Source: Escherichia phage ALITA | Length of the DNA: 64,000 bases | Direction: 5' to 3' (one strand) | Sequence record: PP359570 | Shown: in pieces, positions 1 to 64,000 of the stretch | How the letters are laid out: each line of letters starts with the position of its first letter | Position numbering within the stretch: position 1 is the stretch's first letter | The notes under the pieces: generated by a model | Told to the model about the DNA's origin: nothing | Database searches by the model: none | Seen by the model: only the letters and a program-made list of their open reading frames with translations | Translations under genes and position numbers: made by a program

Positions 1-582
1 ACGTGAGCTACTAAAACTACGTTTCGACGAAGAATAACTTTTCGAAGACTTACTATAAGAGCTAATAGGGCTTGAGTAAGACTTACGAGCAGAGTAATCA
101 CTATTCACTTTTGTTGTTGACGGGCGTGAATACGTTTGTACACTTTGCTGCTTAATTGTGTTTTGTTTAGTGGTTGTATATTTATTTCCTTGTTTATCAT
201 AAAAACTATGCTTTTGTGTTGTATATGCTTTACTGTTAGTTGTAGGAGCAGCGTTGTTATTAATAATTGTTGTACTGCTACCACCATCTCTATAACCGCC
301 ACCGCCACTATTACCACTCAACATATGACCAAGAAGCATACCTGTAGCAAACTCACCTACACCAGAAGAACCACTGCCGCCTCCTTGCACAACAACTGTT
401 GAAGGTTGTGCAGGTGCTGCTTGAACAACTTGAGGTGCAGGTTGATTTACATATTGTTCATCTACCATCTGATTTGGTGTTTGTTGGTAACGTTGATTTT
501 GTACATTTTCAGAATCATCACAACCTACCAGCAATGCACTACCTAATACAACTGCAACAATAAAAGATTTAATGTTTTTCAT
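1..582 (-). CDS. putative lipoprotein (partial; gene runs past the window start)
   Basis: ATG at about 580-582 on minus strand; N-terminus MKNIKSFIVAVVLGSALLVGC = signal peptide plus lipobox L-V-G-C; Gly/Ser/Thr-rich low-complexity body; reading frame open to position 1. Confidence 0.5.
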   Translation of the reverse strand, partial: MKNIKSFIVAVVLGSALLVGCDDSENVQNQRYQQTPNQMVDEQYVNQPAPQVVQAAPAQPSTVVVQGGGSGSSGVGEFATGMLLGHMLSGNSGGGGYRDGGSSTTIINNNAAPTTNSKAYTTQKHSFYDKQGNKYTTTKQNTIKQQSVQTYSRPSTTKVNSDYSARKSYSSPISSYSKSSKSYSSSKRSFSSSR

Positions 583-775
583 TTGTAACCCTCTCATTTA
601 AAGTCTCAACACAATTTTTAAAATCCCTAGAGAAACAATACATCTGTTCTCCGTTCCTGTTGATAGTAATTGTATGGTTATCAATATATGTTGTCAAGAT
701 AAAAATCAAACAAAACAACCCTAGAGCAAAACAAATATTTTCAAACAGAATCCAAAGAACACGTAAAACCACCAT
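569..775 (-). CDS. hypothetical small hydrophobic protein
   Basis: 68-aa track ORF with a hydrophobic stretch; no recognisable motif. Confidence 0.25.
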   Translation of the reverse strand: MVVLRVLWILFENICFALGLFCLIFILTTYIDNHTITINRNGEQMYCFSRDFKNCVETLNERVTNEKH

Positions 776-814
776 CAGATCACCTCAACAAAGCCCCCGA
801 AGGGGCTTAATGAA

Positions 815-1792
815 TTAAGCAACAGTCTGGTCTTCTTTTTCAGGGAAGATTAAACTTGCAATAACACCCAACCCAAGAGTACCTAACACAATATACATAC
901 TGATCGTCGGATCAATGTGTGCTGGCAGGAAACTCACTTTTGCGTGCAGAGTTTCTGCAAACGGATGATACATCAGTTTTACACCCACAAACACCAGGAC
1001 TACGATAACTGCTTTCTCCAGATGAACCAAATACTTCAGTGCAACACTAAGAACAAAGAACAGAGCACGTAAACCTAAGATTGCACAAAGCATCGAAGAG
1101 AACACCAGCAGAGGTTCTTGTGTCACTGCAATTACTGCTGGAACAGAGTCTACTGCAAAGATTACGTCTACCATTTCCATTACAAACACACAAACCAGAG
1201 CCGGAGTTGCTACACGAACACCATTTTTGATTGTGAAGAACTTCTCACCATCCATCTGATCAGATACAGGGAACAGCTTACGAACAATACGAGTAGCCCA
1301 GTGTTTAGAGTAATCAATTTCTGCATCATTATCCCCAGCGAATACCATTTTAGCCGCACAGAAAAGGATGACAGCACCGAAGAAGATATTAACATACCAG
1401 CCCAAACTCAACAAGTAAGTACCTACTGCTACAAACACACCTCGGAAGACAATTGCACCTGCAATACCCCAAAGTAGAATCTTGTGCTGCAAGTGTGTGC
1501 TTTTAATACCAAAACTTGCGAAGACTGCCACAAATACTACTAAGTTATCTACAGAAAGAGATTTCTCCAACACATAACCACTCAAGAACAAGCTCGCAAA
1601 ATCAGCACCGTGTTGGAAGTATACAAAACCATAGTAGGCTAATGATACCCCAATCCAGAAAATTGACCAGCCAATTGCAGATTTAAATGAGATCTCTTTG
1701 TTTTCTCTGTGTCCAAAGAAGTCAATACAAATCGACAAGACTAAAATACCCACTAAAACAACCACATCAATAATTGGGAAACCCAGTTGCAT
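815..1792 (-). CDS. TerC-family integral membrane protein
   Basis: 325 aa, multiple TM helices, TerC-like LEKSLSVDNLVVF motif; AGAGGAG RBS upstream of ATG. Confidence 0.75.
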   Translation of the reverse strand: MQLGFPIIDVVVLVGILVLSICIDFFGHRENKEISFKSAIGWSIFWIGVSLAYYGFVYFQHGADFASLFLSGYVLEKSLSVDNLVVFVAVFASFGIKSTHLQHKILLWGIAGAIVFRGVFVAVGTYLLSLGWYVNIFFGAVILFCAAKMVFAGDNDAEIDYSKHWATRIVRKLFPVSDQMDGEKFFTIKNGVRVATPALVCVFVMEMVDVIFAVDSVPAVIAVTQEPLLVFSSMLCAILGLRALFFVLSVALKYLVHLEKAVIVVLVFVGVKLMYHPFAETLHAKVSFLPAHIDPTISMYIVLGTLGLGVIASLIFPEKEDQTVA

Positions 1793-1869
1793 TCTTTTCT
1801 CCTCTTTAATGCGGAGGACAATCCTCCGCTCTATGTCTTATACTATAAACTGTTTTTAAAGAAAGTCAA

Positions 1870-2118
1870 CTAGTTCAGTTCTGTAATTTTAAGTTTATCT
1901 TCTTTGTTAATGATAGGGAAAGCTACAGCATCACCTACGTCATCAATAAAGCAAATAGCAATACCACCTTCCACTTTGCTAATCTGACCATTAAAGGCAT
2001 GATACGGGGCAGGAACTTGATCTCCATCTTCAAGGAGAATAGCCTCGTAAACCTTGCCGATAGTACAATCACGAGTGTTTCTAAATTTTTCAAGCACTTC
2101 AACATTTACTTTACGCAT
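1870..2118 (-). CDS. hypothetical protein
   Basis: 82-aa ORF co-oriented and tightly packed with neighbours. Confidence 0.45.
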   Translation of the reverse strand: MRKVNVEVLEKFRNTRDCTIGKVYEAILLEDGDQVPAPYHAFNGQISKVEGGIAICFIDDVGDAVAFPIINKEDKLKITELN

Positions 2119-2132
2119 ATAAAAATCCTCTC

Positions 2133-2339
2133 TTATTTGTTAGATTGAAAGATACCACGAAGTACCGCAAGAATGAACGTCACACAGACTACACTCCAAA
2201 ACGTTACAGGAACATGATGCCAGTCTAAACCGATAATGTCAATCATATAGTTGTATGCTAAAAGCAGTAGCCAACTAGGGATTAACACAATCAAGAACAC
2301 AACAATAAAACAACCTAATACTGCTAAAACACCTGCCAT
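2133..2339 (-). CDS. small membrane protein
   Basis: 68 aa with two predicted TM helices. Confidence 0.45.
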   Translation of the reverse strand: MAGVLAVLGCFIVVFLIVLIPSWLLLLAYNYMIDIIGLDWHHVPVTFWSVVCVTFILAVLRGIFQSNK

Positions 2340-2348
2340 ACTTTCTCC

Positions 2349-3065
2349 TTATTTCAGTTTGTAAACAATTACATTTAAACCTTTGTTCACTAGAGTTTCT
2401 TCGATCATAAGTTTTACAATATTCCAAGAACCTCCAGCCAAACCACAACCAAGCATTGGTAAACCTACAATTTTACCGCCTGAAGATACAACATCGTCTC
2501 CCATACTATCTAACGCATTGTAGATAGCTTCATAATTCAGGTCACGCTTACCTTCCTCACGACGACTATAACCATATTGTCCATATAAATTATAAATTGT
2601 CAAATTGTTTTCTGTATATTTGGTAAACGTACCTAATTTTTTATAATCACCACGTTTAGTGGCACAATCTGCTTTAAACGCACCAGGCCACTTGCTTTTA
2701 ATTTTTGGTGCAATACCACTACCCATAGTGCAAAAACAGTTACAGCAGTGTGCTATAGCGTCTATATCGCCTCTCTCGGCTGCTGCTAAAAGATCACCGT
2801 ATACCTCAATGATACCTGCCGGATAACTTGTTACAATTTCATCTTCCCAATACATTTTCTCTACACCACCGATCAGTGCAAAGTTTTGTGTAATGCGATC
2901 ATCAATATAGTTAAGACCTGAAACATACACAGCGTATTCATCCTGTGCTGTAATACCTTGCACACGAATTCTTAAGACACCATCTTTATCTGTTGCTACA
3001 CGCCCAAAATCTTTTTCTGTAATATTGGTGATAGGATCTCCGAAAGTCATTACTTTATTAGACAT
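2349..3065 (-). CDS. macro-domain protein (TARG1/OARD1-like ADP-ribose-processing fold)
   Basis: Start moved to internal MSNKV (ATG about 3063-3065) just after the stop of the upstream gene; motif IAHCCNCFCTMGSGIAPKIKSKW resembles the AHC..(D)C.MGAGIA signature of TARG1-type macrodomains. Confidence 0.55.
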   Translation of the reverse strand: MSNKVMTFGDPITNITEKDFGRVATDKDGVLRIRVQGITAQDEYAVYVSGLNYIDDRITQNFALIGGVEKMYWEDEIVTSYPAGIIEVYGDLLAAAERGDIDAIAHCCNCFCTMGSGIAPKIKSKWPGAFKADCATKRGDYKKLGTFTKYTENNLTIYNLYGQYGYSRREEGKRDLNYEAIYNALDSMGDDVVSSGGKIVGLPMLGCGLAGGSWNIVKLMIEETLVNKGLNVIVYKLK

Positions 3066-3915
3066 AATAATCCCCTTTAACATTAGGTTTGTTGATAATG
3101 TTGCTTTCAAAAAATTGACGTAGGAAATCAAAGTTCTCTTTGTATTTTTCAATGTTATTGTAACCTTCTGCAAGGCAACCAAAGAACAGTTGTTCTACAT
3201 AATACAAAGGAAGTTGTGAAAGTGCAATTTTAAAATCAACTTCGCTTTGACTCATTAGATACTTAATAGGACGAACCAAACATTTAGCATCAGCTTCTTG
3301 CTTAATCATTTTAATAAAAGCTGCCAGATTATTGATATAGTTGAAGTTAAGTGCAGCTTCGGTGTTGGCTTCTGTACCTTCATACTTTGCAAAGTACAGG
3401 AAAAACGTATCGTTTTCAACACCTTCTTTGTCTAAAATTTCAATAAGTTTTTCTTCGTGTGTTCCTGTAATATTAACATCATCAATGAAAATCAGAGTTT
3501 TATTACCCCAGAAATCACGATTGATAGAGAAAGTGTCACCATCGATCAAAGCCTTACGATCTTCTTTGCTAAGAAATCCATAATCATTGATATAGCTCAC
3601 TTTACGATGAACGATATCCCACTCCACTGGTTTACCACCTTTGATAGAGATTAGGTAGTTGAGGTGATCTACAAAATGTTCAGATAACACTGTAGCTGCA
3701 TTTTTCACATAGTTATATGGAGATGGAATAACAACAAAACTTTCATTTACCAGTCGTTCTTCATACTTAGAAAAGAAACTTTCAGCCAGAATGCGCCCCA
3801 TTCTTTTTGCTGCCTGGTTACTACCAAACTTTAGTTTGGAATAATCTGCAATGTTAAATTTTGCTTCCTTCAGGTTAGTAAAAGTATTAGCAAAATGTTG
3901 AATTTGATTACGCAT
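3058..3915 (-). CDS. phosphoribosyltransferase (type I PRTase)-like protein
   Basis: KTLIFIDDVNITGTHEE matches the PRPP-binding loop (hydrophobic x4-DD-x-TG-T); stop abuts the macro-domain gene start. Confidence 0.45.
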   Translation of the reverse strand: MRNQIQHFANTFTNLKEAKFNIADYSKLKFGSNQAAKRMGRILAESFFSKYEERLVNESFVVIPSPYNYVKNAATVLSEHFVDHLNYLISIKGGKPVEWDIVHRKVSYINDYGFLSKEDRKALIDGDTFSINRDFWGNKTLIFIDDVNITGTHEEKLIEILDKEGVENDTFFLYFAKYEGTEANTEAALNFNYINNLAAFIKMIKQEADAKCLVRPIKYLMSQSEVDFKIALSQLPLYYVEQLFFGCLAEGYNNIEKYKENFDFLRQFFESNIINKPNVKGDYYV

Positions 3916-4564
3916 TAATAAGTTCCTCTTTTTTAAGTTTAGCCAACAAGTCTTCTGGATTAATAATATGACAGAACTTCATCCCTATGTCAACAGCTTT
4001 TCCATCATAAATCAAACTATCTCCAACGTGTAAAATCTCTTCTGGTGCGAGATCAAACGTCACCATTTCATCAAAAGAGAGTTTAAAAAACCTAGGATCT
4101 GGTTTACACAAGCAAAACTCGTCAGAAAAATGCATAAAGTCAAATGGTAATTTTGTTAAGCCAGAATATACAGCTAAGAAACTACCTGGTACAAAATTAG
4201 TATTGCTCTTAATACTCAAAGAGTAGGTTGAACTTAGCTCTTCCAACTTCTTGCAAAGTTCAGGATTCAATGTTGGAGGATGTTTTATAAACATTGCCAA
4301 ACAATCTCTTTTTAACCCATCCACTTTATCAAGATCAATGTTCAAACGAGTAGAAAGTGTTACCCAAGCATCCTTAGACGTTCCACAAATGCCTTTTTCT
4401 GCTTTTAAATCCAAGAAAGTTTTTACCTCTTTGTATACGGTAGCTGCTTCTGCCTCAGAGCAAGAGGCATACTCGGCAATAACCTTGTTGCGCTCTTCTG
4501 CATACAAAGGGTTAGCAGTAATAAGAGTATTCCATACATCAAAAGAAATATGCTTAACAGTCAT
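3908..4564 (-). CDS. HAD-superfamily hydrolase/phosphatase-like protein
   Basis: Start at MTVKH (ATG about 4562-4564, GGAGG RBS); HAD motif I-like ISFDVWNTL and motif IV-like HVGDSLIYDG; overlaps PRTase-like gene start. Confidence 0.55.
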   Translation of the reverse strand: MTVKHISFDVWNTLITANPLYAEERNKVIAEYASCSEAEAATVYKEVKTFLDLKAEKGICGTSKDAWVTLSTRLNIDLDKVDGLKRDCLAMFIKHPPTLNPELCKKLEELSSTYSLSIKSNTNFVPGSFLAVYSGLTKLPFDFMHFSDEFCLCKPDPRFFKLSFDEMVTFDLAPEEILHVGDSLIYDGKAVDIGMKFCHIINPEDLLAKLKKEELINA

Positions 4565-4566
4565 TT

Positions 4567-4722
4567 TTAATCCTCCGTCCAAAAGAATATCATCTGCTTA
4601 ATTTTATTGATTTCTTGATGTAGTAACTTTCCAGCATGTGATTGATCTTTAATATTGACAGCAAGAATTTCAAGTTCCGTTAGTTTTTCTTGGATAGCTT
4701 TATATTCATCATCTGTAAGCAT
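4567..4722 (-). CDS. hypothetical small protein (51 aa)
   Basis: Unlisted short ORF MLTDDEYKAIQEK... filling the gap, RBS-like AAAGGGGA upstream; coordinates approximate. Confidence 0.3.
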   Translation of the reverse strand: MLTDDEYKAIQEKLTELEILAVNIKDQSHAGKLLHQEINKIKQMIFFWTED

Positions 4723-4733
4723 TTTCTTCCCCT

Positions 4734-4925
4734 TTAGAATGGTAATCTTTGTATGTCACTTATCCCCACACCAAGAAGTCTAGCAATATCCTTATCTAAA
4801 AGCAACTCTTTTTGTTCTAAAATGTTAATCAGATCTCCTAATACTTCTTTAATGTCACGATCATTTTTAGCAACGTGACCACCTGCTGTATCAACTTTAT
4901 CTTTAAAAACAAAGTAATGATCCAT
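4734..4925 (-). CDS. hypothetical protein
   Basis: Track ORF 4734..4937; start moved to MDHYF which has a GGAGGG RBS. Confidence 0.4.
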   Translation of the reverse strand: MDHYFVFKDKVDTAGGHVAKNDRDIKEVLGDLINILEQKELLLDKDIARLLGVGISDIQRLPF

Positions 4926-4942
4926 AATACCCTCCATATAAA

Positions 4943-4967
4943 TAAAGGAGGCTTTCGCCTCCTTTTA
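4943..4967 (-). terminator. rho-independent terminator hairpin (GGAGGC-GAAA-GCCTCC plus T-run)
   Basis: Perfect GC-rich inverted repeat followed by TTTATTTAT on minus strand, directly downstream of the ATPase gene. Confidence 0.55.
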
Positions 4968-4971
4968 TCAC

Positions 4972-6132
4972 TTAGTAAGAACGACCACCAAACACATACT
5001 CTGTGTAGTTTTTACGTTCTTTGTTTTTAATAACAACTTCAATGTTGTTGCCTTTATCATCGGTGAACACAAAGTGATAACCGTCACCACCCATTGTACG
5101 GATGTGTTTTTCATCATACGTCAGCAAGATACGGTCTACACCCCAGTAGTAGTCACCTTCTTCATCTTTGTCTTCTACTGTAACGACCCCTTCCATTTCA
5201 GGAAGATGCTCTTCTCCTAGCTTATGGTCTACAGCTACAACATAACGATTACCGCTAAACAAACCCTGTGCTGTCATACCGTCAATATCGGTATCTGCCG
5301 AAACATCTCCTGTACGATCTACACCGTTAACTTTCAGGAGTTTAACTTCTTTTGCAGCATAGCGGTGTTCAGTAATACTGATACCCATTAATGCAAGTGC
5401 ATCAGAGAATTTGTCATTAGGGTAACGGTTAAGTTCTTCTACTAGTGACTGAACAATATCAAAGTTCAAGTCCACGGAAAGATTATAAAGCGTTTCAAAA
5501 TCTGGTAAAAAGGCTTTGTTCTCCAGATTTTTAGCCAGATAGTCATCCATAGTAGCTTTAGGTAGTTTCTTATAGCTAAAACTGTAGAAAATACGGCTAG
5601 GACGATTACGCAAAAATTCTGATACATAACCATCATTTTTAGTCAATACAAACAGCTTGTCATAGCCACCTACACCATCCAGCAGAGTAAGCAAACCATC
5701 CTGTGCATCTTTTTCAGCATACAGTTTATCAAATTCATCGATCATAATCATCACAGGTTGTGTGATTTTAGACATAAAATTGATAAAGCCTTCGCCATTA
5801 AAAGCACTACCGATAGAAATAGTAGGAATACCCATTTCACGAAGAGCAGAAGACAGCATTTTAGCTTGCAAAGTTTTACCACTACCCTTCGTACCCTCAA
5901 GGAGAACACCTGTGTTTTTACCTTTGCGGCTAAGGAACGTCTTGATAATACGTTCTGATTTATCATCAGTATCACCGTATGTTACTGAAGGGACTTCCAT
6001 ATCGTTTTTAGGATACAGGAAGAACTCACCACTTTGAGTAACACCTACACCAAAAGTTCCTGCTGGAATTTCTTCAATATCTGTACCAGATTTCTGACGC
6101 AGGAAGATTTGATTGCCGAATACTGTAAACAT
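4972..6132 (-). CDS. P-loop NTPase (AAA-like ATPase), paralog A
   Basis: Walker A GTKGSGKT, Walker B-like MIMIDEFDK; N-terminal ~250 aa paralogous to 21127..22254. Confidence 0.6.
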   Translation of the reverse strand: MFTVFGNQIFLRQKSGTDIEEIPAGTFGVGVTQSGEFFLYPKNDMEVPSVTYGDTDDKSERIIKTFLSRKGKNTGVLLEGTKGSGKTLQAKMLSSALREMGIPTISIGSAFNGEGFINFMSKITQPVMIMIDEFDKLYAEKDAQDGLLTLLDGVGGYDKLFVLTKNDGYVSEFLRNRPSRIFYSFSYKKLPKATMDDYLAKNLENKAFLPDFETLYNLSVDLNFDIVQSLVEELNRYPNDKFSDALALMGISITEHRYAAKEVKLLKVNGVDRTGDVSADTDIDGMTAQGLFSGNRYVVAVDHKLGEEHLPEMEGVVTVEDKDEEGDYYWGVDRILLTYDEKHIRTMGGDGYHFVFTDDKGNNIEVVIKNKERKNYTEYVFGGRSY

Positions 6133-6152
6133 AGTTTTCTCCTCTATTTAAT

Positions 6153-6623
6153 TTAGTCAGATTCCCAAATGTTGTCTTTCTTAACCCACATTCGTTGATT
6201 ATCTGAACCTCTATAACGTTTCGTTGTTGGTTGATTCATATCATACTTACCATCTATCACTATGTCAACCAGTTTTTTAATTTTCTCTGGAATTTCTTCA
6301 AAAAGATATCCTGTATATAAGACAATATCTTTTTTGTTTCCAAAACAATCTCTTACCTTCTCAAGAACATACTCTACAGTGTCAATGTTCTCTTTGTCAA
6401 GAGGTTCACCACCTAAAACTGTTAATCCTTTAATGAAAGGTCGAGATAAATCTTCCAAGATAAGATCTAATGTTTCAGTAGTGAACTCTTGTCCGTAGTT
6501 ATACGACCAGGCTTTCTGGTTAAAGCAGCCACGGCAACCGTGGCTACAACCGCTCACCCACAAAGAGCATCTTACACCATCACCGTTGAGCATGTCAACA
6601 GGTTCATATCCGGCGTAATTCAA
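6153..6623 (-). CDS. nrdG: anaerobic ribonucleotide reductase activating protein (radical SAM)
   Basis: 156 aa, Cys cluster CSLWVSGCSHGCRGC, immediately downstream of and overlapping nrdD. Confidence 0.8.
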   Translation of the reverse strand: MNYAGYEPVDMLNGDGVRCSLWVSGCSHGCRGCFNQKAWSYNYGQEFTTETLDLILEDLSRPFIKGLTVLGGEPLDKENIDTVEYVLEKVRDCFGNKKDIVLYTGYLFEEIPEKIKKLVDIVIDGKYDMNQPTTKRYRGSDNQRMWVKKDNIWESD

Positions 6624-8419
6624 AAATGTTTCTCCCTTTCTAGTACCTCTTGCATTTTACCTTTATTATAAGGGCGAGAGTTAGGGGCAGAAAGGTATCC
6701 TGACACTCTTCTGATTACAGATATAGATTCTTCCTCATGATTGCCACAACTTGGACACTCGAAGCCTTTAGCTGTTGCCTTAAATTCACCATGAAAACCA
6801 CATTTGAAACACTGATCTACAGGTTGGTTCACGCCAAAATAAGGAATTTTGTTGTAGGCATAATCTACAAGAGTTTCCAGTGCTTGCAAGTTATTTTTAA
6901 GGTTTGGTGTTTCTACATAACCTATGTTCCCACCGTTACTGATTTGTGCAAAACCTTCCTCATAATCCCACTTTTGGAACGGGGTAGTGTGCATCCACAC
7001 AGGTTGATGGAAAGAGTTTGTCAAGTAGTCACGATCAATAGAACCAGGATAGCGATCATTTAATGCTTTGGCAAATTTATAGCACAAGGATTCTGCTGGT
7101 GTTCCATACAAACTAAAAGCTAAACCAGAACGTTCTTTAAATGTGCCACAGATATCCTTCATATATTGAAGGATGTTTTTACCCATTGCTTTTGGATTGG
7201 TGTTACCTGGGTATAAAATCTCCATAGCTTCTGCTAAACCTACATAACCGATACTAATAGAGGCATAACCACCTTCAAATAGTTTACCAATCTCTTCATT
7301 AGCTTCTAGTCGAGCTAAAGCCCCTTCCATAAACAATGTAGGGTTTTGAGATGCTTTGGTATGTCTAATACGGTTAACACGTAGCATATGTGCCTTATAC
7401 GCCACCTCCATATGTTGTTCCAACAGTTCAGTAAATAAGATGCCCTTTTCACGGGACTCTGCTGCAATGATAGGTAAGTTTAAAGAAACTACGCCTAAGT
7501 TGAAACGACCATCATATTTTTCACCTTGCTCTGTTGCATAGTATGACAAGAAGCTACGGCAACCCATGCTTGTGACGCGACCATCTGAAGATCCTGTAAC
7601 TTCTTTATTTAAAGGTACAGAGATAAAATCAGGATAAATGCGTTCAGCACAACACTCCATTGCCAGTTGCTTCAAATCATAGTTTGGATCGCCAGCTTTC
7701 ATGTTAACACCATCTTCCAAGAAGAAGATAACTTTAGGAAACACAGGAGTTACCCTATCTTTTCCCAATCCTTGTTTGTGCACCATTAGGTAGTTTTTAG
7801 TGATCATTCTACCAAAAGCAGAGGTATCCAAACCTAAACTAATTGTTATAAAAGGTGACTGACCATTTACACTCATTAGAGTGTTCACCTGGTAGATTAA
7901 AGTTTGCATTGCATCATAGACCTGTTTATCTACCATACGCATAGCAATATCATAATCGCCAACATCGGCATATATTTTATTAAAACTTGCTTTAACGTAT
8001 TGACTAAGCCCAGTATCAACATGTGCACAAGTTTGTCCACCATATTGGCTAGAAGCTACTGCTTGAATAATTTGAGTTAGGACAGTAGTCGCTACACCGA
8101 TAGATTTTGGTTTTTCAATATGTGCATTACCAATACGGAAACCGTTCTCAAGCATATCTTGGTAATTTACCAGGCAACAATTAGTTAAAGGTGAGAGTAA
8201 ATAATCTAAATCGTGAATGTGACCATACCCACTTTTATGCCATTCTGCCAGATCTTCCGGTAAAATATGGGTCATTGCCATGTGCTTGCTTAGGATACCT
8301 GCTAGTAAGTCTCGGTGAGTATTAACAATCATTGCAGGTTTGTTTGCATTTTCACGAGTAAATTCTTCGGATGTTTGTTCGAGGAATCCGATTACATCCT
8401 CATATAGTTTTTGGGTCAT
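6620..8419 (-). CDS. nrdD: anaerobic ribonucleoside-triphosphate reductase
   Basis: ~600 aa; C-terminal glycine-radical motif RRVSGYLS and Zn-ribbon Cys pairs (CFKCGF...CPSCG); start set at MTQKL with GGAGG RBS; uninterrupted (no intron). Confidence 0.85.
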   Translation of the reverse strand: MTQKLYEDVIGFLEQTSEEFTRENANKPAMIVNTHRDLLAGILSKHMAMTHILPEDLAEWHKSGYGHIHDLDYLLSPLTNCCLVNYQDMLENGFRIGNAHIEKPKSIGVATTVLTQIIQAVASSQYGGQTCAHVDTGLSQYVKASFNKIYADVGDYDIAMRMVDKQVYDAMQTLIYQVNTLMSVNGQSPFITISLGLDTSAFGRMITKNYLMVHKQGLGKDRVTPVFPKVIFFLEDGVNMKAGDPNYDLKQLAMECCAERIYPDFISVPLNKEVTGSSDGRVTSMGCRSFLSYYATEQGEKYDGRFNLGVVSLNLPIIAAESREKGILFTELLEQHMEVAYKAHMLRVNRIRHTKASQNPTLFMEGALARLEANEEIGKLFEGGYASISIGYVGLAEAMEILYPGNTNPKAMGKNILQYMKDICGTFKERSGLAFSLYGTPAESLCYKFAKALNDRYPGSIDRDYLTNSFHQPVWMHTTPFQKWDYEEGFAQISNGGNIGYVETPNLKNNLQALETLVDYAYNKIPYFGVNQPVDQCFKCGFHGEFKATAKGFECPSCGNHEEESISVIRRVSGYLSAPNSRPYNKGKMQEVLEREKHF

Positions 8420-8435
8420 TAATCCTCCGTGGAAA

Positions 8436-8462
8436 ATAAAAGCCAGCATTAAGCTGGCTTTA
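8436..8462 (-). terminator. rho-independent terminator-like hairpin
   Basis: AGCCAGC-TTAA-GCTGGCT stem-loop followed by TTTTATTTT on minus strand, between the 316-aa gene and the nrdD RBS. Confidence 0.45.
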
Positions 8463-8508
8463 GGGTGGATCTTTATTTTAAATCTTTTTCGTAAGATTGT
8501 CCTTGATC

Positions 8509-9459
8509 TTAGTCAAGGTTTTTGGTAATACGTGTACAACCATCAGAAGTCAAACCGTCAACTTGAGTTTCCCAAGTGCCATGAATATTTCGGAACAATG
8601 TTGTTACACCTTTTGGTTCATTAATAATGATTGCCATAACAAGTTTAGGATCGATAACAGACATAATCTTTTCCTCAATACCCTCTGTAATAACATTATT
8701 ACGCACAATATTAATTACATCTTCTTGTACAGAAAGGGTACTTACGTTCTTAAGAGTATATACCTGCTGCGTAGTGTAAATGATACGAACATAACTTACA
8801 GAACGAGTAGGCACAGGTTTACGCGGTCGGCGAAAACGTGGTTTTGGTGAAGATTCAGTCTTACTTTCATTTTTTGAATAATACTCCTCAAACAGTTTAG
8901 TAAATGTTTTTACATCAACTACAAACCGATCTTTCCTATATGGAGAATTCTTATGTGCACCATTAATACCACTGTTTTCATCGAAGAAAGTAATGTTTTC
9001 TTCAGTTGAATATGTTAGATAATGGTCTGCATCTTTCCAATGTGGTTGTGGACAATGCGGATTACAAACGGAAAGCAGATAACTAATATCTTCTTCCGTT
9101 GCACTAGTATCCAGGAAACACGTATTATGCACAGTCAGTTCTACTTTTGCAACCATATCCATTTCTTTATCCTCGTTGGCAAGATATTCAGTACGAATAA
9201 TCTCCAGAAAACCTTCAGGTGTTACTTCCATAAATGTGTATTCAGGGTGAAGTTCCATATATTCAAATCCACAACCATCTAATTGCTGTAGGAAGTTAGG
9301 ATAGAAGAACAAATCATTAACACTGTGAATCAGATCATTGATTTCTGCTTCAGTTGTGTAACCAAAACTCTTGTGAATTGCTTCGTTAAGAATATGCAGG
9401 ATACCCATCTCTTCTGCTGCTTTTTTAACTTCCAGTTTATTAGCGTAAAATGCAATCAT
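8509..9459 (-). CDS. hypothetical protein with basic KPRFRRPRKP segment
   Basis: 316-aa ORF in operon context; no recognisable catalytic motif. Confidence 0.5.
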   Translation of the reverse strand: MIAFYANKLEVKKAAEEMGILHILNEAIHKSFGYTTEAEINDLIHSVNDLFFYPNFLQQLDGCGFEYMELHPEYTFMEVTPEGFLEIIRTEYLANEDKEMDMVAKVELTVHNTCFLDTSATEEDISYLLSVCNPHCPQPHWKDADHYLTYSTEENITFFDENSGINGAHKNSPYRKDRFVVDVKTFTKLFEEYYSKNESKTESSPKPRFRRPRKPVPTRSVSYVRIIYTTQQVYTLKNVSTLSVQEDVINIVRNNVITEGIEEKIMSVIDPKLVMAIIINEPKGVTTLFRNIHGTWETQVDGLTSDGCTRITKNLD

Positions 9460-9476
9460 TATGTTCTCCTTCTAAA

Positions 9477-9911
9477 TTAGTTTAAAATTTCTTTTGCAAT
9501 GGTAGAAGCAAGTTTTCCATCATATTGATTCGGATACTCTGCTTTAAGGTGTTTCATCATATCTGGCATTTTCTTGCCTGTCAAGGCAAATTCTTCAGCA
9601 ATAGCTCGAAGATCATCTTCAGATAGCATTTCTGGCAAATATTTTTCCAGAGTGGTGATATCACGCATAGCTCGCTCACACTTGCTAATGGAGGCATTAA
9701 CTTTCTTAAGCGAGTCTAGTTCCTCTTTAGCGTGTGCAATACCAATCTTAACAATGTTAATCATAATATCGTCTTCTGATTTGTTTAGATTTGCCTTTTG
9801 AGTACGAGCAAGGTCAAACTCACCAATAATATTAGTTAACAAAGCAAAAGCACCTTTATCGGTTGTACGTGCTAAGATACGATCTGCTTTCATTTGTGTC
9901 ACAATAGACAT
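9477..9911 (-). CDS. GatB/YqeY-domain protein
   Basis: 144 aa, all-helical; C-terminal ...DGKLASTIAKEIL resembles the GatB/YqeY C-terminal signature. Confidence 0.5.
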   Translation of the reverse strand: MSIVTQMKADRILARTTDKGAFALLTNIIGEFDLARTQKANLNKSEDDIMINIVKIGIAHAKEELDSLKKVNASISKCERAMRDITTLEKYLPEMLSEDDLRAIAEEFALTGKKMPDMMKHLKAEYPNQYDGKLASTIAKEILN

Positions 9912-9923
9912 TCTATTCTCCTC

Positions 9924-10496
9924 TTATTTGCTAATGCTTTGAATCTTATTTACAACACGGTTTATTGCCAGTGAAGCCCTAGGCTCCGCAATACCTGTTG
10001 CATAGATATAAGGATGACCTCTTGGAGACTCCCTCATACCGAATGAACCTAATTCTAAACCATATTTATCCTCTACGTCAACCCCAATATTAGTGGGTAC
10101 TAAATATGTTTTAACTCCATAATAAGTAGAGAAGAAACAGCGCATAGCGTTAGCATACTCTTCAATTGTAGCATCAGGGTAGAACTCAATCAACTCCAAT
10201 TTCAAGAAAATATTGAAATGAGTGTCATCTAAATTTTCTTCTGTACGGTAACATGGTGTTAGTGCCATATAAGGATTACCTGCTGCAAATTCAAAACCAT
10301 CCTTCTCCATTTGCAGGAAAGATTGTTCTGCACTGGCTACATAGTATTTACCGTTAGGATGCCCTAATGGGCGATCCTCTTTATTTTCTGGTAGTGTGTA
10401 CGCCAGTATATCAGCATCCACGAGATATGGAACTTCCAACATTTGTGCAAACCGACCATAGTAATCAATAGCTTGAGCTATTACTTCAACATTCAT
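9924..10496 (-). CDS. minimal class II (IIb, AspRS/AsnRS/LysRS-type) aminoacyl-tRNA-synthetase-like catalytic core
   Basis: Motif-2-like TPCYRTEENLDDTHFNIFLKLELIEFY (compare c-FRxE...H-PEFT-lE-Y), preceding YYVASAEQSFLQ (compare fyaLpqSPQlfKQ) and EVPYL motif-1-like; only 190 aa, no anticodon-binding domain. Confidence 0.45.
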   Translation of the reverse strand: MNVEVIAQAIDYYGRFAQMLEVPYLVDADILAYTLPENKEDRPLGHPNGKYYVASAEQSFLQMEKDGFEFAAGNPYMALTPCYRTEENLDDTHFNIFLKLELIEFYPDATIEEYANAMRCFFSTYYGVKTYLVPTNIGVDVEDKYGLELGSFGMRESPRGHPYIYATGIAEPRASLAINRVVNKIQSISK

Positions 10497-10744
10497 GAGC
10501 GACCTCCATTGCGGAATGCACGTTTAGTAATGTTCGACATAGTGATCAAATCTTGAAGCGTCATATCAGGAAAATGCTGTTCAAGAACACCTTCAACAGC
10601 GCCTACAATATCTGATAACTCAATAAGTTGCATCAGCTTGCAATCTTGATCAATAGCATCCTGAAGTTCATAAAGCTCTTCTTGAATTTTAGCAATAGAA
10701 CCATATTCCTCTTTGCTAATCTCCTTCAAATGATACCCTGCCAC
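10493..10744 (-). CDS. hypothetical protein (possible MazG-like all-alpha NTP pyrophosphohydrolase)
   Basis: 83 aa; EE..E...E.LSDIVGAVEGVLE pattern is reminiscent of MazG-type EExxE motifs; weak. Confidence 0.35.
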   Translation of the reverse strand: MAGYHLKEISKEEYGSIAKIQEELYELQDAIDQDCKLMQLIELSDIVGAVEGVLEQHFPDMTLQDLITMSNITKRAFRNGGRS

Positions 10745-10754
10745 TTTAACCCCC

Positions 10755-13529
10755 TTAGTTTACCAGTTTATTTATATCTGGTAAAAGATTTATTTCACCT
10801 AAGAAATCACCTTCACCTTCCTCTAGCCAACTCTCATATGCTTGTGCATGATTATAGTTACCATCAAAAGAATCTGCAACAAATTTTTCTACAGTTTTTC
10901 GAGATGTGCCAGCACCAAATACACCAAGTTTAATACCATTGATCGGTAAAGTGGTGCTTGTGGGTACTTTCTCTGTTGCAACACGGTTGATATCTATAAT
11001 CTCCTGTACGGTTGTGTTCCATTGTAAGCATTTAACACAACGGGTATGCGCTACATACAGTAGGTTTCGCTCTGCCTCTTCCAGTCCTACCCATTCACCA
11101 GTCTTTTTATCATAGTTGGAAGGAAAATCATTAGCAACAATAACCTGATCCCACTCCAAACCTTTAGACTTGTGTGCTGTAGTCAGTGTGACTTTTGCTG
11201 TAGGAGAATTTCTATGCGTTCTAAGTGTATGTGCTATAGTGTTTGCCTTACCAGAAACTACGATGTTTAACAAGCGTTTAGCATCTGGATCAGCCTCTGC
11301 ACACTCAACAAATTCATCCCAGTCTGCGTAAGGTAATACAGTTTCATGTTTTACTTTCTCAATATCTCCTCTCCGAAGAGCATTAACACTATCTACCATA
11401 GAGATAAAATCCCTGGTATCTACGTTAATAATAATTTCTTCCCCATCTGCAATACGATCCATTGCCTCCATAAGCAAGGTTAAATTCTTGCGAAAGATGA
11501 TAGTGTAAGGTTTTGTATAGTCTACAACATCTGATTTGTAGCTACCTACTACAGTATCAAAGCCTTTACCAACCAAAGGATGACGCAAAGGTTCTTTATC
11601 GCTTAAAATCATATTGGCAATGTTTGCCACTTTGGGGCCAAAACGGAAGCAAGCAGTTAATGGAAGTTCTGCCCCATACTTAGCTGTTTCAATCATCATA
11701 TTAGAGCTACCTCTAAATTGATAAATGCAGTTGTGGCTAAGAATTTCATTGCCAAAGAAGTTAGCAGTATCCTCTACTTCAATATCATAATAGATACCCT
11801 CACTATCTACAATGTCCACAATCTCTTCTGCCGTTACAGTATCACCATCTTTTACCAACACAGACATGCCTTTAAACAAACCCGCTGCCGGAATTAAGTT
11901 ATATTTGGCACTGTTCACAGAGGACATGCATTCTTTTAAAGATGCAAACGGAACTATTTCAAGGATCTTTTGTGCAAAACTCAATGCTTCACGATAAGAA
12001 TTGAAATATTTACGTACACGGTAACGACCTTCCAATTTAGCAGCACTTACGCTTACACCTGCTTTAATCAGTGAAGAATAGATCGGCATTTCACTTTCTG
12101 TCCACTCAAAACTAACTTGTGTTCCTTTACAACCTTGTGCTCGCAAAGTCACTGTTAGCATTTTTCTTTCATCTACTGCACAATTGATGCTGTGCCAGTG
12201 TGGATAAGCAAAATGATAATCTTTATCCTCTAAAAGTTTAAAACCATTTTGTCCGAATTGTTCAAAGATGTTATTGATCCTTTCTTGATTAATGCCGCGT
12301 GAACTTGCTTCAAATACACAAGTAGGAATGCCATATTGTAAACTGTAAGCCATTTCTTTTTCCATAGCAGCTTCACGGTTTTCAACAATATCCAACACCC
12401 ATAATTTCTGTGCTTTTTCAGAACGTGTACGTTGCCCCAGTTTAGAAAAACCTTCTTTATCATCGAATTTGTTAGTGATCCCTACTCGGAAACCTAAATC
12501 TTTCCTCCACATTAGGTATACCACCATCTGATCATCTTTCAGAACATAGGATGAAGCCCAAATACGATGGTTATGTGTCATATCTAAAGTTTTACCTGTG
12601 GCAGTAATAATATTCCTACCTTTTGTACGTGTAGATAAAGTCTTATTTGTTACTTTTCTAAATGTAACTTTACCATTAGAATAAGACTCTACCTTATCAC
12701 CGATTTGCAGGTCTTTCATTGTAACCTGACCATTCTCGGTATTAAGTACCGTGTTTTCCGACACACATTGGAATTCATCGCCCACTACCACAATTTGTTT
12801 TGCAGATTTAGCATTTCGCAGAATAGACAAGAATGCAGGGTTAACATCCTGGAATTCATCACCAAAAATAATATCATAACCAAGATCAGCACCAGACAAT
12901 TCAAACAATTTTACATAGGTGTCATGCGTCATTAAAGTATCTGTGTTAGGATCGATGCGCTCTCGCCACAATTGTTTTGCATACTTAACTACTTCTGTAA
13001 TTAGTTTGTGTTCGTTAATACCTTTTCTTTTAATATCTGCAAGATGTACACTAGGAAAATGTTTACGGCTGATAAAAGGATCATCCGAAAATTCAAACTT
13101 ACCTACGGTTTGCTTGATCATTAAACCGATCATAGCACGAGTTAAAAGTGTTTTACCTCGTTTATCAATAAGATTATTAATCTTAAATTTCTTTGCTATC
13201 TCACTACCTGTACCTGCAACGTTAACATACTGTCCTTCTGGTCGTGACAGTTTTGCACGTAAACGATGATCCAGGAATTGATAGCAAATAGAATGCAATG
13301 TACGGCATTCTACATTTAGTGGCATCTTACGTCGTGCTTCTTCTGCCATGCTTTTATTGAAAGCTAAGTAAAGAATGCGATCTTCTGTACTGTTAGCCAG
13401 CAAATAAAGTGTTGACGTTTTGCCTGATCCAGATTTAGCTTGGATAGTTAAAAAGCGATGGTCTGGAAAAGCCTCCTTAATAGCTGTTTGCTCTTCTGTT
13501 GGAGTGAAGCTCAACTCTTTCTTAGCCAT
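10755..13529 (-). CDS. UvrD/PcrA-like SF1 DNA helicase, interrupted by an in-frame intein
   Basis: Walker A AKSGSGKTST, motif II GDEFQD; motif III split as VVVGDEFQ / CIYQFRGSS by a 346-aa insertion; start set at MAKKE with GAGAGG RBS. Confidence 0.8.
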   Translation of the reverse strand: MAKKELSFTPTEEQTAIKEAFPDHRFLTIQAKSGSGKTSTLYLLANSTEDRILYLAFNKSMAEEARRKMPLNVECRTLHSICYQFLDHRLRAKLSRPEGQYVNVAGTGSEIAKKFKINNLIDKRGKTLLTRAMIGLMIKQTVGKFEFSDDPFISRKHFPSVHLADIKRKGINEHKLITEVVKYAKQLWRERIDPNTDTLMTHDTYVKLFELSGADLGYDIIFGDEFQDVNPAFLSILRNAKSAKQIVVVGDEFQCVSENTVLNTENGQVTMKDLQIGDKVESYSNGKVTFRKVTNKTLSTRTKGRNIITATGKTLDMTHNHRIWASSYVLKDDQMVVYLMWRKDLGFRVGITNKFDDKEGFSKLGQRTRSEKAQKLWVLDIVENREAAMEKEMAYSLQYGIPTCVFEASSRGINQERINNIFEQFGQNGFKLLEDKDYHFAYPHWHSINCAVDERKMLTVTLRAQGCKGTQVSFEWTESEMPIYSSLIKAGVSVSAAKLEGRYRVRKYFNSYREALSFAQKILEIVPFASLKECMSSVNSAKYNLIPAAGLFKGMSVLVKDGDTVTAEEIVDIVDSEGIYYDIEVEDTANFFGNEILSHNCIYQFRGSSNMMIETAKYGAELPLTACFRFGPKVANIANMILSDKEPLRHPLVGKGFDTVVGSYKSDVVDYTKPYTIIFRKNLTLLMEAMDRIADGEEIIINVDTRDFISMVDSVNALRRGDIEKVKHETVLPYADWDEFVECAEADPDAKRLLNIVVSGKANTIAHTLRTHRNSPTAKVTLTTAHKSKGLEWDQVIVANDFPSNYDKKTGEWVGLEEAERNLLYVAHTRCVKCLQWNTTVQEIIDINRVATEKVPTSTTLPINGIKLGVFGAGTSRKTVEKFVADSFDGNYNHAQAYESWLEEGEGDFLGEINLLPDINKLVN
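11730..12767 (-). mobile_element. intein (346 aa) within helicase motif III
   Basis: Begins with Cys (CVSENTVL...), ends ...SHN followed by Cys; block-B-like TxxH (THNH); excision would restore contiguous GDEFQ-CIYQFRGS; size suggests an embedded homing-endonuclease domain. Confidence 0.7.
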
Positions 13530-13530
13530 T

Positions 13531-14007
13531 TCAACCTCTCTTAATTTGTTTAACAAGCATAGGAACAAAGTCTCGTTTTAAAATTTGTTCAATAATATGA
13601 TCAGGTAGCTGTTGGAAATTATAATTAAAAGCTACTGTCTCACCTTTAGGCGTTTCTACCCGCACATATAACATGTTACGAAGTTTATCAACTTGTGCTG
13701 TATATTCTAAACCATGTAATTGATGTAATGCAAACATCAAATCATCAGTTTCAGTTTGGAATCTATCCCTTCCCTGCATCAAGGACAAGGAAAAAGGTAG
13801 ATTTTCCCTAAGAGCCACCTTCTTAGGAACTAGTGAAGGAAAATACTCACCAATAACTTCCTGTGTAAGCTGGATACACTCTTTTTCAAGTTGGTTTTGT
13901 TCCTTAAGTTCACAAACACTTTTTTGTAAAGTGTTAACCTCTTTTTGCAAAGCTGCTAGTTGAGCACTTAACTTTCTTTTTTGATTACGACCAAAACGTT
14001 TAGACAT
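13531..14007 (-). CDS. hypothetical protein
   Basis: 158-aa ORF, coiled-coil-like N-terminus. Confidence 0.5.
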   Translation of the reverse strand: MSKRFGRNQKRKLSAQLAALQKEVNTLQKSVCELKEQNQLEKECIQLTQEVIGEYFPSLVPKKVALRENLPFSLSLMQGRDRFQTETDDLMFALHQLHGLEYTAQVDKLRNMLYVRVETPKGETVAFNYNFQQLPDHIIEQILKRDFVPMLVKQIKRG

Positions 14008-14015
14008 ATTTCCCC

Positions 14016-14531
14016 CTAGTAAAACCCTTTAACAATCTGTATTAACTCGGCACAACGGTTGACCAACTTTTCCTCATACAATACACGTTGTGGCATATGT
14101 TGTATAATATACTCCATTTGCTCATGCCATGTCCACTTTTCTTTTTTGTCTGGGATAACATCACTAGCACGAGAATTATCTTTTAATGTTTGTATAATCC
14201 AATTGCTTGGAAAGTGCTCTCCACCTTTCTTAAATGGTTTATAGTGGCCTAGAGTGAATTGAGAATCCCCTGTTAGAGCACCCAATTTATTTAGATGGAT
14301 AATCAAACTACGAAACACGTAGTATTCATAGATGTTATCCACCGTATAGCAAGCATAATATTTCAAGATGCCCTTATCTCGCGGATACTTACCAACATCC
14401 AGATTACACCAGTTGACATTTTCTGGATCATAGTTGTGTTCCTTAAGCCATATTTCTCTTTCATCAAAGTCTGGGTATATTACCGCCCTGCTTACAGAGT
14501 CAACAAGTGGAGATTGAGCATCAAAAAACAT
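14016..14531 (-). CDS. hypothetical protein
   Basis: 171-aa ORF. Confidence 0.5.
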   Translation of the reverse strand: MFFDAQSPLVDSVSRAVIYPDFDEREIWLKEHNYDPENVNWCNLDVGKYPRDKGILKYYACYTVDNIYEYYVFRSLIIHLNKLGALTGDSQFTLGHYKPFKKGGEHFPSNWIIQTLKDNSRASDVIPDKKEKWTWHEQMEYIIQHMPQRVLYEEKLVNRCAELIQIVKGFY

Positions 14532-14552
14532 TATATTTTCCTTATTGGTTTA

Positions 14553-14918
14553 TTAAACGTTTTCTAAATCTTTTAAGGCATTACCCAACGTTAGAACAAT
14601 AACATCGTTTGCTGCCTCTTCCCCATTGATATTGGTGAAATTTGGTGTGACAAAAGTAACCATATAAAACTCGTCCACCTGGAAGACAGCAATAACACCA
14701 TCCATCTTAACATCTTGACGAAAGGAAAAACCAATCATCTTCTCTTGCAAAGGCATATCCCCTTCCTTCATTACTGCCAGGGAGTTTTCAGGAATGTTAT
14801 ATTTATCTGCTCCGATGTAGATGTACGTAATGTTATCTTTATCGTGATGATACAGGGTTGCTTTTTCCATATCTAAACCTGACAGATCAAATACGTTAAT
14901 TTCTTGTGTAGTCTTCAT
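14553..14918 (-). CDS. hypothetical protein
   Basis: Start moved to MKTTQE (GGGAGG RBS) to resolve overlap with upstream ORF. Confidence 0.45.
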   Translation of the reverse strand: MKTTQEINVFDLSGLDMEKATLYHHDKDNITYIYIGADKYNIPENSLAVMKEGDMPLQEKMIGFSFRQDVKMDGVIAVFQVDEFYMVTFVTPNFTNINGEEAANDVIVLTLGNALKDLENV

Positions 14919-15282
14919 AAATATCCTCCCAAATCCAATAATCATCTGTGTAAGTAGGATGCCTTTTATCCCACTCTGTTCTAGCCCAAGCAACCGCTGC
15001 TACCAACACATCACCATGACAAGGTTGAGGTGAGCAGAAGCAAACTAAATCTTTCCCTTCTAATTCTAACAAATCTTCAAGAGTGATTTTACCACAACGA
15101 ATTTGCTCCCACAACCACTCTTTATATCTTTGTATAGTTGATCCTCGTGGTTCATCATCCTTTAACTTAAAAGGATTTGCAAACTTTGAGGCTTTTAACC
15201 CCATATGAGGCATAGCTCTGCCAATGTACACTGCACCTTCAGGTATTACTTTACCTAAATGGTAGAAATTTAATACTTTCAT
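14896..15282 (-). CDS. DUF4326-like protein
   Basis: VYIGR...ANPF...CFCSPQPCHGDVL pattern resembles DUF4326; start moved to MKVLNF. Confidence 0.4.
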   Translation of the reverse strand: MKVLNFYHLGKVIPEGAVYIGRAMPHMGLKASKFANPFKLKDDEPRGSTIQRYKEWLWEQIRCGKITLEDLLELEGKDLVCFCSPQPCHGDVLVAAVAWARTEWDKRHPTYTDDYWIWEDIYEDYTRN

Positions 15283-15283
15283 A

Positions 15284-15634
15284 TTAACCCAAACACATCT
15301 GTGCAATCAAGCCCTGTATAAATTTATTAGCTTCTTTACTGTCGTAATCAGTTTCTTCTGGATATCCATCTTCATCGTACACAACTGTACCTTCAATATA
15401 CCCTGCCTCAATTAAGGCACGGATCATATCAAATTGCCAGCATGAGTTACCAAATGGACGTTTACCATTAAAACACTCTTCTTCTCTCCATAACGTAGAG
15501 AGTAGTTGTCGGAAATATTCCCGTACAGTGACAGTACCAAGATCTGAATCCTCAAACATAACATCCAGGGCATCAGGATTGCTTTTCTCTACATAAGGAA
15601 TATATTTAACACCATTAATAGTTACATCAAGCAT
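15284..15634 (-). CDS. hypothetical protein
   Basis: 116-aa acidic ORF. Confidence 0.5.
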   Translation of the reverse strand: MLDVTINGVKYIPYVEKSNPDALDVMFEDSDLGTVTVREYFRQLLSTLWREEECFNGKRPFGNSCWQFDMIRALIEAGYIEGTVVYDEDGYPEETDYDSKEANKFIQGLIAQMCLG

Positions 15635-15997
15635 TTATTTCTCCTTATCATCATATTCTAGGAACATATCTGCACGATATGCTTTACGCTCTTCAAACTT
15701 AGCAGGATCTACAACAATAAGCAATACAAGGTTAACATCTAAATACTTCTTAACAAATAGAAATAAATCTTTTCCACAGTTAAAACCTACACCAGTATAG
15801 GCATCCCCATATTGATCTACTGATTTAATCTTCTTACTAACCGTACATTCTATGCTATTCTTTTCTTCTTGGTATAAGGCTTTCCCACCCCAATATGTAA
15901 AGAATTTAGTACCGTCAGCACCAAGTTTAAAACCTTCTGTTGCATGCCCAGCAAATGAAAGTAAACATAACCAAGTGATCATCAGGTACTTTAGCAT
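15635..15997 (-). CDS. putative secreted protein
   Basis: Start at MLKYLMITWLCLLSFAGHA (signal-peptide-like). Confidence 0.45.
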   Translation of the reverse strand: MLKYLMITWLCLLSFAGHATEGFKLGADGTKFFTYWGGKALYQEEKNSIECTVSKKIKSVDQYGDAYTGVGFNCGKDLFLFVKKYLDVNLVLLIVVDPAKFEERKAYRADMFLEYDDKEK

Positions 15998-15998
15998 T

Positions 15999-16481
15999 TT
16001 AACCACCCAATTGCAAATGTTTAGAAAGAACAATATCCCACTGATCACCACAACCGTTATCTATGCGGAACATAATGTACGTATCATCTTCTTCTACAAC
16101 ATATAACACCTCATAGGAATTACAACAGCCTTCCCAATTTTTAACAGCCTCTGGTGTGTCATGTGTAAAAATTTCATTACCATCATACGACCAAAACAAA
16201 GGGGTGAGGTTTTCGAACGTCAGTGAAGTAGGGTTCACTTCATCTTTAACTGCTTCCTCATACTCCTTATGCGTTTGTACTGCTTTAGTTAGTGTACTCA
16301 TGTCTATCTCCTTTTCTCCTTCTTGACTATGGAGGATAGCGAACTCTCTAAACTCCACTTCACGCCATGTTTTTAGGTAGTGCTTTATAATTTTATCAAC
16401 ATCTGCCTGTTCAACATTACTTTTCAAGCAATAGTAATCATGGTCTTCGCCCATTCTACCCCATATGCTATACCTTGTCAT
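15999..16481 (-). CDS. hypothetical protein
   Basis: 160-aa ORF. Confidence 0.5.
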   Translation of the reverse strand: MTRYSIWGRMGEDHDYYCLKSNVEQADVDKIIKHYLKTWREVEFREFAILHSQEGEKEIDMSTLTKAVQTHKEYEEAVKDEVNPTSLTFENLTPLFWSYDGNEIFTHDTPEAVKNWEGCCNSYEVLYVVEEDDTYIMFRIDNGCGDQWDIVLSKHLQLGG

Positions 16482-16749
16482 CTGATTGATCCTTTACATT
16501 GCTCTTGGTATACACAGGAATAACATCGTGTTGATCTTTATTACTTTCATCTGTTAAAGCCCAAAACAACTTACCTGCTGGATGTTTAAAGATATAGGCA
16601 ATAGGTTCCTCTTCCTGTGCTTCTTTGCTACGGATACCATCCCTCCAGGCAAGCCAAGTGTAGATCATCACTTCTTGACGTTCTTCTTCGTTAGGCCACA
16701 TATGTGGTGGGAAGGTTTTATCAAACCATTGCTTAAATTCTTCGGTCAT
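16468..16749 (-). CDS. hypothetical protein
   Basis: 93-aa ORF. Confidence 0.45.
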   Translation of the reverse strand: MTEEFKQWFDKTFPPHMWPNEEERQEVMIYTWLAWRDGIRSKEAQEEEPIAYIFKHPAGKLFWALTDESNKDQHDVIPVYTKSNVKDQSDDKV

Positions 16750-16759
16750 AATCTACTCC

Positions 16760-16924
16760 TTAGCGTACAAAGTTAACTTCTGCTTCTTTCAGCTTTGACA
16801 CTTCTACATAACCACCATGATCATCTTTAATCCATTCTTTTCCTTTACGGATGATAACAGGGTATGTAGAGTGAGTAAGTTTAGGTACAGATCTTTTTGT
16901 TTTAGTGATAGAAATGTTTTGCAT
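16760..16924 (-). CDS. hypothetical small basic protein (54 aa)
   Basis: Unlisted ORF MQNISITKTKRSVPK... with perfect AAGGAG RBS; coordinates approximate. Confidence 0.4.
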   Translation of the reverse strand: MQNISITKTKRSVPKLTHSTYPVIIRKGKEWIKDDHGGYVEVSKLKEAEVNFVR

Positions 16925-16984
16925 AGTAGTCTCCTTAGTAAATTTTACATAGAGTCTAGATTATTTAGTAGATAGAGTCAATAA

Positions 16985-17251
16985 CTAATTACTGTTAGAT
17001 CTGTATTCTGTCTTCCATTCGCAATGGTAAACTTCAACAGGTTCTAACTTCCAGTGTTCAGGAACTAATTCAGGGCAATATCTACAAAAGAGAAATAGAT
17101 AGATAATTAAGACAGGTATTAAATAGTAAAATGGTATACGATCATAACCATACTTACGAGATAACATGTAGACATATAGATAGGGTATAACAATTAATCC
17201 TATAACTATAAGTAAGAAGAGAAGTATAAACCTTAGTGTAGTAACATCCAT
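16985..17251 (-). CDS. small membrane protein
   Basis: 88 aa with two hydrophobic helices. Confidence 0.4.
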   Translation of the reverse strand: MDVTTLRFILLFLLIVIGLIVIPYLYVYMLSRKYGYDRIPFYYLIPVLIIYLFLFCRYCPELVPEHWKLEPVEVYHCEWKTEYRSNSN

Positions 17252-17415
17252 AGTATTCTCCTATACAGTAATATACTCTGTTCCTGCCCCTCCATGAGTG
17301 ACAGGAACAATATCTATAGAGAATACTAACTCGCTTCGCTCGTCACCTTTCAGGTTTAGGGTAGCATGTTTTTCTGAAAAAGTCAATACTCTCCACAAAA
17401 CTTTACAAAATACTT

Positions 17416-17688
17416 TTACATAGGTACAACAGAGTCTGTTTTGAAGTCGTACATATGATTTACACCTGTGATTTTTGACATAGAGATTGCACGTTTAGCA
17501 CCTGCAATTACCTGGTCTGTCTTCTTAATCTCTTCACGGAAATTACGTACAGTTAGAGAGAAGAAACGATGATCCATCCATTGACGATTCACACGATCAC
17601 GCTTGAAGTGACGGAAATCTTCAATCTGTTTATTGCGCAATCGGCGCAGTACATGCAATAATTTATAGTAAGGGTGTTTATTTTTCAT
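17416..17688 (-). CDS. hypothetical basic protein
   Basis: 90-aa ORF. Confidence 0.4.
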   Translation of the reverse strand: MKNKHPYYKLLHVLRRLRNKQIEDFRHFKRDRVNRQWMDHRFFSLTVRNFREEIKKTDQVIAGAKRAISMSKITGVNHMYDFKTDSVVPM

Positions 17689-17691
17689 AAT

Positions 17692-18120
17692 TTATTCTCC
17701 AAATCGAAAATCGTCAATATCATCAAACCATACACAATGGCGAGTCCTTTCTTTTTCTGTTGCAGACATTGTTTCAACAGCTTTAGGACTAAGCACAACA
17801 GGAATGTAACGAACAGGTCGTTCATAATAGTAGCCATACTTTTCTGTATTAGCTGCCTCAAAGACTTTACGGCGTTCTTCAAGATCTTCTATGGTGAATC
17901 CTACCATATAACCATCATGTTTGCTACCCCATCCTTCCTCACTTTCAACAATCGGGATATAAAAGCCGTTACGCGTCCCTGACGCTGGTTCTTCTTGAGC
18001 CTGAAGGCAAGCCTCCCATCCTGCTTTAAAGACGTTATAGAGCGATTTACGCACGTTATGAGTGCCGCTTTCGCTTGCTGGATAGAGTTCATTAAATTTA
18101 TCTTGGATTTGTTGCGTCAT
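17692..18120 (-). CDS. hypothetical protein
   Basis: 142-aa ORF. Confidence 0.5.
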   Translation of the reverse strand: MTQQIQDKFNELYPASESGTHNVRKSLYNVFKAGWEACLQAQEEPASGTRNGFYIPIVESEEGWGSKHDGYMVGFTIEDLEERRKVFEAANTEKYGYYYERPVRYIPVVLSPKAVETMSATEKERTRHCVWFDDIDDFRFGE

Positions 18121-18263
18121 ACTCGCCCCTTAGTGATTATTTGACCAGCTAAACAAATAGCTTGCAGTACAGTAAAGAAGTAGCCTAATTTTACACTACC
18201 TAATACCCAGAATGCAATGTTTGCAAACAAACAGAAAGCAATATTAAGTCTAAAGAATAACAT

Positions 18264-18530
18264 TTAATCCCCTTCGTATTTAGGTAAAGGCATATATGCC
18301 ACAATAGGAGGGTAATCAAAGTGAAAATGATGGTTCACCACAATAATCTTACCAGACATACTTTTATGCACTTCACAATACCCTTTTCCACCATCTTCCA
18401 TTACCACCACATACTCACCTAGTGGGATATCGTATGGATCTTCTACTTTTACCCATTCTGTCATTTTGTAAACTCCTCGTAGTAAGGTAAAGCCTTGATC
18501 AGTTGTTCTGAAGTGCCATTTTGCACCCAC
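18264..18530 (-). CDS. hypothetical protein
   Basis: 88-aa ORF. Confidence 0.45.
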   Translation of the reverse strand: MGAKWHFRTTDQGFTLLRGVYKMTEWVKVEDPYDIPLGEYVVVMEDGGKGYCEVHKSMSGKIIVVNHHFHFDYPPIVAYMPLPKYEGD

Positions 18531-18596
18531 GTAACACCATTGTCAACAGAAACATACCCTTTTTTGTCAATAAATTTACGCAGACAGCCAGTGAAC

Positions 18597-18776
18597 TTAT
18601 TTTTGTAGATCATTTCTTCTTTCCTTTTTGATTACAGCCCCATCACTCCCTTGCCAAACTTCCGATCTGAATTCCATCTCAAACCACTCACCACCGCAAA
18701 AACGGCTATGTTCAACACGTCTATCTTCCTTCATTGCTTCTTTAGCTTCGATAGAAGTTAGTTCGATGTTTTGCAT
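18597..18776 (-). CDS. hypothetical small protein
   Basis: Start at MQNIEL with AAAGGAG RBS (the longer track ORF has an implausible N-terminus). Confidence 0.4.
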   Translation of the reverse strand: MQNIELTSIEAKEAMKEDRRVEHSRFCGGEWFEMEFRSEVWQGSDGAVIKKERRNDLQK

Positions 18777-18894
18777 TTGTTTTTCTCCTTTCATTTGGTA
18801 TGCGCTAATCTTAACAAAATAAAAATGTATGTCAATACTTGATTTGAAATTAGTTTCTGGTACTCTGTGTGTATCGTAACAAAAGAGGTTAGAT
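18777..18894. promoter_or_regulatory. divergent intergenic control region at the strand switch
   Basis: AT-rich 118-bp gap between leftward and rightward gene blocks; promoter boxes not resolved. Confidence 0.35.
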
Positions 18895-19185
18895 ATGAAC
18901 ATCACACTAGCAACTAAGAATATTACAGAAACTTTTGATGGTTTTGGCATTATTATTGCTGTTCATGGGCATAACGAAAAATGGTTAGCCTCTTTTGAAG
19001 AGGACAAAGAACGCAATGTACGTTTGAATGCACCAATCAAAGTTTTACACCAGGTAGGTGAGAATAAGAAACAATGGAGATCATACAAAGAGTGGAACAT
19101 TACGAACGAGTTAATACACAAACTTGACAAAGTGATAAACATGTTCGACAATGCACCAAGCAGTGCAAAACGTGTTTTACTATAA
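18895..19185 (+). CDS. hypothetical protein
   Basis: 96-aa ORF. Confidence 0.5.
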   Translation: MNITLATKNITETFDGFGIIIAVHGHNEKWLASFEEDKERNVRLNAPIKVLHQVGENKKQWRSYKEWNITNELIHKLDKVINMFDNAPSSAKRVLL

Positions 19186-19196
19186 AGGAGAGTGAT

Positions 19197-19550
19197 ATGA
19201 AAATTGTACACGATGAAATTCAATTTGAAGACAGTGATCTTCTTGATCTGGATGTGACACTAAGTAAACTGATCTACAACGCACTTTCTGCATATCGTGC
19301 AAAAGTGATAGCCACAAACAATGTTAAAATTCCTAGTGGGTTACTTCGTCGGATGTACCCACACGCTAAAGGTGACTATCTACCTTATATGGAAGAACGA
19401 GCAGCAGAACACTGGTTAGAAATTCTTGAAAAAATGGAGTCCTCTTTTAAAGATTCAACTCCACCGGAAGAAGTTAATGAAAAACAACGGCAAGAGCGTT
19501 TAGAAGGTCGTATTTTGTTTGCTAAGTATTTCCATAATTTGTGGAGCTAA
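19197..19550 (+). CDS. hypothetical protein
   Basis: 117-aa ORF. Confidence 0.5.
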   Translation: MKIVHDEIQFEDSDLLDLDVTLSKLIYNALSAYRAKVIATNNVKIPSGLLRRMYPHAKGDYLPYMEERAAEHWLEILEKMESSFKDSTPPEEVNEKQRQERLEGRILFAKYFHNLWS

Positions 19551-19626
19551 ACATATCTGGTAAAATCACTTATATGTTCTTAGTATACTTGTGTAAAGAA
19601 GTTATCGGTCTAATTAAGGGGAAGAT

Positions 19627-19878
19627 ATGATTCAGTTTCAAAAAGGTCAAAAGATGACAGTTCACAATGCAGAGGAAATGGAATTTGCACTTAAACTTCT
19701 CGAAAATGCTGGGTTTGTGTGGATCAACGGTGGAGAGAAGCCTACAGCTTGGCTTCCACATGAGAAAATAGCCAACCACACCTTTCCTGATAGTATCAAT
19801 TGGCATTCTGATGGTAAGATTTGCCGTGGAAGTTACCCAACAGGTGTTGAGTGGACTATTAAATTAGGAGGGCTTTAA
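19627..19878 (+). CDS. hypothetical protein
   Basis: 83-aa ORF with GGGGAAG RBS. Confidence 0.5.
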   Translation: MIQFQKGQKMTVHNAEEMEFALKLLENAGFVWINGGEKPTAWLPHEKIANHTFPDSINWHSDGKICRGSYPTGVEWTIKLGGL

Positions 19879-19879
19879 T

Positions 19880-20218
19880 ATGTTTAGTAAAGAAATGAGA
19901 GAAGTAATTGCCACTTTGGTAGTTGATCATGGTGTTGAAGTTGAGCGTCACGTTTGGAACGATGAACCTCCTTTCTTCGATTTGGCATCACGAGCTAAAA
20001 GTCATATGCACCTGCTGGAAGACGGTAATGAGTTTGTTCTCCGTATGCGTTATGATCGAGAGTTTCGAATTCCGCTTGACACTGAACCAGATGGTGTAGT
20101 AATGTGGTTGGCAGAACATTTCGCATACGATGCACTACATGGAAGAAGTTTTGGTAATGAGCGTTGGGATGCCATTTGTCGTAAGCATAATATTGAACCA
20201 GAGTACGGGAGTATGTAA
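19880..20218 (+). CDS. hypothetical protein
   Basis: 112-aa ORF. Confidence 0.5.
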   Translation: MFSKEMREVIATLVVDHGVEVERHVWNDEPPFFDLASRAKSHMHLLEDGNEFVLRMRYDREFRIPLDTEPDGVVMWLAEHFAYDALHGRSFGNERWDAICRKHNIEPEYGSM

Positions 20219-20469
20219 TGTTAAGTATCAAACCTAAAATGATAACGGAAGATGAAGCAGACTTTATTTTCAAATGTGGACGTGTATGGAGAGAATTCAC
20301 AAAAGGAAATGAAGTGGTTGTTGTTGTCGAACACAAGATATCTATCCAGGATCTGTTTGGACAATATGTTGATGTTATTAAATTAGGTATTGACAAGGGT
20401 TTAGTTGAGGTGTTAACATTAGATCAAGTTGAAGCAGAGCACCTCGATAAAGTAGTGGTTGAATTTTAA
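20218..20469 (+). CDS. hypothetical protein
   Basis: 83-aa ORF, ATGT overlap with upstream gene. Confidence 0.5.
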   Translation: MLSIKPKMITEDEADFIFKCGRVWREFTKGNEVVVVVEHKISIQDLFGQYVDVIKLGIDKGLVEVLTLDQVEAEHLDKVVVEF

Positions 20470-20489
20470 AATACAGACGGGAGAAAGGT

Positions 20490-20663
20490 ATGAGTTTCTT
20501 TGTTACAGTATTTATGGCTATCTGGATTGTAGTCTCACTCGTTCTTTTCCTGGTGGGTTGTCTGGAAGAGATTAAGAAAGCGGTTATTTGCGGTTTCTTT
20601 GGCTTTATTATCTCTCCTGCCTGGATGTGGTTCTTCATTATGATTGGTTTCCTTAAAAGGTAA
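20490..20663 (+). CDS. small membrane protein (57 aa)
   Basis: Unlisted ORF MSFFVTVFMAIWIVVSLVLFLVGC...; GGGAGAAAGG RBS. Confidence 0.4.
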   Translation: MSFFVTVFMAIWIVVSLVLFLVGCLEEIKKAVICGFFGFIISPAWMWFFIMIGFLKR

Positions 20664-20677
20664 GTGAGGAATAAAGA

Positions 20678-21115
20678 ATGAGTAAAACAAACGCAATTGC
20701 AGATAAAGCAACGGATGTACTTCTGAACATGGTTAACGTCACTATTCAAACAATGAGTGATGTTGTAGAGTTTGGAAAACAACAAATTCCAGAAGTAATC
20801 CATCAATTATTAGTGTGGAAAGCAGTATCCGCAGGTTTATGGCAACTTTTTAGTATTTGCTTTATGTTTATTACTTTTATTGCTGTGCGGAACCTCGTAA
20901 AAGCAATTAAAGATAAAGAATGCCTGTGGTCACGAGATCGCTATGGTGAAGTATCTGCTTTACCTATTGTTGGTCTTGTTGTCTGTGCTTTCTTTTTCTT
21001 TTTAGGATTTGTTATTTTCTTTTCGAATTTTGATTGGCTAAAAATCATTATTGCACCAAAAGTGTATCTGATTGAATTTGCTGCTGATTTAATTCGTTCA
21101 TCTCAACAAAAATAA
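20678..21115 (+). CDS. membrane protein
   Basis: 145 aa with several TM helices. Confidence 0.5.
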   Translation: MSKTNAIADKATDVLLNMVNVTIQTMSDVVEFGKQQIPEVIHQLLVWKAVSAGLWQLFSICFMFITFIAVRNLVKAIKDKECLWSRDRYGEVSALPIVGLVVCAFFFFLGFVIFFSNFDWLKIIIAPKVYLIEFAADLIRSSQQK

Positions 21116-21126
21116 AAGGGGTTAAA

Positions 21127-22254
21127 ATGAAATACACGATTTATGGTGATATTGTAAGTGTAAATAAAGATATGGGCGTGGAATCTAACTATCTTCCACC
21201 TGGATTCTATACTGTTAGTCGTGATCCCCTTGGCAATTATTTTTTAAGCCGTGGTAATCTAACAGGTGTACCGGATGTTTTGTATGGTGAAACAGAAAAA
21301 CGAGCAAATCACGTTATCCGTACATTCCATCGCCGGAGTGCACAAGGTAAAAACACAGGCTTGCTTCTGACAGGAACTAAGGGCAGTGGTAAAACTATGT
21401 TAGCCAAACTCATTAGTCGTGACCTTGTAGAAGAAGGTATTCCAACTATTATGGTTACTCAAGCCTACAGCGATGCTAATTTCATTGAACTTATTAGCAA
21501 GATCACCGACAAAGCAGTGATTATTTTTGACGAGTTTGATAAAGTATATGAGAAGAAACAAGATCAAGAAGCACTTCTCACTTTGTTAGATGGTACTGGG
21601 AGTGGTAATAAACTGTTTATTCTAACTAAAAACAGTGGTTTTATCTCTGAATTCTTTTTAAATCGTCCTAGTCGTGTGTTTTATAATTTTAATTATGATA
21701 AAATCTCACTAGAAACTATGATTGACTATTTAGATAAAAACTTGGATAACAAAGCACACTTTGATAATTTCCAAAGGCTTTGGGATGTAAGTTTAGAGTT
21801 GTCCTTTGATGTGATCCAAGGTATAGTAGAAGAACTTAATTTCTACCCTGATTTATCCTTTAAAGAATGCATCTCTATGATGGGCGTTTCTTTGGGTGGT
21901 GGTAATAAATGGGATATCAGCAGCGTTGTTATTAATGGAAAACTTCAGAAAGTTAGCTGGGTATCTAGTTGGCATAACTTCACACCTGCAATCTTCTTAG
22001 GTGGCTCGTGCACACTAGACGTGTACTTGTCATCTCCAAGTGATGCAGACTCTAAAGAAGCCCTTGCTAATAGCTCTTACGTGGTTTTTGATGATGAAGG
22101 CGATGCTCGAATTCCATTGAATGCGACAAAAATGAAAGCAGATCTTATTACAGGCGGTAAAATCGTTGTGTTTAGTGATGATCCAGAAGATTCTTTCCGT
22201 ATTGTTCTGGAACCAACTATCACCAATGGTGCAACTTTGGCAAGCGTGTTTTAA
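21127..22254 (+). CDS. P-loop NTPase (AAA-like ATPase), paralog B
   Basis: Walker A GTKGSGKT, Walker B VIIFDEFDK; N-terminal ~250 aa alignable to 4972..6132 product; C-terminus divergent. Confidence 0.6.
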   Translation: MKYTIYGDIVSVNKDMGVESNYLPPGFYTVSRDPLGNYFLSRGNLTGVPDVLYGETEKRANHVIRTFHRRSAQGKNTGLLLTGTKGSGKTMLAKLISRDLVEEGIPTIMVTQAYSDANFIELISKITDKAVIIFDEFDKVYEKKQDQEALLTLLDGTGSGNKLFILTKNSGFISEFFLNRPSRVFYNFNYDKISLETMIDYLDKNLDNKAHFDNFQRLWDVSLELSFDVIQGIVEELNFYPDLSFKECISMMGVSLGGGNKWDISSVVINGKLQKVSWVSSWHNFTPAIFLGGSCTLDVYLSSPSDADSKEALANSSYVVFDDEGDARIPLNATKMKADLITGGKIVVFSDDPEDSFRIVLEPTITNGATLASVF

Positions 22255-22267
22255 GTAAGCCAGCAAA

Positions 22268-22296
22268 TAAAAACCCGCTTCGGCGGGTTTTCTTGT
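22268..22296 (+). terminator. rho-independent terminator (AAACCCGC-TTCG-GCGGGTTT plus T-run)
   Basis: Perfect hairpin followed by TTTCTTGTAT; same sequence recurs near 47227 and, inverted, near 51595. Confidence 0.7.
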
Positions 22297-22328
22297 ATTG
22301 ATACCAGATTTAATAAGAGGAGTAATAG

Positions 22329-23735
22329 ATGCCAGCACCAAAATCATGGGAACAATATAAAGAAGAATTAACACCCCTTGCTAAAAATCACAACATTCAG
22401 ATTCTGGGTTATATTGGTGAATGGAAAGGGAGCAAGACTAAACTTAAGCTATCTTGCTCTGATCATGGGGAGTGGGAAAGTACCATAATCAATAGCTTTA
22501 AAACTAAAGGCGGTAAATGTTGCCCCGATTGCAATGGTCGTAGAAAAGTAACAGAAGAAAAGGAATGTATTTCCCTTGTTGATGTTGCTAAAGAAAGAGG
22601 GTTTACTTTTATAGGTCTTGCCGAAGAGTGGCGAGGTGTGCTAACAAAAATCCGCATAGTTTGCCCTAAACATGGAGAGTGGAACACCACGACCATTAGT
22701 GGTTTTAGGAAGGGACGTGGTTGTCCGGCATGTGCAAGTAATAAGCCGTTAACATGGGAAACAGAATTACCGATCTTGGAAGAGATAGCACAGAAGAAGG
22801 GGTATCAGGTGTTAGGGTACGTGGGAGAATGGAAAGGGATTGATACAAAACTTGATTTGTTGTGTCACTGTGGTAACAGATGGGATACTACAAGTATTAA
22901 CAGTTTTAAACATGATCATGGTTGTCCTTTATGTGGGTATGAGAATACAAGGAAGGCACAAACAATACCCGACGATCAACATATTGCAGATTTCTTTTCT
23001 ACAGGGAAATTTAAGGAAGGCACTATCTTTACCAATACAGGGAAACGTAGTTGTAGTAAAAACAAGGACATTATCTGGATGATCGAATGTCCTGTTTGCT
23101 CTCATGATGAGTATGTGCAAGCAGGTGTATGTGATGGTAAGTTTTATATGACACGTAGCGATCTTAAGGCTGGACACTTGCCCTGCCGCTGTGCAACTAA
23201 CTCTCATTATACAGAAAATCAGATTACCTACAGGGTAAAAAAGGAAGTAGAAGGGAGAGGGTATGTCTGGGTAGGTTGGATCGGTAAACCGTCTATAAGA
23301 CTGGGTAATTTTAAATATCTTTGTCTTGTTCATGGGGAACAAATTGGTAGTGCTTATCGCTTACTATATCAGGATAATGGTTGTCCACAATGTGCAGGTC
23401 ATAGTCAGCAGCAATTGTATGTTAATGTTGTTAAAGATAATGGTATTATAGTTGCTCTTAAGTTTGGTATATCTAAAGATAGTGCTAGGAGATTAAACAT
23501 TCAAAATAGGCGTAATATGTTTTTTATGGAGCGTATTTGTTTATATGATTTTAGTACAGTGAAGCAGTGTAAGGCTGCTGAAAGAGCTATAAAGAAAAAA
23601 TTAAAAACTGGTATCTTAACAGCAAGAGAGTTGAAAGATGGTTATACAGAAACAGTAAGTGTTTCTGATTTGGAAAATCTTCAAAAAATTATTACACAAT
23701 ATGGTGGCAAATTAGTATACAGTAAGGAGGTGTAA
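22329..23735 (+). CDS. tandem zinc-ribbon repeat protein with C-terminal GIY-YIG-like (T5orf172-type) domain
   Basis: About 5 repeats of GY.GEWKG..TKL...C..HGEW.TT.I..FK...GCP.C; C-terminal LYVNVV...ALKFGIS...RR...E resembles GIY / YIG / Arg / Glu arrangement. Confidence 0.45.
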   Translation: MPAPKSWEQYKEELTPLAKNHNIQILGYIGEWKGSKTKLKLSCSDHGEWESTIINSFKTKGGKCCPDCNGRRKVTEEKECISLVDVAKERGFTFIGLAEEWRGVLTKIRIVCPKHGEWNTTTISGFRKGRGCPACASNKPLTWETELPILEEIAQKKGYQVLGYVGEWKGIDTKLDLLCHCGNRWDTTSINSFKHDHGCPLCGYENTRKAQTIPDDQHIADFFSTGKFKEGTIFTNTGKRSCSKNKDIIWMIECPVCSHDEYVQAGVCDGKFYMTRSDLKAGHLPCRCATNSHYTENQITYRVKKEVEGRGYVWVGWIGKPSIRLGNFKYLCLVHGEQIGSAYRLLYQDNGCPQCAGHSQQQLYVNVVKDNGIIVALKFGISKDSARRLNIQNRRNMFFMERICLYDFSTVKQCKAAERAIKKKLKTGILTARELKDGYTETVSVSDLENLQKIITQYGGKLVYSKEV

Positions 23736-24287
23736 ATGCGGATTACTGATAAGTATGTGTTCTTCTTCTCGGCAAAAGATGAATTTAGCAACTGGTATCT
23801 ATCATCTTTTATTGAACCTTTAGCTCCCAAGTATAATAATTCTATTACAAGTTCTGTTGAATTTACTTGTGTGGAACAATATATGATGTGGAGAAAAGCA
23901 TGTTTGTTTTATGATTACAGTATTGCATCTTCTATTTTAACCGGAGATCTAAGATATACAGGAGAAAAAGAACAAGCATATTATAAACGACTAGGCAGAT
24001 TAGTTAAAGATTATGATGAAGATACCTGGGCTTCTTTACGGGAGAAGATTGTCAAGCGTGGTTTGTATCTTAAATACACACAAAATGAAGATCTCAAAAA
24101 TAAACTTATCGCTTACGCAGATAAGGAGTTCGTAGAGGCAAGCCCCTATGATTCTATTTATGGTATCAAAATGGGGATGTGGGATCGGGACGTGGAAAAT
24201 AAGGATTGTTGGAAAGGGCAAAATCTTTTAGGAAAATGGCATACAGACCTTGCTGTTTATCTAAAATCACAATCTGATATTTCCTGA
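23736..24287 (+). CDS. NADAR (YbiA/DUF1768-like) domain protein
   Basis: FFFS..DEFSNWY, EQYMMWRKA, LGRLV, KFVEASPYDSIYGIKMG match conserved NADAR blocks. Confidence 0.55.
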   Translation: MRITDKYVFFFSAKDEFSNWYLSSFIEPLAPKYNNSITSSVEFTCVEQYMMWRKACLFYDYSIASSILTGDLRYTGEKEQAYYKRLGRLVKDYDEDTWASLREKIVKRGLYLKYTQNEDLKNKLIAYADKEFVEASPYDSIYGIKMGMWDRDVENKDCWKGQNLLGKWHTDLAVYLKSQSDIS

Positions 24288-24504
24288 TATTTTGAAAATT
24301 TTTATTTTTATAAAAAGGGGTGTGGGTTTCATGTACGGAAATCCACCCTCTGAATAATATATCCAGAGTAAGTAGTATTCTGTACTCTGTTAATAAAGTA
24401 TTTAATTTGTTTGTTGGATTATGGTGGCTGATCTTTAAAAGGCATACTATCTCTTAACTACTACTTATAACAAAACAGTAAAATCCTTTTTATAAAAGTA
24501 CAAA

Positions 24505-24715
24505 ATTATTTAAAGTTTTTACAGATTTTCGGGTACAAATTTTGAAAATGAAAAGTTCAAGTTTGGTCAAAATTATTTAAAGTTTTTGTACGTATTTCTG
24601 TCCAGATTTTGAAAATGAAAACTTCAATTTTTTAAAAATTCCCCAGTTTATTTAAAGTTTTTTTGCCTTTTTCCGTAGAAAAATCAAAAATGAAAAGTTC
24701 AATTTCGTGTTTTTA
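24505..24715. repeat. three ~70-bp imperfect direct repeats (iteron-like)
   Basis: Each unit contains TATTTAAAGTTTTT ... TTGAAAATGAAAA(G/C)TTCAA; non-coding, AT-rich. Confidence 0.6.
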
Positions 24716-24723
24716 TAGGTGTG

Positions 24724-24840
24724 TTAATGAGAATCATTTTCGTTTGTAAATGAGAATCATTATCATTTAACTATGTAAGTGATAATCATTCTCAGTAAGA
24801 GAATGAGAATCATTAGCAAATGAGAATTTTTCTCATTTAC
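24724..24840. promoter_or_regulatory. cluster of five Fur-box-like palindromic sites (AATGAGAATCATT family)
   Basis: AATGAGAATCATT x3, GTGATAATCATTCTC, and perfect palindrome AAATGAGAA-TTT-TTCTCATTT; core matches part of the GATAATGATAATCATTATC consensus. Confidence 0.45.
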
Positions 24841-25098
24841 AGAATAACGCGCAGGGGCGGTGTTTGTCTCGCGCTCCCGTGTCCCCTCGCCATACAATAA
24901 GAATAGCATAACCAATAACAAAAGCAAGCGATTATTTTTATCTTTACATTTCTTTACAAATTTATTTTAGACGAGCTACCGGCGATCAACCTTCCAACCA
25001 GTGCCCCCTGGTATGTTAGCCCCGCCTTTACGCCGTGGGGTGGCGTTTCCTCTTCTGTATGTAAAACAGTATAAGCCCGATCCCTGGGCTTGTCAAGA

Positions 25099-25365
25099 TT
25101 ATTTTTTGTTTTCTTGCCAGGATAGGACACCTAACCAAAAATACATGTCGCCCCGCGCCCCTGGTGGGATCTTGCTTTCCCCGCCGCCACTGCAAGCCCA
25201 TAAATAACCATCAGCGAACGGATCAAAGTGATCTATCTCTTCCACCTTATGATCGCCCAGGTTGAGAACGGTTTCAACCTTTAAGCCCGTTGCGCTTGCT
25301 ACCTGGTGCACCGTGCCGCCTTGCCAGCCCAGTGAGTGCATGAGATGTAAAGAAGTATTTGTCAT
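25099..25365 (-). CDS. hypothetical protein in GC-rich segment (uncertain)
   Basis: 88-aa ORF with GC-rich, enteric-like codon usage unlike flanking phage DNA; weak RBS; 3' end overlaps a consensus TTGACA-17-TATACT promoter on the same strand. Confidence 0.25.
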   Translation of the reverse strand: MTNTSLHLMHSLGWQGGTVHQVASATGLKVETVLNLGDHKVEEIDHFDPFADGYLWACSGGGESKIPPGARGDMYFWLGVLSWQENKK

Positions 25366-25737
25366 GGTATCGCCCTTTCTTTGTTGTGCGCCCTGGTTGG
25401 CGCGGTAGAAAGATGATAGCCGTTTCCTTCATATATAGCAAGCAAAAAAGAAATGAAAAAAAGATTAAAAAATGGTTGACGTTCCTCACCTGGTAGCGTA
25501 GTATTCATCTTGTCGAGGGGGGCAAGACACAACGACAATAAACAATAGGCGGGTGCAATGCAAGACGGGCAAAGGTGAGGATCTCCACAATCCACCGTCA
25601 CAATAACATTACTTATAAAAGGTTGATAACGATGATCAAGAAAGAAAATAGCTTGACGGTTGGAACGATTAACGCTATCATTCTTGCCGTTCCATTTTGG
25701 ATTGTAGTTGCGGTTATTATTTTCTAAAAAAATATTC

Positions 25738-25793
25738 TTGACAACGTTTTTTAATCTGATAAGATGTATCACATAGGGCGGCAATAGTGCCGC
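25738..25793 (+). promoter_or_regulatory. promoter plus 5' stem-loop cassette (PeSL-like) #1
   Basis: TTGACA, 16-nt spacer, TAAGAT, then CACATAGG-GCGGCA-ATAG-TGCCGC hairpin about 25 nt before the ATG. Confidence 0.6.
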
Positions 25794-25817
25794 TCATAAC
25801 AGAAGAGAGAAATAATC

Positions 25818-26090
25818 ATGGCATCATATAGCGCATCAATGATTGTAAAGGGTATCACTGGTAAACCTATGCGCGGTGGCGGATCTTTCGCTAACATCAA
25901 TATTGATGGACGTTTATCCCTGGACGCAGCGATCACAGTGGCACGGGAAACATTTAAAAAAGAATGTAATTTCAATAAACAAGATTATCTCGGTTTTGCT
26001 ATTGAAAAAACCGCGCGCTTTGTGGATTATAAAAGCCCGAAAATGATCGACACTACACTAAAAGCGCAAGATGTAGCGTTTTTGCTTTAA
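25818..26090 (+). CDS. hypothetical protein
   Basis: 90-aa ORF behind cassette #1. Confidence 0.5.
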   Translation: MASYSASMIVKGITGKPMRGGGSFANINIDGRLSLDAAITVARETFKKECNFNKQDYLGFAIEKTARFVDYKSPKMIDTTLKAQDVAFLL

Positions 26091-26093
26091 GAC

Positions 26094-26154
26094 TTGACAC
26101 TGAAAAATAATTTGATAATATATACCACATAAGGCGGGGAAATGGTTTCCCGCC
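26094..26154 (+). promoter_or_regulatory. PeSL-like cassette #2
   Basis: TTGACA-16-TAATAT then GGCGGGGAAATGGTTTCCCGCC hairpin. Confidence 0.6.
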
Positions 26155-26176
26155 AAATCAAAGAAAGGGTAATGCA

Positions 26177-26539
26177 ATGAGCAAGCAAATCAATACTATC
26201 ATGTTTAATCTGGTATCTTTCCGCGATGACGTGAAAAACCTTTCGCGTGATGCAGTGGATGCACGGATCGAAAGCTATCGCACACAGATCGCAACGTTAC
26301 CGCTGAAACGTGATCAACATGCCGCTAATATGATGCTTGATGCTATGATTAAAAAGATGATTCAATGTGATCTTACCCTGGCTTATGAATATGCTGGCGA
26401 TCTCTTTGTAACATATAGCAAGCCCGTTCCAGGTATGAGCACCACGGAAGAATTGCATGCCTTAAATCTGCGACAAGATGCATGGGATAACATGCGCCGT
26501 GTTATGGTATGGGTAGAAAGCGGTAAAATTTACGAATAA
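26177..26539 (+). CDS. hypothetical protein
   Basis: 120-aa ORF. Confidence 0.5.
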   Translation: MSKQINTIMFNLVSFRDDVKNLSRDAVDARIESYRTQIATLPLKRDQHAANMMLDAMIKKMIQCDLTLAYEYAGDLFVTYSKPVPGMSTTEELHALNLRQDAWDNMRRVMVWVESGKIYE

Positions 26540-26545
26540 AAACGG

Positions 26546-26598
26546 TTGACATTGCACTAAAACCTGATAAGCTATCTTAAAGCGGGAATAGTTCCCGC
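26546..26598 (+). promoter_or_regulatory. PeSL-like cassette #3
   Basis: TTGACA-16-TAAGCT then GCGGGAA-TAG-TTCCCGC hairpin. Confidence 0.55.
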
Positions 26599-26617
26599 TT
26601 ACATAGGATAAAACTTT

Positions 26618-26764
26618 ATGAAACAATATGTAATGAGTATTCACACCAAAAACGGCGCTACTGTTACGACTCCGGCACGGTTTGCACTTGTAAACCGTTG
26701 CAAGAGACTAAAACGAGAGCTAAAAAACAACCGTGCAACGGGCTTTAAACGCTGGGGAGGATAA
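26618..26764 (+). CDS. hypothetical small basic protein (48 aa)
   Basis: Unlisted ORF MKQYVMSIHTK... directly behind cassette #3. Confidence 0.4.
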   Translation: MKQYVMSIHTKNGATVTTPARFALVNRCKRLKRELKNNRATGFKRWGG

Positions 26765-26766
26765 TC

Positions 26767-27027
26767 TTGTTTTTTCTAAAAGTTTTTGATAATGTGATCG
26801 CTTTTGAACATGCTACAACGTTCGACCTGGCGAGATACGCTATCAGGTTTAAAGATAATGTTTATCCCCGTGCTGGCGGCGGTTACACTATTTTTAATCA
26901 TCGCAACGCGCAACTAACTGATATAACTAATCCAGATCCTGGAGTGTATCGGATAGGCTGGCTACCGTCAAAAGATGCGGCAAGCATGTTTAAGGTATGT
27001 AAACTACTAACAGAAGAGGCGAACTAA
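26767..27027 (+). CDS. hypothetical protein (TTG start)
   Basis: Track ORF; GGAGG of the upstream gene end serves as RBS (translational coupling). Confidence 0.4.
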   Translation: MFFLKVFDNVIAFEHATTFDLARYAIRFKDNVYPRAGGGYTIFNHRNAQLTDITNPDPGVYRIGWLPSKDAASMFKVCKLLTEEAN

Positions 27028-27028
27028 C

Positions 27029-27583
27029 ATGGGGCGTGAATATGTGATCCAGTCCTGGGTAAAGCATGATGCTAATGATCCGCGCATAATACCAGATGAC
27101 ATGATCGATCACATGGTAGGGTATAGCGGGGAGCAGATAGGAAATCGAGCGGCAAAGAGCAACGGCAACACCAGGACGCGATCCGTTCGCCCTGGATGGC
27201 TGGCAAATGGTAACGCTGACATTGCAAGCGCCGCAGATCCAAGCGATGACGCTAAAAATAATCCCTTATACAGTATTGATCCGGCTTTTAAGGTGTTGGA
27301 AGAGTATCCCGCTAAATTAGCCGCACTAGATAAAGCATACGAAGAAAAACGGGTGGCATGGACTGTATACAACACCGCTAAAATGGTGCTAGATGCAAAA
27401 TTGATTAAAGCCCAGGAGAAGATCAATAAACTTGTTACCATAGCGCAAGAGGAAGACCAGGACGACCAGGAGGAAGAGGAAGAAATCATGCCTAACCTGG
27501 AAGAGGAAGAGATCCAGCCATACACGCCGACAGAAGAGGAAAAAATACAAGCCTTAAAAAATTATAAAAATTGTATTGTGTAA
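27029..27583 (+). CDS. hypothetical protein with acidic C-terminal tail
   Basis: 184 aa; DQDDQEEEEEIMPNLEEEE tail. Confidence 0.5.
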   Translation: MGREYVIQSWVKHDANDPRIIPDDMIDHMVGYSGEQIGNRAAKSNGNTRTRSVRPGWLANGNADIASAADPSDDAKNNPLYSIDPAFKVLEEYPAKLAALDKAYEEKRVAWTVYNTAKMVLDAKLIKAQEKINKLVTIAQEEDQDDQEEEEEIMPNLEEEEIQPYTPTEEEKIQALKNYKNCIV

Positions 27584-27586
27584 GGC

Positions 27587-27641
27587 TTGACATATGCAAA
27601 CAAGCCCCGTAATATGTACCACATAGAGCGGGGCAACCCCC
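27587..27641 (+). promoter_or_regulatory. PeSL-like cassette (degenerate hairpin)
   Basis: TTGACA-17-TAATAT then CACATAGAGCGGGGCAACCCCC (short GGGG/CCCC stem). Confidence 0.45.
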
Positions 27642-27663
27642 TCAAAGGTGAAATAAAAATCAC

Positions 27664-27691
27664 TTGACAACTGAAATCAGTAAGCTATAAT
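27664..27691 (+). promoter_or_regulatory. consensus sigma70-type promoter (TTGACA-16-TATAAT)
   Basis: Perfect -35 and -10 hexamers about 40 nt upstream of the 27729 ATG; tandem with the preceding cassette. Confidence 0.55.
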
Positions 27692-27728
27692 GCTTATATA
27701 AATTAAAGCGTTACTAAGGAATAAAATC

Positions 27729-35689: not shown

Positions 35690-35960
35690 ATAAGTTATCT
35701 AACTAAATTAAAACTAATTATCTCACTTTTATTTATAACTTACTGTTACTATCTCATTGATAACCTTATATTAAACAACAATAACTAATATAAATCATTA
35801 CTAAGCTAAATATAATCTATCTAACCCTTAAAACTACAATTATAATCTATCTAATTGTTGCACAAAGTAACTATTAAATTGTTAGTAACATTACTAAATA
35901 ATTCACATCCTATCTATTTATGATCTAATCTTTACCTTTCTATCTATTACCTAAATAACC
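35690..35960. repeat. G-depleted tract with reiterated ATCTA / TATCTA motifs
   Basis: About 270 bp with only ~5% G on the plus strand and 10 or more ATCTA-type repeats; non-coding. Confidence 0.5.
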
Positions 35961-36517
35961 ATTTCATACAGTAATTATTCCATATGGTAATCATTTCATA
36001 CAATAATTATAACAAGAAATATAATTCGCAAGCGTATCATTAGCAGCCTATGCCGGACACATAGGCGGCTAATAATAACGCAACTACACACCCCACATAA
36101 TAACCATCAACGATGGTTATTATTTGTGTTTATGTAGCTTGCAACAATTGCAAGCGCAACAATATACATGGTATATTGTATTCCCTTACATTGTTGCGGT
36201 GCGTTATTATTAGCTAATGTTTAGAACATTGGCTATAATATAAGCTGCATATAATAAACTATGCAATAATAAACATGGTGAATAATGACACCGATGATCA
36301 TAATGCGCCACCCTCCAGGGGGCGCTATGTAAACACAAAGAAATCTTTCTTGTCAAGAAAATATTGCCACTATTGCGCAAAATTATTTTTATCTGAATAG
36401 ATGATTTTTCATACTATTGCCCCTATAACATACCTCATTTGTTGAGCCTACTTTCTTAAAAGCGCAATAAATCAGAATTATCTTGATTTTTAGGGCGTTT
36501 TATAGTACAGAAAGTAT

Positions 36518-36536
36518 GCAAATGATAATCATTATC
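36518..36536. promoter_or_regulatory. near-consensus Fur-box-like 19-mer
   Basis: GCAAATGATAATCATTATC matches the consensus GATAATGATAATCATTATC at 17 of 19 positions (16 consecutive). Confidence 0.5.
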
Positions 36537-36702
36537 AGCTATCTTCCACGGGTAGCACTATTTCACGCCAGATCATTTCATTTGGCAAGGTGTATATAGA
36601 TGTTTAGACTTGCCAAGCCATTGATTTACTTAGAATTTATCTGTTTTGTTGTGAGTAATACCTTTCTTACTCAGAAAATAATCAAAAGTCTTATAAGTCA
36701 TT

Positions 36703-36738
36703 GAATGATAATACAAATGATAATTATTCTCATTGATA
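36703..36738. promoter_or_regulatory. tandem degenerate Fur-box-like sites
   Basis: GAATGATAATACAAATGATAATTATTCTCATTGATA. Confidence 0.35.
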
Positions 36739-37093
36739 TTTGAGGGGGACGGTCGGCAGAAATCGGGGGGCGCTGAAAATCGCGTTAAGCACCTCTCGCA
36801 AGCGAGCAGTATTTTGCGGCAAGTTATTGATATTATTGACTTTACGCTTATGAAAAGGGGGTGTGTCGAAATAAATCGGGTATACCGGAAAATTTTTGTG
36901 GCATAGATATTTATTTGTCTATATTATGTACAAAGGGGTGTATTAAAAATAATAGGTATATATAGAATAATTGATAGGGAAATCCTATACTAATCCCTCC
37001 ATTAATGATGTTTCTATGTTGCTGTTATTGTAATAGATGAAAAGACGCTGTATGATGTGTGGCATGAAACGTAAACTTATAAAGGAGTCTGAT

Positions 37094-37463
37094 ATGTGTG
37101 TCCCTCTTAGCAGTCCACTGCTGTTAGAATTTTACAAAGCATGGATGGAAGATCATTCCTCAATGCATCGTGAGAATGTTGGTTTGTGTATTTGCCTTAT
37201 GGATTATCTGGCAACCACTATGTCAAAGAAAAAAAAAACCTACGCAAGAAGATATAGAACATTTCAAGATGGTTCGTAGTAAAACGCTGGAAGAGATGAA
37301 ATTGCAATTCACGTGTGCTGGGCTATCCTCCTTCCTGCCCTTTAATGATGACCTTCTGTGTTATGAAGATGAAGGTAAGAAACATTCTTGCCATACTAAC
37401 CCAGAGAGATTGCAGTGGGTGAAAGATCGTATCGAAGATGCAAATAATGTTTGCATTGGATAG
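37094..37463 (+). pseudogene. frameshifted member of a three-gene paralog family (frameshift at an A10 run, about 37229-37238)
   Basis: Track ORFs 37037..37279 and 37170..37463 are N- and C-terminal halves of one protein alignable to the 39245 and 40237 products; frames join if the A-run were A9. Confidence 0.6.
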
Positions 37464-37533
37464 AAATGCCTGTACACTGTGTTCCATAAGATATGCAATA
37501 TCGCGCATAACAAACTACTAATGAGAGGTGTAA

Positions 37534-37851
37534 ATGAGAACTTTATCTTTGTATATTGATCGTAACTCCATTCGAGAAATGCGAGATGTACAACAGGATT
37601 ATGAATTCTACCCGGAAATTTGTGAACGCTATGAAACTATTCTTAATTCTGTAGAAGACCCAGATACCAGTGAAACAGGTGCTTCCCACTTACTGTGGAT
37701 GTTGAATGAAATTCAGGATGGGTGTAATGATATGTCTGAAACCAAACGCCATCGTTGGCTAGGCTATATTCAGGGTGTTATGGTTATGAAAAACCTTATT
37801 ACAGTTGATGATGAACGTAACGCTACACGCCCCATCTTTAATGGAGCATAA
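37534..37851 (+). CDS. hypothetical protein
   Basis: 105-aa ORF. Confidence 0.5.
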   Translation: MRTLSLYIDRNSIREMRDVQQDYEFYPEICERYETILNSVEDPDTSETGASHLLWMLNEIQDGCNDMSETKRHRWLGYIQGVMVMKNLITVDDERNATRPIFNGA

Positions 37852-37852
37852 C

Positions 37853-38068
37853 ATGAAAAGCATTCAGGTGTGTATTGAAAATAATTGTGGTTATCTGGGG
37901 TTGACACATGTTGCTTTCCCTCTTATGTTAGATGCCGATATCGCTTACAGCGGAGTTGCTTATGTGTCATTCAAGACAATGAGCCAAGTACCTGGCTGGA
38001 AGTGGGAAGTAGTTGATGTTGTTGAAGGAGAAGATTATGTTTTCCTTCCACACGAATATATTGTTTAA
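37853..38068 (+). CDS. hypothetical protein
   Basis: Start at MKSIQV adjacent to upstream stop. Confidence 0.45.
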   Translation: MKSIQVCIENNCGYLGLTHVAFPLMLDADIAYSGVAYVSFKTMSQVPGWKWEVVDVVEGEDYVFLPHEYIV

Positions 38069-38082
38069 AAGAGGAAAAGAAG

Positions 38083-38259
38083 ATGGATAAAGAGACTACT
38101 GTGTACTTAGTAACAAAGAATACCCCAGGCTGGAGCCAATGCAGCACTGTACCTTACAAAATCTGTGCAACATTAGAACTAGCACAACGTGCAGAAGCAG
38201 AAGTGAATGCCATGCAATACAGCTATGGTGAAATCATTCCTTTTACTCTTGAACAATAA
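38083..38259 (+). CDS. hypothetical small protein (58 aa)
   Basis: Unlisted ORF MDKETTVYLV... with AAGAGGAAAAGAAG RBS. Confidence 0.4.
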   Translation: MDKETTVYLVTKNTPGWSQCSTVPYKICATLELAQRAEAEVNAMQYSYGEIIPFTLEQ

Positions 38260-38270
38260 GGAGTTGTGTA

Positions 38271-38723
38271 ATGTTTGAAATTGGTAAAGTGTATCGTTTT
38301 AAAAACCCATCTTATATCCGTAAGTTTGCTAACGTGTCTGAGTGCAATAGCAGGATTGCTTCTTTTTTAGGTGATTCCTATTTTCGTGTATTAGATGTGG
38401 ATGATTGGTATGGTGTCACTGCTTTGCAATCCTTAGCAGGAGAACAAGAAATTATCGCTCAAAATGAAGGAGACTTTCTTCAGTGTTACACGTTGCTTGC
38501 AAAAAGTGAGTTTGAATATTTTGTAGAAGTCTTAGAGGAAGCACCAAAAAGTAAACACGAAGAGAAATACCTGCTTGTAGTGGATGGAGTTCCGATCATG
38601 GAAACCATCTCCCGTGAGGAAGTTGAAAAAGAGGCGAAACGTTACAAGCTGGATCGTACACAGAGTGTAGTTGAAATCTATTCTCTTGTTGGTGTTGCAG
38701 ATATTAGTGTGAACATCGTATAA
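38271..38723 (+). CDS. hypothetical protein
   Basis: 150-aa ORF. Confidence 0.5.
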   Translation: MFEIGKVYRFKNPSYIRKFANVSECNSRIASFLGDSYFRVLDVDDWYGVTALQSLAGEQEIIAQNEGDFLQCYTLLAKSEFEYFVEVLEEAPKSKHEEKYLLVVDGVPIMETISREEVEKEAKRYKLDRTQSVVEIYSLVGVADISVNIV

Positions 38724-38726
38724 TAT

Positions 38727-38939
38727 ATGTGTAATGGCAGATACATTCTTCGTGTATCTGATAAGTCTCCTATGTTTGACTGGCGGGGCTGGTGGCTACT
38801 AGCTCCGATGCAAGGTCTGACAGACGTGGAAAAGGAGGCTTATGTGTATACAAAAGAAGAGATAGAAGATAGTCTTTATTTGACAGATAACATTAAGAAT
38901 GGTATCTTTGAGTGTAAATTGAAAGGAGAGGAAGAATGA
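38727..38939 (+). CDS. hypothetical protein
   Basis: 70-aa ORF. Confidence 0.45.
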   Translation: MCNGRYILRVSDKSPMFDWRGWWLLAPMQGLTDVEKEAYVYTKEEIEDSLYLTDNIKNGIFECKLKGEEE

Positions 38940-39235
38940 CTATTACAGAAAAACTGCGCTGTATTGCGAAGCAAAGTGGAGAAGGTTTATGGTTTCCTAT
39001 TGAGGAAATTATTCAGGACTGTTATGATCAGGCTAAGACTGGCAAATACTCCAAAGCATTTAAACCATCTGTTTTCGGTTTGGATGACTATCCAAAAAAT
39101 GAGCAAGCAAAGAAACGACAAGTTGATTTGATTGATCTTGCTATGGAAGCACTACGAGAGCATGGGCTTAGTAAGGTGTATGCTTTAAACACCAAAGAGG
39201 GTTTTGTAGATTCAGTGATCGTAGACTGGTATTAA
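38936..39235 (+). CDS. hypothetical protein
   Basis: 99-aa ORF, ATGA overlap. Confidence 0.5.
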   Translation: MTITEKLRCIAKQSGEGLWFPIEEIIQDCYDQAKTGKYSKAFKPSVFGLDDYPKNEQAKKRQVDLIDLAMEALREHGLSKVYALNTKEGFVDSVIVDWY

Positions 39236-39244
39236 GGAGAAGCC

Positions 39245-39613
39245 ATGCAAGAGAATAGTAAAGTGTGTAACATGAAAAGCAGCCCCTATTTGCTACAATT
39301 TTATGAGTGGTGGTTAGAACAAGAAGATACAAACTTTAGCAAAAAGCATTATGGTCTTTGCACGTGTCTTGTAGACTTCTTATACAATATTGCTTTGATA
39401 AAAGATGTTGAGAATGTAGCAAAGCTCCAATCCTCTGTACGAGAGGAAATGAAGGAACAATTTAAGAAAGCGGGTTTGAACCATTTACATCCGTTTAATA
39501 CGGATTTCTCGCACTACTTTACGGAAACAGAACTAGGCATTGCACACCTTAATAAAGAACGTGTACAATGGGTGATTGATCGTATTCGTGATATGGAGGA
39601 ATACAATGGTTAA
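39245..39613 (+). CDS. hypothetical protein, paralog family 1
   Basis: SSPYLLQFYEWW...GLCTCLVDFL...NKERVQWVIDRIRD aligns with the 37094 and 40237 products. Confidence 0.55.
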   Translation: MQENSKVCNMKSSPYLLQFYEWWLEQEDTNFSKKHYGLCTCLVDFLYNIALIKDVENVAKLQSSVREEMKEQFKKAGLNHLHPFNTDFSHYFTETELGIAHLNKERVQWVIDRIRDMEEYNG

Positions 39614-39824
39614 GTTTAAAACTTTCTGTGCAATCACTGTTTGTCTTATTCTTGCATACGTGTTATTCTCTAGTATCATTCGTTTAGGTGAGTATATGGC
39701 AAGAGAAGCTCGTGAAAGTGAAGCTAAAAAAGAACAGTGCATCGTGTTAAAGCACCAAAGGGATGCTGAAAAGTTTCTCGCACTTGATTGCAATCGTTAT
39801 GTATCTTATCAAATGTATGAGTAA
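39606..39824 (+). CDS. small membrane-anchored protein, paralog family 2
   Basis: Start at MVKFK (GGAGG RBS); KEQCIVLKHQRDAEKFL similar to KEKCIILKHKKQAEDFL of the 43078 product. Confidence 0.5.
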   Translation: MVKFKTFCAITVCLILAYVLFSSIIRLGEYMAREARESEAKKEQCIVLKHQRDAEKFLALDCNRYVSYQMYE

Positions 39825-39833
39825 GGAGGGTTT

Positions 39834-40058
39834 ATGGTAAAACGTCTGGAATGGGATGCGTGTACTGCTCACGCTTGTCACTGTGATATTGTTGAAGATC
39901 CTAATGGAGAGATGGTGTATTATGAGGATTACGAAGCATTGCACAATGCTGTGATTGCTTTACTGGATGATATTGGCTCACGCTATCCAGGACAACAATT
40001 CACGTGTCCACATATCCAACTATTAGCCGAACTTACGGAGTATCCAAGTGTTCCATAA
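39834..40058 (+). CDS. hypothetical Cys-rich protein, paralog family 3
   Basis: CDIVEDPNGEMVYYEDYEAL similar to CDIVPDPEGDYVLLADYNKL of the 43954 product. Confidence 0.5.
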   Translation: MVKRLEWDACTAHACHCDIVEDPNGEMVYYEDYEALHNAVIALLDDIGSRYPGQQFTCPHIQLLAELTEYPSVP

Positions 40059-40059
40059 T

Positions 40060-40227
40060 ATGGGTGTCCCTGAACAACTGCTCTTTATTGTAGGATTAGT
40101 AGGCTTATTGGCGGCTGGCGCTAAAGCCGCTTCTCACACGCATCACATAATGTTAAGATTTCTATTCCTGCTCCCTTCTATCCTCGTACTACTAGTCATA
40201 CTGATCGATAACATTTTTCACAATTAA
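40060..40227 (+). CDS. hypothetical membrane protein (55 aa)
   Basis: Unlisted ORF with two hydrophobic helices. Confidence 0.3.
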   Translation: MGVPEQLLFIVGLVGLLAAGAKAASHTHHIMLRFLFLLPSILVLLVILIDNIFHN

Positions 40228-40236
40228 GGAGAGGTC

Positions 40237-40821
40237 ATGAGTAAAATTATACCAAGCAGTTATGAATTATTGCAGTTTTATGTATATTATATAGACTGGG
40301 TTAATAGATCGAATGTTAAAGACAATGCGATGTTTAGTAAAAACATCTGTTTAACAGAAAGTATCTTCCGTTACTGGCACACAGGTAGAAAGTGTACACA
40401 CAGTGAAGCTATGCGCATTGTAGGTGAATACCTGGAGCAATTGCAAAAAGCAGAGCTACCTGTCCTTCACCCATTCAATGAATCTAAAGAAGAATTAGAA
40501 CAAGAGTGTAGAGAAGGTAAGTGCCATTTGAATGAAAAACGTATCGAATGGGTGAGGCAACGTTTAGCCGATGCAGGAAAGACTCCTAGTGACTCTGACT
40601 ATACGTGGTATGATGTAGAGGGTTTAGTTCAAGGTTTTGAGGCTTGTGCTATAGATAATACAAACTTTGCCAAAGTTTTATGCGAGGCTTATGACCTGGC
40701 AGATAAAATCCGAAATCACGGATGGAAACAAGAGCATAAAGAATCATATGAACGCCTTGACAAGATTTTCAAACAGATCTATTCTAACCACAAGAAGATG
40801 TTCCAAATGGAGGATGTGTAA
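40237..40821 (+). CDS. hypothetical protein, paralog family 1 (longest member)
   Basis: N-terminal 120 aa alignable to the 39245 product; extra C-terminal domain. Confidence 0.55.
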   Translation: MSKIIPSSYELLQFYVYYIDWVNRSNVKDNAMFSKNICLTESIFRYWHTGRKCTHSEAMRIVGEYLEQLQKAELPVLHPFNESKEELEQECREGKCHLNEKRIEWVRQRLADAGKTPSDSDYTWYDVEGLVQGFEACAIDNTNFAKVLCEAYDLADKIRNHGWKQEHKESYERLDKIFKQIYSNHKKMFQMEDV

Positions 40822-40893
40822 TGAAAGAGATTATTTTGAAGGGCATCGTTACGAAGTTCCAGAATACTGTCTTTGGATAAAACGGGAGGAATA

Positions 40894-41061
40894 ATGCAAA
40901 CATTTTTTATCGACAAGTTCAATAAAAGTATGAACACGTGGATGGCAACATTCACTATGCAATTTGCGTCATTTAAAGAAGCTCAAGAATGGTGCGATCA
41001 ACACAAGGATTTTGATTTTTACTATCAAGTTAATGCAAACCTTTCTCCAGAGGAGAAATAA
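40894..41061 (+). CDS. hypothetical small protein
   Basis: Start at MQTFFI with GGGAGG RBS. Confidence 0.45.
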   Translation: MQTFFIDKFNKSMNTWMATFTMQFASFKEAQEWCDQHKDFDFYYQVNANLSPEEK

Positions 41062-41062
41062 T

Positions 41063-41407
41063 ATGTTGGCTGATATTGAAATCCTTATGTACCGACAAGG
41101 TATGATCAAAATGTGGCTAGATTCTTTTAGCAACATATACTGTACAGTACGATCAGCAGACGAGCGTAAAACGCTTATTTTATCTGCTATTGTTGATAAA
41201 CAACGTTTCTTCAAAGAAATTTTGCAAACAGGCTTCTCCGATGCAGGAGTAGAGATTGCAACGCTTAGTCTTGGAGTGCTGTCTTACTTGGAATCCGTTG
41301 TTTTATATGTCTTCTCTTTAGAGGAAGACTTGCAATTTGAAGCATTAAAACTTATCCTAGATGCTGCAATTGACATAGAACAAAATCGAATTGATTCTTT
41401 TGAATAA
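41063..41407 (+). CDS. hypothetical protein
   Basis: Start at MLADIE with GAGGAG RBS. Confidence 0.45.
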   Translation: MLADIEILMYRQGMIKMWLDSFSNIYCTVRSADERKTLILSAIVDKQRFFKEILQTGFSDAGVEIATLSLGVLSYLESVVLYVFSLEEDLQFEALKLILDAAIDIEQNRIDSFE

Positions 41408-41422
41408 AATAAGGAGAAAACT

Positions 41423-41881
41423 ATGAAAGAGGTTAAACATTATCCACATGGTCGTAGTTTTGTAGCTGTATGGCATGTTCCTGCTCGTAATGAACTATTT
41501 TGTGCATCTTTTCATTACAAAGATGGACAATATTTCACCTATGACGAAACGATGGATGATTTTATCCCAGAGTGCGATCATGGGTATACACCAATGTTCT
41601 TTAAACGTATGAAAGCTCGTTTCTTCGTTACAGATGTTGATGGTGAACCTACTTGGCACATCGAAGAAGATTGGCAAGATTCTGTGGATATTAAAGAAGC
41701 CCCAGAATGGGCTACACTACTGGTACACGTCAAAACCCCTACTCTTGACGTTATGGCGTGGGTTAATCATGATGATACCCATTACCAATACATAAATGGT
41801 AGCACAGAGATTTCTGGTGAGATTATTGGTCGTTGGAAGCCTACGAATCAGGTTGCTATTGTCGGGTATAAGACAGTATAA
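41423..41881 (+). CDS. hypothetical protein
   Basis: 152-aa ORF with AAGGAG RBS. Confidence 0.5.
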   Translation: MKEVKHYPHGRSFVAVWHVPARNELFCASFHYKDGQYFTYDETMDDFIPECDHGYTPMFFKRMKARFFVTDVDGEPTWHIEEDWQDSVDIKEAPEWATLLVHVKTPTLDVMAWVNHDDTHYQYINGSTEISGEIIGRWKPTNQVAIVGYKTV

Positions 41882-41882
41882 T

Positions 41883-42077
41883 ATGAAAAATAATGTAGAT
41901 TGGGATGATTTATCCGATTTTGAAAAATGGTTCTTAGGTAGTGGTTGTTATGCAGATGGGGATCTCGAAAGAGATCCTTCTGGAAACTACACTATGCCAT
42001 TAACCCAAGGTTTTTATGAGTGCTGGTGCGCAGCACAAAACAACGTACTGATTAAGGAGACAACACAATGCAATTAA
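41883..42077 (+). CDS. hypothetical protein
   Basis: Start at MKNNVD. Confidence 0.4.
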   Translation: MKNNVDWDDLSDFEKWFLGSGCYADGDLERDPSGNYTMPLTQGFYECWCAAQNNVLIKETTQCN

Positions 42078-42307
42078 ACATCGGACAACCAATTTTTGAT
42101 GCAGATACTGGTCAATATGCAGTGATTGTTGCTCGTATGAGCGGTGATGACCTTATTGTTTCAGAACTACTCGGATCAGATCCGCAACTGCGCGTAGTAT
42201 GTGACCTATATCTTCGAGACGAAAGTGATCGCATTGCACTGAAAGAAGATGGTATGCTCTACTATACCTGGACTAGAGATCCTGGGGTAACGGAGGTAGA
42301 GGTATAA
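42068..42307 (+). CDS. hypothetical protein
   Basis: 79-aa ORF. Confidence 0.45.
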   Translation: MQLNIGQPIFDADTGQYAVIVARMSGDDLIVSELLGSDPQLRVVCDLYLRDESDRIALKEDGMLYYTWTRDPGVTEVEV

Positions 42308-42606
42308 TGGTAAGGAATAGGGGTTTACATAAAAGAAGACACCTTACTTACTGGCATCGTAAAGTACATGAACCTGTATCAAAGAAAGAATGGCAATATC
42401 TGCCTTATGGGAAGGAGCGAAGAAAGTATCTGTTAGCTCACTTAAGGGTACATGGTTCTCTTCCTGTTAACAGTAAGTGGCAATTGCAAACAGCTTATGA
42501 CGAAGATATGAAATATCTGTTAAAGAGAGGCATTATTTGCCTTGTTAAGATAGGACGATGGAAATCTCGTCAATCTTATATCGTACTTAAACAGGAGAAA
42601 CGATGA
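42307..42606 (+). CDS. hypothetical basic protein
   Basis: 99-aa Lys/Arg-rich ORF. Confidence 0.45.
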   Translation: MVRNRGLHKRRHLTYWHRKVHEPVSKKEWQYLPYGKERRKYLLAHLRVHGSLPVNSKWQLQTAYDEDMKYLLKRGIICLVKIGRWKSRQSYIVLKQEKR

Positions 42607-42854
42607 ATATCAAAGATGTTGTAGCATACGTAGAAGATGAAGTTAAAAACCATACAAGTTTACTGAAAGTAATGGTTGTGGTTAAAGATGGTATTGGACA
42701 AGTAAACGTACAACATGTCTTATCTGACACTGTATATAATGTGTTTGAATGTAAAGAAACACCTCATGGAGTACGTGTGGTTTATATTGATAACAATTTC
42801 AAAGAATGTGTGAGACATACCTTAGAAAATGAACTAAGGATCACAATCTTATGA
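42603..42854 (+). CDS. hypothetical protein
   Basis: 83-aa ORF. Confidence 0.45.
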   Translation: MNIKDVVAYVEDEVKNHTSLLKVMVVVKDGIGQVNVQHVLSDTVYNVFECKETPHGVRVVYIDNNFKECVRHTLENELRITIL

Positions 42855-43024
42855 GTTATTATGTTGTACCTTATGCCAATAAGTGGAGAGTAAGAGAAAC
42901 TTGTTTTCTATTCTCCTGGTGGGCTACGTTCGGAGATGGTTGTGGAAATGATACAGGAAAGCCTGTAGAGTACGACACAAAAGAAGAATGTGAACAGTGG
43001 ATAAAATTAACACAAAGATGTTGA
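42851..43024 (+). CDS. hypothetical small protein (57 aa)
   Basis: Unlisted ORF with ATGA overlap to upstream gene. Confidence 0.3.
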   Translation: MSYYVVPYANKWRVRETCFLFSWWATFGDGCGNDTGKPVEYDTKEECEQWIKLTQRC

Positions 43025-43077
43025 CACGATCTTAACTTCTTGTTAGTATCAATGTGTACTAACGATAAGGAGGGTTT

Positions 43078-43302
43078 ATGAAGTCTGTAAACAAGTTGCA
43101 ACAATTTTTGTTATCAACAGCAATCTTTTTGCTTTTGTTAATTGGTATTCTGTATGGTGCATCTAACTTATACAATCTACATAATGATGTAGAACAGAAT
43201 AAAGAGAAGTGCATCATTCTAAAACACAAGAAACAAGCAGAAGATTTCTTAAAGAATAAGTGTTACAACTACATTGATTATGAGGAGACAAACAATGATT
43301 AA
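43078..43302 (+). CDS. small membrane-anchored protein, paralog family 2
   Basis: AGGAGGG RBS; N-terminal TM helix; paralog of 39606. Confidence 0.5.
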   Translation: MKSVNKLQQFLLSTAIFLLLLIGILYGASNLYNLHNDVEQNKEKCIILKHKKQAEDFLKNKCYNYIDYEETNND

Positions 43303-43537
43303 AGAATTAGGTATGCGAGTATACAGTGAGTGGACTCCAAGCAATGGCCCAGGAGTTGTTGCAGCTAAATGTATCAATGGTCGTATTGAGTACCTGGAAG
43401 GGTATGAAGATAATGAAGAGTTAGTAGATTATGCTAAATCTTTTATTGAAGATGATACAGACTTTATTGTATTATATGATACAGGAGAGTTAGAGTATGG
43501 ATATGATGGAGATGGGGATATCTTTGAACTTCAATAA
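43295..43537 (+). CDS. hypothetical acidic protein
   Basis: Start at MIKELG. Confidence 0.45.
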   Translation: MIKELGMRVYSEWTPSNGPGVVAAKCINGRIEYLEGYEDNEELVDYAKSFIEDDTDFIVLYDTGELEYGYDGDGDIFELQ

Positions 43538-43744
43538 GAGTAGTAAGTAAGGTATAAAGAGTATATAGTTAGTTATAGAGTTAGTAACATTACATATACT
43601 CTTTCCATGTATAACATGGAATATTCTCTACCTCGCTATCGCTCGGTATATAAGATTAGGGTAGCATGTTTTTTACGAAAAGTAAAACTGTTTATACCGA
43701 TTGATAGCAGGTTTTTAATAGATTCTATCTATGAGGAGTAAAAA

Positions 43745-43963
43745 GTGTACAAATTATATAAAGGAAAAGATAAGTTTACGGGTAATACATCTGGTTTCTA
43801 TGTAACACCACGTGGCGTTGCCGTATTTGATTGGATTCCTGGTACTCCAGATCGTGAAATGATCTCTCTTGTAAAACTGTCGGAACAAGAGTACACTTAC
43901 GGTGACATTACAACATTCTATTCTCGTGCAGAAAATCCAAAACTGATCGCGGAGTGGGAATAA
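43745..43963 (+). CDS. hypothetical protein (GTG start)
   Basis: Track ORF; GGAG RBS. Confidence 0.4.
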   Translation: MYKLYKGKDKFTGNTSGFYVTPRGVAVFDWIPGTPDREMISLVKLSEQEYTYGDITTFYSRAENPKLIAEWE

Positions 43964-44226
43964 TGGTTACACGATATGGCTTAGAGGTGTACAGCCAAGG
44001 TGCTGCTGGTCAATGTGATATTGTACCAGATCCAGAAGGAGACTATGTTCTTCTTGCTGATTACAACAAGCTAGAAGAAAGACTTCTGGCTGTGTATGCT
44101 AAAGAGAACAAAACAATCTGTCCTTATTGCAATGGAATGGGTTGGGTGGTTGCAGATGTTGGACAAATGTATGAATGTGTACCTTGTAAAACCACAGGCT
44201 TTATTGAAAAGGATACTGACAAATGA
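43954..44226 (+). CDS. hypothetical Cys-rich protein, paralog family 3
   Basis: Paralog of 39834; extra CPYCNGMGW...CVPCK Zn-ribbon-like tail. Confidence 0.5.
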   Translation: MGIMVTRYGLEVYSQGAAGQCDIVPDPEGDYVLLADYNKLEERLLAVYAKENKTICPYCNGMGWVVADVGQMYECVPCKTTGFIEKDTDK

Positions 44227-44471
44227 CTGTAGCAGATAAAATGAGAGAACTGGCAGAAAACGCAGAACTTAACAAAGCAAAAGAGAGTTTACAAAACGTC
44301 TACGCGTATATTGAAAGAGCAGCTAAAGATGGAGACAGAGAAGCTGCTATATATACGCTTTATCCAACTTTCGTAAAAGTTAGTTTGGATGCTGAAGGTT
44401 TTTCAACTTTTATTGATACAGAAACATCTCATTACGATGAAAACTTTACTCGAATAGTTATTCGATGGTAA
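44223..44471 (+). CDS. hypothetical protein
   Basis: 82-aa ORF. Confidence 0.45.
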   Translation: MTVADKMRELAENAELNKAKESLQNVYAYIERAAKDGDREAAIYTLYPTFVKVSLDAEGFSTFIDTETSHYDENFTRIVIRW

Positions 44472-44576
44472 ATTTCTGATATTTATGCGCCCTGGCTACC
44501 TGGGCGTAATAAATTCAGCTTATATTTGATCCGCGCCTTCGGCGCTTAGGCAAAGCCACGCCACACAGGAGAGTTT

Positions 44577-44987
44577 ATGTTCAAATGGTTAAAAGAGTTT
44601 CTAACATCTTTGGCAGAACCTAAGCAAGATGTTATTAAAAGCTCTATCACAGGAAAACCGCTTGTTATAGTTACAGGCGGTTTTGGTCATGGGTTTTCTC
44701 TTAAACAAACAGATATAGGTTTACAGGGATCTTTGATTAGTTTTAGAATCACCCAACTAGGAGATAATAGACAAACAATCTTAGACCTTTTCAATGGGGA
44801 ATTTGATGACTATTTATCCAAGAGTGGTAAAGAACGTCTGATCGAGCATATAAAACACCGCTATGAGCATGGTGGTTACTACTTAGATACAAAACGTAAT
44901 GCACAAGGTGATCTTGACATAGTTCGTATAGCGTGGGATAATGAATTTAAAACTAAACTTGGTAAACTTCTGGAGGAGTTATGGTAA
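44577..44987 (+). CDS. hypothetical protein
   Basis: 136-aa ORF. Confidence 0.5.
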   Translation: MFKWLKEFLTSLAEPKQDVIKSSITGKPLVIVTGGFGHGFSLKQTDIGLQGSLISFRITQLGDNRQTILDLFNGEFDDYLSKSGKERLIEHIKHRYEHGGYYLDTKRNAQGDLDIVRIAWDNEFKTKLGKLLEELW

Positions 44988-45163
44988 ATATTAAAACAGG
45001 TGATATTGTACGTCTTGCCAGTGAAGAAATGTTAATGACTGTAATGGTATCTACTTATGATACTTGCGAAGTGGTATGGTTTGATGTTAATGAACAACTA
45101 CAGAAAGCTACATTTGATAAACGTATGCTTCGTAAAGTTGAAGAAGTGAAGGAGGAAGAATAA
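44981..45163 (+). CDS. hypothetical protein
   Basis: 60-aa ORF. Confidence 0.4.
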   Translation: MVNIKTGDIVRLASEEMLMTVMVSTYDTCEVVWFDVNEQLQKATFDKRMLRKVEEVKEEE

Positions 45164-45164
45164 T

Positions 45165-45377
45165 ATGACAATGTTGCTTCGTATGTTTGTGTTTCTTATG
45201 TTCTGGATTATCGTTGGTAACGGTATTGTATTTTTGATTTTTCCTGAAGTAATGACAGGTAATGAAAATAAGGCAGTGCCTTACATTATGCTTATCGGTT
45301 ACGGTATTGGTACACTTGGATTACTGTTTGCTGACTGGTTAGTCAATACCTTGTTCTCTAAGTACAGGAACAACTAA
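45165..45377 (+). CDS. small membrane protein
   Basis: 70 aa, two TM helices. Confidence 0.45.
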   Translation: MTMLLRMFVFLMFWIIVGNGIVFLIFPEVMTGNENKAVPYIMLIGYGIGTLGLLFADWLVNTLFSKYRNN

Positions 45378-45378
45378 T

Positions 45379-45651
45379 ATGTCAGAAAAATTACCTAATG
45401 TTTTCTTTTGTTTTGTAGATTGTGTTACACAAGAAATTATAGTTGACGAAGAAGGTATGTTTACTTATTTTGCATCTGAAGAAGAGGCAAAACTATCAGC
45501 TATGAAATGTATAAGCCAACTATCAGTACCTGCTGTCAACAGGTTCGGTATTGCACAGGTGTATAAAACAGTAACAGAGTTTACACCAGATCGAAAACTA
45601 ACTTTTCTTAACGTTCACTTTGTTTGTAAGTTTAGTGAACTACGACATTAA
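45379..45651 (+). CDS. hypothetical protein
   Basis: 90-aa ORF. Confidence 0.45.
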   Translation: MSEKLPNVFFCFVDCVTQEIIVDEEGMFTYFASEEEAKLSAMKCISQLSVPAVNRFGIAQVYKTVTEFTPDRKLTFLNVHFVCKFSELRH

Positions 45652-45664
45652 ATCAGGAGTAAAA

Positions 45665-46264
45665 ATGAAAGAATATTGGAGTGGTGAGAAGGGCTTACTG
45701 AAGCCAGGAATGCTTTTGCGAGTGAAGAACATGTTGATCACACAAGATTACATAATGCCTAACCCTGGAGCATTAGTAGAATTCCTTACTGCGCGAGATC
45801 AACCTGGGGTTGGTGAAATGTGGATTGTAACGTGGATATCTCTCGATGGTAAATTGCGCGTTGCTCCTATTGACCCAAAACACCTAGAATCTCCTTACGC
45901 CAGTATTGATCCTCGGATCATAGATTTGGCTAGAGTTTATAAAGCTCGGACTGGTGTAGAATTAAATGTGGAAATTTTAAATCAATGTATTGACTTCTTA
46001 CCGGAAAAAGTGCATAATGCACAACAAGAAGGCAACGGTTTAGAAGTTGTTCTTCTTAATGATGGGATGTTCTCTGGTTTGGCATCCGTAGATTTTCCAA
46101 TAACATTAAGATTGTTACCTGGAGAATATGTACTGGATGAAGATACTATTGCTATATCCTCTAAGATTTTAGAACTCATTCCAGGTGCAAGGTGTGTTGG
46201 TGATACATCTTCCTTGCTGTTTACCCTGAATGAAGAAGCCATTATAGTTAAAAAGGAGAAGTAA
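45665..46264 (+). CDS. hypothetical protein
   Basis: Start at MKEYWS with AGGAG RBS. Confidence 0.5.
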   Translation: MKEYWSGEKGLLKPGMLLRVKNMLITQDYIMPNPGALVEFLTARDQPGVGEMWIVTWISLDGKLRVAPIDPKHLESPYASIDPRIIDLARVYKARTGVELNVEILNQCIDFLPEKVHNAQQEGNGLEVVLLNDGMFSGLASVDFPITLRLLPGEYVLDEDTIAISSKILELIPGARCVGDTSSLLFTLNEEAIIVKKEK

Positions 46265-46369
46265 ATGATGACGTTTATTGTTGGTGTTGTTGTTGGTTAT
46301 TTTGGTCACAAGTACCAAGATGTTATCATCGCTAAAGTTGACGAAGTAATCGAAAAATTTAAACACTAA
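46265..46369 (+). CDS. hypothetical membrane micro-protein (34 aa)
   Basis: Single hydrophobic helix; speculative. Confidence 0.25.
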   Translation: MMTFIVGVVVGYFGHKYQDVIIAKVDEVIEKFKH

Positions 46370-46420
46370 TTTTTTAAAAGGCTGTACTGCTGTGCAGCCT
46401 ATCTTTCAAAGGAGAGTAAA

Positions 46421-46594
46421 ATGTTCAAAGATACCAATTATAAATGTGTACATTGTGGTAAATCTTTTGGTGATCACAAAGCTAAAACATTCAATTGTCC
46501 ACGAAAAGGGCGGGGTAGCTTTAAAGGTTTTAATCCATCCCACGTTTATTCTCCCAACTACGAGAAACCAGAAGAAGAAAAATTTGTAATCTGA
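46421..46594 (+). CDS. hypothetical Zn-ribbon-like small protein (57 aa)
   Basis: AAAGGAG RBS; CVHCGKSF...FNCPRKG. Confidence 0.4.
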   Translation: MFKDTNYKCVHCGKSFGDHKAKTFNCPRKGRGSFKGFNPSHVYSPNYEKPEEEKFVI

Positions 46595-46603
46595 GGAGGC
46601 AAT

Positions 46604-46891
46604 ATGGAACTAGTGCAAGAAGTTTATGAAAAACTGAAAGAAGAGAATCTTGATTGGCCTGAACATGCTCTTATTGTCGTCAAAGATACTAATGGTGAAA
46701 TAAAATTCTCAAGTGTAAGTGAAGATGATGTTGTTTTAAGTCCTACAGGATATTATATGAGAGGTGTTACGTGTCTATTCAACACCAAAGTGTATCCTGA
46801 AATTAAACTTAGTTACGGTGAACCTGATCATCCAGAAATCGTTACACGTAATGAATATGAAAATTATTATTTTGCTCGTGAAAGCAAATAA
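46604..46891 (+). CDS. hypothetical protein
   Basis: 95-aa ORF with GAGGAGG RBS. Confidence 0.5.
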   Translation: MELVQEVYEKLKEENLDWPEHALIVVKDTNGEIKFSSVSEDDVVLSPTGYYMRGVTCLFNTKVYPEIKLSYGEPDHPEIVTRNEYENYYFARESK

Positions 46892-46899
46892 GGAAAACT

Positions 46900-47223
46900 A
46901 TGCAAAAAATAAACACTGGTTCTCGTCCTAAACAGAAGCAAACAAAAGCAAGGGTATCTTATGTTGACAACTCTTGTTATAATTTCAAAAATGTTAAAGA
47001 AGTTATCATTGATGAAAAAGAAGGTTTGATTCACATTTCATCTGAACGTTTGAAAGGTAGTGTTACTCTTCGTGAGAATGTATCTATACCTATGAAAGTT
47101 GTGGCTACACTCTGTGTTGATAAACCAGATGTTGTTAACTACTATGTGTTCCGTGATAGTTGTATTTCATTACATAACAAGATTTTTAAATCTTCGCACG
47201 TTAAAACAAAACACATTGTATAA
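46900..47223 (+). CDS. hypothetical protein
   Basis: 107-aa ORF with AAGGAAA RBS. Confidence 0.5.
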   Translation: MQKINTGSRPKQKQTKARVSYVDNSCYNFKNVKEVIIDEKEGLIHISSERLKGSVTLRENVSIPMKVVATLCVDKPDVVNYYVFRDSCISLHNKIFKSSHVKTKHIV

Positions 47224-47226
47224 CAC

Positions 47227-47254
47227 ATAAACCCGCTTCGGCGGGTTTTCTTGT
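47227..47254 (+). terminator. rho-independent terminator (AAACCCGC-TTCG-GCGGGTTT plus T-run)
   Basis: Identical hairpin to the one at 22268. Confidence 0.7.
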
Positions 47255-47297
47255 ATGTGTGTTTTTATTTGTCTTAGCATAAACAATAGGAGGTATT

Positions 47298-47519
47298 ATG
47301 TCTGTAGTTGTAGAAGGTAGTATTGGTTTCTTAGTAGATAACCCTCACCCTTTCGTGGTTAAGGTTCATATTCAAGAAAAGGTAAGCAACAATACGTGGT
47401 TGTGCTTGTTAGATAGTAAGATACACTCTTATACAGAGGTTTATCTTCACACTTGGCAAATTGGTACGATAACAGCAGAGGATGAATTGATAATTGAACT
47501 ATATGAACGAGATCTATAG
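47298..47519 (+). CDS. hypothetical protein
   Basis: 73-aa ORF with AGGAGG RBS. Confidence 0.45.
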   Translation: MSVVVEGSIGFLVDNPHPFVVKVHIQEKVSNNTWLCLLDSKIHSYTEVYLHTWQIGTITAEDELIIELYERDL

Positions 47520-47595
47520 ATGACTTTATTAGAGAGTATCGTAGTGTTAATCATCTTTATCATTGTTGTCATAGGATATTTTACAGAAGACTAAA

Positions 47596-47636
47596 ATAAA
47601 GCCCCTAGAATCGCTTCTAGGGGGCTTTTGTTTGCA
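47596..47636. terminator. bidirectional terminator-like hairpin at the convergent junction
   Basis: AAAGCCCCTAGAA-TCGC-TTCTAGGGGGCTTTT, T-run on one side and A-run on the other. Confidence 0.55.
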
Positions 47637-47695
47637 TTAGATAGGGAAACGTATTACTAAAATAAAAAGTGCGTTAGAATGCGTTACAGGAGGTT

Positions 47696-47953
47696 TTAAG
47701 AATGCATAAAATCTTCTTCAGGGCAGGTTGAGAGATAAGAGATGCACGTTGGGACAACAACAACATTATCTTTAAGGTTTGCAACCAAGCCTTTTGTAAT
47801 TCCAGCCACTGCCCCGTTAATATCTGCTTGACGGATACCGAAACCTTGTTGTGCGGATAGATAACAAAATCCCTCACCTTTCTGTTGATTATTATTGAAG
47901 TAATAAACGTAGTGCATCATAAAATGGTCTTTAACGATTTGTTCTGTGGTCAT
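47696..47953 (-). CDS. hypothetical protein
   Basis: 85-aa ORF. Confidence 0.4.
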   Translation of the reverse strand: MTTEQIVKDHFMMHYVYYFNNNQQKGEGFCYLSAQQGFGIRQADINGAVAGITKGLVANLKDNVVVVPTCISYLSTCPEEDFMHS

Positions 47954-47965
47954 AATATTCTCCTA

Positions 47966-47990
47966 TAAGAAAAGGGGCTTTCGCCCCCTT
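47966..47990 (-). terminator. rho-independent terminator (GGGGC-GAAA-GCCCC family)
   Basis: AAAAGGGGCTTTCGCCCCC downstream of the Sir2-like gene on minus strand. Confidence 0.5.
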
Positions 47991-47997
47991 GGTCAAG

Positions 47998-48810
47998 TTA
48001 CTTAGTCAAATGATCTTCTATCATTTTTATGAAAGCAGGATTGCTAAAAGCCTCTGCTGCCTTTTCTCTATAAACAAAGACTCCTCTATCTTCGTAAAGA
48101 AGAGTTTCTTCGTAATTAATTCCTGGGTTAACAACAATCATTTTTGTACCCATATTAAGTGCAGGGAATAATTCCCAATTAAAATTGATAACTTGGTTTG
48201 AACATCCTACTACAACAACCAAATCTTGCATGGTCAAAGTATCAAACAAGTGAGCCATATCTGCATACAAAGGTGCAGCCTCACCAAAAAATACAACATT
48301 AGGCTTCACCCAGTTATAATCATCTATGTTTATACTATTGTAACCAATGTCTACCAGTGTTTTGTAATCTCCAGGATGCATACGGTAAACTACTTCAGGA
48401 AGATACCCGTGCACGTGAATAACAGAATCCCTGTCCACACCTGCTCGCTCTAATAGATCATCAACGTTTGTTGTCAAGTTTACTACTTGGTTAGGATATT
48501 CCTTAAACCACTTTGCTATTTGAATATGTGCAGCATTAGGTTGTACATCTTTAAGCTCAACACGTCTTTTGTTATAAAATTCGTGTGTTTTGGCATACAA
48601 ATCCATACCGTTCTCGTCTACACCACCGACCACTGGAAGATCTGGAGATGTTCTCACACGATAACCTGCTTGGAAAGCTCCAATATCGCAGACCTCTTCT
48701 AAATCATATTCTTCCCACAAGGCACGACCACTATCTGTGTCTGTTCGGAACGTTCGAATCCCACTGTCTGCACTTAAACCTGCGCCACTAACAAAAATTA
48801 CTCTTCGCAT
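47998..48810 (-). CDS. Sir2 (sirtuin)-family protein, NAD-dependent deacylase or ADP-ribosyltransferase-like
   Basis: FVSGAGLSADSGIRTFR (compare GAGIS.eSGIptFR), NVDDLLERAG...HVHG, KPNVVFFGE; no four-Cys Zn module. Confidence 0.7.
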   Translation of the reverse strand: MRRVIFVSGAGLSADSGIRTFRTDTDSGRALWEEYDLEEVCDIGAFQAGYRVRTSPDLPVVGGVDENGMDLYAKTHEFYNKRRVELKDVQPNAAHIQIAKWFKEYPNQVVNLTTNVDDLLERAGVDRDSVIHVHGYLPEVVYRMHPGDYKTLVDIGYNSINIDDYNWVKPNVVFFGEAAPLYADMAHLFDTLTMQDLVVVVGCSNQVINFNWELFPALNMGTKMIVVNPGINYEETLLYEDRGVFVYREKAAEAFSNPAFIKMIEDHLTK

Positions 48811-49367
48811 TCAATATCCTCTTCGTAATCATCATCCCAAGAAGATGCGTCGTAACGCTCTTCCTCTTCGAAATCCCAATTAATTTCTACTCCAAAATCT
48901 AAAAACAATTTAACAATGTTTTCTGTAGAGTAGTATTTATCATAAGCGTTAGCTAGTTCCCAATACTTGTCACTCAATTTTTTATATTTAGGATCATTAT
49001 AATCATAATCTACTTTATAACCATAATCATACATCTCTTGTTCAGCTTTAAGCATAGCTTCTGGTGTAAGAAGATTAGGGAACGGACGATTTCTTTCTTT
49101 TAACTTAGAAACAATCCAGTTTGCAACATTTGCCACTTCACCATCTTGATTATCACCTAAACAACTTGCATAATCTCCATCTTCGTAAGTGCCTAAATCC
49201 CCACAGACCACATGTACAATAGATGAATACGATCCACACGTTTCACAATCTGAAAAAGTGTCTACTGTTGTAATATCAATAGATAAAACTGGTAAAGCCA
49301 TAGCTTCTTTCACACAAGCCTCCTCATATAATAACATATCATCAAAACCCATATATCCTCCACACAA
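48798..49367 (-). CDS. hypothetical acidic protein
   Basis: 189-aa ORF, very acidic C-terminus. Confidence 0.45.
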   Translation of the reverse strand: MCGGYMGFDDMLLYEEACVKEAMALPVLSIDITTVDTFSDCETCGSYSSIVHVVCGDLGTYEDGDYASCLGDNQDGEVANVANWIVSKLKERNRPFPNLLTPEAMLKAEQEMYDYGYKVDYDYNDPKYKKLSDKYWELANAYDKYYSTENIVKLFLDFGVEINWDFEEEERYDASSWDDDYEEDIECEE

Positions 49368-49406
49368 ATAAAGCCCCTGATTGGGGCTTTGGTTAAGTTT
49401 TACGGA

Positions 49407-50015
49407 TTATACCAGACTTTTAAGGTACTTGTCAAGGGCTTCTTGATCACCTTGACAAACATAGCAACGGAAGTCTTGAGCAGAAGGTTCTTTGTCCTCG
49501 TCCCAATCCCAATAAACAGTACCTTTATAACGTGAGCCTGGGAACTCGAAATATGCTGTATGAGTAATATGATGTGGGCCACCCCAAAACTGTATAAAAG
49601 TAAATTGAGGATACGCTGCTTTAACTGTATTTTCAAACCAAGTTTTACGATCTAATGCTTCGTTTATAAAATAAGCATGGCGTTCCATTTCATCCCAGTT
49701 TTTCCAAACGCATTTTTCATCCAGAGAAAAAACAAAATCCTCGCTGTTGAATTCATCTGTATCTTCCAAAATATCATAATCATGTGCACTAGGTATCCAC
49801 CATCCAGCTTCTAATAGTGCTTTCACGGGTACAAAACCTTTTTCAGCATATTGATCAAATTCTTTTACTCTACGTACAGTGCAGTATTCATCTTCACCAC
49901 CAATGTCCAGCAGACAAGCACCTTTGCGTCTTGCTGCAAGACCATGTGTATCAAAAACTACAACACTACCTTCACCATCTTCACGATCTACTTGATATGC
50001 AACTTTTTGAGTCAT
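49407..50015 (-). CDS. hypothetical protein
   Basis: 202-aa Trp/Asp-rich ORF. Confidence 0.5.
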   Translation of the reverse strand: MTQKVAYQVDREDGEGSVVVFDTHGLAARRKGACLLDIGGEDEYCTVRRVKEFDQYAEKGFVPVKALLEAGWWIPSAHDYDILEDTDEFNSEDFVFSLDEKCVWKNWDEMERHAYFINEALDRKTWFENTVKAAYPQFTFIQFWGGPHHITHTAYFEFPGSRYKGTVYWDWDEDKEPSAQDFRCYVCQGDQEALDKYLKSLV

Positions 50016-50138
50016 ATTACCCCCAATGTATATGGGAAATTAACCAAAAGATAAATTCCCAAAAACACCAACCAAGAAAAGTTAATGGAATTATAAAAGC
50101 TATCAGAGCAGTCTTCCAGCCTTTCCACAATGTTTCCA

Positions 50139-51128
50139 CTATTCCTCCATACATTTAAGAATATGTGCAATGACAGGTATAGTCCAACCGTTACCTAACA
50201 TCTTATATGCTTGTGTGTTACTACTCACTTTAAAGTAGTCATCTGGCACACCTTGCAAACGGCAACACTCTTTAACGGTTAACTTTCTATAATGTACGCC
50301 TTCACTCAATTTTTCAAAAGCATCTAAATATCTTCCAGGTGGAATGTAAGCTAATAGTACGTCTTTCGGCACAGTCGTGAGGCAACGAGTTTTTTCACTG
50401 TCCTGAACTTCCAAACAATGTACCAAACGATCAGTTTTAGATGTACTACGTTTGCCATTTTCATTAATTCTACGCCCATATATTGCTGCTGGATAAAAAA
50501 CCAGTTGTCTGCGACTCTTTTCAAAATACTGTTCTATATTACCACCTTTGGCATAATTTGCATCTATGCAATAAGCCTTATCTCTGTCTACAATACTATC
50601 ATCTTCAATGATATCTTGCAACACTTCATTGGTAATATCCCAGGGTTTTATTTCCCAGTTGCACCAGTATAAACGTTGTCTATTCTGTGCCGTGAAATCT
50701 GCGGAGTTAATGAATACGGGATCAACACCTAAGTAACTTGTGATCACGTTTTCCCACTCCACTTTCATCTTAACGTTTTCAAGCATGAACTTAACATTAG
50801 GGTTAAACTTTTTAATATGTTCAAGAATCTCAACATATTCGAAGAATAGCTTAGATCGCGGATCTTGAAAGTTCAAACCCTTACCAGAAGAAGAGAAGCC
50901 TTGACACGGACTACCACCTAACAAAAGATCAATTTCTCCCCACGGGATATCCCATTCTCTCCATTTTGTAACATCACCTAACTGAATAATATCTGGAAAA
51001 TTTGCTTGGCTTTCAGCTATGGCGAATTTGTCTAATTCTGAAGCATAATATGTATCTACGTCAATACCTGCACTTTTTAGCGCAAGCATTCCTCCTGACA
51101 TGCCATCAAAAAGACTTAAAACTTTCAT
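50139..51128 (-). CDS. DNA (cytosine-5)-methyltransferase
   Basis: Motif I LSLFDGMSGG, motif IV GGSPCQGFS, motif VI ENV. Confidence 0.85.
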   Translation of the reverse strand: MKVLSLFDGMSGGMLALKSAGIDVDTYYASELDKFAIAESQANFPDIIQLGDVTKWREWDIPWGEIDLLLGGSPCQGFSSSGKGLNFQDPRSKLFFEYVEILEHIKKFNPNVKFMLENVKMKVEWENVITSYLGVDPVFINSADFTAQNRQRLYWCNWEIKPWDITNEVLQDIIEDDSIVDRDKAYCIDANYAKGGNIEQYFEKSRRQLVFYPAAIYGRRINENGKRSTSKTDRLVHCLEVQDSEKTRCLTTVPKDVLLAYIPPGRYLDAFEKLSEGVHYRKLTVKECCRLQGVPDDYFKVSSNTQAYKMLGNGWTIPVIAHILKCMEE

Positions 51129-51130
51129 TA

Positions 51131-51541
51131 TTACTTCTTCTCCTTAACACTAGCTGGTAATTCTGCCTTGAGGCAGAAGTTTAAACGGTAAGCCTCATTC
51201 TCATTTAAAAGTACAGATTCACACGATAACCAGAACAAGAGATCCTCAATACCAGGGCTGTTAAGCCAACAGTGCAGAAGAGAATGTTGTTCTATATCAA
51301 TGTAATTTAGTAACAAGGCTTGTAAGGCGTAACTAGTTCCTGTCGTTTTTGCTTTTTCAAGGATGATATTGTGTTTACTAACAACTTTCTTCCTAAGACC
51401 AAACCATTTATTAACAACAACAGTCTCTTCTTGTAGTTGTTTTCTTATTTTCTCACATTCTTTAACTACAATCTGCATCTTATCCACTGCTGATTGAAGT
51501 TGTTCTTTTGTTGGGTTTACAAAATAATCACTATAATACAT
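51131..51541 (-). CDS. hypothetical protein
   Basis: 136-aa ORF. Confidence 0.5.
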   Translation of the reverse strand: MYYSDYFVNPTKEQLQSAVDKMQIVVKECEKIRKQLQEETVVVNKWFGLRKKVVSKHNIILEKAKTTGTSYALQALLLNYIDIEQHSLLHCWLNSPGIEDLLFWLSCESVLLNENEAYRLNFCLKAELPASVKEKK

Positions 51542-51594
51542 GCTAAACTCCTCTTCTGTTTTTCTGTAGTTTATTCGAAAAAACTGGTGTTGTC

Positions 51595-51622
51595 AACAAA
51601 AAACCCGCCGAAGCGGGTTTAT
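51595..51622 (-). terminator. rho-independent terminator (AAACCCGC-TTCG-GCGGGTTT plus T7 on minus strand)
   Basis: Same hairpin family as 22268 and 47227, inverted. Confidence 0.65.
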
Positions 51623-51623
51623 A

Positions 51624-51881
51624 TTATTCTACAGGAACTTCTTCACCAAGAGAAACTTCTAAACGGAATGCTTTACTTTCAATACATTCACTACCTTTTA
51701 AGAAATCGAATTGCACTATAGACTGACTTAATAGAATAGATAGAATCACATCGCAATCTTCACTAGGGGCTAGATGTTTGTATTCTTCCTTCAAGGTAAC
51801 ATCATAAAAACATAAGTCCCCTACTCCTAGTTCATCCCATCCTTCCCACGCATCTACAAAGTTAAACTCTAAACCTTTCAT
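51624..51881 (-). CDS. hypothetical protein
   Basis: 85-aa ORF. Confidence 0.45.
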   Translation of the reverse strand: MKGLEFNFVDAWEGWDELGVGDLCFYDVTLKEEYKHLAPSEDCDVILSILLSQSIVQFDFLKGSECIESKAFRLEVSLGEEVPVE

Positions 51882-52402
51882 ACAATCTCCTCGTAATTGT
51901 TATTGTGTTTTACTGTCTCAACATACAATAAAGATTCCATCTGTAATACATTACCAGAAATAATAAACCCATAAGCCATTTCAGATGTGTCTATATCATA
52001 TGCCCCGTCTTCCGGTTTAGCAAAGTGTAAAACTATTTCATCTGGGTTTTCTTCATCCCATAGTTTAGAAATTTTCCGAACCAGAATGTTAGCTAAAATA
52101 GTTGACATTCGGGATAAAGCTGTATCCTCATATCTTTTAAAACCTAGCCAATAGAGGTTAAGAATTTCTACTTCTTCTTGTGTTAAGTTTTTGTCTAAAG
52201 TAATCAGATCTGTAGAGCACGGCGTTTTTGTTGAACCTACTGTTACAAAACCTGGAGTGTTATGAAAAACAATCTTAACTTTATCACGTATAAAGTTTAA
52301 ACCTTGTGCCTCAACTATATATTGTATTGTAGGTACAATATCGTTTGTTACATCAATAAAACTATCTTTAATGACGCTTATATTATTTCTGGACAATACC
52401 AT
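51878..52402 (-). CDS. hypothetical protein
   Basis: 174-aa ORF. Confidence 0.5.
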   Translation of the reverse strand: MVLSRNNISVIKDSFIDVTNDIVPTIQYIVEAQGLNFIRDKVKIVFHNTPGFVTVGSTKTPCSTDLITLDKNLTQEEVEILNLYWLGFKRYEDTALSRMSTILANILVRKISKLWDEENPDEIVLHFAKPEDGAYDIDTSEMAYGFIISGNVLQMESLLYVETVKHNNNYEEIV

Positions 52403-52961
52403 TCTCCTCTAAGATAGGCTTAATAAATTCGAAAATTTGTTTTTTACTTTTACCTCGAATATTAAAACAAGGAACATTAAACTTTTTAGCCAACATCCAA
52501 GCTGTTCTTGTACCACCTAAAGGATCTCCATTTTTATCTGTATTTGCACAAGCCAAAAGAAAACAAGATGGTTTTGGATTCTCAAGATCTCTTCCAAGAA
52601 CTTGGTGGATATTTCTTTGATGTAATTTTTTAGCACCTTGAGATAATCTGTCCCAAGCTGGATGCAATTCTTTTGCATATTGCAAGGTTAAAGCATAGTT
52701 TACACTATCTGGTCTGTCAAGAACAATAACCTCTCCCTCTATTTCATTACCTTTAAACGAGAGCCAAGGGATGTATATTTCTTTCTTTGTATTGTTCCCA
52801 CTATCATATACCCCGCATTCAAATGCGGAATCTGCACCTTCTGCTTTACCAGATCGCAAAATGAACCATGTAGATAGCCATTTTGCAACAGATACCATAG
52901 TATCCCATTCTTCGTCTGTAATATCTCTGCTACCAACACCTGTGTAGAATAAATCGCTCAT
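52383..52961 (-). CDS. Rossmann-like SLOG/DprA-type domain protein (tentative)
   Basis: Start at MSDLFY (GGAGAAAACC RBS); YTGVGSRD...SGKAEGADSA resembles the DprA/SLOG nucleotide-binding core. Confidence 0.35.
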   Translation of the reverse strand: MSDLFYTGVGSRDITDEEWDTMVSVAKWLSTWFILRSGKAEGADSAFECGVYDSGNNTKKEIYIPWLSFKGNEIEGEVIVLDRPDSVNYALTLQYAKELHPAWDRLSQGAKKLHQRNIHQVLGRDLENPKPSCFLLACANTDKNGDPLGGTRTAWMLAKKFNVPCFNIRGKSKKQIFEFIKPILEENGIVQK

Positions 52962-52971
52962 GGTTTTCTCC

Positions 52972-53292
52972 TTAACAAGTAATATTGGGAGTAACAATTG
53001 GATTAACAATTGGAGTGATAGGGTACGTAAACCAAGGGCTTCCAATTTCCCAAGGATTATAAGGTCTACGAGGATCAAATGGAGGAGTTACTTCAGGCTT
53101 TTTCCAAATCTCCGCTAGTTGTTTCTTCCATTTATCCCTTGCTGTCTCATTATCTTCATCCAACTGTTCATCATTATCTTTTATTTCTGGTTTTGGAAAT
53201 AAAAGCTCTTTGACTAACTCAACATCTTCCGTCTCAATAGTAGTTTCTTTCGTAAGTTCTCCTACTGTTTCTTTAATTGTGATTTTATACAT
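52972..53292 (-). CDS. hypothetical protein
   Basis: 106-aa ORF, Pro-rich C-terminus. Confidence 0.45.
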   Translation of the reverse strand: MYKITIKETVGELTKETTIETEDVELVKELLFPKPEIKDNDEQLDEDNETARDKWKKQLAEIWKKPEVTPPFDPRRPYNPWEIGSPWFTYPITPIVNPIVTPNITC

Positions 53293-54038
53293 TAGTCCTC
53301 CTCTAAAGTAGAATAAAATTGTAACGTATTTGAATCATCAAAATATGCAAAGGTTAAATTACCATTGAAGCAAGATCCTGTGTCCATATATACCCTATTA
53401 CTGCTAATCATAGGTTTAGGAACATAAGAATGCCCGTGAAATACATAATCTACTCCTGAAACCCTAGGAAGAAGAATCCCTTCAAGTGCGCAATCTATCA
53501 TATCACGATCCCACATTAAAGATTCTGTGAATCGAGAAACTTGCTCTTTATTCATATTCAAACAAAATGGCAAAACTTCTGTCACTGGTAAATGTTCCAA
53601 AACTGAAGGATACCCACCGTGAATAAAGCCTAGTTTCATATTACGATAATTGACAACAAGTACAACAGGTAAATCTTCTAGCATCAAAGCAAGAGCAGTT
53701 GCACCCTCTTCTCCACACTCGTCTAGAACTGTATGGCCTCCGTTCTGAAACCAACATTCGTAATATCGTCTATCACCTTCTAGCAACCCTTTAATCATCA
53801 TATCTTCATGGTTCCCACGAATACCATAACGATTTAGCTTTCTGGTGAATTCAACAACACAACGAAAATTCTGCTTGCCGCGATCTGTAAGATCTCCTAA
53901 AGATACAACAACATCTTGATCTCGGATACCTAAAGTATTAACACCTTTCTGGTACAAATCAAAGCAACCATGTAAATCACCAATAATAAACAGGTCTTGA
54001 TCATCTTTTACACTAATTTCTTGATATACTAGCATCAA
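53292..54038 (-). CDS. Ser/Thr protein phosphatase (calcineurin-like metallophosphoesterase)
   Basis: GDLHGC, GDLTDRG, GNHE motifs in canonical order. Confidence 0.8.
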   Translation of the reverse strand: MMLVYQEISVKDDQDLFIIGDLHGCFDLYQKGVNTLGIRDQDVVVSLGDLTDRGKQNFRCVVEFTRKLNRYGIRGNHEDMMIKGLLEGDRRYYECWFQNGGHTVLDECGEEGATALALMLEDLPVVLVVNYRNMKLGFIHGGYPSVLEHLPVTEVLPFCLNMNKEQVSRFTESLMWDRDMIDCALEGILLPRVSGVDYVFHGHSYVPKPMISSNRVYMDTGSCFNGNLTFAYFDDSNTLQFYSTLEED

Positions 54039-54361
54039 CTCTCCTCAAAATCCATAAGTATAAAGATATTAACTTTACCTTCTATATTATGTTCTACAAC
54101 AAGATCTGCAAATTCTTTGTAGGCTTTTTCTTCTATTTGTTCAATGTGAGACGCTACATCTTTGTATATAGCGTCACCATCTACTTTAACAAGGAGGAAT
54201 AGAGATCTTACTTCAATCTCTTTATTTTTACGGGGTAGAAAATCGACGGCTTCTTGTATACGCCAGCCGAGATACCCTGGAGTCCTTTGAATATCCTCCA
54301 AATGACTTTCTAAGATTTCCCTTCCTTTGTCTATTAAAGCCTGTTCTGTCGTTATTTTCAT
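54035..54361 (-). CDS. hypothetical protein
   Basis: 108-aa ORF. Confidence 0.45.
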   Translation of the reverse strand: MKITTEQALIDKGREILESHLEDIQRTPGYLGWRIQEAVDFLPRKNKEIEVRSLFLLVKVDGDAIYKDVASHIEQIEEKAYKEFADLVVEHNIEGKVNIFILMDFEES

Positions 54362-54371
54362 CCCCTTCTCC

Positions 54372-54944
54372 TTAATGTGTTAATGAAACTGCGTAACTAA
54401 ACACAGGTTCAGATATTACATCGGCTACAGTAATAAAAACGTCTTCGTCTTGAGTTGTTTCTACACGACATACAGTTACACCATTCACCACGAATTCAAC
54501 GCAATGTGGAATATCTTCACAAACGAAGGTAGTGTAAGTAACACCCAAAGCATCATACAAAGATTTAACAGTGTTTGCAAGTGCCGCAGTTTCTTCTTTT
54601 TCTGAGACAATGAATGCTGTAACAACAAGATTGTTTGCATAGTTTAGACTGTCCTCTATAGCCAATGATTTACAAGGTAGTAATGCAAAATATTTACCTG
54701 GTTTAATCAGACCTGCTTCCCATTGATTCAAAATTGCTTGGGATGGTTTAGTAATATAAAACAGATTTTCACTTGGGTTATCAATATTACTTCTGGCGAT
54801 ACAACGTGAAGGATTATTAATATCAAACACATGATCAAAATCTACACAAACTGGTAAACTGAAAGGTGTGAATTTTTTACCTAATAATCCTACTGCTGAC
54901 AATATGTTTGCTGTGCTTATCTTCCCGTTAAAAGCTAAACGCAT
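54372..54944 (-). CDS. hypothetical protein
   Basis: 190-aa ORF. Confidence 0.5.
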   Translation of the reverse strand: MRLAFNGKISTANILSAVGLLGKKFTPFSLPVCVDFDHVFDINNPSRCIARSNIDNPSENLFYITKPSQAILNQWEAGLIKPGKYFALLPCKSLAIEDSLNYANNLVVTAFIVSEKEETAALANTVKSLYDALGVTYTTFVCEDIPHCVEFVVNGVTVCRVETTQDEDVFITVADVISEPVFSYAVSLTH

Positions 54945-54955
54945 ATTTAACTCCT

Positions 54956-55159
54956 TTAACTAGCAACCGTAACTTCCGAACTTTCTTCTTTCGTACTGTC
55001 TACGATATGCCTGGTGGCAATATACGAGACTTGCCAGTTACCATCTGGTGTAGTCTCAATAAGTACCCTATCTACTTCGAGAAAATGCAAAAATTCAACC
55101 ATCGCTCGCTTCGATAGGAATTGTTTTTTAACAGTCTCCTCAAAAGATTGAACTGCCAT
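54956..55159 (-). CDS. hypothetical protein
   Basis: 67-aa ORF. Confidence 0.4.
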   Translation of the reverse strand: MAVQSFEETVKKQFLSKRAMVEFLHFLEVDRVLIETTPDGNWQVSYIATRHIVDSTKEESSEVTVAS

Positions 55160-55168
55160 GTTTCCTCC

Positions 55169-55831
55169 TTATTTAATATTCAATTTTGCACAAAGACGTT
55201 GTACCGCTTTGGCATCGAACAAACTCCCACGAATAGTTCTCTTTCCTGATTCATTCAGATGTTTTGCAATCGTCATATATGGCGTTTTACAAGCTCTGTA
55301 TGCAACTAAAGAATCTTTTAAAGAAAGCGCAAACTCTTTTGAGCGTTTTGCTTCTTCCGTTTTCGTATAATCTGTTCTTTTGTATTTAGGGTTTGCTGCA
55401 CCAAGAAGCGTTCCCTTCGCTTTTGCTACTTTAAGGCTCTTCTTAACACGATCAGATATTGCACGAGCCTCTTCTTCTGCCAGAACTGCTAAAATATTTA
55501 TTATCATATTTTCAGCGGAGGGCATAGTTGCTATTCGTACATTAATCATCTCTAACAAGGTTGCAACAGAAGCTGTGTTACGTCCAAGACGGTCAACCTT
55601 AGCAACAACAAGTGTAGCACCTGTTTCTTTGCAAAGATTAACAGCTTTTACAAGCTCTCTACGTTGCTTCCAATCGCCTTTACCCGAATAAAACTCTGCA
55701 AAGCTACCTACAATAGTATAATTTTCTTGTGAATCCAGGAAGCGTTGGATATCTGCTTCCTGTGATTCTATACCATACTGGTTGCCTTGTTGTTTCTTCT
55801 TAGAAAGTCGATGATACAGTACAAACTTCAT
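55169..55831 (-). CDS. serine recombinase (resolvase/invertase family)
   Basis: N-terminal YHRLSKKKQ (catalytic Ser context), VAKVDRLGRN resolvase motif, C-terminal HTH-like segment. Confidence 0.7.
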   Translation of the reverse strand: MKFVLYHRLSKKKQQGNQYGIESQEADIQRFLDSQENYTIVGSFAEFYSGKGDWKQRRELVKAVNLCKETGATLVVAKVDRLGRNTASVATLLEMINVRIATMPSAENMIINILAVLAEEEARAISDRVKKSLKVAKAKGTLLGAANPKYKRTDYTKTEEAKRSKEFALSLKDSLVAYRACKTPYMTIAKHLNESGKRTIRGSLFDAKAVQRLCAKLNIK

Positions 55832-55888
55832 AATACCCTCCTGTTCTGTTACAGGAAGTATGCACTACCTTAACGTTAAAGTCAACAG

Positions 55889-56104
55889 TTAAGTAGTGGT
55901 AATATCATCTTCTTGAATATCAGGATCAACTTCTGCAAAGATAGCTTCTACAGGAATTTCTTCACCTGCTATTCTAGAAAGAAGCACTGAACCAATAGCT
56001 TTTGCGTGTTCTTCGGATTCCGCATAAACATTAGTCCCTGTGTCTTTTTTCTTAGTTTCGTTAAAATATACCAGATAGTAATTGTATGCCATTATTCTTC
56101 CCAA
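55889..56104 (-). CDS. hypothetical protein
   Basis: 71-aa ORF. Confidence 0.4.
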   Translation of the reverse strand: MGRIMAYNYYLVYFNETKKKDTGTNVYAESEEHAKAIGSVLLSRIAGEEIPVEAIFAEVDPDIQEDDITTT

Positions 56105-56343
56105 TCGTTGTTACGAGCATTTTCAAGAACCTTGACAACTTCTGCATACTCTACAGCTAAACCAGCACACACTTCAGCTTGTTTTGCAATTGCTTGTTTA
56201 AAGAACATAGCGATTGCAACACTCTGTGTTGTGTGAATGTTATCTGCTTTAGTTGATACGTGAAGATCAAAATCTTCTTCATCAAAGGGGAGTTCCATAG
56301 TAACAATAAATTTCTCGGTCATAAAAATGCTCCTCTTAAACAA
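56092..56343 (-). CDS. hypothetical protein
   Basis: 83-aa ORF. Confidence 0.4.
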   Translation of the reverse strand: MFKRSIFMTEKFIVTMELPFDEEDFDLHVSTKADNIHTTQSVAIAMFFKQAIAKQAEVCAGLAVEYAEVVKVLENARNNDWEE

Positions 56344-56845
56344 AATAGAAAGGTTGAGTTAAACCCAGCCTGTTTTTTGGGTCGTAGACGTACCAAGCAT
56401 ATGCTGTCTTATCAGTACCACCTGCAACAAAAGATGGTCGTTCAGAAAGAACAATCAAATTTGTTGGTGGATTCTGTTTATGGAACTCCCTTCGTTTAAT
56501 AGACTCTAGGAACCCAAGACGCAACAAGTATATGCAAACGTCTGCTTCTTTTAAGCTCTTTTGCAAGAACTCAAGTGCAAGTTTGAATGGGGGATTTGTG
56601 ATTATAATATCCGGCTTAGTATGCCATTCGTGGTTAAAATAATCTTTCCCTTCTTCTAACTCACAATATTCTGATCCTTCTGGAAAATGTTGATAAATTG
56701 CAGCAGCAGCACCTTTACACGGTTCTGCAAAAATAAAACCTTCTTCTTTAAGGTTATTAAAATCTATTACACTAAATAATGCATTTATACATTTTTGTGG
56801 AGTAGGATAGTAATCAGTTGGTGGACGATCATACTTATTTGCCAC
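56336..56845 (-). CDS. small phage-type DNA N6-adenine methyltransferase (Dam-like)
   Basis: DYYPTP and IITNPPF (N/DPP[FY] catalytic motif); 169 aa. Confidence 0.6.
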   Translation of the reverse strand: MANKYDRPPTDYYPTPQKCINALFSVIDFNNLKEEGFIFAEPCKGAAAAIYQHFPEGSEYCELEEGKDYFNHEWHTKPDIIITNPPFKLALEFLQKSLKEADVCIYLLRLGFLESIKRREFHKQNPPTNLIVLSERPSFVAGGTDKTAYAWYVYDPKNRLGLTQPFYFV

Positions 56846-57263
56846 TACTTAAAATCTCCTCTTTTGTGATTTCAGGGTCTTCTTCAAAAACCATAATATC
56901 TCTTAAGAACGTTAATTCTTCCATAGATACTGGTATTGTATCTTCTTCTGTTTTTCGTTTACATAAATCGTCAAGAAAGTTTTTAAAGTTTTCTGACAAA
57001 TCGTAAAATTTCAACAGTTGATAATCACAGGAGGAGATCCTATCTAGTTCTAACATTCTTTCTAAGATATTTTCTGTGTTGCCATACAGCACACGAACTT
57101 CTCCGAAAGGGTTGACTGAATATTGTGAAGTTCTGAACCATCCCTTTTTAGATACAGTGTAACGCTGTTCTGCTAAACTTTCAATAAAATTTTTAGCTCT
57201 TTTACAGTTTTGTTCTAAAGAGTAGTAGGCTTTTTCTACAAAGGTTACAGGTACTGGTAACAT
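56835..57263 (-). CDS. hypothetical protein
   Basis: 142-aa ORF. Confidence 0.45.
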   Translation of the reverse strand: MLPVPVTFVEKAYYSLEQNCKRAKNFIESLAEQRYTVSKKGWFRTSQYSVNPFGEVRVLYGNTENILERMLELDRISSCDYQLLKFYDLSENFKNFLDDLCKRKTEEDTIPVSMEELTFLRDIMVFEEDPEITKEEILSSGK

Positions 57264-57304
57264 ATCTCCTCCTAATAAACCCCCTCAAGGGGGTTTGTGT
57301 TAGA

Positions 57305-57958
57305 TTAATTATCAGAGGATACTTTATCAAGTTTTTCAGAGACTGTCAATACTTTTTCTTGTGATTCTTTCATTTCTGCTAAAATACTTTCAGCTTCATC
57401 ACTATCAGGATCACCAGTCAACAGCATACTAATTAGTTGCTCCTTGCTGAAGTTCAGAATATCTTCCGCTGTTAGCTCCAGTTGTTCTTCGATCTCTTCA
57501 ACAAAAGTTTCACCCCCTGAAAAAGCATCTCGTAGTTTTGCAACTTCCATTGCTTCTTCTGGGGTTGCCCCAGCGTCTAAAGCTGCTAAAGCAAAATCTG
57601 CCCCACTACCAACAGCATAGTAATCTTCAGTTAAAGGATATGCTCGCGTTGGATTATTACCCTCGTGCATATAAATTTTACCGTCTGGGTGAACAACCAA
57701 TGCCACAAACTCTTCATCTTCTTTATCAGGATCGGACTGGATCACCAAACCTGGGATTGTCTCTTGTGCTGCTTGGCATTGTAAGTTTTGTTCGAACCAA
57801 GAAAAGAAAGTCAGGATAGAAGACAGACGTCCTGCACCACCAACAAGGTAGTCCCCAATTTTACGCACTTTCTTGAAATTTAAAGTGTCTACACGACTAC
57901 CTACTGTTACTTTACCGTCAGACAGAATTTTGTTACGTGTTGCAATAATTGTTGTCAT
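57305..57958 (-). CDS. Ntn-hydrolase, HslV/proteasome beta-subunit-like peptidase
   Basis: MTTIIATR N-terminus (Thr nucleophile after Met removal), KKVRK, VGGAG, YAVGSGADFALAAL comparable to HslV blocks; acidic C-terminal extension. Confidence 0.55.
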   Translation of the reverse strand: MTTIIATRNKILSDGKVTVGSRVDTLNFKKVRKIGDYLVGGAGRLSSILTFFSWFEQNLQCQAAQETIPGLVIQSDPDKEDEEFVALVVHPDGKIYMHEGNNPTRAYPLTEDYYAVGSGADFALAALDAGATPEEAMEVAKLRDAFSGGETFVEEIEEQLELTAEDILNFSKEQLISMLLTGDPDSDEAESILAEMKESQEKVLTVSEKLDKVSSDN

Positions 57959-58449
57959 TGTACTTCCTCCTGTAGTGTTTTAAGGACTGCTTTACCACCG
58001 CTTACATATTTACGGAGGTAATCAATAGCTCTTAGTGTTTCTTTATCCACAAGAATTTTATTAGTTCTTGTTAGTGGATGATTTAGTAAATCACTGCAAT
58101 TTCTTACTAACATAGATTTCTTGTGAAAAATACTGCTAAGAAAAAGAAGTTTAGAATCTTCTTCATCAATCAGGAGTAATTCTGAATTAGACCCAGCTAC
58201 ATTTATTATACACTCAAACAAGCCTTCTTGACTATCAGATAATTCCTGGTAATATTTAGTTAGCCAATCCTCGCCTTTTAACCAACTAAAAAACATCTGA
58301 ACTTTTTGTAAAGTTGTCATGTTCTCTAAACGAAGAGATATTTCTTTTTCAATCTTGTCAATATAAATCTGTCTAAACTCATTCGGCTTAACTAAGCCAG
58401 CTTGATAGCATTCATCAATACCATTGCGATCAATCTCAATTAGCGTCAT
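57955..58449 (-). CDS. hypothetical protein
   Basis: 164-aa ORF. Confidence 0.5.
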   Translation of the reverse strand: MTLIEIDRNGIDECYQAGLVKPNEFRQIYIDKIEKEISLRLENMTTLQKVQMFFSWLKGEDWLTKYYQELSDSQEGLFECIINVAGSNSELLLIDEEDSKLLFLSSIFHKKSMLVRNCSDLLNHPLTRTNKILVDKETLRAIDYLRKYVSGGKAVLKTLQEEVQ

Positions 58450-58485
58450 TTAACCTCCATAACAGGCATCCTTGCCTTGTAATTA

Positions 58486-59238
58486 TTAGTATACTTCCGT
58501 GATGAACTGAGACAAACGGGAACGTTGGTTATCAGCAGTTGTCATTTCAACATAACCAATAAAATCCACAATAGCTTCCCTTTCTCCTTCTTCATTAATA
58601 GGAACAACACGATCTAACAAATCACCTAACCCGTTAGCTCTTCGTTTAATTGCATATGTTTGATTAACATCGCCCATAATGACAATACGTGTATTAAGAC
58701 CTGCTCGCTCAAGGAGAAGTTTTACTGTATTTGGTGACATAAGTTGAACTTCATCAATAAGAATAATGCTGTTATCCCACGTAGCACCTAGTGCATAGTT
58801 TGGAATATTAAGTTCAATTTTGCCACTTGCAATATCGTTTTCCAATTTATTTGCAGTCATAAACTGTTGGAAAATTCTTTTAGTTGATTCGTAGTGTGCT
58901 GCTAGTTTATCAGTCTTATCTCCAGATAAGAAACCAATTTGATCATCACCTACTTCTGTCGGGTTTTTAAGGAAAATCAACTTTCTGAAGTCACCAGCTT
59001 TAAGCATTTGCAATGCTTTCCATAGTGCTGTTGTCGTTTTTCCTGTTCCTGCTGGGGCATTAACAATGGTTAAATCATTCCAAACCATGCTTCTTACAAT
59101 AGCTTCTTGATTCCCAACAGGGGTAAATTCATCAAGACGGTAATCATCATTTCCTACTGCTTTAGCCGCATAACGACTGGCACGTTTGTCATCATTGGCT
59201 GCTGATTGACGACGAGCCTTTGCGGTTTTATTTCCCAT
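58486..59238 (-). CDS. phoH: PhoH-like ATPase
   Basis: Walker A NAPAGTGKTT, IILIDEVQ Walker B, GDVNQ motif. Confidence 0.85.
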   Translation of the reverse strand: MGNKTAKARRQSAANDDKRASRYAAKAVGNDDYRLDEFTPVGNQEAIVRSMVWNDLTIVNAPAGTGKTTTALWKALQMLKAGDFRKLIFLKNPTEVGDDQIGFLSGDKTDKLAAHYESTKRIFQQFMTANKLENDIASGKIELNIPNYALGATWDNSIILIDEVQLMSPNTVKLLLERAGLNTRIVIMGDVNQTYAIKRRANGLGDLLDRVVPINEEGEREAIVDFIGYVEMTTADNQRSRLSQFITEVY

Positions 59239-59251
59239 GTTTGCACTCCTT

Positions 59252-59276
59252 ATAAAAGGGGCTTTCGCCCCTTTGT
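59252..59276 (-). terminator. rho-independent terminator (AGGGGC-GAAA-GCCCCT plus T-run)
   Basis: Hairpin directly downstream of the lysozyme gene on minus strand. Confidence 0.6.
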
Positions 59277-59777
59277 TTAGTTATAAGCGTCTAATGTTCC
59301 AGTTTTAAGTACCTGAATTACACGCTCTGCGCGATTAGGCGTTTGGCGATACCATTTACTTTTACGTAAATTTATAGAGGCTTGAGTATAATATGAATTA
59401 CTCACTAAAGTCAAGCTATTTTTGAAAGATTCTGCACCTTTCAATCCCATTTGAAATACCATATTGATAATAGCCATTTTACGATTAGGACTTACTTTAT
59501 CGTAAATAGGAGATAATATGGTGCTTGAATGGATCTGTTGTATCGCTTTCTTTACGTCACTCTCAAAGATTTTTCTAGCTTCCGCTTCAGTAATAACCCC
59601 ATTGGTTTTTCTACCTACTAAGTTATCAAGAATGCGTATAGCTTCTGCTTTATCTTTGCGTTTTGTCAGAAGGTGTCCAATACCAACTGTCCAATACCCT
59701 TCGGTATCAGGATACACAGTTAGCTTTAGTCCTTCATCAAAACGTAACATATCAAACACATCAACTACTTTAGCCAT
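59277..59777 (-). CDS. e: T4-type lysozyme (endolysin, muramidase)
   Basis: FDMLRFDEGLKLTVYPDTEGYWTVGIGHLLTK...NMVFQMG...WYRQTPNRAERVI closely parallels T4 lysozyme including catalytic Glu and Asp. Confidence 0.9.
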   Translation of the reverse strand: MAKVVDVFDMLRFDEGLKLTVYPDTEGYWTVGIGHLLTKRKDKAEAIRILDNLVGRKTNGVITEAEARKIFESDVKKAIQQIHSSTILSPIYDKVSPNRKMAIINMVFQMGLKGAESFKNSLTLVSNSYYTQASINLRKSKWYRQTPNRAERVIQVLKTGTLDAYN

Positions 59778-59789
59778 GTTTTCCTTATA

Positions 59790-59933
59790 TCAGTCGCCCT
59801 CCCCATGATCTAACTCTTGAAACAGTAGGTGTTCAGGAGACATTTCACGTTTAGGCTTCGTCTTTTTAGTTTGGGACTTAAGCTCTGTTGCCAAAGCACG
59901 AGAAAAGATCTTACGTTTCTGTTTACCTTTCAT
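59790..59933 (-). CDS. hypothetical small basic protein (47 aa)
   Basis: Unlisted ORF MKGKQKRKIF... between glutaredoxin and lysozyme; GGAG RBS; coordinates approximate. Confidence 0.3.
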   Translation of the reverse strand: MKGKQKRKIFSRALATELKSQTKKTKPKREMSPEHLLFQELDHGEGD

Positions 59934-59937
59934 ATTG

Positions 59938-60204
59938 TTACTCCGCAATCTGAGCCATGAATTCACGTAGTTCAGAAAAACCTCCTACGTGGGTTAGCTG
60001 TTCACCATCTTCCACAAAAATCTGAGGAAATGTACGTGGTAGAACACCTGTTTTCTCTAAGACCAGATTCTGAATCTGATCTAAAGAATAGTCTTCATCT
60101 AAGGTAAGGTATTTAAAATCCTGTTCACGCTGTTCTAGTAGAATCTTAGCGTTAGTGCAGAAAGGACAATTTGGTTTACCGTAGATAATAAAATTCATTT
60201 TCAC
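59938..60204 (-). CDS. glutaredoxin-like protein
   Basis: 88 aa with CPFC active site in a thioredoxin-fold context. Confidence 0.75.
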   Translation of the reverse strand: MKMNFIIYGKPNCPFCTNAKILLEQREQDFKYLTLDEDYSLDQIQNLVLEKTGVLPRTFPQIFVEDGEQLTHVGGFSELREFMAQIAE

Positions 60205-61031
60205 TCCTTGTTTAAAAGTATAGTTAAAGTTCTTACAATACCGCTATCAACACTTCGCGGATTTAAAGTAGGATCTGTTTTTAAATAAGATGTTGCTGGT
60301 CTGACTGCTTTGGAGTTATAGGTTGAAGCAGACACAGGATTAACTGTAACCGATAAATCTATAACAAGAAATATCTTACGTGCAAAGTCATACCAAGAAA
60401 TATAATCTGCACCTGCATAGTGTACAATTTTACTATTTACACCATCTTTTACAAGTTTAAAAATTGTTTCTGCAAGATCAGGTGCATAAGTAGGACACGA
60501 CAAATGATCACATACTACATTAAATTCTTTTTGACCACCGTTGTAGCGTTCCAACATAGTTTTCAAAAAGTTATGTCCAAATTCACTATAAACAGAAGCT
60601 GTTCTGATAATAAGTGCTGTAGGACAAACTGTTTGTACTAAAGTTTCACCTAATTGTTTACTATAACCGTAGGTGTTCAAGGGGTTTGTTTTACTATCTT
60701 CTGTACCAGCAACATGCCCATCAAAAACATAGTCTGTTGAAATATGTACAAACTGTATCAGTAAATCATTACATGCTTTGGCAATGTTTGTTGCACCGTA
60801 TGCATTAACATTTATACAGGTGTTAACATCTTCTTCAGCTTTATCTACTGCCGTGTAAGCCGCACAATTCACAACAACATCAGGCACATGCTGTACAAGA
60901 TTATTCATAACATCTTTAAAGTTGGTAATGTCTACATCACTTGCTTCAATCAAAATAACATCTTCGGGCGCAACTTTTGCCAAAGACTGTCCTAATTGAC
61001 CTTTTGAACCAAAGATTAAAAATTTTGTCAA
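60201..61031 (-). CDS. rmlD: dTDP-4-dehydrorhamnose reductase
   Basis: Rossmann GSKGQLG, VVNCAAYTAVDKAE; last gene of the rml operon. Confidence 0.8.
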   Translation of the reverse strand: MTKFLIFGSKGQLGQSLAKVAPEDVILIEASDVDITNFKDVMNNLVQHVPDVVVNCAAYTAVDKAEEDVNTCINVNAYGATNIAKACNDLLIQFVHISTDYVFDGHVAGTEDSKTNPLNTYGYSKQLGETLVQTVCPTALIIRTASVYSEFGHNFLKTMLERYNGGQKEFNVVCDHLSCPTYAPDLAETIFKLVKDGVNSKIVHYAGADYISWYDFARKIFLVIDLSVTVNPVSASTYNSKAVRPATSYLKTDPTLNPRSVDSGIVRTLTILLNKE

Positions 61032-61582
61032 AGTATGATCTCCTTTAGTGTTTTTGCTTCCTGATCTTTTTGTGACAAGATAGGTTTAAAATTAATATCA
61101 TTAAAGATTAAATCAAAACCCCAATCTATATTGATATCTGGATCATTCCACGCAAGACTACACTCTGAAGTCGGATCGTAATATTCTGTACACTTATATT
61201 CAAAATCAGCAATATCGCTAATCACAACAAAGCCATGAGCGAAACCAGGAGGAATCCAAAATTGTGTTTTATTCTTTTCAGATAAGAGAACACCTACCCA
61301 TTCTCCAAATGTTGGACTACCAACTCTAATATCTACAGCAACATCATAAACTTCACCACGAACACAACGTACTAACTTCCCTTGTGGGTTTTTCTTTTGA
61401 AAATGAAGCCCACGTAGAACTCCTCGGATAGAACGTGAATGGTTATCTTGGACAAAGTTTTGTTTACCTATGTATTGATCATATAAAGCCTGATTAAAAC
61501 TTTCTAAGAAAAAACCACGTTCATCTCCGTAAACGTCAGGTTGAATGATCAACAAATCTTCGATTTTTGTTGCTTGAATCAT
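61028..61582 (-). CDS. rmlC: dTDP-4-dehydrorhamnose 3,5-epimerase
   Basis: 184-aa cupin with ERGFFLESF, RGLHFQ, WIPPGFAHGF motifs. Confidence 0.85.
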   Translation of the reverse strand: MIQATKIEDLLIIQPDVYGDERGFFLESFNQALYDQYIGKQNFVQDNHSRSIRGVLRGLHFQKKNPQGKLVRCVRGEVYDVAVDIRVGSPTFGEWVGVLLSEKNKTQFWIPPGFAHGFVVISDIADFEYKCTEYYDPTSECSLAWNDPDINIDWGFDLIFNDINFKPILSQKDQEAKTLKEIIL

Positions 61583-61594
61583 TTAATCTCCCCT

Positions 61595-62464
61595 TTATTT
61601 TAATTTAAGTAAATACTTGCCGTAGTCTGTTTTACTTAAAACCTCTCCAGAACTTTTTACGGAATCTAAAGTAATCCATTCATTTTTAAAAGCAATCTCT
61701 TCTAGACATGCAACCTTCATACCTTGTTGCTTTTCTATTGCATGAACAAATTGAGATGCTTCCATAAGACTTTCATGTGTTCCTGTATCCAGCCAAGTGA
61801 AACCTCTTCCTAGCTTACAGACACGTAAAGCCTTTTCTTTCCAGTACATCTCATTTATATCTGTGATCTCTAACTCCCCTCTAGCAGAAGGCTTAACGCT
61901 TTTAGCTTTCTGTATAACAGAATTATCGTAAAAGTACAAGCCTGTAATTGCATAGTTGCTTTTTGGTGCTTTTGGTTTTTCTTCAATACTTACCACTGTA
62001 CCTTCAGAATCAAACTCAACAACACCAAATCTTTCAGGATCATTTACGTGATACCCAAAAATATTAGCTCCACCATTCTTTTCAATATGTTCTCTAGCAG
62101 AATCTAAAATGCTACCAAAACTCTGACCAAAGAATAAATTATCACCTAGAACAAGTGCTACAGAATCTTCACCAATAAAGCTCTCACCAATAATAAACGC
62201 TTCTGCTAAACCTTTTGGGCTGTCCTGTATTGCATACTGTAGGGAAACACCAAAAGAAGAACCATCACCTAGAAGATTTACAAAATTAATTTGATCTTCT
62301 GGTGTTGTAATTATTAGTATTTCCCTAATTCCAGAAAGCATTAGGACAGAGAGTGGATAATAAATCATAGGTTTATCGTAAATTGGTAATAGTTGTTTAC
62401 TAACCCCTTTAGTAACTGGGTAAAGTCTTGTTCCACTACCACCCGCTAAGATAATACCTTTCAT
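61595..62464 (-). CDS. rmlA: glucose-1-phosphate thymidylyltransferase
   Basis: [39 protein letters not shown] nearly identical to the canonical RmlA N-terminus. Confidence 0.9.
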
Positions 62465-62472
62465 ACTCCTCC

Positions 62473-63462
62473 TTAAACTTTATTTTCCCACCACTCTTTG
62501 TTATCTACATACCAATCAATGGTTGAATAAAGTTTTTCTTCAAATGTGCCTTTAGCTTTCCACCCTAATTCCTTTTCAATCTTATAAGGATTCACTTCAT
62601 ATCTTAGATCATGTCCAGGTCTATCTGTAACCATCTCAATTAGGCTACAAGCATCTGTTTCAGATGGATACACCGCATCCATATAATCACAAATCATATA
62701 GATTACATCAATATTAGTTCTAGGGTTTCTGCTCCCAATATTATATGTTTCTCCAGATTTGCCTTTAGTTACTACTAGGTGTAATGCTTCTGCGTGATCG
62801 TCAACGTATAACCAGTCTCTTACCTGAAGACCATTGCCATAAACAGGGATTGGTTTATTCATCAAGATATTTGTTATCGTTTTAGGTATTAGTTTTTCTG
62901 GATGATGGTATGCTCCAAAATTATTTGAACAATTTGTTATAACTGTCGGAATACCATAAGTACGATGCCACGCTCTTACCAAATGATCGCTTGCTGCCTT
63001 AGATGCAGCATATGGACTACTTGGCTTATAAGGATTCTGTTCTGTAAACGGATAATCCCCTTCTTCCATATCACCATATACTTCATCTGTTGAAATATGA
63101 TGGAACATTTTAAGATTTGATTTATCTCCCATTAAACGAACAGCTTCTAGGAGATTAAATGTCCCAACAATATTTGAATTTATAAAAACACTCGGTGATG
63201 CTATTGAATTATCTACGTGACTTTCTGCTGCAAGATGCATTATATAATCTGGATTAACATCTGCCACAATCTTAGCAGTTAACTGCGCATTTGTCAAGTC
63301 AACACGACAAAACTTTACATTGGGTGTTTCTGATAAATTTCTAGGGTCTGAAGCGTAACCCCATTTATCTATAACGTAAATATCATTTTTAGTATTTTTA
63401 GCCAGGAAACGAACTACTGCACTTCCAATAAAGCCTAAACCACCTGTTACTAAGTATTTCAT
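62473..63462 (-). CDS. rmlB: dTDP-glucose 4,6-dehydratase
   Basis: [17 protein letters not shown], catalytic YAASKAASD (YxxxK), 329 aa. Confidence 0.9.
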
Positions 63463-63656
63463 TTAGTCTCCTTCCAATTATTCCCTTCAGTAAAAATAAT
63501 ACCTTCATAAAACAACCATCTGGAACCTTTTTCAACAGGAACAGGAATCTCTTCTTCAGTAAAGTTATAAACTTCTCTAGCATCTTCTAAAAGTGATGCA
63601 AATGTTTTTGGACTTACTGTTACGCGAGGAGCATTGATCAGTTGATCTAGCATCAT
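63459..63656 (-). CDS. hypothetical protein
   Basis: Start at MMLDQ with AAGGAGG RBS (track ORF start overlaps upstream gene). Confidence 0.4.
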   Translation of the reverse strand: MMLDQLINAPRVTVSPKTFASLLEDAREVYNFTEEEIPVPVEKGSRWLFYEGIIFTEGNNWKETK

Positions 63657-63669
63657 TCTACTATCCTCC

Positions 63670-63996
63670 TTACCAAACGTGTTGAGAAATAATAGTTTCC
63701 GTTTCAATGTTATATTTTTCAAGAAGTTGTGCGTAGGCTTCTTTTGCATTCTTATTTAGTTGCTCAAGATCTACAGCTATACTTCCTTCGCCACCTTCTA
63801 AATAAATGCCATATATGCAATAAGATTCATCAGCATCATAGAAAGGAGAGATACGGCTTAAATCAAGACCTTCTTGTAAGAACCAATTAAAATCTCCATC
63901 AAATTCTTCTTCAATTCTAGGATCTTCTCCTACAGCCCCTTCCCATTTATTAAAAGGTGCACCCTGTAACATACGCCATGCAATATCAACCCCCAC
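63670..63996 (-). CDS. hypothetical acidic protein
   Basis: 108-aa ORF ending 4 nt from the window edge. Confidence 0.4.
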   Translation of the reverse strand: MGVDIAWRMLQGAPFNKWEGAVGEDPRIEEEFDGDFNWFLQEGLDLSRISPFYDADESYCIYGIYLEGGEGSIAVDLEQLNKNAKEAYAQLLEKYNIETETIISQHVW

Positions 63997-64000
63997 TATC

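Follow-up and report, generated by a model that had tools for sequence, protein, structure and literature searches.

The locus and its genomic setting

Three direct repeats occupy positions 24501-24708 of a 64,000-nucleotide stretch of Escherichia phage ALITA (record PP359570), the whole of which was analysed and is referred to below as the window. Successive units are offset by 67 and 75 bp, and the array forms part of a conserved non-coding module of 1.5 kb. Its neighbours comprise genes for an AAA+ ATPase, a CapR/T5orf172 endonuclease and a NADAR protein, together with an 88-aa ORF. The latter (25099-25365, minus strand; phi92 gp224, phrog_19316) is unusually GC-rich, carries a helix-turn-helix-like motif (GGTVHQVASATGLKVETVLNL) and represents the sole protein gene of the module. 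On its left the module is bordered by a very stable hairpin after the NADAR gene (24316-24351, plus strand; -20.1 kcal/mol, z -4.1), which has no U-run on the plus strand; its minus-strand version is weaker (-10.6) and has a run of five U after it. A leftward terminator at 24310-24348 was considered and set aside as ambiguous, the hairpin being much stronger on the plus strand. The gene at 22329-23735, with CapR repeats and a T5orf172 (GIY-YIG-like) domain, is annotated at 1173 nt in phage inny, 1398 in alia, 978 in EmilieFrey and 990 in BME3, and probably encodes a mobile homing endonuclease.

A search with the region 23700-25500 gave matches in 151 phage records, with Escherichia phage PD114 as the best (98%) and phi92 among them. 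Judged from sequence likeness, the window is that of a Justusliebigvirus (phi92-like, Stephanstirmvirinae), a lytic myophage of about 147 kb. Direct terminal repeats of 342 bp have been described for BME3 (PMC12210895), and a 328-bp terminal repeat has been reported for one Phapecoctavirus (PMC6563267). The repeat annotated in BME3, whose record is not cleanly bounded by it, maps to 36518-36859, so that a physical genome end probably lies within the window. This places the array, and the cluster of Fur-box-like sites to its right, some 11.7-12.1 kb (about 8% of the genome) from an end, with the array at the inner border of a terminal block of tiny plus-strand genes. Further strong Fur-box-like sites were noted at 35588-35661, 36521-36536 and 36716-36734, near or inside the terminal repeat, and the terminal 12-kb segment is thus flanked by such sites on both sides.

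Anatomy of the repeat array

Each unit is built of a Box A (TTATTTAAAGTTTTT), a free spacer of about 19 bp and a Box B (about TTTTGAAAATGAAAAGTTCAA). Unit 1 (24501-24567) contains Box A1 at 24506-24520, a spacer at 24521-24538 and Box B1 at 24539-24564 (ATTTTGAAAATGAAAAGTTCAAGTTT). Unit 2 (24568-24642) has Box A2 at 24573-24587 and, beyond its spacer, Box B2 at 24606-24631, and is followed by a conserved linker, TTTTTTAAAAATTCCCCAG, at 24628-24646. Unit 3 (24643-24708) carries Box A3 at 24648-24662 and Box B3 at 24681-24706 (AAATCAAAAATGAAAAGTTCAATTTC), separated by a spacer that holds a small TTTTTC/GAAAAA hairpin. Box A is exact in all three units, starting at 24506, 24573 and 24648, and has no other copy in the 64 kb. 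The Box B core TGAAAATGAAAAGTTCAA is found at 24543, 24610 and 24685 with 0, 1 and 2 mismatches, respectively, and nowhere else in the window; three such matches were reached in none of 100 shuffles. The distance from Box A to Box B is 34 bp in all three units, and 38 of the 56 positions from Box A onward are identical among them.

The repeats are real. The initial annotation had proposed three tandem imperfect repeats of about 70 bp in a non-coding, AT-rich stretch, and independent procedures agree with that description. Tandem Repeats Finder delimited 24501-24631 with a period of 67 and 83% matches, and a separate repeat search returned three segments of 77 nt at 24487, 24554 and 24629 with 71% ungapped identity; given offsets of 67 and 75 bp, the approximate period is a fair one. 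Identity at a lag of 67 amounts to 49 of 60 positions, compared with 31.6 ± 1.5 (maximum 39) in 1000 dinucleotide shuffles, so the units align far better than random AT-rich sequence and their similarity is far above what AT-rich composition yields by chance. The array has a G+C content of 23% versus 37% for the whole window, and its longest ORFs, of 26-28 aa, are not conserved; small ORFs were accordingly rejected as an explanation, none exceeding 28 aa. Its right edge stops about 12 bp short of the first Fur-like box, which also bears out its placement directly left of the palindrome cluster.

The description of Box B had to be amended in two respects. The motif TTGAAAATGAAAA(G/C)TTCAA had been ascribed to every unit and is present in units 1 and 2, while unit 3 reads TCAAAAATGAAAAGTTCAA; likewise, the third copy opens with TCAAAAATG and not with TTGAAAATG. 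The remainder of that description is correct.

Uniqueness and constraint within the genus

Both boxes are unique to this locus. In phage PD211 (149.5 kb, 97% identical) they are confined to the array, and an nhmmer profile built from 16 units detected three copies only (E about 1e-10) in that genome and in the window, every further hit having an E value above 1. In these two sequences, the search for the unit elsewhere that had been suggested for this locus leads back to the array alone. Confinement to one locus marks the motif as a single-site cis element and not as a general promoter or terminator. The records of phages inny and alia carry a bare 'repeat_region' corresponding to 24503-24628, with no stated function, and our literature search found no functional study or description of the array. 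Scans of IMG/VR with two copies of Box A or with the ATPase protein returned close relatives and chance matches only.

The array is also strongly constrained. Among seven distinct Justusliebigvirus sequences, 4 of 208 array columns are variable, as against 25 of 213 in the upstream flank and 14 of 137 in the Fur cluster, and polymorphism in the array lies six-fold below that of its flanks within the genus. All four array polymorphisms fall in the spacers between Box A and Box B, at 24522, 24530 and 24533 in unit 1 and at 24600 in unit 2. The 21 full-length matches among those listed span 572-575 bp each, which means that the repeat copy number is constant among these.

Conservation across genera and subfamilies

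Citrobacter phage Tr1, Klebsiella phage KP2025, phAPEC8, phiWec190 and one IMG/VR contig all carry these three units. An alignment of sixteen units, drawn from six Stephanstirmvirinae, is gapless over its 64 nt and has the consensus TTATTTAAA.TTTTT-N5-TTT-N13-T-N2-AAAA-N2-AAAAT-N-TAAA-N-TT. Across this subfamily the boxes are kept and the spacer is free in sequence and fixed in length. Offsets between units are 67+75, 68+75, 67+76, 66+75 or 67+77 bp. Outside Justusliebigvirus, Box B reads AAAAT(T/C)TAAAGTTT; the TTGAA..TTCAA palindrome first seen in Box B is thus present here and lacking in the related genera, that is, a lineage-specific trait. A core motif, TTTAAAGTTT, occurs in both Box A and Box B of most related genera, which makes the array effectively six direct copies of one motif, recurring at intervals of about 46, 21, 46, 29 and 46 bp. 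In Phapecoctavirus unit 2 has decayed, and three intact units are therefore not essential.

The geometry of the array is conserved in a second subfamily as well. The Vequintavirinae PVP-SE1, Av-05, Mydo, CR3 and KaOmega carry exactly three direct repeats left of their Fur box, each unit running from GGTTCTCGATCG through TTTTCAAAATCGAAAACGTATTT and a T-run/A-run hairpin to GAAAAAATTTTT, with offsets of 75+67, 74+67 or 78+63 bp. This type of array was found in 65 records at constant length and about 73-76% identity. It resembles that of the Stephanstirmvirinae in its position left of the Fur boxes and of a GC-rich module, in the number of units, in a total span of 141-144 bp, the same in both subfamilies, and in a Box-B-like middle box (TTTTCAAAATCGAAAAC versus TTTTGAAAATGAAAAG). 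It differs in that the partner boxes GGTTCTCGATCG and GAAAAAATTTTT replace Box A, in the reversed order of offsets (75 then 67) and in the presence of two GATC sites in each unit, whereas the Stephanstirmvirinae units have none. Altogether, the array geometry is preserved in more than 200 related phages. Unlike the repeats, which change, the Fur boxes adhere to the host consensus, a pattern that would fit a phage-specific binding protein that co-evolves with its sites. The gene to the left differs between groups, being NADAR here and unrelated proteins elsewhere, and the array is accordingly linked to the right-hand module.

These comparisons bear on two ways of seeing the repeats, as a packaging (pac-type) site for the terminase or as a relic devoid of function, which together we regard as very unlikely. 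Some pac sites, such as those of P1 and SPP1, are built of repeated boxes, and the array is likewise unique in the genome and composed of such boxes, with two GATC sites per unit in the Vequintavirinae. Its position speaks against packaging, for some 12 kb separate it from the terminal repeat and it belongs to the early region, not beside the terminase genes; GATC, moreover, is missing from the units of the Stephanstirmvirinae. The relic reading is ruled out by a polymorphism six-fold below that of the flanks and by a geometry maintained in more than 200 genomes.

The surrounding module of predicted regulatory sites

To the right of the array, a Fur-box cluster with at least five overlapping sites (AATGAGAATCATT...; 10 overlapping matches against 1.3 expected) extends over 24720-24845. 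Fur-box-like matches number 17 in the window, against 1.3 expected. The right end of the cluster includes the -10 element (CAGAAT, 24840-24845) of a possible Fur-controlled promoter on the plus strand, which in the Vequintavirinae takes the form TTGAAT-18-(C/T)AGAAT and has a weaker -35 here. It is followed by GC-rich block 1 (24849-24891), an inverted repeat that folds no better than shuffled sequences and would be the 5' leader of two transcripts, one from the putative Fur-controlled promoter (plus strand) and one from a predicted sigma-70-like promoter on the minus strand, P2 (24900-24927, TTGCTT-16-TATTCT), which points towards the Fur boxes and the array. An equivalent of P2 was recognised in 11 of the 11 phages examined, in Tr1 and Av-05 by eye, with a -10 of TAATAT.

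Next to P2 lies a perfect match, on the minus strand, to GTAAA-N5-GTAAA (24943-24957), which we take to be the CpxR consensus and which has no second copy in the window. Its half-sites are invariant and its N5 is variable in 11 phages from the two subfamilies. The box is upstream of the -35 of P2, from which it is separated by 5 nt in most phages and by 14-15 nt, about one helical turn more, in the present phage and its close relatives. GC-rich block 2 (24976-25062, minus strand) is likely the 5' part of a non-coding RNA read leftward from P1 (25068-25096, minus strand), a predicted near-consensus sigma-70 promoter (TTGACA-17-TATACT, 11 of 12 matches) that is conserved in 11 phages and sits at the right edge of the GC-rich region. 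P1, P2, the putative Fur-controlled promoter and the Fur and CpxR-like sites are all predicted from sequence.

Our comparison found the GC-rich sequence 24840-25110 in 236 phage records, Vequintavirinae included, at identities of 83-99% (83-88% across subfamilies). Indels between relatives are not multiples of three, which marks the GC-rich blocks as non-coding. The RNAalifold structure of this part is weak (-13.7 kcal/mol, no net covariation term), its G-U pairs favour the minus strand, and Rfam holds no family for 24846-25096, an interval that is probably a conserved non-coding RNA. A side observation concerns the 'PHIRE promoters' of phAPEC8 (GTAGGGCGGCAATGGTGCCG) at 3382-3401, 4021-4040 and 4910-4929, which sit a short way past sigma-70 -10 elements and resemble stem-loops at the 5' ends of early transcripts rather than promoters.

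Promoter, RNA and mimicry readings of the array

Several readings of the array itself were tried and rejected. A sigma-70 promoter scan of 24500-24715 gave no site, nor did reading by eye on both strands; tandem sigma-70 promoters were discarded in that the conserved boxes offer no -10 hexamer with A2 and T6 paired with a -35. Sigma-28 promoters were suggested by TAAAGTTT, which equals a -35 element, yet no -10 resembling GCCGATAA follows it. The minus strand shows the T4-like late promoter sequence CTTTAAATAA, but the motif that bears it is restricted to the array locus and hence does not represent a promoter class. No consistent A-tract phasing with a period of 10-11 bp emerged across phages. 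Folding of units 1 and 2 on either strand is no better than that of shuffles (z +0.3 to +0.8), and a hairpin or cruciform between Box A and Box B was dismissed on account of this shuffle-level folding and the lack of covariation or compensatory changes. Neither Rfam nor ARAGORN found anything relevant in the array. A BLAST search of 5,426 E. coli genomes and 72,556 plasmids revealed no sequence similar to it, and mimicry of a host or plasmid sequence was rejected on that ground.

The array could alternatively act at the RNA level, as the body of a leftward non-coding RNA from P2 or P1 whose repeated motif serves as a sponge for an RNA-binding protein or as an antitoxin mimic in the manner of phage pseudo-ToxI, although we consider this unlikely. 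Two conserved promoters do face the array, with no ORF after them, and on the minus strand a weak hairpin with five U lies beyond it, near 24310-24348. Units 1 and 2, as stated, fold at shuffle level and lack compensatory changes, no Rfam family covers them, E. coli genomes and plasmids offer nothing to mimic, and transcripts from P1 may end before the array, at the block-1 hairpin and the UUAUUCU that follows it. Type III antitoxin (ToxI) RNAs consist of tandem repeats of 34-36 nt. ToxI-like repeats are carried by phages of the related genus Certrevirus elsewhere in their genomes, and in the Pectobacterium phage DU_PP_I the pseudo-ToxI locus is about 70 kb from the homologous module. As the array has no Rfam match, no similarity in E. 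coli and no shared fold, and as the pseudo-ToxI of relatives lies elsewhere, ToxI-like repeats were rejected. Records matching a two-copy ToxI query numbered 80 and came from phages of many genera, Klebsiella, Salmonella, Escherichia, Pectobacterium and Vibrio among them, which suggests that pseudo-ToxI sequences are widespread.

A probable recognition array in duplex DNA and a possible replication origin

The initial annotation had offered a replication origin or a multi-site binding platform. A platform in duplex DNA is well supported by conserved boxes, free spacers, gapless spacing from Box A to Box B, occurrence in a single copy and the lack of coding, promoter or single-strand structure; an origin is a plausible candidate. 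The combination of boxes, free spacers of fixed length, single copy, lineage-specific sequence and a geometry kept throughout the subfamilies argues for a higher-order protein-DNA complex. We therefore read the array as a recognition array in duplex DNA that most plausibly marks a replication origin, and assign this reading a probability of roughly one in three (about 0.35). That a protein binds the array, which protein this is and that an origin lies here are all matters that we infer from its sequence and setting.

According to this proposal, several copies of a phage-encoded, sequence-specific DNA-binding protein would assemble on the array into one higher-order complex, which would mark the phage replication origin and open the very AT-rich DNA of the array. 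Leftward transcription from P1 and P2, 190-590 bp to the right, may aid or prime this opening, and the Fur boxes between these promoters and the array could gate it. The origin is favoured because the array is unique and AT-rich, lies near the transcription divergence, has two promoters reading into it and belongs to phages whose relatives possess a T7-type primase-helicase. The primase-helicase in question is T7 gp4-like, and no origin has been mapped in these relatives (PMC3606486). The array lies 5.5 kb from the global minimum of the cumulative GC skew, near the main transcription divergence, and together with its left flank it constitutes the second least stable 300-bp stretch of the genome by nearest-neighbour stability.

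Other observations weigh against an origin at this site. No initiator gene adjoins the array, and those for DNA polymerase and primase-helicase fall outside the 64-kb window. In rV5, GC skew gave transcription-linked switches only and the origin could not be defined; the skew minimum tracks gene orientation and not necessarily replication (PMC3606486). The least stable and most AT-rich stretch of the genome is another one, at 35680-35980 (35.7 kb), in a 1.5-kb non-coding region beside the terminal repeat near the genome end, and is a candidate for an alternative origin. Small tandem repeats of 16 bp (35956-36010) and several inverted repeats occur there. Furthermore, an origin primed from a promoter would need no conserved boxes.

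The array can be compared with known origins of two types. Iteron origins, such as lambda ori (bound by the O protein), P1 oriR and those of plasmids RK2, pSC101 and F, contain iterons of 17-22 bp at intervals of about 21-24 bp. The array shares with them at least three direct copies of one motif, gathered at a single site of the replicon in AT-rich non-coding DNA, and a lineage-specific sequence as expected of a cognate initiator. It differs in its bipartite 64-bp units at offsets of 67 and 75 bp, which are not short repeats in helical phase, in the lack of a cognate initiator gene among the neighbours examined and in the absence of host DnaA and IHF sites from the array. The array thus resembles iteron arrays in kind, with another unit size, build and spacing; the term 'iteron-like' first used for it suits its appearance and not its membership of that class. 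Origins of T7 and T4 combine a promoter with an AT-rich region: the primary origin of T7 has two promoters and an AT-rich region, and T4 oriF and oriG have a promoter and an unwinding element. Similarly, P1 and P2, predicted promoters conserved in 11 phages, read into the very AT-rich array. The T7 and T4 origins need no conserved repeated boxes, whereas here 190-590 bp, with a U-tailed hairpin and the Fur-box cluster, separate promoters and array. Partition and replication sites of another build, namely the plasmid centromere F sopC (12 repeats of 43 bp) and phage P4 crr (two 120-bp repeats holding iterons), also consist of long tandem units that each contain a short protein-binding core; no gene of the ParA/ParB or P4 alpha type was seen among the neighbours examined, and the present phage is lytic.

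Almost as likely as an origin is a regulatory or architectural platform, on which a phage regulator or a nucleoprotein wrap would control adjacent promoters and have no role in replication. Its targets would be the Fur-controlled plus-strand promoter, P2, P1 and the early promoter at 25476, and through them the terminal block of tiny genes (about 10 kb) and the non-coding RNA. The structural evidence for protein binding is identical for the two readings. In every phage examined the array is linked to a promoter-rich module with Fur and CpxR-like sites, being placed upstream of the putative Fur-controlled promoter and downstream of P2, and it shows no features specific to an origin: an exact DnaA box, an IHF or Fis consensus and GATC are all missing from it. 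Unlike ordinary operators, it overlaps no promoter element, the nearest ones being 115-340 bp away, and an exact geometry of 141-144 bp in two subfamilies is unusual for operator arrays. The 88-aa ORF was considered as the repeat-binding protein and rejected, since its motif is identical in Av-05, where the ORF is conserved, despite the other type of repeat there, and thus does not co-vary with the repeats. Several Vequintavirinae lack the ORF or have others in its stead, such as the unrelated small ORFs of PVP-SE1 and Mydo.

A more elaborate version of the origin reading, which we judge improbable, would place the origin of phi92-like and rV5-like phages under the control of two stress regulators of the host. 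A CpxR-activated P2 and a constitutive P1 would transcribe into the array and open or prime the origin, and Fur bound to the intervening boxes would block this transcription or drive an antisense transcript. This would, if true, link phage DNA replication to the iron status of the host and to its envelope stress.

The array offers a well-defined target of about 210 bp, present once and open to mutation, for questions of origin and early control in rV5-like and phi92-like phages, which are widely used as candidates for therapy and biocontrol. Its boxes and spacers are clearly separated, and nature provides a swap of specificity between subfamilies, so that the questions of the origin and of the binding protein are directly testable. 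More broadly, the module suggests that lytic phages may read host regulators of iron and envelope stress at a set position, about 8% of the genome away from its end, and interest in the array would rise if the link to Fur and CpxR proved real.

Comparison with the T5 injection stop region

The closest parallel in genome position is the injection stop region of T5 (Repeat Region 3; 10.1101/866236), also a large conserved untranslated region about 8% from an end, with a Fur-box-like cluster and phage-specific direct repeats distal to it. T5 differs in having pairs of DnaA boxes, nine irregularly spaced 15-bp repeats (TGTGCAAATCCGACA) and terminal repeats of 10 kb; moreover, two-step transfer is known from T5 and hypothetical in phi92-like phages. 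By this analogy, the array and the Fur cluster could border the segment that enters the cell first, transfer being halted or resumed at the array by a virion or early protein, a reading that we hold to be unlikely. The distance of about 8% is counted from an end marked by a BME3-type terminal repeat, everything needed to express the terminal block sits between the array and that end, and the T5 cluster (9468-9640), which is very similar to the present one, coincides with the computed shear point of first-step transfer at 9618 (7.9%). Against the analogy, the other end of the phage genome (36.8-48 kb, genes pointing inward) looks more like a leading end of the T7 type, and the terminal block (25.8-36 kb) contains no large ORF of the size of A1. 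In addition, the T5 repeats differ in sequence and geometry, the likeness of the Fur boxes may reflect convergence on the host consensus, and the BME3 record has no clean boundary at its repeat. The preprint by Davison on the T5 injection stop signal makes no mention of Fur (10.1101/866236). In the T5 sequence (AY587007), the 'direct repeat C' and the palindromes E-I at 9468-9640 read TTTTTAAATGAGAATCATT..., a Fur-box-like sequence beside the nick at 7.9%.

Follow-up and report, generated by a model that had tools for sequence, protein, structure and literature searches.

At the primary origin of phage T7, the tandem promoters 1.1A and 1.1B are followed by AT-rich DNA, and at oriF and oriG of phage T4 a promoter is combined with an unwinding element and an R-loop primer. 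In phage lambda, the oop RNA of 77 nt is antisense to cII and ends at a clear intrinsic terminator. The put RNA of phage HK022 is cis-encoded, ~70 nt long, folds into two bulged stem-loops and lies 3′ of an early promoter (PMC9378689), and phage phiTE, which belongs to the same phage group as the loci described below, carries the host-directed non-coding RNA pseudo-ToxI (PMC3475682). In the genome of phage rV5, a gene-free 'non-coding' box has been marked, the replication origin was not located and GC skew was likewise uninformative about it (PMC3606486).

Here we analysed a 64-kb stretch of phage DNA (the window), which is 96–97% identical to phi92-like phages and, judged by this identity, is that of a phi92-like (Justusliebigvirus) coliphage, and we describe element A, a previously undescribed, predicted structured non-coding RNA heading a rigidly organised, possibly origin-like control region. 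As at the T7, T4 and ColE1 origins, the module has one or two promoters directed at AT-rich DNA that bears repeats and lacks genes, the predicted transcript would be made by the host polymerase early in infection, and, as in ColE1 RNA II, its 5′ domain is structured and contains G clusters. Unlike those origins, the window has phased Fur-box-like palindromes between the promoters and the repeats, and neither an antisense regulator nor an initiator protein was identified in it, the genes adjoining the module differing between phage subfamilies. The sole matches in a plasmid search for origin-like similarity were to the palindromes and, by chance, to an AT-rich 26-mer, with no sequence similarity between plasmid origins and the module. 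Element A resembles lambda oop as a predicted short leftward transcript of a constitutive sigma-70 promoter, opposite the surrounding early genes and near a presumed origin, and differs from it in having neither a terminator nor an overlapping sense gene. It also resembles putL and putR of HK022 (PMC9378689) as a predicted ~70-nt cis-encoded RNA directly 3′ of an early sigma-70 promoter in a gamma-proteobacterial phage; unlike the lambdoid HK022, the phage carrying element A is a large virulent myophage, and no Rfam model matched the element.

The GC-rich segment and its 88-aa gene

An earlier note on this DNA had singled out positions 24840–25500 as unusually GC-rich and as containing GC-rich inverted repeats, and both observations held. 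The GC content of the segment is 0.475, compared with a window mean of 0.373 (sd 0.027, 661-nt intervals), a value equalled or exceeded in only 2 of 1,267 such intervals, and the three 200-nt intervals of highest GC content anywhere in the window begin at 25141, 25121 and 25001. The inverted repeats occur at four places: in the spacer of the promoter P1 (25091..25073), in the helices of element A, in element B (24845–24893) and at 25386–25404. The segment is a composite of an 88-aa gene, the promoter P1 with element A, and a downstream module.

The 88-aa ORF on the minus strand (25099..25365) exists as the earlier note described it, but the overlap with the promoter that was claimed for it does not, as the ORF ends 3 nt short of the −35 hexamer and so abuts P1. 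The ORF belongs to PHROG 19316 and has homologs of 86–93 aa, and on this homology it is a genuine small conserved phage gene, ordinary coding DNA, with a predicted five-helix fold; fold searches with the protein returned no relatives and no known fold. Its GC3 is 0.53, compared with 0.29–0.47 for the neighbouring genes. The protein search that had been proposed as a check therefore explains 25099–25365 as coding through homologs of conserved length, and leaves 24840–25098 unexplained.

A candidate promoter of the 88-aa gene, TTGCTA-17-TATCAT (25413..25441, minus strand), is a weak 9/12 match found in the consensus scan alone, and the 5′ untranslated region of the gene contains a GC-rich hairpin (25386..25404, minus strand; −12.6 kcal/mol, z −2.05). 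At the other end of the gene, a hairpin in the P1 spacer (25073..25091, minus strand) is followed by a U-rich stretch made up of the −10 hexamer and GUUUU, which appeared terminator-like in the scan and has the features of an intrinsic terminator, with a 6-bp stem, 4 GC pairs and the tail AUACUGUUUU. This hairpin folds at −8.8 kcal/mol, with most TTGACR-class promoters of other lineages at −9 to −16 kcal/mol, and its equivalents in several other lineages carry GAAA, GCAA or GUAA (GNRA) loops. The transcript of the 88-aa gene would end at this hairpin and U-rich stretch, embedded in the spacer and −10 region of P1. Both the ORF and the predicted terminator embedded in a promoter are worth annotating.

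The suggestion that the segment includes a captured host-derived gene fragment found no support, as blastn against 20,395 E. coli records, covering 5,426 complete genomes, gave zero matches at E 1e-5 and likewise at E 10. Among GTDB species genomes, the sole pattern match was a 4-kb MAG contig in which the element and its flanks align with the phage variants.

Promoter P1 and the conserved element A

P1 is a sigma-70-type promoter on the minus strand (25068..25096) that matches the consensus at 11 of 12 positions, with TTGACA at 25096..25091, TATACT at 25073..25068 and a 17-bp spacer. The earlier note had placed it within 1–3 nt of these coordinates, and the start that it guessed near 25060 agrees with the predicted start at 25062–25060. 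P1 is the top consensus match within 23800–26600, and no other minus-strand site in the block of plus-strand early genes (~20–47 kb) reaches 11/12; across the window, 14 promoter matches of at least 11/12 occur, compared with 2.9 ± 1.8 in Markov shuffles. Among 35 distinct variants drawn from phage isolates, viral contigs and metagenomes, P1 is present at the same place in every one, the hexamers being kept while the spacers diverge and the leader length downstream varies. The −35 hexamer of these variants is TTGACR, TTGCAA or TTGCTT and the −10 hexamer is TAnnnT or of the CATAAT type, and the 16–18-bp spacing and the conserved A2 and T6 of the −10 hexamer among relatives are those of a sigma-70 promoter.

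Conservation in the region is highest in the stretch just 3′ of P1. Element A is 80–98% identical to the loci of Vequintavirinae (Certrevirus, Mydovirus and Serratia-phage loci), compared with mostly 40–72% for the other 40-nt bins of the aligned region, and 1 of 14 flanking proteins of the Vequintavirinae loci has a homolog in the window. The core of element A (24976..25046, minus strand, ~71 nt) is, on conservation and covariation, a predicted conserved structured RNA, comprising an invariant hairpin, CGCC(ACCCCAC)GGCG (25045..25031), a helix of GGCGG with UCGCC (25026..25022 with 24985..24981), a variable bulged hairpin (25012..24997) and a UAA/GAA internal loop. A covariance model matches the window at 24934–25066 on the minus strand with 154 bits, as a single copy, and RNAalifold recovers the same three helices.

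Compensatory double changes occur at 6 pairs of element A, at values exceeded in 0 of 500 shuffles; at one of these pairs, 21 sequences have A-U and 15 have G-C, and pairing falls to 20–56% in controls in which the helix was slid. One of the three helices varies enough for testing and the other two are invariant, and are therefore silent for or against structure. Folding energies of single sequences are ordinary relative to shuffles (z −1.4 to +0.3), so that the case for structure rests on the comparison between phages and not on thermodynamics. Pairing is 96.5% in the minus sense compared with 90.0% in the plus sense, with 41 G-U cells. In the minus sense, which is the strand read from P1, a cUUCGg tetraloop is seen in one lineage.

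Element A is non-coding, because near-identical phages differ by frameshifting indels of 1–2 nt in its C-run and G-run; the length of its hairpin also varies by non-multiples of 3. Variable sites at 24976–24990 fall mostly at third codon positions of one plus-strand frame, a phase bias with a chance of ~0.05 (rough estimate), and plus-strand coding was nevertheless rejected, as the frame at 24919–25074, read directly from the sequence, contains zero ATG, GTG or TTG. Pairing accounts for two of the variable sites, one as a G-C to G-U change and the other as A-U/G-C covariation. A 58-aa minus-strand ORF running through element A (25130..24954) was also rejected, as it starts upstream of the P1 start site.

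The Rfam search proposed in the earlier note found no family, the best scores with Rfam 15 in a permissive search of 24830–25110 (281 nt) being 12–16 bits (E 1.4–7.6), well below the gathering thresholds of 44–100 bits, and a 3.5-kb search at E ≤ 1 gave no match overlapping the element. ARAGORN found 0 tRNA or tmRNA genes over the whole window, and the literature search turned up neither a description of element A nor a transcriptome of these phages, the sequence of the element being absent from the text searched. Pairing of the 5′ leader with the 3′ tail into a closing helix was rejected for want of covariation, and a CsrA-sponge reading was rejected as its GGA motifs are not kept in every lineage. 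Likenesses to the 16S anti-Shine-Dalgarno sequence, rrn boxA, 5S rRNA and CRISPR repeats, noted by eye, were dropped, the stretches being variable or too short.

The short leftward non-coding RNA from ~25060 that had been suggested is thus supported as a prediction by the conserved promoter, the conservation peak, the covarying helix and the non-coding sequence. We mark element A as a functional RNA because a conserved host-type promoter is joined to a covarying helix; the element is probably a new family of phage non-coding RNA and, with similar confidence, a transcribed functional RNA. In the sequences compared, the family is confined to phages of the Stephanstirmvirinae and Vequintavirinae.

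The downstream module

Past element A, a direct-repeat box with two GTAAAGA copies 11 nt apart (UUUGUAAAGAaaUGUAAAGA; 24941..24960, minus strand) directly precedes the −35 region of P0, the second of the two tandem promoters. The box starts 21–22 nt past the element A match in every locus except that with the Ro1 insertion, and its columns in the alignment are nearly invariant. P0 has the form TTGCTT-16-TATTCT (24900..24927, minus strand; predicted start ~24893) in the window, where it is weak (8/12 by our own count, under the threshold of the promoter scan), and the form GCTTGCAA-17-TATATT in Vequintavirinae. Its −10 hexamer is TAnnnT in 25 of 26 aligned variants and TAATAA in the other, and the TTG of the −35 hexamer is kept.

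The 5′ end of the predicted P0 transcript would be formed by element B (24845..24893, minus strand), a GC-rich stem-loop with the conserved loop AGACAAACACC followed by UUAUUCUGU. The loop stands at +99..112 after element A in ~24 of 41 loci, and pairing in the outer helix is 87.5% and includes many G-U pairs; covariation in element B is not above controls, and its consensus structure is without statistical support. A scan of the minus strand from 25060 to 24900 found no intrinsic terminator, the sequence after the last helix of element A being GGUAGCUCGUCUAAAAUAAA, and the first terminator candidate after P1 is element B with UUAUUCUGU at ~24845, which is weak. Two further candidate ends were rejected: a terminator in the P0 spacer, whose hairpins are weak and inconsistent, and a minus-strand terminator at 24308–24345 that would bound a ~750-nt RNA, whose hairpin folds more stably in the plus sense and has not been kept in Vequintavirinae.

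Both P1 and P0 point into 24290–24840, where the GC content is 0.23–0.37 and five palindromes and three long repeats, but no conserved ORF, are found. The earlier note was right that P1 is aimed into a cluster of Fur-like palindromes, which lie downstream at a fixed distance in every lineage. The five Fur-box-like 7-1-7 palindromes (TGAGAATnATTCTCA and variants; 24728..24835), toward which leftward transcription is directed, lie within 3 mismatches of TGAGAATnATTCTCA, itself a variant with 2 departures from the Fur core among 14 specified positions, and several half-sites equal the Fur consensus exactly. The first palindrome stands at +135, +137 or +146 after element A, and the sites are spaced by 29 bp in most lineages. 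Like Fur operators (7-1-7 TGATAATnATTATCA), the palindromes have a 15-bp 7-1-7 form, differing from the Fur consensus mainly at position 4 and its mirror; unlike Fur operators, they lie downstream of the promoters and not over them, and occur in 2–5 copies at 29-bp spacing in a virulent phage. By their match to the consensus they are candidate operators of the Fur type. A 45-nt stretch there is 87% identical to DNA of Moraxella plasmids whose end lies 19 nt ahead of an iucA/iucC siderophore gene. Should Fur bind the palindromes, a virulent phage would be tied to the iron status of its host in an unusual way; we know of no link between Fur-box resemblance and replication origins.

Beyond the palindromes, three direct repeats of 67–77 bp (24487..24705) lie in AT-rich DNA with a GC content of 0.23–0.26. 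Three repeats with a period of 63–78 bp are present in 5 of the 5 Vequintavirinae loci examined, with a sequence that differs from that in the window. The distance from element A is fixed for each of the repeat box, the loop of element B and the palindromes. In Raoultella phage Ro1, an inserted endonuclease-like gene with its own promoter and an A-like leader lies beside the downstream module.

Possible functions of element A

On balance, we favour the explanation that the segment combines the 88-aa gene, the P1/element A RNA family and a downstream module with a cis-acting early transcript. The host sigma-70 RNA polymerase would read P1 to give a leftward non-coding transcript from ~25061, whose first ~90 nt would fold into element A, with an invariant 4-bp hairpin capped by a C-rich loop and a long irregular hairpin bearing the UAA/GAA loop, a bulge and a variable tip. 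Given that no terminator intervenes, transcription would run on past element A over the repeat box, P0 and element B, and transcription from P1 and P0 would then enter the 29-bp-phased Fur-box-like operators and the three ~70-bp repeats. We infer both that the RNA is made and where it ends. Element A may act as the cis-acting 5′ domain of this early non-coding transcript, conditioning the transcript or the polymerase for passage into the origin-like region or for RNA-DNA hybrid formation there, and the passage may be gated by a dimeric protein sitting on the palindromes, either host Fur or another. That element A acts in cis, as a leader or primer RNA in an origin-like or regulatory region, is a tentative proposal to which we give somewhat less than even weight.

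Any role of the locus in replication is a conjecture from its layout. GC skew follows gene orientation, gives no replication signal at the element A locus and is therefore uninformative as an origin test. A DNA-level protein-binding array would account equally well for the constant spacing of 21 nt and the extreme invariance of the sequence. It is rather unlikely, though conceivable, that the tandem-promoter module is the replication origin of rV5- and phi92-like phages, primed or opened by element A RNA and gated by Fur, or else that element A represents a new class of polymerase-binding or ligand-sensing RNA. If the Fur-gated origin were real, phage DNA replication would be coupled to host iron status.

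The main rival to a cis-acting leader or primer is that element A is a discrete trans-acting sRNA that either regulates by base pairing or serves as decoy for some conserved host protein or RNA. Processing of the P1 transcript, or its termination at a point further downstream, would set this sRNA free. The element has a strong conserved promoter of its own, is present in a single copy per genome, and has a compact core with an invariant single-stranded ACCCCAC loop, an AAAG linker and internal loops, followed by an A/U-rich stretch that is a potential RNA chaperone site; its near-invariance across phages of many Enterobacterales would mirror an invariant host target, and pseudo-ToxI of phiTE provides a precedent (PMC3475682). 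However, no intrinsic terminator follows element A, which therefore has no evident defined 3′ end and lacks the Rho-independent terminator that marks the 3′ end of a classical Hfq-type sRNA gene, and the strictly constant distance to the box, promoter and palindromes is unexpected for a free-standing sRNA gene. Complementarity to element A elsewhere in the window is limited to chance-level 9–12-mers, and similarity to E. coli sequence is absent. We regard a trans-acting role as unlikely, if still a serious contender.

Two further readings are improbable. The first is that element A, like put of HK022, an RNA that binds the β′ zinc-binding domain and prevents termination in cis, is a nascent RNA that makes the bound host polymerase resist pausing, termination and roadblocks such as Fur. 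Element A is promoter-proximal, ~70–75 nt long and predicted to be a product of the host sigma-70 polymerase, has two stem-loops, one of them long with bulges and internal loops, and thereby matches the description of put RNA (PMC9378689); its extreme conservation would suit a near-invariant host polymerase surface, and roadblock-like operator sites lie directly downstream. By contrast, the first hairpin of element A has just 4 bp, compared with the long stem I of put, no same-strand genes lie downstream to gain from antitermination except in Ro1, and the likeness is to the description of put, not to its sequence or a model of it.

The second, to which we give equally little credence, is that the conserved block acts as DNA, as a protein-binding array or a single-strand initiation hairpin, with the promoter only opening or activating the region. 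The rigid spacing over ~350 bp with palindromes phased at 29 bp, the two of three helices that never vary and the unremarkable folding energies speak for it, whereas the G-U (G-T) pairs and the unequal pairing of the two senses argue for one strand acting as RNA, one lineage carries a UUCG tetraloop, and the variable hairpin shifts freely in length and sequence with its pairing kept, which is atypical of a duplex protein site. That all of the segment is ordinary coding DNA or a host-captured fragment and the promoter a chance match fits the real 88-aa gene, with its homologs of conserved length and the compositional island that its GC3 of 0.53 makes of it, but is very improbable overall and is refuted for 24840–25098 by the indel pattern and by the promoter kept across the 35 variants; the ORF stops at 25099, no conserved reading frame continues beyond it and E. 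coli matches are absent.

The rV5- and phi92-like phages are common in therapy cocktails and collections, and with the fixed array of promoters, Fur-box-like operators and repeats, mutagenesis, end-mapping and origin mapping can be aimed at exact positions. Element A is nearly nucleotide-invariant across two subfamilies whose adjoining genes are without detectable similarity to each other, and it could be used as a compact metagenome marker for rV5- and phi92-like phages.

Conservation and structure of element A

With 24960-25420 as query, a sensitive blastn search matched 230 of 50,697 phage records, the entire query aligning in phi92- and phAPEC8-like phages and query positions 4-106 only, at 81-88% identity, in Vequintavirinae (Klebsiella, Salmonella, Cronobacter, Pectobacterium, Enterobacter, Serratia and Raoultella phages), of which five loci were fetched (phiTE, CR3, KB57, ChuuTotoro and SSBI34). 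Identity between the window and Vequintavirinae peaked at 80-98% over 24970-25049, with most other 40-nt bins at 40-72%. A pattern search added 16 viral contigs, 17 metagenome contigs and one MAG contig, giving 35 distinct variants overall, and a covariance model placed element A in the window as a single copy (154 bits, 24934-25066, minus strand). Among 185,579 species genomes the single hit was a 4 kb contig, JAEZZU010000352.1, of the MAG 'Proteobacteria bacterium OH_PFB_59'; its element and flanks are near-identical to phAPEC8-like variants, and the contig probably represents phage sequence misassigned to a bacterial MAG.

RNAalifold on 20 sequences yielded three helices: helix P1, CGCC(ACCCCAC)GGCG; helix P2a, GGCGG:UCGCC; and a distal helix with a variable tip, broken up by a bulged nucleotide and a 2x2 internal loop (UAA/GAA). 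Across 35-36 distinct sequences, 96.5-97.3% of helix cells were paired, with double-sided changes at 5-6 pairs (for example A-U 21/G-C 15 and C-G 30/G-C 5). The observed paired fraction and covariation score were matched by none of 500 shuffles, and sliding the partners by 1-3 columns reduced pairing to 19-56%. Covariation was confined to the distal helix, helices P1 and P2a being essentially invariant with a G-C to G-U change in three sequences as their sole informative change. Through 41 G-U cells, pairing reached 96.5% in the minus sense versus 90.0% in the plus sense, and a divergent lineage (L032) had its tip swapped for a cUUCGg tetraloop in the minus sense. Single-sequence folding was unexceptional (z -1.36 on the minus strand, -0.12 on the plus strand).

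The Rfam search proposed in the earlier note matched no family: a 3.5 kb search had no hit at E<=1, and a permissive 281-nt search gave matches of just 12-16 bits. The tRNA/tmRNA search found none, and there was no similarity to plasmid origins. Coding explanations were rejected for a plus-strand frame across element A, which has no start codon, and for a 58-aa minus-strand ORF through it, whose first codon would precede the transcription start. Indels of 1-2 nt in two homopolymer runs distinguish otherwise near-identical phages, which also speaks against coding.

Promoter P1 and the 88-aa ORF

The segment 24840-25500 is GC-rich as had been claimed, with a GC content of 0.475 versus 0.373 window-wide, a value that only 2 of the 1267 661-nt windows attain; among all 200-nt windows in the 64 kb, the three richest in GC begin at 25141, 25121 and 25001. 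The predicted minus-strand consensus promoter was likewise found at 25096..25068 (promoter P1, TTGACA-17-TATACT), matching 11 of 12 consensus positions and scoring best in 23800-26600. Matches of at least 11/12 number 14 across the window, compared with 2.9 +/- 1.8 in shuffles, and such sites are therefore largely functional early promoters; promoter P1 is the only one on the minus strand inside the plus-strand gene block.

A sigma-70 promoter lies directly upstream of element A, in the minus sense, in all 35 distinct variants, with a -35 of TTGACA, TTGACG, TTGCAA or TTGCTT, a spacer of 16-18 bp, a -10 of TAnnnT or CATAAT type, and 14-23 nt from the -10 to the first helix. The spacers show no sequence relation between variants, and hexamers kept while spacers turn over are the pattern expected of selection on a promoter. 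In the window, the spacer hairpin AAGCCC-AGGGAUC-GGGCUU followed by AUACUGUUUU was scored as an intrinsic minus-strand terminator, and equivalent hairpins in TTGACR-class promoters of other lineages are mostly at -9 to -16 kcal/mol, several with GAAA, GCAA or GUAA loops; the hairpin therefore looks as if it terminates the ORF transcript from within the next promoter. CR3, which is without the ORF, has one promoter at that place.

The ORF itself (25099..25365, minus strand) is present as first described, though 3 nt separate its end from the -35 hexamer and it does not overlap the promoter. The protein search suggested for it returned clear homologs: an end-to-end match to PHROG 19316 (E 1.7e-58) and, among 5.8 billion proteins, 21 clusters, mostly of 86-93 aa, several on ~140-148 kb contigs and none with a Pfam domain. 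Over its first ~40 residues the product also matches PHROG 33408; phiTE_079, a member of that family, takes the corresponding place in Vequintavirinae. The alignment contains 17 invariant columns and an N-terminal motif, LxWQGGTVHQVAxxTGLxV, and AlphaFold2 predicted a confident five-helix structure (pLDDT 94). The ORF is an ordinary gene. Its GC3 of 0.53 exceeds that of neighbouring genes (0.29-0.47), making it a compositional island; related Vequintavirinae loci have a GC content of 0.42-0.51, and the gene may plausibly have come from a phage lineage of higher GC. The captured host-derived gene fragment envisaged earlier is not plausible, as E. coli DNA gave no match at E 1e-5 or E 10.

The downstream module and candidate roles of element A

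Downstream of element A the layout is rigid; distances here count from the end of the element A match. At every locus apart from the Ro1 insertion a direct-repeat box, TTTGTAAAGAnnnGTAAAGA, begins at +21 or +22, and a second minus-strand promoter, P0, precedes element B in 26 variants, retaining the TTG of the -35 and, in 25 of the 26, a TAnnnT -10; in the window it reads TTGCTT-16-TATTCT (24927..24900), only 8/12 by our own count. The predicted P0 transcript start is the base of element B and resembles plus-strand early mRNA 5' ends (CACAUAG plus a GC stem-loop, 25770 and 26130). Element B (24845-24893), a second GC-rich island, carries a conserved loop, AGACAAACACC, at +99..112 and an outer helix 87.5% paired with many G-U pairs; its covariation was no better than controls. 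The 7-1-7 palindromes (TGAGAATnATTCTCA type) start with one at +133-137, or at +145/146 in phi92-like and phAPEC8-like loci, and later ones follow in 29-bp steps. Between the repeat box and the P0 -35, phi92-like phages carry an 11-bp insertion relative to Vequintavirinae (ATTATTTTTAT, 24929-24939), which moves all downstream elements by about one helical turn and accounts for the phi92-like offset of the first palindrome.

After the palindromes, AT-rich DNA contains three direct repeats of 63-78 bp (24487-24705 in the window; ~1560-1780 in the fetched loci L002-L006), present in both subfamilies with different sequences. Several Vequintavirinae repeats have paired GATC sites (e.g. CTCGATCGnTTTTTC...GATCGTAT), recalling Dam-site-rich origin repeats. 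In Raoultella phage Ro1 (6260-7134 of the fetched locus), a 169-aa endonuclease-like ORF, equipped with its own ribosome-binding site, is inserted directly after element A and flanked by a ~10-nt duplication (ATCGCYGGYA); it looks like a mobile gene that targets the highly conserved element A site. The insert ends in a new promoter and a degenerate A-like leader (a second element copy, 58 bits) abutting the box, which suggests that transcribing the downstream module from a promoter is important.

In sum, the promoter is conserved, the adjoining non-coding element is conserved, partly covarying and strand-asymmetric, and further elements follow in a fixed array; we infer that element A RNA is probably made and functional. 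No terminator was found after element A, the downstream distances are fixed, and the tandem promoters P1 and P0 would direct transcription into AT-rich repeat DNA without a gene to express, which leads us tentatively to favour an RNA that acts in cis, as leader or primer for an origin-like control region, with the T7 primary origin, T4 oriF/oriG and ColE1 RNA II as analogues. GC skew gave no replication signal, and the rV5 genome paper could not locate the origin, labelling only a 'non-coding' box (PMC3606486). A trans-acting sRNA or decoy is possible with a lower probability. Less probable still are a put-like polymerase modifier, with put features as in PMC9378689, and a purely DNA-level element. 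Literature searches on small RNAs, transcriptomes and origins of these phages, and on the element's sequence, brought up nothing relevant and no description of element A. It is probably a new RNA family, belonging to a well-known broad type (structured phage RNA close to a promoter) and set in an unusual and rigid context.

Palindromes and genomic setting

Five Fur-box-like 7-1-7 palindromes occupy 24728-24742, 24751-24765, 24780-24794, 24804-24818 and 24821-24835; in most related phages their spacing is exactly 29 bp, with a constant distance from element A to the first of them. Relative to the Fur 7-1-7 core the deviation is one position per half-site, and some half-sites equal the consensus. 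A 45-nt stretch is 87% identical to Moraxella osloensis plasmid DNA (3001-3046 of the fetched locus), the match ending 19 nt upstream of the iucA/iucC siderophore operon, where a Fur operator is expected. The palindromes may bind or titrate host Fur.

Genes run on the minus strand to ~19.2 kb, on the plus strand over ~19.2-47.5 kb (small early genes) and on the minus strand beyond. The GC-rich segment sits ~5 kb into the plus-strand block, in a gap of ~1.2 kb (24288-25575) whose sole ORF is the minus-strand one. Upstream lie, on the plus strand, an AAA+ ATPase (21127-22254) weakly similar to DnaC-like helicase loaders and clamp loaders, a CapR/T5orf172-type endonuclease (22329-23735), probably mobile, and a NADAR-domain protein (23736-24287). 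A hairpin at 24308-24345, 20 nt past the NADAR stop codon, has a U-run on its minus-sense side; the 78-nt stretch containing it folds in the plus sense at -20.9 kcal/mol (z -2.8), and the hairpin may terminate transcription in both directions at the edge of the non-coding region. At 25738-25817 and 26094-26176, early promoters on the plus strand (TTGACA-16-TAAGAT and TAATAT, with TG extension) each lead into CACAUA(G/A)G, then a GC-rich 5' stem-loop, then a purine-rich ribosome site; the element A leader (ACAGAAGAGGAAAC) resembles this early-mRNA ribosome-site sequence and has no start codon after it.

Of 14 flanking proteins tested from the fetched Vequintavirinae loci, 13 had no homolog anywhere in the 64-kb window by tblastn and one had a match. 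Escherichia phages Antha, inny, alia and others are 96-97% identical to 24300-25800 over its full length, and phi92 is 96.5% identical over a sub-stretch; all belong to Stephanstirmvirinae, genus Justusliebigvirus. With the 461-nt query, MG065645.1 and MG065650.1 ('Campylobacter phage A145/B15', ~146-151 kb) match these E. coli phages at 96-97% identity, and their Campylobacter host label is probably wrong or reflects contamination.

Follow-up and report, generated by a model that had tools for sequence, protein, structure and literature searches.

A G-poor, strand-asymmetric tract near the right terminal repeat of a phi92-like phage

The stretch of DNA analyzed here, referred to as the window, consists of 64,000 nucleotides from Escherichia phage ALITA (PP359570). 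It is the genome of a Justusliebigvirus (phi92-like, Stephanstirmvirinae) and shares ~95% identity with several GenBank phages. The tract described in this report lies within an ORF-free gap of 1.7 kb (35341-37036), and the genes that flank it are in the + sense. The last gene before the gap (34957-35340) encodes a T4 gp30.8 homologue; it shares ~43% identity with T4-like phages and gives ~1000 tblastn matches. The use of this gene as an anchor to rV5-like relatives was abandoned, since its matches are to T4-like phages. No tRNA match was found in the 64-kb window.

Organization of the terminal non-coding region

The direct terminal repeat (DTR) was located by mapping the annotated 343-bp DTR of Salmonella phage UAB_1 onto the window. 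Both copies, DTR-L and DTR-R, are annotated in the phi92 record, and four records start or end exactly at window position 36445. For phage BME3, a DTR of 342 bp was reported, and the termini were analyzed with PhageTerm (PMC12210895). By these mappings, the window is a permuted assembly that carries a single copy of the DTR, and its predicted physical ends are at 36445 and 36787. The tract is found 455-800 bp upstream of the DTR, inside the right-hand end of the genome. It had been suggested that the tract might itself be a packaging site. Since the ends mapped in relatives correspond to 36445 and 36787, at least 455 bp rightward, that suggestion was not borne out: by this mapping, the tract is near the genome terminus and is not the terminus itself. 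The modules that were recognized, in order from left to right, are as follows.

35356-35382, + strand: intrinsic terminator at the end of the last operon of the right arm, GGGCGCACAAAGCGCCC plus a T-run (terminator scan)
35585-35603 and 35643-35661: pair of Fur-box-like sites, matching GATAATGATAATCATTATC at 14 of 19 and 15 of 19 positions
~35650-35990, + strand: G-poor tract
35954-36007, + strand: 16-bp tandem repeat, AATAATCATTTCATAC, 3.4 copies (TRF), at the right border of the tract
36046-36214: multi-hairpin element (covariation and folding)
36445-36787, + strand: DTR, 98.3% identity to the annotated DTR of UAB_1
36518-36536 and 36713-36737: Fur-box-like sites within the DTR (consensus match)

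The tract is best explained as one module of a conserved non-coding region of ~1.1 kb that is located just inside the right DTR of phi92-like phages. The left border of this region is the terminator, whose hairpin is also present in Justusliebigvirus, Phapecoctavirus, Klebsiella phage KP13-26, and two metagenomic lineages. Between the first two Fur-box-like sites, immediately upstream of the tract, there is an ATGCA...TGCAT palindrome. The site at 36518-36536 in the DTR agrees with the consensus at 17 of 19 positions and contains a perfect TGATAATCATTATCA core. Fur-box-like matches were found upstream of the tract in most of six other lineages, with clearly separate pairs in two of them, and at offsets that correspond to those of the DTR sites in all six lineages scanned.

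Fur-box-like sites are present in excess. The number of matches to AATGATAATCATTWTC with three or fewer mismatches was determined to be 30 (3.9 expected), and 25 sites reach at least 14 of 19 positions (6.2 expected). This excess suggests that the sites may be bound by the host Fur or by a phage protein of the same specificity. Further sites are located at 12203-12227 and at 24723-24817, where four to five Fur-like boxes in tandem are followed by a GC-rich segment (25001-26000, 44% GC). The latter group is situated in a second large ORF-poor region (24288-25800) that also contains a 67-bp tandem repeat at 24501-24631.

The copy number of the 16-bp repeat varies from ~2 to 4 among Justusliebigvirus strains in an alignment of 15 genomes. 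The GenBank records of phages arall, inny, and muut carry a short 'repeat_region' at or beside this repeat, which is the most that GenBank records annotate of these features. Our search of the literature found no description of the tract, the multi-hairpin element, or the Fur-like boxes.

The multi-hairpin element is found 50 bp downstream of the tract, and a further ~230 bp of non-coding DNA separates it from the DTR. It begins with a hairpin at 36046-36066. Next comes a long-range stem of 15 bp (36068-36082 with 36200-36214), which encloses three or four additional hairpins. In an alignment of 11 sequences from several lineages, the 45 predicted pairs are 99% paired, and 12 of them exhibit compensatory changes; one compensatory double change was found within the genus. 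None of 500 shuffles matched this covariation, and it collapsed in the slid controls. The calculated folding energy as RNA is -68.6 kcal/mol for 181 nt, with a z-score of -7.9; for folding as DNA, the z-score is -9.9. The compensatory pairs and the strong folding indicate that the region functions in a single-stranded form at some stage. Nearly all of the substitutions exchange one Watson-Crick pair for another, and G-U pairs are nearly absent. One of 495 cells is U-G on the + strand, and the five C-A cells on the + strand correspond to G-U on the - strand, so that the active form of the element may be DNA, or it may be the - strand. A search against Rfam 15 gave no match with E ≤ 1 in 35000-37300 and none at the gathering score in the whole window. 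This element is possibly the more interesting object of the region. The word ATCGCG(K)TA, common to the right boundary of the DTR and a block at 35440, was set aside because three occurrences against 1.7 expected are not significant.

Base composition and short words of the tract

Of the 271 nucleotides at 35690-35960, 10 are G (3.7%), and the remainder are A (39.9%), C (17.7%), and T (38.7%). The means over the 64-kb window are 18.1% for G and 19.2% for C. The preliminary description had reported about 5% G over 270 bp; the depletion is real, and the length was underestimated, since the G-depleted stretch extends over ~340 bp with 4.1% G. The tract is the lowest-G segment of the 64 kb at window sizes of 100, 200, 270, and 340 bp. 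At 270 bp, the minimum within the tract is 3.3%, the next lowest locus is at 8.5%, and the 237 non-overlapping windows of this size have a mean of 18.1% with a standard deviation of 4.0%. The minimum for C anywhere in the 64 kb is 7.8%, and thus the tract is the most base-depleted segment on either strand. The lowest value for G in bases 1-50,000 of phi92 is 7.4%. The strand asymmetry is therefore as strong and as unlike the rest of the window as had been stated, and the composition is far outside that of the other intergenic regions of the window.

The A+T content of the tract is 78%, and the kilobase that contains it has the lowest GC content of the window (31.3%). The depletion of G is not a consequence of AT-richness, since the equally AT-rich and ORF-free segment at 24241-24840 is balanced, with 12-16% G and 10-14% C. 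The borders of the tract are sharp, and the neighboring + strand genes are skewed in the opposite direction, with G over C. A regional mutational bias is unlikely for this reason. The tract had been called non-coding, in agreement with its position in the ORF-free gap and with a longest stop-free run of 39 codons in any frame.

On the other side of the DTR, the segment that precedes the first gene (36788-37036) contains 12% C on the + strand and a C-free run of 52 nt (36932-36983). It mirrors the G-poor tract across the repeat, with a skew that is not exceptional for the window. The word AAAGGGGTGTG (with at most one mismatch) was found four times against 0.95 expected, including occurrences at 24314, 36855, and 36932. 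Three of the copies are located in non-coding DNA that opens rightward gene blocks, and the word may be a promoter or a regulatory signal.

The four sequences that had been quoted as examples of a repeated ATCTA motif are all present. The claim of ten or more repeats holds for the ATCT core (11 copies at 35690-35960) and fails for ATCTA itself (8 copies); the longer forms TATCTA, CTATCTA, and TATCTAA occur 5, 4, and 3 times, respectively. In the full tract there are 9 copies of ATCTA and 12 of ATCT, and the - strand has no copy of either word; CTAA is found 13 times on the + strand and once on the - strand. The expected number of ATCTA words is 2.4, and none of 2000 dinucleotide-preserving shuffles reached 9. 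The word was chosen post hoc, and some 5-mer reaches 9 copies in 14% of such shuffles (P = 0.14). The ATCTA repeat is real, and it exceeds only modestly what a low-complexity tract of A, T, and C would yield. On the + strand, ATCTA is absent from 35991-36444, from the DTR, and from 36788-37036, and three of the nine copies are disrupted in sister strains in the alignment of 15 Justusliebigvirus genomes. Two other assignments for parts of the tract were discarded. The segment at 35686-35709 resembles a Tus-Ter site but lacks the essential GTTGTAAC core. The resemblance of the ATCT words to the class II pause signal of T7 (ATCTGTT) was set aside because the phi92-like group is not known to have a T7-type RNA polymerase.

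Conservation among relatives

The tract is 90-96% identical in all 55 of the Justusliebigvirus records found, and a BLAST search with the tract gave no match in other genera. The 155 bp just downstream (36005-36160) are ~78% identical in other genera, and homologous loci could be compared in phAPEC8, phiWec179, Klebsiella phage KP13-26, Citrobacter phage Tr1, and several viral and metagenomic contigs. Scans of contigs with conserved words of the hairpin element located four loci in viral contigs and six in metagenomes; four matches in genome contigs were rejected as chance occurrences in unrelated genomes. Among the records consulted, MG065639, MG065645, MG065656, and MG065689 are labeled 'Campylobacter phage' and are ~94% identical to this E. 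coli phage region; they are probably mislabeled or contaminants. The record of vB_EcoM_ZYD (PQ110661) is filed under Vequintavirus, and its sequence here is Justusliebigvirus-like.

In the relatives with enough upstream sequence, the local lowest-G window of 200 bp is located ~350-490 bp upstream of the conserved hairpin. Eight lineages of the Stephanstirmvirinae share a G-poor tract at this position, with 4-10% G, 15-29% C, 32-52% A, and 20-38% T. The excess of C over G is 8-18 percentage points in the well-delimited tracts and +2 in the automatically chosen 48-nt segment of KP13-26. Between genera, the tracts cannot be aligned, and low G is the only constant. The A+T content is 58-72% in the sister lineages, and AT-richness thus appears not to be shared. 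Of the two results that would have refuted the observation, namely a composition like that of other intergenic regions and a lack of conservation in relatives, neither was obtained. Judged from these loci, the property shown to be conserved is the composition of one strand, and neither a sequence nor a phased motif. This composition looks selected because sequences that have diverged so far would otherwise have drifted to ~18-22% G. The tract is a real and conserved feature, and it is probably selected. In our reading, selection would act mainly on the composition of a single strand, and any preference for particular words would be a loose one.

It is unlikely, in our estimation, that the tract has no specific function and is a low-complexity spacer, either shaped by a local mutational bias or renewed as units without G slip or are amplified, for which only its length between modules would matter. 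Such a spacer would be expected to evolve as fast as the neighboring non-coding DNA, and this is what was found: in 15 Justusliebigvirus genomes, 16.7% of the columns are variable in the tract, compared with 16% for the flanking DNA and 10% for the last gene. The 11 A-to-G variants in the tract correspond to a per-site rate that is about the same as in the flanks (8%), and the substitution spectrum within the genus therefore failed as a proof of G avoidance. The favored words also differ between lineages, the length of the tract ranges from ~200 to 380 bp between genera, and the adjacent 16-bp repeat varies in copy number. However, the depletion of G on the same strand in eight lineages that cannot be aligned is difficult to obtain without selection, the sharp borders and the opposite skew of the neighboring + strand genes do not fit a local bias, and indels within the genus are nearly absent from the tract (one 18-bp deletion in 15 genomes).

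The tract had also been proposed to be a replication origin. As a component of an origin, it would be an easily melted zone for unwinding or helicase loading that is adjacent to structured DNA and initiator sites. The A+T content of the tract and its place in the lowest-GC kilobase are consistent with such a role, as are some ATCT-plus-T-rich words that, in our reading, resemble the 13-mers of oriC. The sign of the skew, G-poor to the left of the DTR and C-poor to the right (12% C), is that which diverging forks would produce, and the Watson-Crick-only covariation of the multi-hairpin element suits a DNA structure. However, there are no DnaA boxes in 35300-37100 (TTATCCACA with at most one mismatch, or TTWTNCACA) and no phased iterons. 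The AT-richness appears not to be conserved, the C-poor stretch is not exceptional within the window, and the cumulative skew turns only with gene orientation, at 19 and 48 kb, and not here. A role in replication initiation is accordingly considered to be improbable.

The remaining proposal for duplex DNA was an array of sites for a nucleoid protein. H-NS, IHF, or Fis might coat the tract, or Fur might polymerize across it from the flanking boxes. The tract is AT-rich, strong Fur-box-like sites are found directly to the left, and two more are located in the DTR. IHF consensus sites are absent from the tract, and neither AA/TT curvature periodicity near 10-11 bp nor significant helical phasing of ATCT, TATCT, CTAA, or TAAC was found in any lineage. 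The AT-richness that would favor such proteins is not maintained across lineages, and binding to duplex DNA does not account for the absence of G from one strand. Of all of the explanations considered, this one appears to be the most remote.

Possible functions and comparison with known systems

Among the candidates that had been put forward, a transcribed G-free leader fits best, judged from the aligned loci, because the composition is conserved and the sequence is not. We infer that the tract acts in a single-stranded form, most likely as + strand RNA. For 296 nt of + strand RNA from the tract, the calculated folding energy is -20.6 kcal/mol (z = -0.9), and shuffled sequences fold equally well; the - strand still folds, with -47 kcal/mol. 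The composition suits a role for the + strand because the removal of G prevents folding far better than the removal of C.

A possible explanation, favored only tentatively, is that the + strand provides a "naked" RNA, neither folded nor translated, that serves as a Rho-entry insulator or as a leader ahead of the hairpin element and the repeat. An RNA in the sense of all of the flanking genes would be made across the tract. With ~340 nt nearly without G, it would have no G-C or G-U pairs, few start codons, and no Shine-Dalgarno-like sequence, and it would thus remain naked. Since any RNA of this composition would have little structure and few start codons, these two properties do not count as separate evidence. 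The tract would then be an entry or loading zone for Rho or a similar single-stranded RNA-binding factor. Rightward transcription that leaks past the intrinsic terminator, or that begins at the Fur-box module, would be stopped before the polymerase reaches the hairpin element and, beyond it, the junction of the concatemer at which cutting forms the ends. The tract might also be a mere unstructured leader that allows the hairpin element to fold alone.

The best 78-nt window of the tract contains 24% C and 3% G, and the best windows of this size from six other lineages with well-delimited tracts contain 19-31% C and 1-9% G; the 48-nt segment of KP13-26 contains 9% C and 8% G. There is no absolute richness in C, since the tract has 17.7% C against a mean of 19.2% for the window. 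YC dimers are the preferred contacts of Rho. An excess of these dimers was dropped as support for a rut site because there is no enrichment in the tract (C after a pyrimidine 0.51, expected 0.55), and the value is lower still in Phapecoctavirus. Several further observations count against Rho entry: a good intrinsic terminator is already present upstream, the ~340 nt of the tract exceed a typical rut site severalfold, and A-to-G variants are tolerated within the genus. The near absence of G-U pairs from the hairpin element counts against a function as RNA more generally. Scans for sigma-70 promoters in the window, phAPEC8, and Tr1 gave counts no higher than those of shuffles and no conserved position, and our literature search found no transcriptome for any phage of the Stephanstirmvirinae.

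It is rather unlikely that the tract is instead the 5' arm of a non-coding RNA of the phage, with the multi-hairpin element as the 3' domain and possibly a Fur-controlled promoter. The G-less arm would then be a platform for Hfq, S1, RNase E, or a target RNA, and Rho would have no part. The order of Fur boxes, tract, and structured element is retained across lineages, the contrast between an unstructured arm and a structured domain is strong, and a terminator-like hairpin with a T-run is found on the + strand inside the multi-hairpin element. However, the searches described above identified neither a promoter nor an Rfam match, the lack of G-U pairs would be unusual for an RNA, and the arm is not conserved in sequence between genera, which argues against pairing with a fixed target.

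The closest rival of the tentatively favored Rho-entry or leader explanation, and only slightly less likely, is a role in packaging. The tract would be an accessory array for packaging or end processing, located upstream of the cut at the DTR, and would serve as a DNA platform to which the small subunit of the terminase or a cofactor binds. The words YTATCTAA and CTAAC on one strand would be recognized, as a possible counterpart of the SRL and SRR arrays of T7. These arrays flank the 160-bp terminal repeat of T7 and were reportedly described by Dunn and Studier in 1983; to our knowledge, their function has never been shown. T7 packages its right end first, and by analogy the flank of the right end is where packaging might be expected to be initiated. 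Packaging of T7 DNA is set off by events at the concatemer junction (PMC3276506).

The position and orientation of the tract, 455-800 bp inside the right DTR, are fixed in every lineage, which favors a packaging array. The T7 SRL sequence, which adjoins the left terminal repeat, was checked in NC_001604. At positions 161-345 it contains 9-11% G and 30-36% C, with eight copies of CCTAAAG on one strand, and a CTAA core is common to this word and those of the tract. Certain words also recur across lineages that cannot be aligned, mostly or only on the + strand. CTATCT was found 15 times in four lineages (1.9 expected), AACTAA 22 times (4.8 expected), and TAAC 68 times (27 expected), and GATAAC is a recurring + strand word in Phapecoctavirus. 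However, conservation of the words already fails within the genus, they are not phased, and the lack of G between them is left unexplained by a packaging array. The T7 arrays abut the repeat, which the tract does not, and the word of the tract is missing from the DTR and from the other flank. The right ends of the N4 record and of the Felixounavirus UAB_69 record are coding up to the end of the record, and a skewed tract or array is thus not a general feature of phages with a DTR.

A broader interpretation, which we regard as improbable, is that the tract is an arm of an undescribed terminal control element in which four conserved boxes for the host Fur bracket the G-less arm and the covarying cloverleaf-like element. 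If this were true, these parts would act jointly, as single-stranded DNA or RNA, to control either the duplication of the terminal repeat or the initiation of packaging or replication, and the process would be tied to the iron status of the host.

Detailed knowledge of the recognition, duplication, and cutting of terminal repeats comes mainly from T7. Phage-therapy collections make wide use of the large myoviruses of the phi92/phAPEC8 group, for which such knowledge extends to the positions of the ends. The ~1.1 kb inside the right end appears not to be junk, as it consists of ordered and conserved modules. These modules are targets that bear on packaging, transcription insulation, and possible iron control, and they call for practical caution in genome engineering and in the choice of the point at which assemblies are re-opened. 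Should the tract turn out to insulate by Rho entry or to be a platform for packaging, strand composition alone would in this case be the target of selection.

Three kinds of known systems can be compared with the tract. Terminase regions with repeated sites for the small subunit include the R sites of lambda cosB, pacL/pacR of SPP1, and the pac hexamers of P1. Such sites are located ~100-200 bp from the cut, are conserved in sequence, and in some cases contain bent DNA. The tract is similar in having short words repeated in non-coding DNA near the place of end formation, but it is 455-800 bp away, its words are poorly conserved, and there is neither phasing nor curvature.

The resemblance to rut regions is found in an excess of C over G that extends for at least ~80 nt, in the predicted lack of structure, translation, and consensus, in the location at the end of a transcription unit, and in the retention of composition rather than sequence. 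The tract differs from rut regions in that neither C itself nor YC dimers are in excess, its length is about four times that of the usual site, and it is downstream of a good intrinsic terminator.

As with the SRL and SRR arrays of T7, the tract is non-coding, is near the DTR of a linear phage genome, and contains many copies of a short word, all of them on the top strand, which is also the strand depleted of G. In T7, however, SRL starts within 15 bp of the repeat and the word is found within the repeat as well as on either side of it, whereas the tract is 455 bp away with the hairpin element in between, is one-sided, and has no copy of its word in the DTR. The T7 word CCTAAAG is regular, and the ATCTA and CTAAC words of the tract are loose and poorly conserved. 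The depletion is stronger in the tract (4% G) than in SRL, and there is no sequence homology between the two. The tract is closest in kind to the arrays that flank the terminal repeat of T7 or to the rut-type regions, though defining features set it apart from each of them.

Follow-up and report, generated by a model that had tools for sequence, protein, structure and literature searches.

A ten-adenine run interrupts an early phrog_2510-family gene of Escherichia phage ALITA, probably through a recent, lineage-specific frameshift

The genome of Escherichia phage ALITA, a phi92-like Justusliebigvirus of 147,398 bp, raises a small question of gene integrity: is one of its early genes broken, miscalled or deliberately split? 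Within the 64,000-nt stretch analysed here (the window; record PP359570), two overlapping open reading frames (ORFs; 37037..37279 and 37170..37463) meet at a run of adenines. A preliminary description interpreted them as halves of one paralog-family gene, and offered as explanations a homopolymer sequencing error, a recent inactivating mutation or expression that depends on transcriptional slippage. As argued below, the split is probably a real, non-programmed frameshift in a dispensable early accessory gene, caused by a recent expansion of the run from A6 to A10 that is specific to this lineage. A search for literature on phage ALITA found nothing relevant.

The whole interrupted gene occupies 37094..37463 on the plus strand. 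Its true start is the ATG at 37094, which lies 6 nt downstream of a Shine–Dalgarno sequence read directly from the DNA (AAGGAG, 37082..37087, plus strand) and is equivalent to the start annotated in the orthologues; the ORF beginning at 37037 is merely the maximal one. A recount of the sequence agrees exactly with the run length and ORF coordinates first reported: there are ten A's at 37229..37238 (plus strand), flanked by G37228 and C37239, in the context ...ATGTCAAAG AAAAAAAAAA CCTACG... or, more widely, ...CAACCACTATGTCAAAG-AAAAAAAAAA-CCTACGCAAGAAG.... The run lies within a lysine tract (AAG AAA AAA AAA A) and is the site of the frame change. Specifically, the 5′ fragment, read in the initiation frame (37094..37279, plus strand), encodes 48 authentic residues followed by 13 out-of-frame residues before a TAG at 37277-37279 (product MCVPL...MSKKKKTYARRYRTFQDGS). 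The 3′ part of the gene (37239..37463, plus strand) encodes the remainder of the protein, PTQEDIEHF...NNVCIG, in the +1 frame (PTQEDIEHF...DRIEDANNVCIG), with its stop at 37461-37463. The two ORFs are thus one gene whose frame changes inside the A10 run, and, as had been proposed, one A fewer repairs it, although the length then given, 123 aa, is that obtained with A12; in silico, A9 yields an uninterrupted protein of 122 aa, so that frame is restored by the loss of one A or the gain of two. With A11, the equivalent of the −1 frame, translation gives KKKKNLRKKI* and stops after 6 codons. At the junction, the rescued product would read ...TTMSKKKKPTQEDIEHFK, as against ...SKKKKTYAR in the truncated product.

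In GenBank, each half has its own hypothetical-protein entry in phage ALITA, WWP17808.1 (61 aa) and WWP17809.1 (64 aa), the latter from an internal ATG at 37269 that has no ribosome-binding site. The stop of the 5′ fragment follows 8 nt after this ATG and, though a ribosome-binding site is absent, termination-reinitiation there might in principle make a C-terminal piece. For annotation, the two entries are halves of one phrog_2510-family gene, and merit a frameshift flag or a re-check of the reads.

The paralogy noted in the preliminary description is borne out by the repaired protein, which aligns end-to-end with the products of genes further along the same strand. The closer of these, an intact 122-aa paralogue at 39245..39613 (plus strand), is 41% identical over the whole length (E=6e-27). 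The more distant one, also intact, is a 194-aa protein with a C-terminal extension (40237..40821, plus strand; 29% identity, E=1e-8), in which the homology corresponds to the N-terminal domain. All three match the phrog_2510 profile: the repaired protein at E=1.1e-22 over residues 7-119, and the paralogues at 1e-25 and 1.6e-17, respectively, the second of them matching phrog_27059 as well. These families (phrog_2510 and the related phrog_27059 and phrog_6418) comprise phage proteins without assigned function. The phrog_2510 domain is a five-helix unit of ~110 aa that defines a large, phage-specific family, with 913 representative clusters at E<=1e-3 in an exhaustive profile search, and 463 copies in 167 phage records, at up to 7 copies per genome, by tblastn. 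In some proteins the domain is tandem-duplicated or fused to other phage domains that likewise lack an assigned function. No relatives of the family were found in Pfam, NCBIfam or PDB, and its structural neighbours in BFVD are all uncharacterised. From position and multiplicity we would guess at a role in early host takeover or counter-defence.

What the frameshift would cost the protein can be judged from a structural model of an intact orthologue, P0001. The AlphaFold2 model, built on a 24-sequence alignment, is confident (pLDDT 89.6, pTM 0.81), has five helices and places the lysine tract in the loop that joins helices 41-53 and 60-83; the tract also falls within the most indel-rich block of the family alignment. 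Because of this loop position and indel-rich setting, the protein should accommodate an additional lysine or two. A protein cut off at residue 48, on the other hand, loses three of its five helices along with the majority of the conserved polar positions (E, Q, PFN, H, N, R, W, R, D), and for this reason the 61-aa truncated product is probably inactive.

Comparison with related phages, which the preliminary description had proposed as a check, bears most directly on the origin of the split. The nearest relatives of ALITA are phi92-like Justusliebigvirus phages of about 94-98% DNA identity, and we read 19 orthologous loci as DNA, from 18 GenBank phages and one ENA metagenome contig. The tract is A6 in 16 of the 19 and A5G in the other three, in-frame and encoding three lysines, and all 19 loci carry an intact ORF of 119-125 aa. 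A twentieth orthologue, from EmilieFrey, encodes ...SKKKP...; a nearby substitution had hidden its locus from our regular-expression search. Neither a long run nor a frame split occurs in any of the 20 orthologues checked, all of them in-frame and intact, so the orthologues are not disrupted. The options first put forward fare differently under this result: slippage-dependent expression as an evolved, conserved feature finds no support in it, and a mutation or a miscalled A9 both stay in contention.

The ALITA tract is 4 nt longer than that of every relative compared, and no intermediates (A7-A9) were seen among these genomes. Moreover, the four extra A's are the sole private differences of ALITA in the first ~345 nt of the gene when set against the 19 orthologues; every substitution of ALITA there is common to at least one relative, and no further decay (private substitutions, indels or stops) is present in that interval. 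Either the lesion is not real, therefore, or it is very young, the product of a recent event. An old, decaying pseudogene is rejected on the same grounds, as there are no lesions in these ~345 nt beyond the first.

The allele appears equally isolated in broader collections. Two clusters at 90% identity, with 73 and 65 members, contain the orthologues, and the listed members of both are intact, with the exception of the two ALITA fragments and P0003, a 79-aa call on a metagenome scaffold (ENA ERZ16268092 scaffold_90826). We reject P0003 as a second truncated allele: its tract is A6, and the scaffold is chimeric, with a junction just upstream of the tract that accounts for the spurious 'truncated' member. 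Within positions 1-300 of that scaffold, unrelated sequence abuts the phage gene immediately before the CACTATGTCAAAGAAAAAACC motif. An exact look-up of nine repaired variants (A6, A9 or A12, with four alternative starts) found none of them in a collection of 15 billion proteins, which also holds no independent assembly of the ALITA allele, and the 61-aa product is absent from the gene-position index. A DNA pattern of the site that allows the run to vary had no matches in IMG/VR and none in GTDB genomes. It had three in JGI/ENA metagenomes, one of them a true relative with A6; the other two were dismissed as chance matches in a GC-rich methyltransferase-like gene.

The surroundings of the gene point to a locus that is gained, lost and rearranged with ease. 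The orthologue in Salmonella phage UAB_1, gp001, comes first after the left terminal repeat, and thus heads a long rightward cluster of small early genes. The records of phi92, PHB05, VEcB and UAB_1 begin about 456 nt before window position 36900, and UAB_1 has an annotated direct terminal repeat of 343 bp near that record start, from which we place the physical genome end near window position 36444 and regard the ALITA record as permuted with respect to these four. Upstream of the gene (~35400-37090) lie roughly 1.7 kb without a convincing ORF.

The relatives have between 0 and 2 copies at this locus. Phages phi92, PHB05 and VEcB lack the gene, and only the upstream ~105 nt of a 701-nt query match them; two tandem paralogues occur in outra, inny, Paula and others, with an extra small ORF between the two in ESCO8, Eryne and Nernie. 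Blastn against outra, inny, ESCO8 and Nernie shows the lone gene present in ALITA, AV123 and UAB_1 to be a hybrid of these tandem genes. Window positions 36900-37432 (query positions 1-533) match gene 1, and the sequence from 37413 onwards (query positions 514-659 and beyond) matches the 3′ end of gene 2 and its downstream flank. The 20-nt stretch common to both paralogues (37413..37432, plus strand) is the apparent crossover point. Such a hybrid implies unequal crossover or deletion or, conversely, a duplication, and to judge from these arrangements the gene is evidently dispensable and turns over quickly. Loss of such a gene by frameshift would be unremarkable.

Taken with the recent and private character of the change, these observations lead us to favour a true A6 to A10 expansion. 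Slipped-strand mispairing during replication would have lengthened the lysine-codon A-tract, shifting the 3′ two-thirds of the gene out of frame, and the long tract would now be hypermutable, such that the phage stock is probably a mixture of A9, A10 and A11. These phages presumably use the host RNA polymerase for their early genes. The E. coli enzyme, which would slip on runs of about nine or more A/T, may thus produce a minority of A9 or A12 transcripts and some full-length protein whose surface loop is longer by one or two lysines, with the truncated 61-aa peptide remaining the main product. It is plausible that incidental slippage on A10 acts as a leaky rescue in this way, and the full-length product would then probably be present in some, minor, amount. 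Poly(A) frameshifts in endosymbionts are reportedly rescued in part by RNA polymerase slippage, in work from 2008 attributed to Tamas and colleagues. Rescue at A10 may be small because sense-strand poly(A) of eight or fewer bases induces little slippage by the E. coli enzyme, and deletions were not detected on it (PMC6260861).

A possible but doubtful reading is that the deposited assembly gives a wrong run length, the phage in fact having A9 (or A12) and an intact gene with one (or two) extra lysines. The unusual length of the run lends this some weight. The window contains 38 runs of A6, two of A7, none of A8 or A9 and the single A10, along with 38 runs of T6 and two of T7, the maximum for T, so that A10 is the longest homopolymer of the window and the sole one of at least 8 bases; the longest runs are the least accurately called on every sequencing platform. 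Dinucleotide-preserving shuffles lead one to expect a mean of 2.8 A10/T10 runs per window, against the one observed. The sharp stop at 7 bases, set against that expectation, suggests that slippage-prone runs are selected against in this phage genome, an avoidance that is expected for A/T runs where they are prone to slippage (PMC1088944), and it is against this avoidance that A10 stands out. Further in favour of a miscall, the allele is known from a single record with no independent assembly, the gene is free of other decay, and the submitters merely annotated two ORFs.

Two considerations speak against a miscall. First, the change is one of +4 nt, which excludes a one-base miscall of A6; even a miscalled A9 requires a true expansion of at least +3 nt, so that of the sequencing error first suggested, the simple one-base version of the ancestral run falls and the miscalled A9 stands. 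Second, the assembly appears sound elsewhere. An indel census of the ALITA window against phage AV123, over about 46 kb aligned, gave 24 groups of indels that are not multiples of three, most of them intergenic or in terminator stem-loops, two at homology breaks, one near the 3′ end of a gene (position 18625) and one a frameshift of AV123 itself (position 38785), and the A10 is the sole clear mid-gene frame-breaking indel of the window in this aligned sequence. A generally error-prone ALITA assembly is accordingly rejected. On either account, this is a homopolymer frameshift, or possibly a miscall, confined to one genome; it is ordinary, belongs to a known kind and calls for no new mechanism.

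That the run is a functional device, with programmed slippage or ribosomal frameshifting giving a set product ratio or with a phase-variable ON/OFF contingency tract, seems to us improbable, in spite of several features that such a device would share. A run of 10 exceeds the 9A/9T that is the usual threshold for RNA polymerase slippage in bacteria (Baranov et al., 2005; PMC1088944) and lies at the junction of two ORFs that a change in run length (to A9 or A12) joins into a full-length homologue, as at sites of programmed transcriptional slippage; it is also, as in phase-variable loci, a coding mononucleotide repeat whose length toggles the frame. Variable dosage might also plausibly be useful in this family of early genes, which is multi-copy and evolves fast.

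The closest functional parallel is tssM1 of Citrobacter rodentium, where the transcripts of an A11 run contain 10-15 A's and the frame, broken in the same relation as here, is restored at a level of about 20% (PMC4256274). As in tssM1, ALITA has at least nine sense-strand A's exactly at the junction of two ORFs that jointly encode a full-length homologue, frame is restored by −1 or +2 A, nearby RNA structure is unneeded and the polymerase is enterobacterial. However, the tssM1 split is conserved (also in Yersinia) and both of its products are needed (PMC4256274), whereas the ALITA split is confined to one genome record, is known from sequence alone, and is replaced in relatives by an in-frame A6. 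Among the 20 orthologues neither the run nor the split is conserved, which, together with the avoidance of runs longer than 7 elsewhere in the genome, argues against a device of this sort.

Ribosomal recoding fares no better. The A10 run resembles programmed −1 sites, such as dnaX (A AAA AAG) and the phage tail chaperone G/GT, in being an A-rich slippery sequence of lysine codons in a phage gene; unlike dnaX-type sites, it is not conserved, its productive shift is +1 or −2 rather than −1, and neither an upstream internal Shine–Dalgarno-like element nor a downstream hairpin accompanies it. A dnaX-type −1 programmed frameshift is rejected, since the −1 frame ends after six codons and the shift would be unproductive. 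Specifically, the fold of 37180-37330 (151 nt) is no better than that of shuffles (z=+1.05), giving no sign of a stimulatory RNA structure, and the A10 site contains neither a prfB-like in-frame stop nor a hungry codon. Neither an Rfam scan of 34500-41500 nor a tRNA scan of the neighbourhood returned a match, and a promoter/terminator scan did no better than shuffles. The 13-residue out-of-frame tail is not conserved in sequence. A conserved programmed recoding signal is thus not supported.

Slightly less probable still is that the A-tract serves the first early gene near the genome end of this virulent coliphage as a hypermutable switch, either ON/OFF or of dosage, in which replication slippage would generate A9/A10/A11 subpopulations and RNA polymerase slippage would grade expression; if true, the phage would encode a contingency locus that controls a candidate for host takeover or anti-defence.

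The non-programmed expansion that we favour can also be likened to the sporadic homopolymer frameshifts seen in single phage records, with which it shares a change that is not a multiple of three, a small hypothetical early gene and the annotation of two or truncated ORFs. Unlike the usual one-base change in a run of 3-6 nt, the ALITA change is +4 and ends at A10. If the A10 is real, it offers a natural test of rescue by E. coli RNA polymerase slippage during phage infection, and would show whether this widespread, multi-copy early family is dispensable in the laboratory host.

The comparison with AV123 yielded several observations outside the interrupted gene. In ORF 38727-38939, within the same early-gene cluster, ALITA and other relatives have G4 at window position 38785 and AV123 has G3, which truncates the AV123 orthologue (annotated at 43 aa versus 70 aa); this is another single-record homopolymer frameshift, with the ALITA ORF intact. 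At window position 18625, in a small minus-strand gene and 5 codons short of its stop, ALITA has T5 and AV123 has T6, a difference that alters the C-terminal residues in one of the two phages. AV123 also has about 1.2 kb (roughly three small genes) that is missing from the window at about 40835-40863; the junction lies just past the paralogue at 40237-40821, where ORFs 40873-41061 and 40964-41407 overlap. Lastly, four records labelled 'UNVERIFIED Campylobacter phage' (MG065639, MG065656, MG065645 and MG065689) are ~94% identical to this Justusliebigvirus region, and probably either carry the wrong host label or represent contaminants.

Follow-up and report, generated by a model that had tools for sequence, protein, structure and literature searches.

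The gene at positions 47998-48810 (minus strand) of the 64,000-nucleotide stretch of Escherichia phage ALITA (PP359570) analysed here, to which we refer as the window, starts with ATG and encodes a Sir2-family protein of 270 amino acids, which by its sequence is a member of the phage sirtuin clade (PHROG 2162) that includes T5.102 and bas61_0186 of EmilieFrey. Its zinc ligands are gone, but the module that holds them in other sirtuins persists in the predicted structure, where the loss is limited to the metal ligands. What we show is that the protein belongs to the family, has lost the zinc ligands and retains the catalytic residues, together with its predicted fold and the arrangement of the operon, while the substrate and the biological role are inferred. 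Our best guess, and a tentative one, is that the protein is an NAD+-dependent lysine deacylase, with ADP-ribosyl transfer to RNA ends ranking second as a rather doubtful possibility. Sirtuins are usually described as requiring the zinc module, and here its ligands are missing from an entire clade that is apparently confined to viruses. A homolog is present in 983 phage records, including that of the model phage T5, and the ligand loss was checked in 120 close homologs and eight lineages. What is more, T5 and the BASEL collection phages that carry the sirtuin are easy to manipulate.

Family membership and the zinc module

The assignment to Sir2 is far above chance, since the protein scores 81.1 bits against Pfam SIR2 (PF02146, E=1.3e-22), where the cut-off is 24, and it matches PHROG 2162 over its full length (residues 1-269, E=1.3e-105). 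The product is 99.6% identical both to a gene product of Escherichia phage arall that bears the annotation 'putative Sir2-like protein' and to annotated genes of other Justusliebigvirus (phi92-like coliphage) genomes, to which the window itself is 98.7% identical, and it shares 52% identity with T5.102 of phage T5. Its carrier is a large virulent phage of a proteobacterium, as the clade would lead one to expect. [quoted passage not shown] 2022 (PMC9503650). In other words, the gene family is already known, and what the window adds is a sharper description and not a new gene. In particular, the loss of zinc ligands and the replacement of Gln by Thr in phage sirtuins are details for which we found no earlier report. 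A search of the literature for a measured activity of any member of the clade returned none, and the main text of PhageMaP makes no mention of the Bas63 sirtuin in its essentiality data. The ALITA version also carries, at about residues 50-75, a low-confidence insertion of some 30 residues that the T5, Mydovirus and Vequintavirus versions do not have.

The initial annotation had counted two cysteines and no CxxC...CxxC module, and the count is correct: C41 and C203 are the only cysteines, CxxC is absent throughout, and the 44-residue stretch from HG to FGE (residues 134-177; 48280-48411, minus strand), in which sirtuins carry their four Zn ligands, is Cys-free (HGYLPEVVYRMHPGDYKTLVDIGYNSINIDDYNWVKPNVVFFGE). 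When the protein is aligned with its nearest Zn-containing relatives, the position of their first CxxC pair is at about Y142/Y149 and that of the second in a gap. The claim that the zinc module as such is lacking, on the other hand, holds for the ligands but not for the module, which retains its length and is predicted to form a three-stranded beta-sheet (pLDDT 85-90). The CxxC ligand pair was found in none of the close homologs (0/120) and was equally absent from the phage sirtuins of all eight lineages searched, in which the other motifs are the same. The alignment, with its missing Zn ligands, is thus not that of a conventional CobB-type sirtuin with a Zn module, and for this reason an activity other than deacetylation is possible. 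Indeed, deacetylation by canonical sirtuins is reported to require the zinc module (PMC12700824), and on zinc-free canonical sirtuins with a measured activity our literature search returned only an in-silico note concerning acetic acid bacteria.

Catalytic residues, acyl pocket and fold

The sirtuin motifs named in the initial annotation, GAGLSADSGIRTFR, HG and KPNVVFFGE, are all present. The first is the NAD-binding motif at residues 9-22 (48745-48786, minus strand), with GAGxS at G9-S13; its G, A, G, S, S, G, F and R are invariant in the family, and Phe21 is kept in 136 of the 146 relatives. HG (residues 134-135) contains the catalytic His134 (48409-48411, minus strand), a His in all relatives (146/146), while KPNVVFFGE spans residues 169-177 and N-x-D falls at N115/D117. 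That said, both the family alignment and the relatives show departures from the canonical site. Namely, TTNVD (residues 113-117; 48460-48474, minus strand) stands where canonical sirtuins have TQNID, and the position of the Gln is Thr, Ser or Ala across the whole phage clade, which thereby alters an NAD-binding residue described as 'universally conserved in sirtuins' (PMC9499238). Moreover, a clade-specific GCS...NFNWELFP (48163-48207, minus strand) takes the place of the canonical GTS...PA: GTS has become GCS or GAS in phage sirtuins, and the NFNWE motif and a TDTxSG insertion are new. The NAD site is thus remodelled, and the function may have changed with it.

The acyl pocket is, by comparison, conservative with respect to CobB. 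The class III signature Y79-x-x-R82 (FYNKRR; 48565-48576, minus strand), a pair which in SIRT5 recognizes acidic acyl groups (PMC9499238), is invariant at both residues within the family alignment, and Y/R are found in 113 of 146 relatives. If one takes the CobB acyl-pocket positions from the PDB titles of engineered CobB structures, A76, Y92, I131 and V187 align with C41, Y79, V116 and V172, so that four of the five named positions are conservatively occupied and family-invariant; the fifth (V161/162) lies inside the remodelled module and is for this reason not reliably alignable. C41 (48688-48690, minus strand) corresponds in the same alignment to the small pocket residue A76; it is not a Zn ligand.

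The AF2 model (pLDDT 77, pTM 0.79) points in the same direction, as the top matches of a Foldseek search with it are complexes of CobB with a peptide (E=1e-15; TM 0.80, on the target) and the best 50 are all canonical sirtuins (CobB, Sir2Af1/Af2, Sir2Tm, SIRT5, SIRT2). Among solved structures, a single-sequence search gives CobB 1s5p (E=1.5e-18) and a family-profile search gives CobB (1e-23) followed by Sir2Af2, Sir2Af1, SIRT5 and Sir2Tm; the solved structures nearest in sequence are deacylases. The protein stays far below the cut-offs of all NCBIfam CobB models (87 bits versus 320 for NF040867, 107 versus 243 for NF001753). Alignment and structure prediction against the sirtuin classes, as proposed in the initial annotation, therefore bear out the missing Zn ligands but place the protein nearest to CobB, SIRT5 and Sir2Tm. 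In summary of this comparison, the GAGxS, FR, N-x-D, HG, FGE and VNP motifs, Y-x-x-R and a similar size are common to the ALITA sirtuin, CobB and SIRT5, and the small residue at the A76 position is shared with CobB, whereas the zinc ligands, the Gln (Thr here), GTS (GCS here), the extra NFNWE and TDTxSG and the viral origin set it apart from both.

How would such an enzyme work? If it is a deacylase, the ALITA protein would be a canonical sirtuin that is competent for catalysis without zinc and belongs to a virus-specific clade with a probable ancestry in CobB-like class III sirtuins. NAD+ would be held in the Rossmann cleft, the carbonyl oxygen of the acyl-lysine would attack C1' with departure of nicotinamide, and His134 would activate a ribose hydroxyl, the intermediate being resolved into deacylated lysine and O-acyl-ADP-ribose. 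The conserved Tyr79/Arg82 suggest that, like SIRT5 and CobB, the enzyme would prefer acyl groups that are acidic (succinyl, malonyl, glutaryl), and in place of zinc it is apparently the packing of side chains that supports the shortened, three-stranded module. The targets would be host or phage proteins during take-over; in that case, phages would rewrite host protein acylation in the course of infection. Two observations sit less well with a protein deacylase. First, restriction of the phages T4 and lambda has been reported for host CobB (PMC4271551), so a CobB-like deacylase is not an obvious benefit for a phage. Second, it leaves unexplained the neighbours devoted to RNA-end repair or ADP-ribose processing in several phage lineages.

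RNA repair and the neighbourhoods in other phages

It is these neighbours that speak for the proposal of Iyer, Burroughs, Anantharaman and Aravind (2022), namely a KptA/Tpt1-like RNA repair, which we regard as possible but would not expect. Here, ADP-ribose from NAD+ would be transferred to the 2'-phosphate on tRNA cut by host anticodon nucleases, and a His-activated ribose 2''-OH would in a second step release ADP-ribose 1''-2'' cyclic phosphate and leave a ligatable 2'-OH end. Such ADP-ribosyl transfer to RNA 2'-phosphate has been proposed for the phage sirtuin clade, with V5, Mydo, SP15 and BF named (PMC9503650), and since the two steps of this reaction have formal counterparts in the mechanism of sirtuins, the conserved His fits it. 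KptA/Tpt1 RNA 2'-phosphotransferase, with its NAD+-dependent two-step ADP-ribosyl transfer, is a possible functional analogue, and relatives of the sirtuin in some phages have gene neighbours like those of KptA/Tpt1; its fold (ADP-ribosyltransferase superfamily) is, however, unrelated to that of sirtuins, and the likeness is by analogy only. The loss of zinc and the remodelled NAD site (Gln to Thr) are consistent with the change of function that RNA repair entails, and together with NFNWE/TDTxSG they may be the mark of a true one.

The published neighbourhoods were reproduced in AlexBoehm, Mydovirus, T5 and G17, and RNA-end-processing neighbours were found in relatives L004, L005, L006 and L010. 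In Vequintavirus AlexBoehm, genes for PNK and a phosphoesterase are divergent from the series RNA ligase, cREC_REC (PF20274, E=4e-14), sirtuin and MazG-like pyrophosphohydrolase; the order is phosphatase, sirtuin, RNA ligase in Mydovirus and sirtuin, Nudix in jumbo phage G17. In T5, T5.102 is followed by two small ORFs and a HAD_SAK_2 'Swiss Army Knife RNA repair' phosphatase (PF18143, E=4e-20). The T5-like phage DT57C retains a 273-nt remnant of the sirtuin and lacks T5.103-105, with HAD_SAK_2; this joint loss again favours RNA repair. That said, when the neighbourhoods of seven phage lineages were compared by all-against-all BLAST, the sirtuin alone was shared beyond the sister genus and no conserved partner gene was found, as would be expected for a self-contained enzyme.

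Several further observations weigh against RNA repair. None of the neighbours scanned around 47998-48810 is an RNA-end-processing gene (RNA ligase, cREC, 2H, HAD-SAK or Nudix), and EmilieFrey, a close relative, has its RNA ligase/PNK cluster about 30 kb from the sirtuin. Among Salmonella phage records, 289 have the sirtuin and only 14 an Rnl1-type ligase, so sirtuin-bearing T5-like Salmonella phages mostly do without that ligase. With a pI of 4.83 and a net charge of about -15, the protein is strongly acidic, its family being uniformly acidic as well (median pI 4.94), and the invariant basic residues of its family are all common to ordinary sirtuins as well, with none specific to the clade, which argues weakly against a nucleic-acid substrate. 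The class III Y/R pair, tuned to acyl-lysine, is kept, and the Nudix, MazG and HAD neighbours would be equally suited to processing O-acyl-ADP-ribose. A more general view, which we likewise regard as possible but would not expect, is that the clade no longer deacylates proteins and acts instead on damaged or modified RNA, either by removing 2'-phosphates as KptA does or by reversing another chemical block on tRNA, and so counters the nucleases or toxins with which the host defends itself. If this view were true, though, both the sirtuin chemistry and the counter-defence would be new, with the first sirtuin to have a nucleic-acid substrate and an anti-defence enzyme widespread in T5-, rV5-, phi92- and KVP40-like phages.

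ADP-ribosylation, NAD+ consumption and the transcription unit

It is unlikely, in our estimate, that the protein is an ADP-ribosyltransferase acting on host proteins or nucleic acids for take-over, with the phage's own Macro and NADAR proteins trimming or reversing the modification. ADP-ribosylation is on record for some sirtuins (PMC4518038), the ALITA protein has a remodelled active site (Gln to Thr), and the phage encodes Macro (2349-3182, the only such gene found in the window), NADAR (23736-24287) and a DprA-like protein (PHROG 768; 52383-52964). However, Macro and NADAR lie about 45 kb and 24 kb from the sirtuin in other transcription blocks, neither is among its neighbours in the six other lineages compared, and fold and pocket residues are deacylase-like. 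The initial annotation had listed macrodomain-linked ADP-ribosyltransferases among zinc-less sirtuins and taken the zinc loss as a pointer to them, but SirTMs do possess a zinc-coordinating domain and are defined by a QG where other sirtuins have the catalytic HG and by a macrodomain gene next to their own (Rack 2015, PMC4518038). The ALITA sirtuin shares with them the Sir2 fold and presumably NAD+ consumption and has none of the zinc domain, QG and adjoining macro gene with GcvH-L/LplA2: HG is kept, with its His in 146/146 relatives, and neither a macrodomain gene nor GcvH-L/LplA2 was found among the neighbours scanned. What is more, reverting Gln to His abolishes SirTM activity (Rack 2015, PMC4518038), and His is what the ALITA sirtuin has. 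Consequently, we rejected a SirTM identity. A link of the sirtuin to NAD- or ADP-ribose-processing genes, as the initial annotation had suggested, is plausible nonetheless, the only direct hint being a distant relative, L013, whose sirtuin has NADAR and Nampt no more than 3 kb away.

The sirtuin is the second gene of a two-gene unit. The upstream gene (PHROG 9509; 48798-49337, minus strand) encodes 179 aa from the ATG at 49337 or 189 aa from a TTG at 49367, with four invariant Cys and an acidic tail, and its final 13 nt overlap the Sir2 start (ATGCGAAGAGTAA). A Shine-Dalgarno-like GAAGAGGA (48817-48824, minus strand) precedes the Sir2 ATG by 6 nt (48811-48816), a sigma-70 promoter-like TTGACA-18-TATAAT with an extended TG (49406-49435, minus strand), recognized by its 12/12 consensus matches only, stands upstream of both genes, and a terminator-like G+C-rich hairpin with a T-rich tail (47972-47990, minus strand) lies directly 3' of the Sir2 stop codon. 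The Sir2 gene is apparently both under its own sigma-70-type promoter and coupled in translation to this small acidic protein with its Cys residues.

The initial annotation had also read the zinc loss as pointing to defence NADases. These (ThsA, DSR, Sir2-HerA) are of the SIR2_2 type, in which the whole module is missing, the sheet is seven-stranded and sensor or partner proteins are fused or paired (PMC12700824). The ALITA protein has in common with SIR2_2 NADases (ThsA, DSR1/2, Sir2-HerA, FAM118) that bound zinc is not expected, but it keeps the beta-sheet module, matches PF02146 and is a single domain of 270 aa. A PADLOC scan gave a single marginal match (PDC-S65, E=0.0066, 37 residues), and no adjoining SIR2_2-type partner or sensor (SLOG, HerA, pAgo, TPR) was found among the neighbours scanned; we rejected a defence-type Sir2, as the PADLOC scan gave no meaningful match. 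An NAD+-consuming effector that would serve, for instance, superinfection exclusion or host shut-off and be inhibited by the acidic protein encoded upstream is highly improbable, for although zinc-less Sir2 domains of defence systems are NADases (PMC12700824) and the coupling to a small acidic protein is reminiscent of toxin-immunity pairs, no PADLOC defence model was matched, ThsA/DSR-like structures are absent from the best 50 fold matches, the upstream protein is limited to Stephanstirmvirinae while the sirtuin is in 983 phage records, the conserved acyl pocket would have no reason, and a phage NADase would work against the NAD+-reconstitution pair with which close relatives counter NAD+ depletion.

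As for the PHROG 9509 protein itself, it has no match in Pfam, its homologs form five clusters only, all within Stephanstirmvirinae, and no paralogy with other 'synthetase-like' ORFs was found; on these grounds we set aside a trans-acting zinc module, an inhibitor and an aminoacyl-tRNA-synthetase-like protein. Its homolog in EmilieFrey is annotated as aminoacyl-tRNA-synthetase-like. Finally, the scanned neighbours of the sirtuin in the window are PHROGs of unknown function, and the name Dcm methyltransferase comes from the GenBank annotation of relatives.

A sirtuin without zinc ligands

The gene at 47998..48810 on the minus strand starts with ATG and encodes 270 amino acids, which match Pfam SIR2 (PF02146; E=1.3e-22, 81 bits, gathering score 24) and are covered over their full length by PHROG 2162, 'Sir2 (NAD-dependent deacetylase)' (E=1.3e-105). 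All three motifs quoted in the initial annotation are present, namely GAGLSADSGIRTFR (residues 9-22), HG (134-135) and KPNVVFFGE (169-177), and its observation of only two cysteines and no zinc-binding cluster is confirmed: the cysteines are C41 and C203, C-x-x-C occurs nowhere in the 270 residues, and the stretch from HG to FGE, HGYLPEVVYRMHPGDYKTLVDIGYNSINIDDYNWVKPNVVFFGE, where sirtuins usually carry their four zinc ligands, has no cysteine. Nor is the protein a conventional CobB, which would have spoken against the initial annotation, for it misses all NCBIfam CobB models widely (e.g., 87 bits against a cut-off of 320).

The AlphaFold2 model, calculated from an 18-sequence family alignment, has a mean pLDDT of 77 and a pTM of 0.79; its Rossmann core is confident, and residues about 20-60, comprising the cofactor-binding loop and an insertion that the T5, Mydovirus and Vequintavirus proteins lack, are poorly defined. 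The former zinc module forms three predicted beta-strands (residues 134-142, 150-153 and 166-171, pLDDT 85-90). In other words, the module is predicted to be retained, with the metal ligands alone lost. Compared with the PDB using Foldseek, the model matches complexes of E. coli CobB with peptides first (6rxq, 1s5p; E about 1e-15, TM 0.80 normalised on CobB), followed by Sir2Af1, Sir2Tm, SIRT5 and SIRT2, and no ThsA, DSR2, Sir2-HerA or SirTM entry is among the best 50 matches. Sequence searches of the PDB, with either the single sequence or a family profile, agree with this order, the profile giving CobB at 1e-23, Sir2Af2 at 7e-18, Sir2Af1 at 4e-15, SIRT5 at 4e-13 and Sir2Tm at 7e-13.

Distribution and conservation of the family

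By tblastn, homologs of the sirtuin are found in 983 phage records. In addition to T5.102 of phage T5, which is 52% identical and has been annotated 'cobb: putative transferase' since the original genome, carriers include T5-like Salmonella and Klebsiella phages, rV5-like Vequintavirus, Mydovirus and Phapecoctavirus and, more remotely, KVP40-like Vibrio phages (37-40%) and jumbo phages (30%). Each of the 120 closest protein clusters (55-92% identity) has 1-5 cysteines, and C-x-x-C is present in none of the 120, nor in eight representatives from separate phage lineages. The family is highly conserved: in the 18-sequence alignment GAGxSxxSGxxFR, EVC (C41), FYxxRR, PNxxH, TTNVD, HG, KPNVxFFxE, VVGCS, NFNWExFP and VVNP are invariant or nearly so, as is a TDTxSG insertion in the cofactor-binding loop.

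An exhaustive search over 1.84 billion cluster representatives yielded 2,175 relatives. Outside the family, the closest proteins are CobB-like sirtuins of ~240 amino acids, with the canonical TQN(I/V)DDL and two C-x-x-C pairs either side of a conserved IGY; aligned to such zinc-type relatives, the first pair corresponds approximately to Y142/Y149 of the sirtuin, and the second falls in a gap. At least three module cysteines are present in 70 of the 80 sequences with Gln in this motif, as against 9 of the 53 with Thr in its place. In a rough neighbour-joining tree, the sirtuin lies within a clade of 45 representatives, all zinc-less and all with Thr, Ser or Ala at the Gln position. Because the next node outward brings in two proteins of Thr type in which the module cysteines persist, this tree, which is a distance tree only and built from sequences that are not independent, suggests that the change from Gln to Thr preceded the loss of the ligands.

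One genome from each of 185,579 bacterial and archaeal species was scanned with exact patterns for two family-specific peptides, [QT]VINFNWE and NxTTNVDDL, and a single true locus was found; as far as such a scan can tell, the clade appears to be viral. The locus (region 26..8540) lies on a 43-kb contig, JBOFGC010000083.1, binned as a 'Bacilli bacterium' MAG. There, a zinc-less TTNVD sirtuin stands in the order NADAR - unknown - Nampt - small ORF - sirtuin - endonuclease VII - NrdD, the sole case seen of the sirtuin beside NAD-salvage genes. The contig, with its T4-type endonuclease VII and NrdD/NrdG, is almost certainly that of a phage.

Over the 4.2 kb around the sirtuin, the DNA shares 98.7% identity with Escherichia phage vB_Eco_PATM and with dozens of further genomes of Justusliebigvirus, a phi92-like genus of the Stephanstirmvirinae; at the protein level the sirtuin and its counterpart in phage arall are 99.6% identical. 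Justusliebigvirus records call it 'putative Sir2-like protein', 'sirtuin family protein' (bas61_0186 of EmilieFrey) or 'NAD-dependent protein deacetylase', so that databases already list the gene under such a name. Indeed, neither the gene nor its family is new to databases and literature, where a hypothesis on the function of the clade can also be found. What we add is descriptive, namely that the zinc ligands are absent across the virus-specific clade, together with replacement of the 'universal' Gln, and that the clade retains the His and the class III pocket. A literature search, with most subscription journals outside its coverage, found no experimental study of any phage sirtuin. Several GenBank 'Campylobacter phage' records (host C. 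jejuni; MG065644, MG065652, MG065661 and others) closely match E. coli rV5-like and phi92-like phages, with an RNA ligase 98% identical in protein sequence to its E. coli phage counterparts and further matches to DNA of the window; these records are probably mislabelled or contaminated.

Active site and candidate reactions

Active-site residues were mapped from an alignment with CobB (chain-to-residue offset 25), taking the acyl-pocket positions from the titles of PDB entries for engineered CobB. H134 corresponds to the catalytic His147, and A76, Y92, I131 and V187 of the pocket correspond to C41, Y79, V116 and V172, all four invariant in the family; a fifth position, V161/162, falls in the remodelled module and is not placeable. 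Y79 and R82 are the class III pair, which in SIRT5 (Y102/R105) gives specificity for succinyl and malonyl groups (PMC9499238). All of the 146 relatives compared have the His; 136 have the Phe of the FR motif, and 113 have the Y/R pair. Judged from these alignments, neither the catalytic base nor the acyl pocket appears to be impaired. For SIRT5, H158 is named as a 'universally conserved' sirtuin residue along with Q140 and I142, the two that bind NAD (PMC9499238); throughout the clade one 'universal' NAD-contacting residue is replaced, GTS has become GCS and a new NFNWE motif adjoins.

We tentatively read the protein as a lysine deacylase, giving this somewhat less than an even chance, for the following reasons. 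Namely, it is closest to deacylases both by sequence and by fold; the deep family conserves the catalytic His, the class III pair and the residues of the acyl pocket; the substrate-cleft module appears to be retained; and the proteins are uniformly acidic (pI 4.83 and net charge about -15 here, family median pI 4.94), with no clade-specific conserved basic residues in the 18-sequence alignment. That said, the remodelling of the NAD site counts against a deacylase, as do the loss of the zinc site from a module on which deacetylation reportedly depends (PMC12700824), and the recurrent RNA-repair neighbours, which it leaves unexplained.

Such neighbourhoods are the basis of the proposal by Iyer, Burroughs, Anantharaman and Aravind (PMC9503650), whose text makes no mention of zinc-ligand loss, that the sirtuin acts on RNA ends in a KptA-like manner. 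The neighbourhoods of the different lineages have only the sirtuin itself in common, yet the genes beside it are telling. Vequintavirus AlexBoehm has PNK and a phosphoesterase, then RNA ligase - cREC_REC - sirtuin - MazG-like pyrophosphohydrolase; Mydovirus has phosphatase - sirtuin - RNA ligase; T5 has NrdD - two small ORFs - sirtuin - two small ORFs - HAD_SAK_2; jumbo phage G17 has sirtuin - Nudix; and the neighbourhood in KVP40-like nt-1 holds nothing informative. The last gene of the T5 series, T5.105 (YP_006933.1, 168 aa, 7139..7645 of the T5 locus L004), bears the RefSeq name 'Sir2 (NAD-dependent deacetylase)'; it has no Sir2 match and is a HAD_SAK_2 'Swiss Army Knife RNA repair' phosphatase (PF18143, E=4e-20), the name being a propagating mis-annotation beside the real sirtuin, T5.102. 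In the viable T5-like phage DT57C a natural deletion has left a 273-nt sirtuin remnant annotated 'defective' (L012, 2468..2740) and no homologs of T5.103-105, including HAD_SAK_2, which shows the module to be dispensable and its genes to have disappeared together.

The gene contexts of four lineages, this joint loss of sirtuin and HAD_SAK_2, and a formal similarity of the chemistry speak for action on RNA ends, which we rank a little below the deacylase reading. Against it, RNA-repair context is absent around the sirtuin here and in KVP40-like phages, most T5-like carriers have no ligase (the Rnl1-type ligase is no constant companion, occurring in 14 Salmonella phage records as against 289 with the sirtuin), and the protein has an acidic surface and retains its acyl pocket. 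What is more, Nudix, MazG, HAD, NADAR and Nampt neighbours are equally expected for any enzyme that turns NAD+ into nicotinamide and an ADP-ribose ester.

An ADP-ribosyltransferase acting on protein or nucleic acid is improbable. The initial annotation had taken the zinc-less state to point perhaps to a SirTM-like enzyme or a defence NADase, but that state places the sirtuin among neither. Namely, SirTMs have a zinc-coordinating domain of their own and are defined by a change of HG to QG and an adjacent macrodomain gene, and their activity is abolished on re-introducing the His (Rack et al. 2015, PMC4518038), whereas our protein has HG and no adjoining macro gene. A NADase is the least probable of these four readings, since the defence sirtuins (ThsA and relatives, SIR2_2 type) wholly lack the zinc-binding module and have a seven-stranded sheet (PMC12700824), whereas the sirtuin is of the PF02146 type, keeps the module in its predicted structure and gave only one marginal PADLOC match (37 residues, E=0.0066).

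Close relatives of the phage carry a Prs-like/Nampt-like pair (bas61_0254/0255), and the corresponding Bas63 genes rebuild NAD+ and counter Sir2-HerA (PMC11482910). If the phage resembles these relatives, it might sustain an enzyme that consumes NAD+, and O-acyl-ADP-ribose might be recycled by its macro protein to ADP-ribose that feeds the NAD+-rebuilding pathway.

Surroundings in the window

By GC skew, the sirtuin lies in a leftward transcription block running from about 48 kb to the window end. Upstream is a small PHROG 9509 gene (48798..49337, minus strand), preceded by a sigma-70 promoter-like site, TTGACA-18-TATAAT with TG (49435->49406, minus strand), a perfect consensus match. The end of this gene, its last 13 nt (ATGCGAAGAGTAA), overlaps the sirtuin start codon, a Shine-Dalgarno-like GAAGAGGA lies 6 nt upstream of the ATG, and a G+C-rich hairpin with a T-rich tail directly follows the stop codon; the two genes are probably translationally coupled. 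Four cysteines (SDCETCG, ASC, EEC) are invariant in the PHROG 9509 protein, which is restricted to Stephanstirmvirinae and ends in a poly-acidic C-terminal tail. It has no match in Pfam, and its AlphaFold2 model is confident (pLDDT 83.6), yet finds no informative fold match in the PDB; for the name 'putative aminoacyl-tRNA synthetase' in the EmilieFrey annotation we found no support. The ten ORFs scanned to the left and right of the sirtuin (47.7-55.8 kb) are PHROGs of no known function, a DprA-like gene (PHROG 768), a calcineurin-like phosphoesterase and a resolvase-family recombinase, and a nearby Dcm-type methyltransferase takes its name from the GenBank annotation of relatives. An identical 20-nt G+C-rich hairpin (AAACCCGCTTCGGCGGGTTT / its complement) occurs at 47229..47248 and 51601..51620, both copies intergenic with T-runs flanking on both strands, and looks like a reused bidirectional terminator; two further hairpins of like kind lie at 47602..47623 and 49370..49390.

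The Macro, ComF-like phosphoribosyltransferase and HAD genes, 45 kb from the sirtuin, and the NADAR gene (23736..24287), 24 kb from it, belong to other transcription blocks. The former three overlap one another at 2349..4582 (minus strand; Macro, PF01661, at 2349..3182; PRTase_3, E=1e-41) and look like one unit for processing ADP-ribose and ribose phosphate, with a TerC-family membrane protein (815..1792) just downstream. Directly upstream of NADAR is a 468-aa ORF (22329..23735, plus strand). It contains four CapR homology repeats (PF21817, E=7e-47) and matches T5orf172 weakly. At this position the close relative EmilieFrey has a 978-nt hypothetical gene, bas61_0106, and the difference looks like a lineage-specific replacement or insertion, possibly of a mobile nuclease-type gene. 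Finally, two AAA/STAND-like P-loop ATPases of ~380 amino acids (4972..6132, minus strand; 21127..22254, plus strand) have similar weak Pfam profiles (AAA, nSTAND3, Sigma54_activ_2) and may be paralogous; one of them is an 'FtsH-like protease' in the EmilieFrey annotation.
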